A stretch of 15,538 nucleotides of DNA, filler included, from an uncultured Methanosarcinales archaeon (GTDB taxonomy: Archaea > Nanobdellota > Nanobdellia > Woesearchaeales > CAYPCY01), in NCBI GenBank assembly GCA_964409385.1. It is 3 parts of 3 records of this genome, joined end to end, with 100 filler letters (N's around TTAATTAATTAA, not from the genome) between each part and the next. Parts side by side here need not be neighbours in the genome. Positions count along the whole stretch, not along the records: positions 7,316 to 12,263 come from CAYPCY010000012.1; positions 12,364 to 15,538 come from CAYPCY010000014.1; 1 more part is not named here. One strand, 5' to 3'. Made by a program: the position numbers and the translations under genes. Shown here piece after piece: positions 1 through 15,538 of this stretch; positions within the stretch are counted from its first letter, which is position 1; each line of letters begins with the position of its first letter. The notes below the pieces were generated by a model, which made no database searches, was not told where the DNA came from, and worked only from the letters and a program-made list of their open reading frames with translations.

Positions 1-112
1 TATATATGTGATAACATTATAATAATATTAAGATAATGTTGTTGAGGTGTTATTATGAGCAAGAAAATGGAAGGAACAAAACCACTACAAGTTTACGTTC
101 CAGAAGAAATAT

Positions 113-577
113 ATGAATATCTTTAATGGACCACCCTATTATGAATCTTGGACTAAACAAGAATCTCTTGATGAATTACTTAGAAGTTCAAGAAAAGAAG
201 GCTTCATATGTGTTTTTGCAGAGAAAGAAGAAGACATAATAGGATTCTCTTGGGGATATAAACTTCCAGAAAATAATCTTGAAAGAATAGCTTTTGAAAA
301 GATAAGAAATAAACTTGAGGAGAACAAAATTAATCCTAACAAAACATTTTATGGTGCAGAAAGTGGAGTTAGAATTGATTTAAGAAAGAAAGGAATAGGC
401 ACTTTAATGTTGAGAAAAAGATTTGCTGCCTGCAAGGATTTTAATACTGTAATATTCAGAACGAAAAATCCTACAATGATTAATATATATAGAAAAGTAG
501 CAGGAAAGAAAGAAAAACTATCTTTCTTAGAAGAAAGTTCTTATGAAGGAGGAAGAGTCTATGTCTTTAATACTTAA
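113..577 (+). CDS. GNAT-family N-acetyltransferase (N-terminus possibly truncated)
   Basis: F-x-x-PP-Y-x-E-x-W start, IIGFSWGY strand, acetyl-CoA motif A-like V-R-x-x-x-RKKGIGT, and a later N...Y motif. Confidence 0.75.
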   Translation: MNIFNGPPYYESWTKQESLDELLRSSRKEGFICVFAEKEEDIIGFSWGYKLPENNLERIAFEKIRNKLEENKINPNKTFYGAESGVRIDLRKKGIGTLMLRKRFAACKDFNTVIFRTKNPTMINIYRKVAGKKEKLSFLEESSYEGGRVYVFNT

Positions 578-598
578 TTTTTTTATTTTTTTATTTTT
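578..598 (+). terminator. Oligo-T archaeal terminator
   Basis: TTTTTTTATTTTTTTATTTTT immediately after the GNAT stop codon. Confidence 0.5.
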
Positions 599-670
599 AA
601 CAAATTATATAAACAAAAGAATGCGAAGCATTCTGAGCTTCAGAAAACAAAAAAGCAAGAGGTTTAATAA

Positions 671-1933
671 ATGAAAATAGAAACACCAAAAGGAGTTAGA
701 GATATACCTCCTGAAGAAAAAATATTAAGGAATAAAGTAGTTAAAACACTTATAGAAACTTTTGAGGAATTTGGTTTTCTGCCTTTAGAAACTCCTGTTC
801 TTGAAAAGTATGAGATTCTTTCAAGCAAATATGCAGGTGGAGCTGAAATTCTAAAGGAAACTTACAAATTAAAAGATCAGGGAAAAAGAAAGTTAGGCTT
901 AAGATATGATTTAACAGTGCCATTAGCCAGATTTATTGCAATGAATTCTAGTTTGAAAATGCCTTTTAAGAGATATCAAATAGACCGTGTTTTTAGGGAT
1001 GGTCCTATTAAGTTGGGAAGGTATAGAGAATTTTGGCAATGTGATTCAGACATTATAGGTAGTAAAGGAATTCTTGCTGATGCGGAGTGTATTGAAATTC
1101 AAAAGATAGCATTTAAAAAACTTAAAATTCCTGTAGAAATATTAGTTAATAATAGAAAAATTCTTGATTCTTTAATGAAAAAATCTGGAATTCCTGAAGA
1201 AGAAGCTGGAAATGCAATACTTTCTGTAGATAAACTTTCTAAAATTGGAAAAGTTGGAGTTGTTAAAGAATTAAAAGAAAAAGGATTTAACAAAAAACAA
1301 TCAGAGGAGATTCTTAAACTATGTGGATTTGAAGGTACTAATAATCAAAAGATAGATTATTTGAAAAAAACAATTCCTAAATGTGAAGGAGTTAAAGAAA
1401 TGGAAGAATTATTGAAACTTGTTAAGGGAATAACTTTTGATTTGCGCTTGGCTAGGGGATTAAGTTATTATACTGGAATAATACTTGAAACTTTCGCCAA
1501 AAAAAGTAATGTTTCAAGCAGCTTAGGATCCGGTGGCAGATATGATAAAATGGTTGGTAATTTCTCAGGTAAAGACATACCCGCAGTTGGCTGTTCTTTT
1601 GGATTAGAACCAATAATGGATTATTTGAAGGAAAAAGGAAGAAAAGCTGAAAAAACAAAAGTTGAAGTTTTTATAATTCCAATAAAAACAGAAAAAGAAA
1701 GTTTTAAATTAGCTAAAAAATTAAGAGAGGAAGGAATAAATACTGACATTGATCTTAATGGAAAGAGTATTACTAAAAATTTGAATTATGCAAATGCTTA
1801 CGAGATTCCATATTGTGTATTTCTCGGAAATCAAGAATTGAAAAAAGAAAAATATAAGTTGAGAAATATGATTACTGGTGAAGAATATACTTTAAATCTG
1901 AAAAAACTAATTAAGAAAATAAACTCTTCTTAA
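671..1933 (+). CDS. hisS: Histidyl-tRNA synthetase
   Basis: TPKGVRD, LRYDLTVPLARF, motif 2 FRDGPIKLGRYREFWQCD, LARGLSYYTG, GGRYD, motif 3 AVGCSFGLE and C-terminal anticodon-binding domain; TTATATAAA at 605-613 and GAGGT at 659-663 upstream. Confidence 0.98.
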   Translation: MKIETPKGVRDIPPEEKILRNKVVKTLIETFEEFGFLPLETPVLEKYEILSSKYAGGAEILKETYKLKDQGKRKLGLRYDLTVPLARFIAMNSSLKMPFKRYQIDRVFRDGPIKLGRYREFWQCDSDIIGSKGILADAECIEIQKIAFKKLKIPVEILVNNRKILDSLMKKSGIPEEEAGNAILSVDKLSKIGKVGVVKELKEKGFNKKQSEEILKLCGFEGTNNQKIDYLKKTIPKCEGVKEMEELLKLVKGITFDLRLARGLSYYTGIILETFAKKSNVSSSLGSGGRYDKMVGNFSGKDIPAVGCSFGLEPIMDYLKEKGRKAEKTKVEVFIIPIKTEKESFKLAKKLREEGINTDIDLNGKSITKNLNYANAYEIPYCVFLGNQELKKEKYKLRNMITGEEYTLNLKKLIKKINSS

Positions 1934-2483
1934 AAGAAATCTTACTAATATTATCTGCAGCTCCATATATTGAATTATCAACCAGACTTTTCAAGCTAGG
2001 AGACATACATGGTTTTTTAGTCTTAAAGCTATATAAAGCTCTTGCGGCAATCAGAGTAATTGTCGCTCCAATGTATCCTAGACCAATAATGTCTGGATTA
2101 TCTGAAAATAATTCTGCAGTTTGATTAAGATTTAATGTTTCTGAAGCCTTAACTAGTAATGGAGCAATACCATATTTGAATCCTGGTTCTAGGATTGCTT
2201 TGAACTCTGTAGTTAAAAATATTGGTGACCAAAAATATATACTATTATTTGTTAGTGAGCGATTAGGAATATTAAAATAATTAGTTATTTTTTCTTGTCT
2301 TTTTCCTGTAAGATCTCCTGCCAATAAAGATAAACCAACAATACCCATATTATATTTTATTCTTTCTTTTAATATTTTTGAATCTTTATAAGTCTCAATA
2401 GAATTCATAGAATATTCAAAAAATTTATTTCTTAAACCACCAGGTTTAATTGCTAATTCATCAACAACTTCTTCAAGATTCAT
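1911..2483 (-). CDS. Hypothetical, probably membrane-associated protein
   Basis: 190-aa ORF overlapping the map stop by 4 nt (translational coupling); hydrophobic segments such as IIGLGYIGATITLIAA. Confidence 0.7.
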   Translation of the reverse strand: MNLEEVVDELAIKPGGLRNKFFEYSMNSIETYKDSKILKERIKYNMGIVGLSLLAGDLTGKRQEKITNYFNIPNRSLTNNSIYFWSPIFLTTEFKAILEPGFKYGIAPLLVKASETLNLNQTAELFSDNPDIIGLGYIGATITLIAARALYSFKTKKPCMSPSLKSLVDNSIYGAADNISKISFKKSLFS

Positions 2484-3364
2484 TTTGTAGTTACTATCGT
2501 TTTATCAAGAACTAACATTGTGTGTTCTCTTTGAGAAACTAAACCATTGTTAACATCAGGTAGTGGGGGGTGTTCTCTTAACACTCCTAATTGTTTTAAT
2601 TCTCTGAATGCGAAAGCTAATTCGGCCTTTTTGAACTTTTTTTCTAGCCATCTGTAAGCAAATGGTAAATTATCAAACTTTAAAATTTCATTAAGAACTT
2701 TTCTTGTAAATAAACCACGAACAGGTTTTTTAGATATTAGTGCAAAAATTGTGGCTTTTCCTTCTTCCTTAATTAATCCTGCTCCAGAACTTGCGAATGG
2801 TTCTATAGCTATAGTCATTCCCTCTTCTAAAACTGTAGTGTCTCCATTATCAAAGTTTGGAATTGAAGGACTTTTATGAACAATGAATCTTCCAATTCCA
2901 TGGCCGCACAAGTTTCTTACTGGCTTAAAACCGTGAGATTCTATAGTTTCTTGAATTGTTTTTCCTATTTCTCTAACTTGAACTCCTGGCTTTACTAGTT
3001 TTATTGCATTATTTAATGCTTCTTCAGAAGCTCTCAATAATTTTTCATTACCTCCCAGATCAATACTTTGGGCAGTGTCTGCAATATAACCGTTTATGTG
3101 AACGCCAATATCAACTTTTATCAAATCATTTTCTTTGAAGAAAACTTCTTCTTCATAAGTGGGACAATAATGAGCAGCAATATTATTTCTAGAAATTTGC
3201 ATTGGAAATGCTGGTTTTCCACCTAATTCTTCTATTTTCTTTTCTACTTTGTCGGCAACTTCAGAAAGTAAAACTCCTGGTTTAACCAGAGAAATAGCAT
3301 AAGTTCTTACTTCTTTAGCTATTTTTCCTGCTTTAATAAAATCTTCTTTTATTTCAGGAGTCAT
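2480..3364 (-). CDS. map: Methionine aminopeptidase type II
   Basis: AFP...AAHY, KVDIGVHINGYIADTA, NLCGHGI, AIEPF, QREHT metal ligands plus the type-II helical insert. Confidence 0.97.
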   Translation of the reverse strand: MTPEIKEDFIKAGKIAKEVRTYAISLVKPGVLLSEVADKVEKKIEELGGKPAFPMQISRNNIAAHYCPTYEEEVFFKENDLIKVDIGVHINGYIADTAQSIDLGGNEKLLRASEEALNNAIKLVKPGVQVREIGKTIQETIESHGFKPVRNLCGHGIGRFIVHKSPSIPNFDNGDTTVLEEGMTIAIEPFASSGAGLIKEEGKATIFALISKKPVRGLFTRKVLNEILKFDNLPFAYRWLEKKFKKAELAFAFRELKQLGVLREHPPLPDVNNGLVSQREHTMLVLDKTIVTTK

Positions 3365-3387
3365 TTTTTAAATTATCATTATGATTT

Positions 3388-3416
3388 ATTTAAAACTATC
3401 CCCTAAAGATTTAAAA
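3388..3416. promoter_or_regulatory. Back-to-back TATA boxes for map (-) and the deoxynucleoside kinase (+)
   Basis: ATTTAAAA at 3388-3395 and 3409-3416, each 24-31 nt from the ATGs at 3364 and 3440, consistent with leaderless transcripts. Confidence 0.55.
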
Positions 3417-3439
3417 CTTTGTTATGTTTTATATTTATT

Positions 3440-4060
3440 ATGAGCAAATTTATTGCATTAGCTGGAAATATTGCTTCTGGGAAAACTACGGCTGCAAGAC
3501 TTATAAGACAGGAGTTTGATTATGAACTTTTTGAAGAGCCAGTAATTGATAACAGATTTTTAGGGGATTATTATACTGATATGAATAGATGGTCTTTCAC
3601 ATTACAATTAGAATTTTTGATTAATAGATTTGAACACCATAAATTAATAGAGACTATTGATAAACATTGTGTCCAGGATAGAACATTAATTGAAGATGCA
3701 GGAATTTTTGCTAAATACTTACATTCTACTGGTAAAATGAATGATAAAGAATATTCTTTATACTTGGATTATTTCAGTCATTTTAATGCGCAAGTTAAAC
3801 AACCAGACAGAATTATTTATTTAGAAATTAAAGATGAAAATATTTTACTTGATAGAATTCTTAATAAGAGAAAAAGAAAGGAAGAAGCTAATATTACTGT
3901 TAATTTCTTAAAAGGTCTTAATAGTTTATATAATATTTTTCCTCAAATTGCTCAAGAAAAATATGGAATTCCAGTTACTACAATAAATTATGAACATATT
4001 AATATTAAACAAGAACAAGGCAAACGAAAATTTCTTAATTTGATTGAAAGAATTATCTAA
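3440..4060 (+). CDS. Deoxynucleoside kinase (dNK family)
   Basis: P-loop GNIASGKTT, EPV, YY-x-D-x-x-RW, Q-x-x-FL-x-x-R, QDR, PD-x-IIYL, R-x-R-x-x-E; start placed at ATG 3440 rather than TTG 3419 from TATA spacing. Confidence 0.93.
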   Translation: MSKFIALAGNIASGKTTAARLIRQEFDYELFEEPVIDNRFLGDYYTDMNRWSFTLQLEFLINRFEHHKLIETIDKHCVQDRTLIEDAGIFAKYLHSTGKMNDKEYSLYLDYFSHFNAQVKQPDRIIYLEIKDENILLDRILNKRKRKEEANITVNFLKGLNSLYNIFPQIAQEKYGIPVTTINYEHINIKQEQGKRKFLNLIERII

Positions 4061-4131
4061 TTGCTACAAATACAGTTAGTAAGAATGTTAAAGCTGTAAA
4101 TACATAAAATATTAATTCGTCGATCTTCATT

Positions 4132-4641
4132 TTAGTAGATTATTCCTACAAGAACTCTTTCTATTTGTTCAAATCTTATTTTTTCAGGATCATTACTTAA
4201 GTTATTATCTCCTTTAGCAATGAAGTATATTCCATTATCATCATGTCCTATTTCTGCAATTCTGTGAATTACTATTCCTGTAACGTATGAAGATTTGTAA
4301 GATATAATATCTCCAACTTGTAAGTCGCTTGCTTTTTCAGGAGTTATTTGAATGGCATTAGCACCTTCATCTAAGAATGGAACCATACTATTAGTATTTG
4401 CAAACTTAGCCCATTGAGGATCGTTGATTTCGATTATAATTCTGTCTGAGAATACTTTTATTTGTGATTCTTTAATCCTGTCTTTAGGCATTTGAATTTC
4501 AGAATTTGATTTTAATCCTATGAATTCGAATGGTTTTTCTAGAGCGGATACTGAGTAAAAATTTCCTAGTAATATTCCTATTAGAAAGGTTGTTATCAAC
4601 CAAGAAAATCTTGAAAATATGTTTGTTTTTACCACTTTCAA
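4132..4641 (-). CDS. Signal peptidase I (peptidase S26, archaeal Sec11/SipW type)
   Basis: N-terminal TM segment, catalytic SM-x-P, GDII, IHR, KGDNN...DP; TTG start. Confidence 0.88.
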   Translation of the reverse strand: MKVVKTNIFSRFSWLITTFLIGILLGNFYSVSALEKPFEFIGLKSNSEIQMPKDRIKESQIKVFSDRIIIEINDPQWAKFANTNSMVPFLDEGANAIQITPEKASDLQVGDIISYKSSYVTGIVIHRIAEIGHDDNGIYFIAKGDNNLSNDPEKIRFEQIERVLVGIIY

Positions 4642-4740
4642 GTAATAATATGTAGAATTCTATTTAAAAAGGTTTCGGTTCTCTTGTGCTTAAACCCTTA
4701 TTAAAATAAGAATAAACTAATATTTTTAGAATTTATTTTA

Positions 4741-5484
4741 TCAATCGTTTTCTACTCTTGGAGCAAGAATGAATTCCATACTAACCCTATCTGGAGTCAC
4801 ATAGTCTAATTTTAAAGGATAATCACGACTAAATTTTATTGAAACTCTATCAGCAAGTTTAGAAGCTTGCATCATCTTTTTCAAATATTCAATAGAATAT
4901 TTAGAACTTATATTATCTTCAGAATTAACAAGAACTTTAGTAAAATCATTAGCTTCCAAATCAACATGTGCTTTACTTAAGTCTCCCTCGCCTGAAATTG
5001 CAAACTTACTATTAGAAGCAATTAAAGAAACCGCTTCGGCAACAATATCACAATCCTCAACAGCATTATTTAATACTGAAGATTCAGTTTCTATAGTAGC
5101 AACAAAATTCAAACTAGGAACCTTTTGTTCCTTATCATCAATCTCTAATAAAGGAATATGAAAACTCCTAGTAGAAGAACCCTTTAAAGTAATTTTTAAC
5201 TTATTATCTAAAGTTTCTAAAGTTAAAGTGTCTGTTGGATTTACCCTTCTAAGAACTTGTTTCAAATTTGAAAGGTTAAGACATAAATCAGAAGAATCAT
5301 CAACTTGATATTCTAGAAATGCTGAAGGCAATAACTTAAAAACTACCATCGCGACATTTGCAGGATCCATAGCTACAAGCTCTAAACCATTAGAACTAAC
5401 AGTAAATTTAGCTTCATTAACTATGTCCGAAATTATACTTATTGAATCTTTAAGATATTTAGGTTCTGCAAGTGTCAACTTCAT
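4741..5484 (-). CDS. pcn: PCNA sliding clamp
   Basis: AMDPANVAMV, LNLSNLKQVL, SKYSIEYL, DYPL, FILAPR; 247 aa; GGGGGT SD-like site and TTTATAAA (5520-5527) upstream. Confidence 0.98.
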   Translation of the reverse strand: MKLTLAEPKYLKDSISIISDIVNEAKFTVSSNGLELVAMDPANVAMVVFKLLPSAFLEYQVDDSSDLCLNLSNLKQVLRRVNPTDTLTLETLDNKLKITLKGSSTRSFHIPLLEIDDKEQKVPSLNFVATIETESSVLNNAVEDCDIVAEAVSLIASNSKFAISGEGDLSKAHVDLEANDFTKVLVNSEDNISSKYSIEYLKKMMQASKLADRVSIKFSRDYPLKLDYVTPDRVSMEFILAPRVEND

Positions 5485-5536
5485 GATAATACCCCCGAAT
5501 ACTATTGAATAGTTAGAAATTTATAAAGTTATGGGG

Positions 5537-6703
5537 TTATCTTCTTAACAAGTAAGCATCCTTAATGATTTTCAGAACAAAATTTAAATCTTTTTCTTCA
5601 ACTCTATGCCTCAATTCTAACCTTGCAGAAGCTTTAGAAAGTCTAATTATTGCTTTAACAAGTCTAGGGCTTACTTCTCTAAGAATATGTTCTTCTTGTT
5701 CTTTAAGTTCTTGAATAAAATCTACAACTTTTTCCTTTAAGGATTCAGGAAATGAAACTTTTAATGCATCTGCATAGTCAACATATTCCTTCAAGAAACT
5801 AATATCTTCAACACCATATTTTTGTTTTTTAGAAGCAATATGTTTTGTTATTTCCTTGAATTCTTTTAGAGAAGGTTTTCTAACAACAAACATTAAATGA
5901 AATCTTGAAAGTAATGCTTCATCAAAAGGCAATTGAGTTTTAGTAATATTTGTTCCTTTACCGACGAATCTATCTCCTTTAGGATTTGCTGTGGCTAAAA
6001 CCCTAACTCTTGTATTAAGTCTCTTATGAGTTTTGCCCTTATTATAAGTTATGAATCCTTTCTCCATAGCATTCAATAATGAAGCATGATCTTTTTTCAT
6101 CATTAAATTTAATTCGTCAATGCAACAAATTCCTTTGTCTGCCTTAACTAATAATCCTGGAATGAATTCTTTGCCTTTTGTAGTTCCAGTAAGACCAACC
6201 CCTGAAACTCCAGAACCAAGACCAAATTGAGAGTTTGGAGAAATTTCTTCAACAGCCCTTAACACTTCAGTCTTTCCAGTTCCAGGATCTCCAATAATTA
6301 GTAAATGAACAGTATCTTTACTAAATAATAATAGTGAAGCTGCTTTTATTATATCCTTATAACCTTTCAAATTTCTTCCTAAGAACTTTGATATTTCTGT
6401 TTTTGCTTGTTCAGAAAATCTTTGATATGCTTTCTTTTCAGCAGAATATAAGACTTTTCTATTAATATCATCAATTATGTTTTTTATTTCTATATCAGTC
6501 ACTATTGGTGAAAATTGTGGAAAAGAACCTAGCTTAAACTGAGTGTTTAGACTAGTCATAAAAGTTCCAACCACATTTAATTTCATTAGTTTTTTTACTT
6601 TCTTAAGATTGAAATCACTAAGAAATCTTGAAAATAGTTTTAATTGTCTTTTCTTTCTTGAAGATAATGGAATCAAATATCTTGCAGTTCTAAATAAGTT
6701 CAT
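5537..6703 (-). CDS. MCM-family AAA+ ATPase lacking the canonical N-terminal domains
   Basis: Walker A GDPGTGKT, GSGVSGVGLT, GLLVKADKGICCIDE (Walker B), NAME, ATANP, arginine finger LLSRF, sensor-2 SPR...RLSKASARL; only 388 aa. Confidence 0.88.
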   Translation of the reverse strand: MNLFRTARYLIPLSSRKKRQLKLFSRFLSDFNLKKVKKLMKLNVVGTFMTSLNTQFKLGSFPQFSPIVTDIEIKNIIDDINRKVLYSAEKKAYQRFSEQAKTEISKFLGRNLKGYKDIIKAASLLLFSKDTVHLLIIGDPGTGKTEVLRAVEEISPNSQFGLGSGVSGVGLTGTTKGKEFIPGLLVKADKGICCIDELNLMMKKDHASLLNAMEKGFITYNKGKTHKRLNTRVRVLATANPKGDRFVGKGTNITKTQLPFDEALLSRFHLMFVVRKPSLKEFKEITKHIASKKQKYGVEDISFLKEYVDYADALKVSFPESLKEKVVDFIQELKEQEEHILREVSPRLVKAIIRLSKASARLELRHRVEEKDLNFVLKIIKDAYLLRR

Positions 6704-6774
6704 TTTATTGTAAATGAATAACTAGTTTATATTTTTTTAGTAATTGTTAAAAACAGGTTTTACTTTCTTTCATT

Positions 6775-7215
6775 ATGAAATTTGCTCATATGGCTGATTT
6801 GCACATAGGAAGTTGGAGAGATCCTAAATTAAGAAATGCTAGTACTGTGGCTTTTGAAAGGGCTATTAATTCTTGTATTGATGAAAAAGTTGATTTTATA
6901 TTGTTTTCTGGAGATTTGTTTAATACTACACTTCCTGGCATTGATAATCTGAAAAGAGTTGTTAAGAAGTTGAAGAGTTTAGTAAAATCAAGAATTCCTG
7001 TTTATGTAGTTCCTGGAAGTCACGATTATTCTCCTTCTGGAAAGACAATGATTGATGTTCTTGAAGAGGCTGGATTGTTAATTAATGTTTTTAAGGGAAA
7101 AGTTGATGGAAAGAAATTATGTTTGGAATTTACTAAGGATGATTCTGGAGCTTTAATTACTGGAATTATTGGTAGGAAAGGAATGTTAGATCAAGAATAT
7201 TATGAAGATTTAGAA
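6775..7215 (+). CDS. mre11: Mre11/SbcD-family nuclease, 5' part (cut by contig end)
   Basis: Phosphoesterase motifs HMADLHIG, SGDLF and PGSHD. Confidence 0.88.
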
Positions 7216-7315
7216 NNNNNNNNNNNNNNNNNNNNNNNNNNNNNNNNNNNNNNNNNNNNTTAATTAATTAANNNNNNNNNNNNNNNNNNNNNNNNNNNNN
7301 NNNNNNNNNNNNNNN
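7216..7315. other. Artificial contig linker
   Basis: N44-TTAATTAATTAA-N44, a six-frame stop spacer. Confidence 0.99.
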
Positions 7316-7664
<349 letters not shown>

Positions 7665-7877
7665 TATTTACTTATCCTTATTGATTAGTACGTAAACTTT
7701 TAAGAAATTGTGTTGCATCAAACATTCCTACCAATACTTGAGATTATTCAAGCATCTTTTGTGAACCTAATGGTTGTTTGAAGGTCAAAAAACATTGTTT
7801 TTGGTACTCCAAAACAAAGAATGTTTTGTGAAAACGTACGAACGCACAAATGTGCAGATTTTGTGAACAATAAGCGA

Positions 7878-7885
7878 TTTATAAA
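7878..7885 (-). promoter_or_regulatory. Probable TATA box of the 16S rRNA promoter
   Basis: TTTATAAA about 215 nt upstream of the mature 16S 5' end, followed by a structured leader. Confidence 0.55.
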
Positions 7886-7890
7886 GATTG

Positions 7891-7992
7891 TTATTTCTGT
7901 GATCTTTTTCTCTTTTCTTTTTTCATTTTTTTACGTTGCCATTTCCAACGCATTTGTCCTTTCTTCTTCCATCTCTTAGAACTTCTTTTCAT
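7891..7992 (-). CDS. rpl41e: Ribosomal protein eL41/eS32 (33 aa; absent from the ORF track)
   Basis: Manual translation MKRSSKRWKKKGQMRWKWQRKKMKKEKRKRSQK*, with the archaeal L41e pattern WKKKG-x-MRWKW; TATA-like box at 8016-8024. Confidence 0.92.
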   Translation of the reverse strand: MKRSSKRWKKKGQMRWKWQRKKMKKEKRKRSQK

Positions 7993-8043
7993 TAAAAAAA
8001 ACAGAAAAAGGATTGATTTAAAAAACTTTTGAATTTTAAAAAA

Positions 8044-8295
8044 TTAAATTTTTCCTTTGCAATTTTTCGGAAGATCATCACACGGAATATGACTTTTACA
8101 AATTTTGTTTAAACAACAATACTCAGTGGTTTCAAAATCATTACAAATTATTATTACTGGCTCTTCTATTGTTTTAGTTCCAGAGCCTACTAAGTCATTA
8201 GGATTATAAGTGAATATAACTAAAGTCAGAATTAATGCAATTCCTAAACCTCCTATTATCTTATCGGCTTTTATTGCAGATTGGATATTATCCAT
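8044..8295 (-). CDS. Small membrane-anchored Cys-rich protein
   Basis: TM segment IIGGLGIALILTLVIFTY then 6 Cys; TATA-like box at 8317-8326. Confidence 0.7.
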   Translation of the reverse strand: MDNIQSAIKADKIIGGLGIALILTLVIFTYNPNDLVGSGTKTIEEPVIIICNDFETTEYCCLNKICKSHIPCDDLPKNCKGKI

Positions 8296-8442
8296 TATTA
8301 TTTTTTTATTTTTTGATTATATATAATTTTTGATTTAAATATTCTTTTTAATAATAGAATTTCACAATTCCTGATAATATAAAACAAAATAGTATGCTTG
8401 ACAGAATGTCAACATACCTTCGTGGACATGGCGGAAAATGTA

Positions 8443-8459
8443 TGCAGAGGCCGGGATTC
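8443..8459 (-). repeat. Direct repeat of the tRNA-Gly 3' end (att-like scar)
   Basis: GAATCCCGGCCTCTGCA versus GAATCCCGGCCATTGCA at 8539-8555 (15/17 identical). Confidence 0.8.
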
Positions 8460-8538
8460 ACAACAGAATCAAGATTCTGAGGTTACAAAATCAAAAAAAG
8501 ATTTTAAACAACAATGTTCGAATCGATTAATTTAGAAC

Positions 8539-8609
8539 TGCAATGGCCGGGATTCGAACCCGGATTACCACCGTGGCAGGGTGATGTCCTACCATTAGAC
8601 TACCACTGC
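8539..8609 (-). tRNA. tRNA-Gly(GCC), intronless, CCA not encoded
   Basis: GCAGTGG/CCATTGC acceptor stem, D-arm, TCACC-CTGCCAC-GGTGG anticodon arm, CCGGG-TTCGAAT-CCCGG T-arm, discriminator A. Confidence 0.97.
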
Positions 8610-8876
8610 TTATTTTTTGTTAGGTACCTTATTAGTTTTTATAATATTGCCGCAGGTGCATTTTACCGGGAAGTTTTCGGTGAATAACGGTTTTGAACAT
8701 TCATCGCATTGGATGCCGTAAACTTTAACTTCATTATCATCTTCTGACAAGTAATCAAATATACTGTCTGCAAAACAGTCCATGCAAATATTTAACATTT
8801 TATCCTTGTAAATATATGGTAGGATTGCTGAATCATTACTTGAGGCTTCACAAAAGTTACAGTTTGTTTTCATCAC
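8610..8876 (-). CDS. Small double zinc-finger/ribbon protein
   Basis: CNFC...CMDC and CDEC...CTC; overlaps the argS stop by 4 nt (ATGA). Confidence 0.8.
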   Translation of the reverse strand: MMKTNCNFCEASSNDSAILPYIYKDKMLNICMDCFADSIFDYLSEDDNEVKVYGIQCDECSKPLFTENFPVKCTCGNIIKTNKVPNKK

Positions 8877-10531
8877 ATTTCCTCCGGTGCTTTAATTCCG
8901 AGTAATCCAAGTCCATTTTTAAGTGTTTGTCTTACACAATCAACTAGTAATAATCTTGATTTCATAATACTTGTTTTTTCAGAGATTACTGGGCATTTAT
9001 GATAAAATTCGTTAAATGATTGGGCTAGACTTATTAAATAATTAGCTGTATGGTGTGGTTTGTAAGATGTTGATGTTTTAACTAGTGTTTCTTTGAATTG
9101 ATTTAATAATTTCAATAGTTCCTTTTCTTCCTTTAATGAATAGTTTAATTCTTTTGTTGAAATTCCCTGTTCTGCCTTTCTTAATATTGATGCTGCCCTT
9201 GCATGAGTGTATTGTAAGTAAGGAGCTGTCTCTCCTTCAAAAGATAACATTCTATCCCAGTCAAAATCAATATTTTTTATTCTGTCATTGCTCAAGTCTG
9301 AGAATATTATTGCTCCAACACCAACTTGCTTTGCTACTTCTTGCTTGTTTTTTAGTTTAGGGTTTTTTTTCTCTATAATCTTACTCGCTAATTTTATTGA
9401 CTTGTTTAATACTTCTTCAAGGAAGATAACATTTCCTTTTCTTGTTGACATTTTTCCTTCTGGAAATTTGAAAAGGCCAAAGTCAATATGTTCTAGCTTG
9501 TCTTTAATACCATATTTATTTAGTACTAAAAATAGTTGTTCAAAATGTAGTTTATGTTCAGAACCAACAGTGTATAACACTTTATACGGCTTGTAAGTTT
9601 CTAGTCTGTAGAATGCCGCGGCTAAGTCTCTAGTATGATAAGTTGATGATTTATTGCTCTTAATTAATATTAATGGTGGCATATTATGTTTTTTCAAATT
9701 CACTACTAATGCATTCTCAGACATTTCAGTTTTAACTTTCTTTTCTAGTTTCTTAATTGCTTTTTGCATCTTATTATTATAGAATGATTCACCATGTTGA
9801 GAATCGAATTCAACATCTAAAATTCCGTAGATTCTATGAAATTCTTCAAGGCTTAATTCCTTGAATAACTCCCATAATTTTATTGATTGTTTATTATTAT
9901 CTTCTAGTTTCTTAAATTCTGTTCTTGCTTGTTCTTGAAGTTCCTTGTTTTTTTCTAATTCTTTATGAAATTTAACATATAATTTTAGTAAGTATTTTAT
10001 TGGGTCTTTTTCTAAAATCTTTTTATTACCCCACTTATTATAAGCAACTATTAACTTACCAAATTGAGTTCCCCAATCTCCTAAGTGATTAACGCTTATT
10101 ACTTGATAGTTTAGAATGTTGAATACTTTTGCCAGAGAAGTTCCAATAACTGTACTTCTTAAATGACCAACACCAAATGGTTTTGCAATATTTGGAGATG
10201 AGAATTCAAGAACTATCTTCTTCTTTTTACCAATGTTTTGCTTTCCGAACTTATCCTTATCCACCATTATTTCTTTAAGAATATTTGTTAAATGACTTAT
10301 TTTTAGGAAGAAATTAAGATAAGATCCTTTAACCTCTATCTTTTCAATGTTTTTCTTGTAATAAATTGTTGTTTTGATCTTTTTTGCGATAGTGTTAGGA
10401 TCCTTCTTTAATTTAAAACAAGGCAGGGCTAAATCCCCCAGATTATTCTTTGGAGTTTCAAAATCTTCAGGCTTTGTTTTATACTTTAACTTATTTAGTT
10501 CTTTAGAAAGTTCTTCTTTAAATTCTTGCAT
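8873..10531 (-). CDS. argS: Arginyl-tRNA synthetase
   Basis: EFSSPNIAKPFGVGHLRS, NHLGDWGTQFG, GES, Y-x-TRDLAA, KMSTRKG, YLQYTHAR, FYHKCPV, LGI-x-APEEM. Confidence 0.98.
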   Translation of the reverse strand: MQEFKEELSKELNKLKYKTKPEDFETPKNNLGDLALPCFKLKKDPNTIAKKIKTTIYYKKNIEKIEVKGSYLNFFLKISHLTNILKEIMVDKDKFGKQNIGKKKKIVLEFSSPNIAKPFGVGHLRSTVIGTSLAKVFNILNYQVISVNHLGDWGTQFGKLIVAYNKWGNKKILEKDPIKYLLKLYVKFHKELEKNKELQEQARTEFKKLEDNNKQSIKLWELFKELSLEEFHRIYGILDVEFDSQHGESFYNNKMQKAIKKLEKKVKTEMSENALVVNLKKHNMPPLILIKSNKSSTYHTRDLAAAFYRLETYKPYKVLYTVGSEHKLHFEQLFLVLNKYGIKDKLEHIDFGLFKFPEGKMSTRKGNVIFLEEVLNKSIKLASKIIEKKNPKLKNKQEVAKQVGVGAIIFSDLSNDRIKNIDFDWDRMLSFEGETAPYLQYTHARAASILRKAEQGISTKELNYSLKEEKELLKLLNQFKETLVKTSTSYKPHHTANYLISLAQSFNEFYHKCPVISEKTSIMKSRLLLVDCVRQTLKNGLGLLGIKAPEEM

Positions 10532-10567
10532 TTTATTAATAGTTGAAGAATTAATTAATAAACTTTT

Positions 10568-10864
10568 TTAATTTTCTTGTGATAAATCAGTATATAATTT
10601 GTAAGCTTTTAATTGAGCCCTGTTAAGATCCTGATTAAAACCATCTAGAACATTATAGAATTCAGATGTTTTAGACAAGTTCTTATTTTGTCTATAAATT
10701 AAGTTTTTAGAATTGCTTGTTAATCTGTCTACTTCACAAAGTTTATTCATAGCATAATCCTTAGAAAAACCATGACCATTCGCCAACTCTTCAAGATTAG
10801 AATCTACTTCTTCTAAATTACTTGAAATTTTATTCGTTAATTTTCTAAAATTTTGGAAATCCAT
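10568..10864 (-). CDS. Hypothetical helical protein
   Basis: 98-aa ATG ORF filling the intergenic space, co-oriented with argS. Confidence 0.65.
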   Translation of the reverse strand: MDFQNFRKLTNKISSNLEEVDSNLEELANGHGFSKDYAMNKLCEVDRLTSNSKNLIYRQNKNLSKTSEFYNVLDGFNQDLNRAQLKAYKLYTDLSQEN

Positions 10865-10973
10865 TCTTGAAGGGAATGTGAAGGTGAATATAAATGTAAC
10901 TCTTCAGAATGAAAAATTTTTATTGAATTCTTCTATTCAAAAAGTTTATATTATTCAATGCATTCTTGTTATT

Positions 10974-11171
10974 ATGAGCTTGACAGACTTGTTGATTAAT
11001 ATTCCTTGGAGAATGGTTAGACAAAGAAGAAGATTAACTTCTCAAAAAAATATTGAATTATACATGTTATCTTGTGGTAATGATAAGAAAGAATATTTTG
11101 TTTCTAAAATGGACGAGTTAAAAAGACAATATTGGGATGTTTCAACATATGAAGAGTATGTGAAAGAGTAA
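10974..11171 (+). CDS. Hypothetical protein (65 aa)
   Basis: Lies within track ORF 10878-11171; ATG 10974 preferred because TTTATA at 10945-10950 sits at promoter distance. Confidence 0.55.
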   Translation: MSLTDLLINIPWRMVRQRRRLTSQKNIELYMLSCGNDKKEYFVSKMDELKRQYWDVSTYEEYVKE

Positions 11172-11327
11172 TTAGTTTGATGGTGAAATTATTATGTAAG
11201 CATTCTTGCTGAAGTCGTATTCATTAACTGAAATATCATCTTCAATACTCAAGTTTAAAATAATATCAGGATTTAAATGTTATGTATTTAGTTAGCTTTT
11301 TATATTCATTCTATTACTTCTTAAAAT

Positions 11328-11471
11328 ATGGGAAGAAAAACCAAACGAAGAACATTCTTGAAATCAGGAAAGGTTAAAGGATACAAAAAAAGAATAAGTA
11401 ATTCCAGAAATGCACAAAGAAGAATAAAAGATAAATTCTTCATGGACCTAAAAGCAAAAGACAAAGAATAA
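11328..11471 (+). CDS. Small highly basic protein (47 aa; absent from the ORF track)
   Basis: MGRKTKRRTFLKSGKVKGYKKRISNSRNAQRRIKDKFFMDLKAKDKE*; TTTTTATA at 11297-11304. Confidence 0.65.
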   Translation: MGRKTKRRTFLKSGKVKGYKKRISNSRNAQRRIKDKFFMDLKAKDKE

Positions 11472-11479
11472 TTTACTAG

Positions 11480-11878
11480 TTACTCATCATTAAAAATAGT
11501 ACCATTAAAAGAATTTCTCTTAACATCATAATCATACATTTTGAATCTTTTACTATATGTTTTAAATGTTTTAGAAGGAATATCCTTACTATGCATAATT
11601 AGTTCGTTCCAAGTAGTTTTAAAAACACTAAATACTACACTTTTTAACCTTCTTAATTCCTTTTGATACTTTCTAAATTCACCCATTAATAACCGTTCAT
11701 TAGCTAATTTAAACTTTAAAGAAGAATACTCACCATACAATTTATCTGCAATATCAAAATTATTATTTATTGCTTTAAGTTTATCCTCTAAAGACATATT
11801 CTCCCTATATTTTTTTTCTCTTTCCAGTTTATGTCTATTATAACTATCAATTATAGACTCATCCCTATAATGTTTCAT
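11480..11878 (-). CDS. Hypothetical basic coiled-coil protein
   Basis: 132-aa ORF with a TATA-like box about 25 nt upstream. Confidence 0.65.
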   Translation of the reverse strand: MKHYRDESIIDSYNRHKLEREKKYRENMSLEDKLKAINNNFDIADKLYGEYSSLKFKLANERLLMGEFRKYQKELRRLKSVVFSVFKTTWNELIMHSKDIPSKTFKTYSKRFKMYDYDVKRNSFNGTIFNDE

Positions 11879-11912
11879 ACTATAAGAATAATAAATACAA
11901 TTAAAAACTTAA

Positions 11913-12203
11913 CTAATCAACTCTAGATTCTAAATCAGAAAATTTAAATCCCCTCTTAACACCCTTAACTAAATATTGATGTATTCTATAATCACTATAA
12001 GAATCAAACTCTCTCTTTATAGCTAAAGACTCATAATAATCACTAACAGACTCAAAACCCTTAGAAAAAACAACAATATTCCTTCTTGAAGTGTTATATT
12101 CTTTAGCTAATGTTTTTTGTGTATAAACCCTCTTTCCACTATCATCCCTTAAAGCATACTTAAACCGAATTTCATCTCTAACCACTTTTGAAAATTTAGG
12201 CAT
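11913..12203 (-). CDS. Small HTH-like DNA-binding protein
   Basis: YTQKTLAKEYNTSRRNI resembles an HTH; internal repeat GFESVSDY/EFDSYSDY; TTTAAAAA at 12226-12233. Confidence 0.6.
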   Translation of the reverse strand: MPKFSKVVRDEIRFKYALRDDSGKRVYTQKTLAKEYNTSRRNIVVFSKGFESVSDYYESLAIKREFDSYSDYRIHQYLVKGVKRGFKFSDLESRVD

Positions 12204-12208
12204 GCCAA

Positions 12209-12418
12209 ATATTATCTTTCATAAGTTTAAAAAGATTACTTAAAAGAATAAATGCTCCGTACGNNNNNNNNNNNNNNNNNNNNNNNNNNNNNNNNNNNNN
12301 NNNNNNNTTAATTAATTAANNNNNNNNNNNNNNNNNNNNNNNNNNNNNNNNNNNNNNNNNNNNATATTATCTTTCATAAGTTTAAAAAGATTACTTAAAA
12401 GAATAAATGCTCCGTACG
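12209..12418. other. 55-nt exact contig overlap (12209-12263 = 12364-12418) around an artificial linker (12264-12363)
   Basis: Identical ATATTATC...TGCTCCGTACG on both sides of N44-TTAATTAATTAA-N44; the length matches a k=55 assembly-graph overlap. Confidence 0.95.
12408..12418 (-). repeat. Putative att site: tRNA 3'-end fragment
   Basis: Minus strand CGT-ACGGAGC-A fits T-stem end, acceptor 3' strand and discriminator of a GCTCCGT-starting tRNA; followed by T-rich TTTATTCTTTT. Confidence 0.55.
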
Positions 12419-12495
12419 AGCAAAGGGTGTTTTTGTAAAAATTCCCATTCGTTGAATTTCCTTTATTTTCTTGTGATATTCTTAATGAATCTGAT

Positions 12496-13383
12496 TTATT
12501 TATCTTCTATTATTTCTTGTGTGAATTCTTTTTCATACTGGTGTAATCTTCCATATCTATGAATAAACTCTTTATTTAATTTTTCTATTAATTCCTTATC
12601 TTTTGATACTAACTCATTTTGTATTTCTCTTGTTTTCTCTTTTTGTTCTTTCTGTAACTCTTTATATTTTTCTTCATCTATTGATTTCTTTTCAAACTTT
12701 AAAGCATTCTTCTTATCAAACCATAACCTCATTATTGAAGATTTAAATATTCCTGTCATACTAAATGCTCCAGTCATTTCAGCAATAAACATTAATTCAT
12801 GAAAGAAGTTCTGAACTTCTTTTTCAAACTCTTCTCTTTCTTTTTTATTACTTATCAACTTAATTATTTCTTCAGTTGGTTCTTCCACATCAATGTCGTA
12901 GAATGCCATATCAAGCAATGAAACATTTATTGTATCACTAAAGGATTTAAACAAGCCTTCAAGTGTTGTTGGTGGCTTATCTAAAGGAGTGAATAAAGTT
13001 GATTGACTCATTAATTTAACTAAGAATTCTCCAAATAATGCAGTTCTTTTCTTCTTGAATAAGTTACCAGAATTAAAGAATTCAGGATTTCTTTCTTCGA
13101 TTGTGAGCTTATACTCTTCTTTAAACCATTTCCAGAATATTGAAGTTAGTTTATCTCCGTTTATTTTGTATCTTTTAGTATTATGTTGATTCGCCTTCCT
13201 TAGTTTAATTCTTTGAATAAAGCCTTTACCTTCTAAAATTAGTAATTGCTTGTGAGTGTTTGGAGTCTTCTTATCTATTATTTTAGAGATTCCTTCAGCA
13301 TAAGCCTTCTTTGGTTCATCAGCTATTGCTACTAAAATCCTGTAATAAACTTTATTCTTTGGTATTTCAATAAAATGTTTCAT
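12496..13383 (-). CDS. Winged-HTH transcriptional regulator (repressor-like) with C-terminal helical domain
   Basis: YRILVAIA...YAEGISKIIDKKTPNTHKQLLILEGKGFI...KRYKIN wHTH pattern; SD AGAGGAG at 13389-13395. Confidence 0.75.
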   Translation of the reverse strand: MKHFIEIPKNKVYYRILVAIADEPKKAYAEGISKIIDKKTPNTHKQLLILEGKGFIQRIKLRKANQHNTKRYKINGDKLTSIFWKWFKEEYKLTIEERNPEFFNSGNLFKKKRTALFGEFLVKLMSQSTLFTPLDKPPTTLEGLFKSFSDTINVSLLDMAFYDIDVEEPTEEIIKLISNKKEREEFEKEVQNFFHELMFIAEMTGAFSMTGIFKSSIMRLWFDKKNALKFEKKSIDEEKYKELQKEQKEKTREIQNELVSKDKELIEKLNKEFIHRYGRLHQYEKEFTQEIIEDK

Positions 13384-13417
13384 TAGTTCTCCTCTGTAGT
13401 ATTATATTATTGCCTGT

Positions 13418-13470
13418 TATTATCATAATAGTTCTAATTTATAAATATTTCCCCAATATTACACTTTAAG
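13418..13470. promoter_or_regulatory. Divergent promoter region with candidate operator
   Basis: Palindrome TATTAT-C-ATAATA at 13418-13430, TTTATAAA at 13438-13445, TTTAAG near 13465-13470. Confidence 0.45.
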
Positions 13471-13511
13471 ACCTAACATATAATAGTATTGAGGGGTTTT
13501 GGAGTAAAAAA

Positions 13512-13655
13512 ATGAGAAAAAGGTTAAGAGATAACTTATCTAAAGAAGACGAATTTCTACAAGCTTATGCTGAACTAATGAAAACATTCAAAGACATTAC
13601 TGATTCTGCTCAGGTTTCACAAGAAAAAGAAAAGGGTAATGAGAGAAATGATTGA
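13512..13655 (+). CDS. Small hypothetical protein (47 aa; absent from the ORF track)
   Basis: MRKRLRDNLSKEDEFLQAYAELMKTFKDITDSAQVSQEKEKGNERND*; GGAG at 13501-13504; ATGATTGA overlap with the next gene. Confidence 0.65.
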   Translation: MRKRLRDNLSKEDEFLQAYAELMKTFKDITDSAQVSQEKEKGNERND

Positions 13656-13836
13656 ATCTAAACCTGAACAAGCCTTCTGCAGTTGGAAAGATGAGACCGA
13701 CTCTATTCACAGCACTTATGTAACTCTCCTGAAAGTAACTGAGAGGTATGTCGAGATAGAAACTAAATCTTCAATAATTATTATTCCTATGCATAGGCTA
13801 CTCAAACTTAAGAGGAAAATACAAAATGGCCAGTAA
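13648..13836 (+). CDS. Small beta-barrel protein, possibly Sm/LSm-like
   Basis: Beta-rich LLKVTERYVEIETKSSIIIIPMHRLLKLK resembles an Sm2-type pattern; start 13648 or 13639. Confidence 0.55.
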   Translation: MIESKPEQAFCSWKDETDSIHSTYVTLLKVTERYVEIETKSSIIIIPMHRLLKLKRKIQNGQ

Positions 13837-14764
13837 AAAAAATAAGAATCTAATAATAGATAAATTTTGGAAGAAACATAATGTTACTAGCAAAAAAACT
13901 CTAATCCTTAAGAAAGATTTTTTGGGTATGTTAAATGAACTACCATTATCTGAAGAGCCAGATTATAGAAGAGCAGTTACTAAGCATAGAATAGGAGAAG
14001 TTTTACTTATCTTAGCAAGATTTCCAGGGCTTCCTTTCATAAAAATAAAAGAGTTAACTGGTCATTACAATGTTATTTTAAACAGATTATTAAGACAACT
14101 CAGCCCTTATATTACAATAGTTAATCCAAAAAATCCTGAAGTAAAGGATATTCATAAAGTATTAACTCAAATAAATCCGTCTACAAAAAGTCATTATGGC
14201 CGTTATTATATCCTAAACCTTAATGCAAAACTTGCAATGAATAAGGTTAGCAATAATTTTAAAGAACAAATAACCGAAGTAGCAAGTCCTTATCTTCTAC
14301 AAAATATTGAATTGTTAAAGCAAGAGTTAGAAGCTAAGGCAGAAGAAATTAGAACTGCAACATTAACTCAAAGAATGGCGTTGATTAAGAAAGAAATTTC
14401 TTCAAAGCCAGAAAGGTTTGAAGCATTACTAAAGCTTCAGCTCGTGAAAGGACTAAAAATTACACGGGAAGAGCTGAAGCTTATCTTGCAAACTTCTGAG
14501 ATTCTTTCAGTAACTGCGAGGGATTCAACAGTTAAAAAATGGATTTCATTCGCAATTAGTCATAAATGGTTAAGGCCACAGTATGATAAACCAATGACTC
14601 CCTATATATTAAATAAACAGAAACTTTTATTTCCCAACGAAAAAGAGCCAGAGCCAAAGCCAAAGCCAGAACCGAAACAACTAACGGCTGAAGAGGAGGC
14701 TGATTTAATTCTTGGAGCAGTACCATCTAATGAGGTTGAAAATGAGAAAGAAAAAAAGAAATAA
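13826..14764 (+). CDS. Putative DNA-binding protein with two wHTH-like regions, a coiled coil and a Pro/Glu/Lys tail
   Basis: IGEVLLILARFPGLPFIKIKELTG...LNRLLRQL; ITREELKLIL...DSTVKKWI...KWL; EPEPKPKPEP; overlaps both neighbours. Confidence 0.65.
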   Translation: MASKKNKNLIIDKFWKKHNVTSKKTLILKKDFLGMLNELPLSEEPDYRRAVTKHRIGEVLLILARFPGLPFIKIKELTGHYNVILNRLLRQLSPYITIVNPKNPEVKDIHKVLTQINPSTKSHYGRYYILNLNAKLAMNKVSNNFKEQITEVASPYLLQNIELLKQELEAKAEEIRTATLTQRMALIKKEISSKPERFEALLKLQLVKGLKITREELKLILQTSEILSVTARDSTVKKWISFAISHKWLRPQYDKPMTPYILNKQKLLFPNEKEPEPKPKPEPKQLTAEEEADLILGAVPSNEVENEKEKKK

Positions 14765-14981
14765 TAAAAATAAAAATAATATTATTACTGAAGGTGTTAT
14801 AGTTAATAATCATGAATTATCAAGACTTGCTCTTGGCTTTAGTGATGTAGTTTCTGGAGTTACAATTAGAGATGTGAATATCGAATCAAAGGGAGTGGAT
14901 AGTAAAGACTGCAAGAACGGATTCAATTATATTGTTAAGCAATATCTAAAATTAAAAAATGAAGAGGAGAAGAATGAGTAA
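14742..14981 (+). CDS. Hypothetical protein
   Basis: GAGGT at 14732-14736 favours ATG 14742; ATGAGTAA overlap with the next ORF. Confidence 0.65.
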   Translation: MRKKKRNNKNKNNIITEGVIVNNHELSRLALGFSDVVSGVTIRDVNIESKGVDSKDCKNGFNYIVKQYLKLKNEEEKNE

Positions 14982-15462
14982 GTTTGAAGATACTGAAACC
15001 ACTAATTTCTCTTACGGAAAGGAAGGAATATCATTCAAAGATATAATACTGAATCACTTGAAGAGAATTAGTGAATTCTCCAGTGTTGAATTTAGGGGTG
15101 GTTACTGGGAAGAGAAGCAGATTCATCTTGGTAGTGGAAATTTCCAGACGGAAAGAACTTATGTTCCAGATTCCAGAGAAATTTATACTAATGCAGTTGA
15201 TGTCTTGGCAGACTTGTTATATCCTCATTTTGATAGTGAGATGAAGAAAGCAGAAGAATACTTACTTGAAGAATGGCGTGTTTGGACTGATGCTCATTCT
15301 GATGAAAAAGGATTCATTACTGATGAAAAAGGAAAAATAACTAATGAAGCAGTTCAGATTCAACGAAATAAAAAACGAGGAAATAGGAAACTACTCTTCA
15401 GACAAATTTGTTGTTTCCTTTATAGAAAGAAATACTTGGACATGGGAAGTATAGAAAACTAA
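14974..15462 (+). CDS. Hypothetical protein
   Basis: GAGGAG at 14964-14969 favours ATG 14974; globular-looking sequence with EFRGGYW and YVPDSRE. Confidence 0.8.
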   Translation: MSKFEDTETTNFSYGKEGISFKDIILNHLKRISEFSSVEFRGGYWEEKQIHLGSGNFQTERTYVPDSREIYTNAVDVLADLLYPHFDSEMKKAEEYLLEEWRVWTDAHSDEKGFITDEKGKITNEAVQIQRNKKRGNRKLLFRQICCFLYRKKYLDMGSIEN

Positions 15463-15538
15463 ATGGTATTTACGACAGAAAGAAAGGATAAGAAAGTGAA
15501 ATACTGGATTGAGTATATACTAAGTAGGATTAAAAAAA
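15463..15538 (+). CDS. 5' fragment of the next operon gene (runs off the window)
   Basis: TAA-ATG junction; MVFTTERKDKKVKYWIEYILSRIKK is open to the window edge. Confidence 0.6.
   Translation, partial: MVFTTERKDKKVKYWIEYILSRIKK

Follow-up and report, generated by a model that had tools for sequence, protein, structure and literature searches.

Switches in which a repressor gene and an early operon diverge occur in temperate viruses and plasmids. Archaea terminate transcription at oligo-T, and hairpins followed by oligo-T, resembling intrinsic terminators, also occur. Wu, Liu and Ni (2024) reportedly described viruses and mobile elements of DPANN archaea from metagenomes. In the parts of the published reports available to us, viruses and elements of DPANN archaea are identified from hallmarks (capsid, ATPase or spike) or with the help of CRISPR spacers (PMC12647753; bioRxiv 10.1101/2025.02.15.638363). 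The available part of a further report describes Charybdis, circular marine elements of approximately 4.6 kb with no hallmark genes, which integrate into Poseidoniales (bioRxiv 10.1101/2025.08.03.668216).

The locus described here lies in a window of 15,538 nt (the whole stretch of DNA that was analysed) from an archaeal draft genome. The original prediction, a provirus or integrative element inserted at a tRNA gene in an ultrasmall archaeon, would have been a rare find whose att site was known. As first stated this fails, the "att" being a hairpin at a contig joint. The explanation that we prefer, with a probability of roughly 0.5, combines an assembly joint, a terminator-like hairpin and an accessory, probably mobile, gene cluster with its control module.

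The contig joint and its host side

Two TTAATTAATTAA linkers, flanked by four runs of 44 N in all, interrupt the window, which is therefore three contigs that have been joined artificially: A (1-7215), B (7316-12263) and C (12364-15538). The features discussed below are collected in Table 1.

Table 1. Features of the window around and beyond the joint between contigs B and C.
Feature	Position	Strand	Remarks
Artificial contig linkers, N44 + TTAATTAATTAA + N44	7216-7315 and 12264-12363	.	the two are identical
Small uncharacterised ORFs	10568-12203	-	98 aa, 10568-10864; 132 aa, 11480-11878; 96 aa, 11913-12203
Contig B end, 55 nt	12209-12263	.	ends in TGCTCCGTACG; equals contig C start; k = 55 assembly-graph overlap
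Contig C start, 55 nt	12364-12418	.	duplicate of 12209-12263; holds part of the hairpin and, for the 96-aa gene, the TATA-like promoter region
Terminator-like element (predicted)	12398-12422	-	TGCTC-GTACG-GAGCA, 12422 to 12408, then TTTATTCTTT, 12407 to 12398; the 11-mer is the loop and 3' arm
295-aa protein, near-ORFan	12496-13383	-	putative N-terminal winged-helix DNA-binding domain; helical, charged C-terminal part
Divergent control region, 128 nt	13384-13511	.	TATA-like TTTATAAA at 13438; Shine-Dalgarno-like motifs on both sides
47-aa ORF	13512-13655	+	first operon gene; no family match
65-aa ORF	13639-13836	+	no family match; 17-nt overlap with the 47-aa ORF
312-aa ORFan	13826-14764	+	mostly helical; Pro/Glu/Lys-rich tail; weak HTH hint at residues 28-101
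79-aa ORF	14742-14981	+	89 aa from TTG 14712; basic N-terminus; no family match
162-aa protein	14974-15462	+	167 aa from ATG 14959; conserved unnamed family
Seventh ORF	15463-15538	+	abuts the previous stop; the contig end cuts it off after 25 codons

Contig B ends in the same 55 nt with which contig C begins (an exact identity; blastn E = 2.5e-24, with no further similarity between the ends), and this is the sole overlap in 27 end-to-end comparisons. The value k = 55 is a common assembler setting. The identity is a de Bruijn assembly overlap, and the duplicate is an artefact. The GC-rich 11-mer on which the original prediction was built ends contig B (12253-12263), the right edge of the plus-strand copy being the contig end, and occurs again inside the overlap (12408-12418). 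It follows that the two copies are purely an assembly duplicate, and that the boundary flagged at this position is an assembly joint and no biological junction. The exact 11-mer is not expected by chance (0 in 200 shuffles of the window), but because its second copy is artefactual there is no real repeat to explain. A search of the assembled sequence, which reaches only one end of the cluster, for a direct repeat that could serve as an att core found a second motif copy only within the 55-nt overlap. As a lesson of method, where contigs are concatenated into one window, k-mer overlaps give rise to spurious repeats and boundaries.

The archaeal origin of the sequence is indicated by a 16S fragment scoring 309.8 bits against the archaeal SSU model, by PCNA and by an MCM domain. 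Contig B, which the overlap ties to C, carries the 16S fragment, a tRNA-Gly and ArgRS (8873-10531). ArgRS is the last recognisable host gene, and uncharacterised ORFs already begin at 10568. The host genes had been said to end at the motif, but the boundary between host and uncharacterised genes lies at about 10.55 kb, not 12.4 kb. The ORFs on the supposed host side of the motif (10568-12203) are as uncharacterised as those of contig C, which means that the motif separates nothing. This region also holds a 615-nt stretch with no convincing gene, and the 96-aa ORF at its end gives a weak hint of a Tfx-type HTH. It may belong to the same accessory region as contig C.

The joint itself bears on a further reading, namely that C is a free small replicon (a plasmid or virus) binned with the archaeon and touching B through about 55 shared nt, for example at a recombination site. 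C is indeed a separate contig, complete as assembled (its 3175 bp being the size stored for the contig of its own 162-aa protein), and a four-way vertex at the shared 55 nt would give exactly such an identity of suffix and prefix. Against this, the shared stretch holds the TATA-like promoter region of contig B's 96-aa gene and completes a coherent terminator-promoter intergenic region, as simple contiguity predicts, and B and C are adjacent in the record with matching orientation. Moreover, a protein identical to the 295-aa one is found on two contigs, the longest of 7099 bp, and the 312-aa protein is known in an 88-aa end fragment; together these would fit an independent contig that extends leftwards over the joint. 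The free replicon is an improbable reading. In our preferred explanation, the draft genome of a low-GC archaeon has had two of its contigs concatenated, with the GC-rich motif at the edge of their overlap; the break between them would suggest more than one continuation of the reads, through population heterogeneity or a repeat, which would be compatible with a variable island, although no alternative branch at the 55-mer was observed.

The GC-rich motif as a hairpin

The 11-nt motif and its T-tract were correctly described: on the minus strand CGTACGGAGCA is followed by TTTATTCTTT. The full GC-rich element is longer, at 15 nt (12408-12422), with a 5-bp stem (three of the pairs G-C) around a 5-nt loop, and the 11-mer was an incomplete view of it. 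The hairpin and the 295-aa gene share a strand, the hairpin lying some 73 nt past the stop codon. It folds alone at -6.8 kcal/mol and also forms when the whole intergenic RNA is folded to its MFE structure. Between 12364 and 13600 it is the only terminator-like site (1 against 0.1 ± 0.3 in shuffles). Over the whole window such sites are mildly enriched (11 against 6.2 ± 2.5), many of them being intragenic. A stem of 5 bp is weak. As a predicted GC-rich stem-loop with a T-run downstream of a same-strand gene, the element can be classed as intrinsic-terminator-like. Once the duplicate is collapsed, hairpin and T-tract lie past the 295-aa stop codon and immediately ahead of the 96-aa gene's TATA-like box, and the most economical function for the hairpin would be as a transcription stop or insulator between these two co-directional genes.

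The original prediction instead took CGTACGGAGCA to be the duplicated 3' end of a tRNA gene, the att site of a tyrosine-integrase provirus. The end of the motif could perhaps be read as an acceptor 3' strand with discriminator, and the assembly graph branches exactly at the motif edge, as an insertion-polymorphic site would. Duplication of a tRNA 3' end does occur in this genome, at 8443-8459, 3.9 kb from the motif. However, ARAGORN finds no tRNA at the junction, either by default or, on the collapsed B + C sequence, with -ps80, and Infernal, run over 7316-15538 at E <= 1, likewise detects no piece of a tRNA at this place. By ARAGORN the window has a single tRNA, Gly-GCC at 8539-8609, with a 3' end unlike the motif. 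Inspection by eye reveals no T-arm in the minus-strand sequence that precedes the motif. What would pair with the supposed acceptor strand is found only 5 nt away, in the mini-hairpin. With the second copy an assembly duplicate, uncharacterised ORFs on both flanks and no integrase in the visible sequence, a provirus at a tRNA att site is not supported and we regard it as very unlikely.

Genes of contig C and the 162-residue family

The original prediction described a run of six overlapping or abutting plus-strand ORFs diverging from a regulator gene, and the coordinates confirm it. The overlaps are of 17, 11, 23 and 8 nt, with one exact abutment. Neither the 295-aa gene nor any of the plus-strand ORFs has a significant family match. 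Shine-Dalgarno-like motifs precede five of the seven genes of contig C, against 2 of 12 host genes and none of three at the end of contig B (Fisher p = 0.045 and 0.014). Position inside an operon accounts for part of this contrast.

The 295-aa protein is probably a winged-helix regulator, as judged from its sequence. At E <= 1e-3 its relatives amount to 2 of 3948 candidates, these being itself and one protein of 71% identity. Residues 7-75 give only sub-threshold matches, to the Csa3 HTH (E = 0.055), CasR (E = 2.3e-3) and CARF3 (E = 1.9e-3). Language-model look-alikes are archaeal hypothetical proteins (0.93, with 175 shared features), followed by IclR, MarR and PenR HTH clusters (0.86-0.89). 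It would presumably bind the 128-nt region and set expression of the operon, as the layout suggests. A palindrome in this region, TATTAT-C-ATAATA at 13418-13430, is at chance level (1 against 0.5 ± 0.9 in shuffles). The 312-aa protein has a single match among 1.84e9 representatives, the 88-aa fragment noted above, which is 100% identical. It shows a weak match to phrog_12817 (E = 7e-3), and its structure model has a pLDDT of 41 and is unusable.

The family of the 162-aa protein comprises 44 clusters at 36-83% identity from several metagenome data sources. Structure prediction gives, with confidence, a helix, a long β-hairpin and three long helices. Foldseek returned no match at E <= 1e-3 for this predicted fold in PDB or BFVD, the best being a non-significant one to a small-terminase oligomerisation domain (E = 0.15, probability 0.54-0.60). 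None of the 44 family members matches PHROGs. The longest contigs of the family (43 values, taken for family members alone) have a median of 3.4 kb and a maximum of 13.3 kb; they reach 7 kb in 10 cases of 43 and 15 kb in none, and the largest values are mostly about 9 to 10.6 kb. A scan of 185,579 species-representative genomes, using two search patterns that catch 43 of the 44 known members, gave no confirmed relative. The family is conserved and unnamed, with a novel-looking predicted fold, known from short contigs only, and the overlap ties one member to a fragment of an archaeal chromosome. Should the short contigs be complete small replicons, the window would give the family a host.

These data can be weighed against the view that contig C holds ordinary lineage-specific chromosomal genes, that is, a native regulator and operon at a trivial assembly break, with the short contigs explained by rare organisms assembling poorly. 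In metagenomes most contigs are short anyway, and fast-evolving archaea with small genomes carry many orphan genes. The homologues of the neighbouring 96-aa ORF are likewise on short contigs only (553-4414 bp), and the overlap ties C to the contig with ArgRS, tRNA-Gly and 16S. The composition of C cannot be distinguished from that of the host contigs (delta* of 45.6 for A against C, 56.3 within A), and its codon-usage distances at gene level fall within the host range, with GC3 slightly higher (0.245 against 0.182). On the other hand, for all its spread the family has no confirmed member in the representative genomes, all of its 43 longest contigs fall short of 15 kb, and the two large neighbouring proteins are essentially without relatives. 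We consider this view rather doubtful, though the absence of mobile-element hallmark genes speaks for it. The size distribution of the contigs and the absence from representative genomes are also what a free replicon would give.

Possible accessory or mobile character, and comparison with known systems

Pfam, PHROGs, NCBIfam and PADLOC reveal no integrase among the ORFs of 10568-15538, contig C being only 3.2 kb long. The visible sequence contains no transposase, Rep, capsid or packaging ATPase gene, the contig C proteins show no significant match to a virion or packaging hallmark (major capsid protein, packaging ATPase/terminase, portal or spike), and phage and plasmid collections gave no match. 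The proposed provirus or element retains an accessory, possibly mobile look, in its near-ORFans, short-contig family and divergent layout, but neither contig C nor 10568-12203 offers an integrase or viral hallmark. Since two of the proteins are near-ORFans and the 162-aa family is missing from the genomes scanned, the ORFs do not behave as syntenic core genes of related genomes, and on this point the original prediction holds.

Two further observations point the same way. Identical copies of the 96-aa protein are present on five contigs (the longest 16,992), while the 295-aa protein is on the two already mentioned and the 162-aa protein on one, which implies that the B side is more often assembled, or more often present, than the contig C side. 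The lack of relatives of the 295-aa and 312-aa proteins implies quick gene turnover around a conserved 162-aa gene. It is plausible that contig C is a fragment of an accessory or mobile element. In our preferred explanation C, probably together with the ORFs of 10568-12203, would be an accessory and probably mobile gene cluster, perhaps part of a small element of roughly 9-13 kb, or such an element in integrated form. The visible part would be its control module, with the winged-helix gene diverging from at least six small overlapping genes across the 128-nt TATA-like region. More tentatively, and with a good deal less confidence, C, perhaps with 10568-12203, could be the control end of an integrated, undescribed archaeal element or virus family of about 9-13 kb that has no known hallmarks and is marked by a conserved protein of 160-180 aa. 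If this is true, the physical link to the contig bearing 16S, tRNA-Gly and ArgRS would assign a host to the orphan 162-aa family for the first time.

Among known systems, intrinsic and oligo-T terminators resemble the hairpin in their GC-rich stem (5 bp here), 5-nt loop and directly adjoining T-rich run, placed after a stop codon and ahead of the following promoter, but the present candidate has a short stem, and similar consensus matches occur inside genes of the window. The repressor/early-operon switches of temperate viruses and plasmids likewise set an HTH gene opposite a packed operon, with a short AT-rich control region in between, whereas here there are no operator repeats beyond chance and the DNA-binding regulator is a predicted one. 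The tRNA-targeting archaeal integrase elements and proviruses, as far as the available part of a survey describes them (PMC13573593), share the block of small uncharacterised genes, the divergent regulator and the housekeeping neighbours; the present cluster differs in having no integrase, site tRNA or true direct repeat, with one end visible. DPANN elements, from the available parts of the reports (PMC12647753; bioRxiv 10.1101/2025.02.15.638363), have a possibly similar host type, a small low-GC archaeon, and genes that mostly resist annotation. The cluster is set beside them by description, and differs in carrying no such hallmarks and in having a host shown as archaeal only. Charybdis differs in size, the contigs here reaching 13.3 kb, and is likened on the description in the available part of the report, as a parallel rather than as a matter of membership. 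The concept is the same: a family of small elements whose only definition is a cohesive set of hypothetical genes, and whose members turn up on small contigs and now and then integrated in an archaeal genome (bioRxiv 10.1101/2025.08.03.668216).

The boundary and its repeated motif

The boundary at which a provirus inserted in a tRNA was originally predicted (12408–15538), and the repeat found there, are products of assembly and concatenation. In a reading of 12000–15538 the run of N is broken by TTAATTAATTAA, and a script run over the window found four runs of exactly 44 N (7216–7259, 7272–7315, 12264–12307 and 12320–12363), which form two 100-nt linkers. The window therefore consists of three contigs, A (1–7215), B (7316–12263, 4948 nt) and C (12364–15538, 3175 nt). 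When the contig ends were compared in all orientations, an exact 55-nt overlap from B to C was the only one among 27 suffix/prefix comparisons. It was recovered by blastn of the contig ends (E = 2.5e-24), and neither comparison found any further similarity between ends. An exact overlap of 55 nt is the pattern that de Bruijn assemblers leave between graph-adjacent contigs, k = 55 being a common assembler setting. The 162-aa protein of contig C is recorded on one contig of 3175 bp, the size of contig C, and the window therefore ends at a contig end.

The second artificial linker is at 7216–7315. Contig A breaks off before it, inside a metallophosphoesterase gene, and contig B begins after it, within a 16S rRNA gene (model positions 1–353), so that the neighbourhood of A and B in the window is not biological adjacency.

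The GC-rich motif TGCTCCGTACG is found at 12253–12263, as the last bases of contig B, and at 12408–12418, as the last bases of the 55-mer in contig C; both are the same sequence, represented twice. The minus strand continues past the motif with TTTATTCTTT. The 11-nt motif and T-tract originally described are thus present, but the motif as given is incomplete, as it runs 4 nt further 5' on the minus strand. From 12422 to 12408 this strand reads TGCTC-GTACG-GAGCA, a 5-bp stem with a 5-nt loop, in which the supposed acceptor strand pairs with its complement five bases away. The hairpin is the sole terminator-like site in 12364–13600 (1, against 0.1 ± 0.3 in shuffles), and the intergenic RNA also forms it in its predicted minimum-energy fold. 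It shares its strand with the 295-aa gene, whose stop codon lies about 73 nt upstream. Once the duplicate is collapsed, a TTTTTAAA box comes next, about 25 nt ahead of the ATG of the 96-aa gene. A transcription unit that ends here, with a leaderless start of the next one behind it, would be expected to show this layout. The functional call is a modest one, because terminator-like consensus sites are only mildly enriched window-wide (11, against 6.2 ± 2.5) and several of them lie inside genes. The motif itself amounts to a hairpin and T-tract at an unremarkable intergenic site.

ARAGORN identifies one tRNA in the window, Gly-GCC. Rfam at gathering thresholds identifies the tRNA-Gly and a 16S fragment, and at E ≤ 1 on 7316–15538 gives the three matches listed in the table. 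On the collapsed B+C sequence ARAGORN calls no tRNA at the junction, at either its default or a lowered threshold; the latter yielded 7 extra low-scoring calls, all elsewhere. The proposal that the motif is an att site, a duplicated tRNA 3' end, fails each test that could be run: neither ARAGORN nor Rfam places a tRNA at the junction, the motif is a hairpin, and the repeat is the overlap of two contigs.

Contig B does contain a 17-nt copy of the 3' end of tRNA-Gly (T-loop, T-stem, acceptor and discriminator), with 15 of the 17 positions identical. Nothing else in the window matches in this way, 200 shuffles give an expectation of 0, and the site has no tRNA call. A tandem tRNA that has decayed may be one explanation, an old integration into tRNA-Gly that left its footprint another. 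The original prediction sought a signal of this kind, yet it is 3.9 kb away, and it sits just 79 nt downstream of the tRNA.

Features of the three contigs
Feature	Position	Strand	Remarks
Contig A genes			Pfam: GNAT acetyltransferase, HisRS, M24 peptidase, deoxynucleoside kinase, PCNA, MCM AAA+ domain protein, metallophosphoesterase
PCNA gene	4741–5484		
388-aa MCM gene	5537–6703	minus	
16S 5' end	7316–7664	minus	Rfam, E ≤ 1; archaeal model, 309.8 bits
tRNA-Gly 3'-end copy	8443–8459	minus	
tRNA-Gly (GCC)	8539–8609	minus	ARAGORN; Rfam, E ≤ 1
sRNA match, sub-threshold	overlaps tRNA-Gly		Rfam, E ≤ 1
ArgRS gene (contig B)	8873–10531		Pfam
Gap between 98-aa and 132-aa ORFs	10865–11479		615 nt
295-aa gene	12496–13383	minus	
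Divergent control region	13384–13511		128 nt; TATA-like TTTATAAA at 13438
ORFs of 47, 65, 312, 79 and 162 aa		plus	then a seventh, broken off by the contig end
Tandem duplication in 162-aa gene	15299–15340		21-nt unit

Gene content on either side of the joint

Host-type genes were originally said to stop at the motif. This is not the case, as unmatched ORFs of 98, 132 and 96 aa are already present on the "host" side. Nothing significant is found in Pfam, PHROGs, NCBIfam or PADLOC anywhere in 10568–15538, these three ORFs included, and the motif therefore does not part known from unknown genes. The gap that separates the ORFs of 98 and 132 aa has no convincing gene. Its only ORFs, none with a Pfam or Rfam match, are one of 97 aa with a GTG start and an overlapping pair of 47 aa, of which one is extremely basic.

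Among the host genes, the 388-aa MCM protein has only the MCM P-loop domain (residues 101–291) and the MCM lid (303–382). A recognisable MCM N-terminal domain is missing, and none of the adjoining genes could supply it. The gene, which adjoins that of PCNA, either encodes a "mini-MCM" or is truncated or misannotated.

A test for a compositional island was negative, with a dinucleotide distance of 45.6 between contigs A and C, below the 56.3 that separates one half of A from the other. In codon usage, the individual contig C genes stay at distances within the host range, and GC3 is 0.245 in contig C against 0.182 in the host. The Shine-Dalgarno-like motifs GGAG or GAGG are found upstream of 5 of the 7 genes on contig C, among them the first gene on each side of the divergent pair, against 2/12 host genes and 0/3 genes at the end of contig B (Fisher p = 0.045 and 0.014). 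The contig C cluster may thus have a different style of translation initiation, with gene position explaining part of the contrast, because both of the motif-bearing host genes are operon-internal. The plus-strand ORFs of contig C meet at junctions of −17, −11, −23, −8 and 0 nt. An operator search of the divergent control region gave a single 6-1-6 palindrome, no more than chance.

The proteins of contig C

At E ≤ 1e-3 the 295-aa protein matches 2 proteins among 3948 candidates, namely itself and one relative at 71% identity, and the identical protein is found on 2 contigs, the longest being 7099 bp. A look-alike search returned archaeal hypothetical clusters at 0.93 (175 shared features) and HTH families at 0.86–0.89, the latter fitting the sub-threshold HTH matches over residues 7–75. 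For the 312-aa protein, the 1.84 billion representatives searched contain 1 match, an 88-aa fragment 100% identical to its N-terminus. Its single-sequence AlphaFold model is unusable (pLDDT 41), and a fibritin match (E = 0.023) was attributed to coiled-coil composition. The two proteins are not detectable as paralogs (best E = 1.1). No match was found in phage or plasmid collections by tblastn or blastn for either of them, for the 162-aa protein (167 aa from an alternative start) or for contig C DNA. On the contig B side, the 96-aa protein is itself found on 5 contigs (longest 16,992 bp), with 5 clusters of relatives at 59–78% identity on contigs of 553–4414 bp.

The 162-aa protein belongs to a family of 44 clusters (among 76 candidates), at 36–83% identity to the query, from Logan, ENA, JGI, TARA and NCBI. 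The alignment contains 12 invariant columns, with column identity averaging 49%. Across the 43 longest-contig values the median is 3.4 kb and the maximum 13.3 kb; 10 are at least 7 kb and none at least 15 kb, the largest being mostly about 9 to 10.6 kb. A profile-guided scan of 185,579 species-representative genomes produced 210 pattern matches, none of them confirmed as a relative; the two patterns used recover 43 of the 44 known members.

The clusters carry neither names nor Pfam domains, and no family library provides a name. None of the 44 members has a PHROG match, the family profile has no match among PDB sequences, and ESM Atlas gave no usable match. Pfam CNDH2_N, matched by 6 of the 44 (best E = 3.3e-4), was set aside as compositional or a weak lead. 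AlphaFold2, run on the 44-sequence alignment, generated a confident model (mean pLDDT 82, pTM 0.73), with a predicted fold consisting of a helix (21–36), a long β-hairpin (44–64) and three further helices (67–85, 88–108 and 124–151). Foldseek of this model gave 0 matches at E ≤ 1e-3 in PDB and BFVD. The best hits, which may be regarded as leads only, were the SPP1-like small terminase oligomerisation domain (E = 0.15, probability 0.54–0.60) and a protein of an "uncultured archaeal virus", itself uncharacterised (E = 0.28, probability 0.84, TM 0.40/0.53). The tandem duplication inside the gene (81% identity) encodes a repeated SDEKG/TDEKG, which falls in a variable acidic linker, where the protein in the window most departs from its family.

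Possible mobility of contig C

On this sequence evidence it is plausible that contig C is accessory or mobile. Its gene content is orphan, its conserved family is limited to short contigs and missing from all the representative genomes, more contigs carry the contig B side than the contig C side, and there is a graph break at its edge. Against this, contig C shows no hallmark gene, and its composition does not stand out from that of the host contigs. Two observations would favour real contiguity of B and C: a 7099-bp contig carries the identical 295-aa protein, and there is an 88-aa fragment from the end of the 312-aa protein. Together they would fit an independent contig that ends near 14089 and extends leftwards over the junction into and through contig B.

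Metagenomic viruses of DPANN archaea are no longer a rarity in the literature. A survey of proviruses counts 770 in archaea and cites the seven DPANN viral families of Wu et al. 2024 (PMC13573593), DPANN viruses from acid mine drainage are described as largely lytic (PMC12647753), and the nanohaloarchaeal viruses described include head-tailed, icosahedral, pleomorphic and spindle-shaped ones (bioRxiv 10.1101/2025.02.15.638363). For small archaeal elements that lack hallmark genes, a precedent is provided by the Charybdis elements (bioRxiv 10.1101/2025.08.03.668216).
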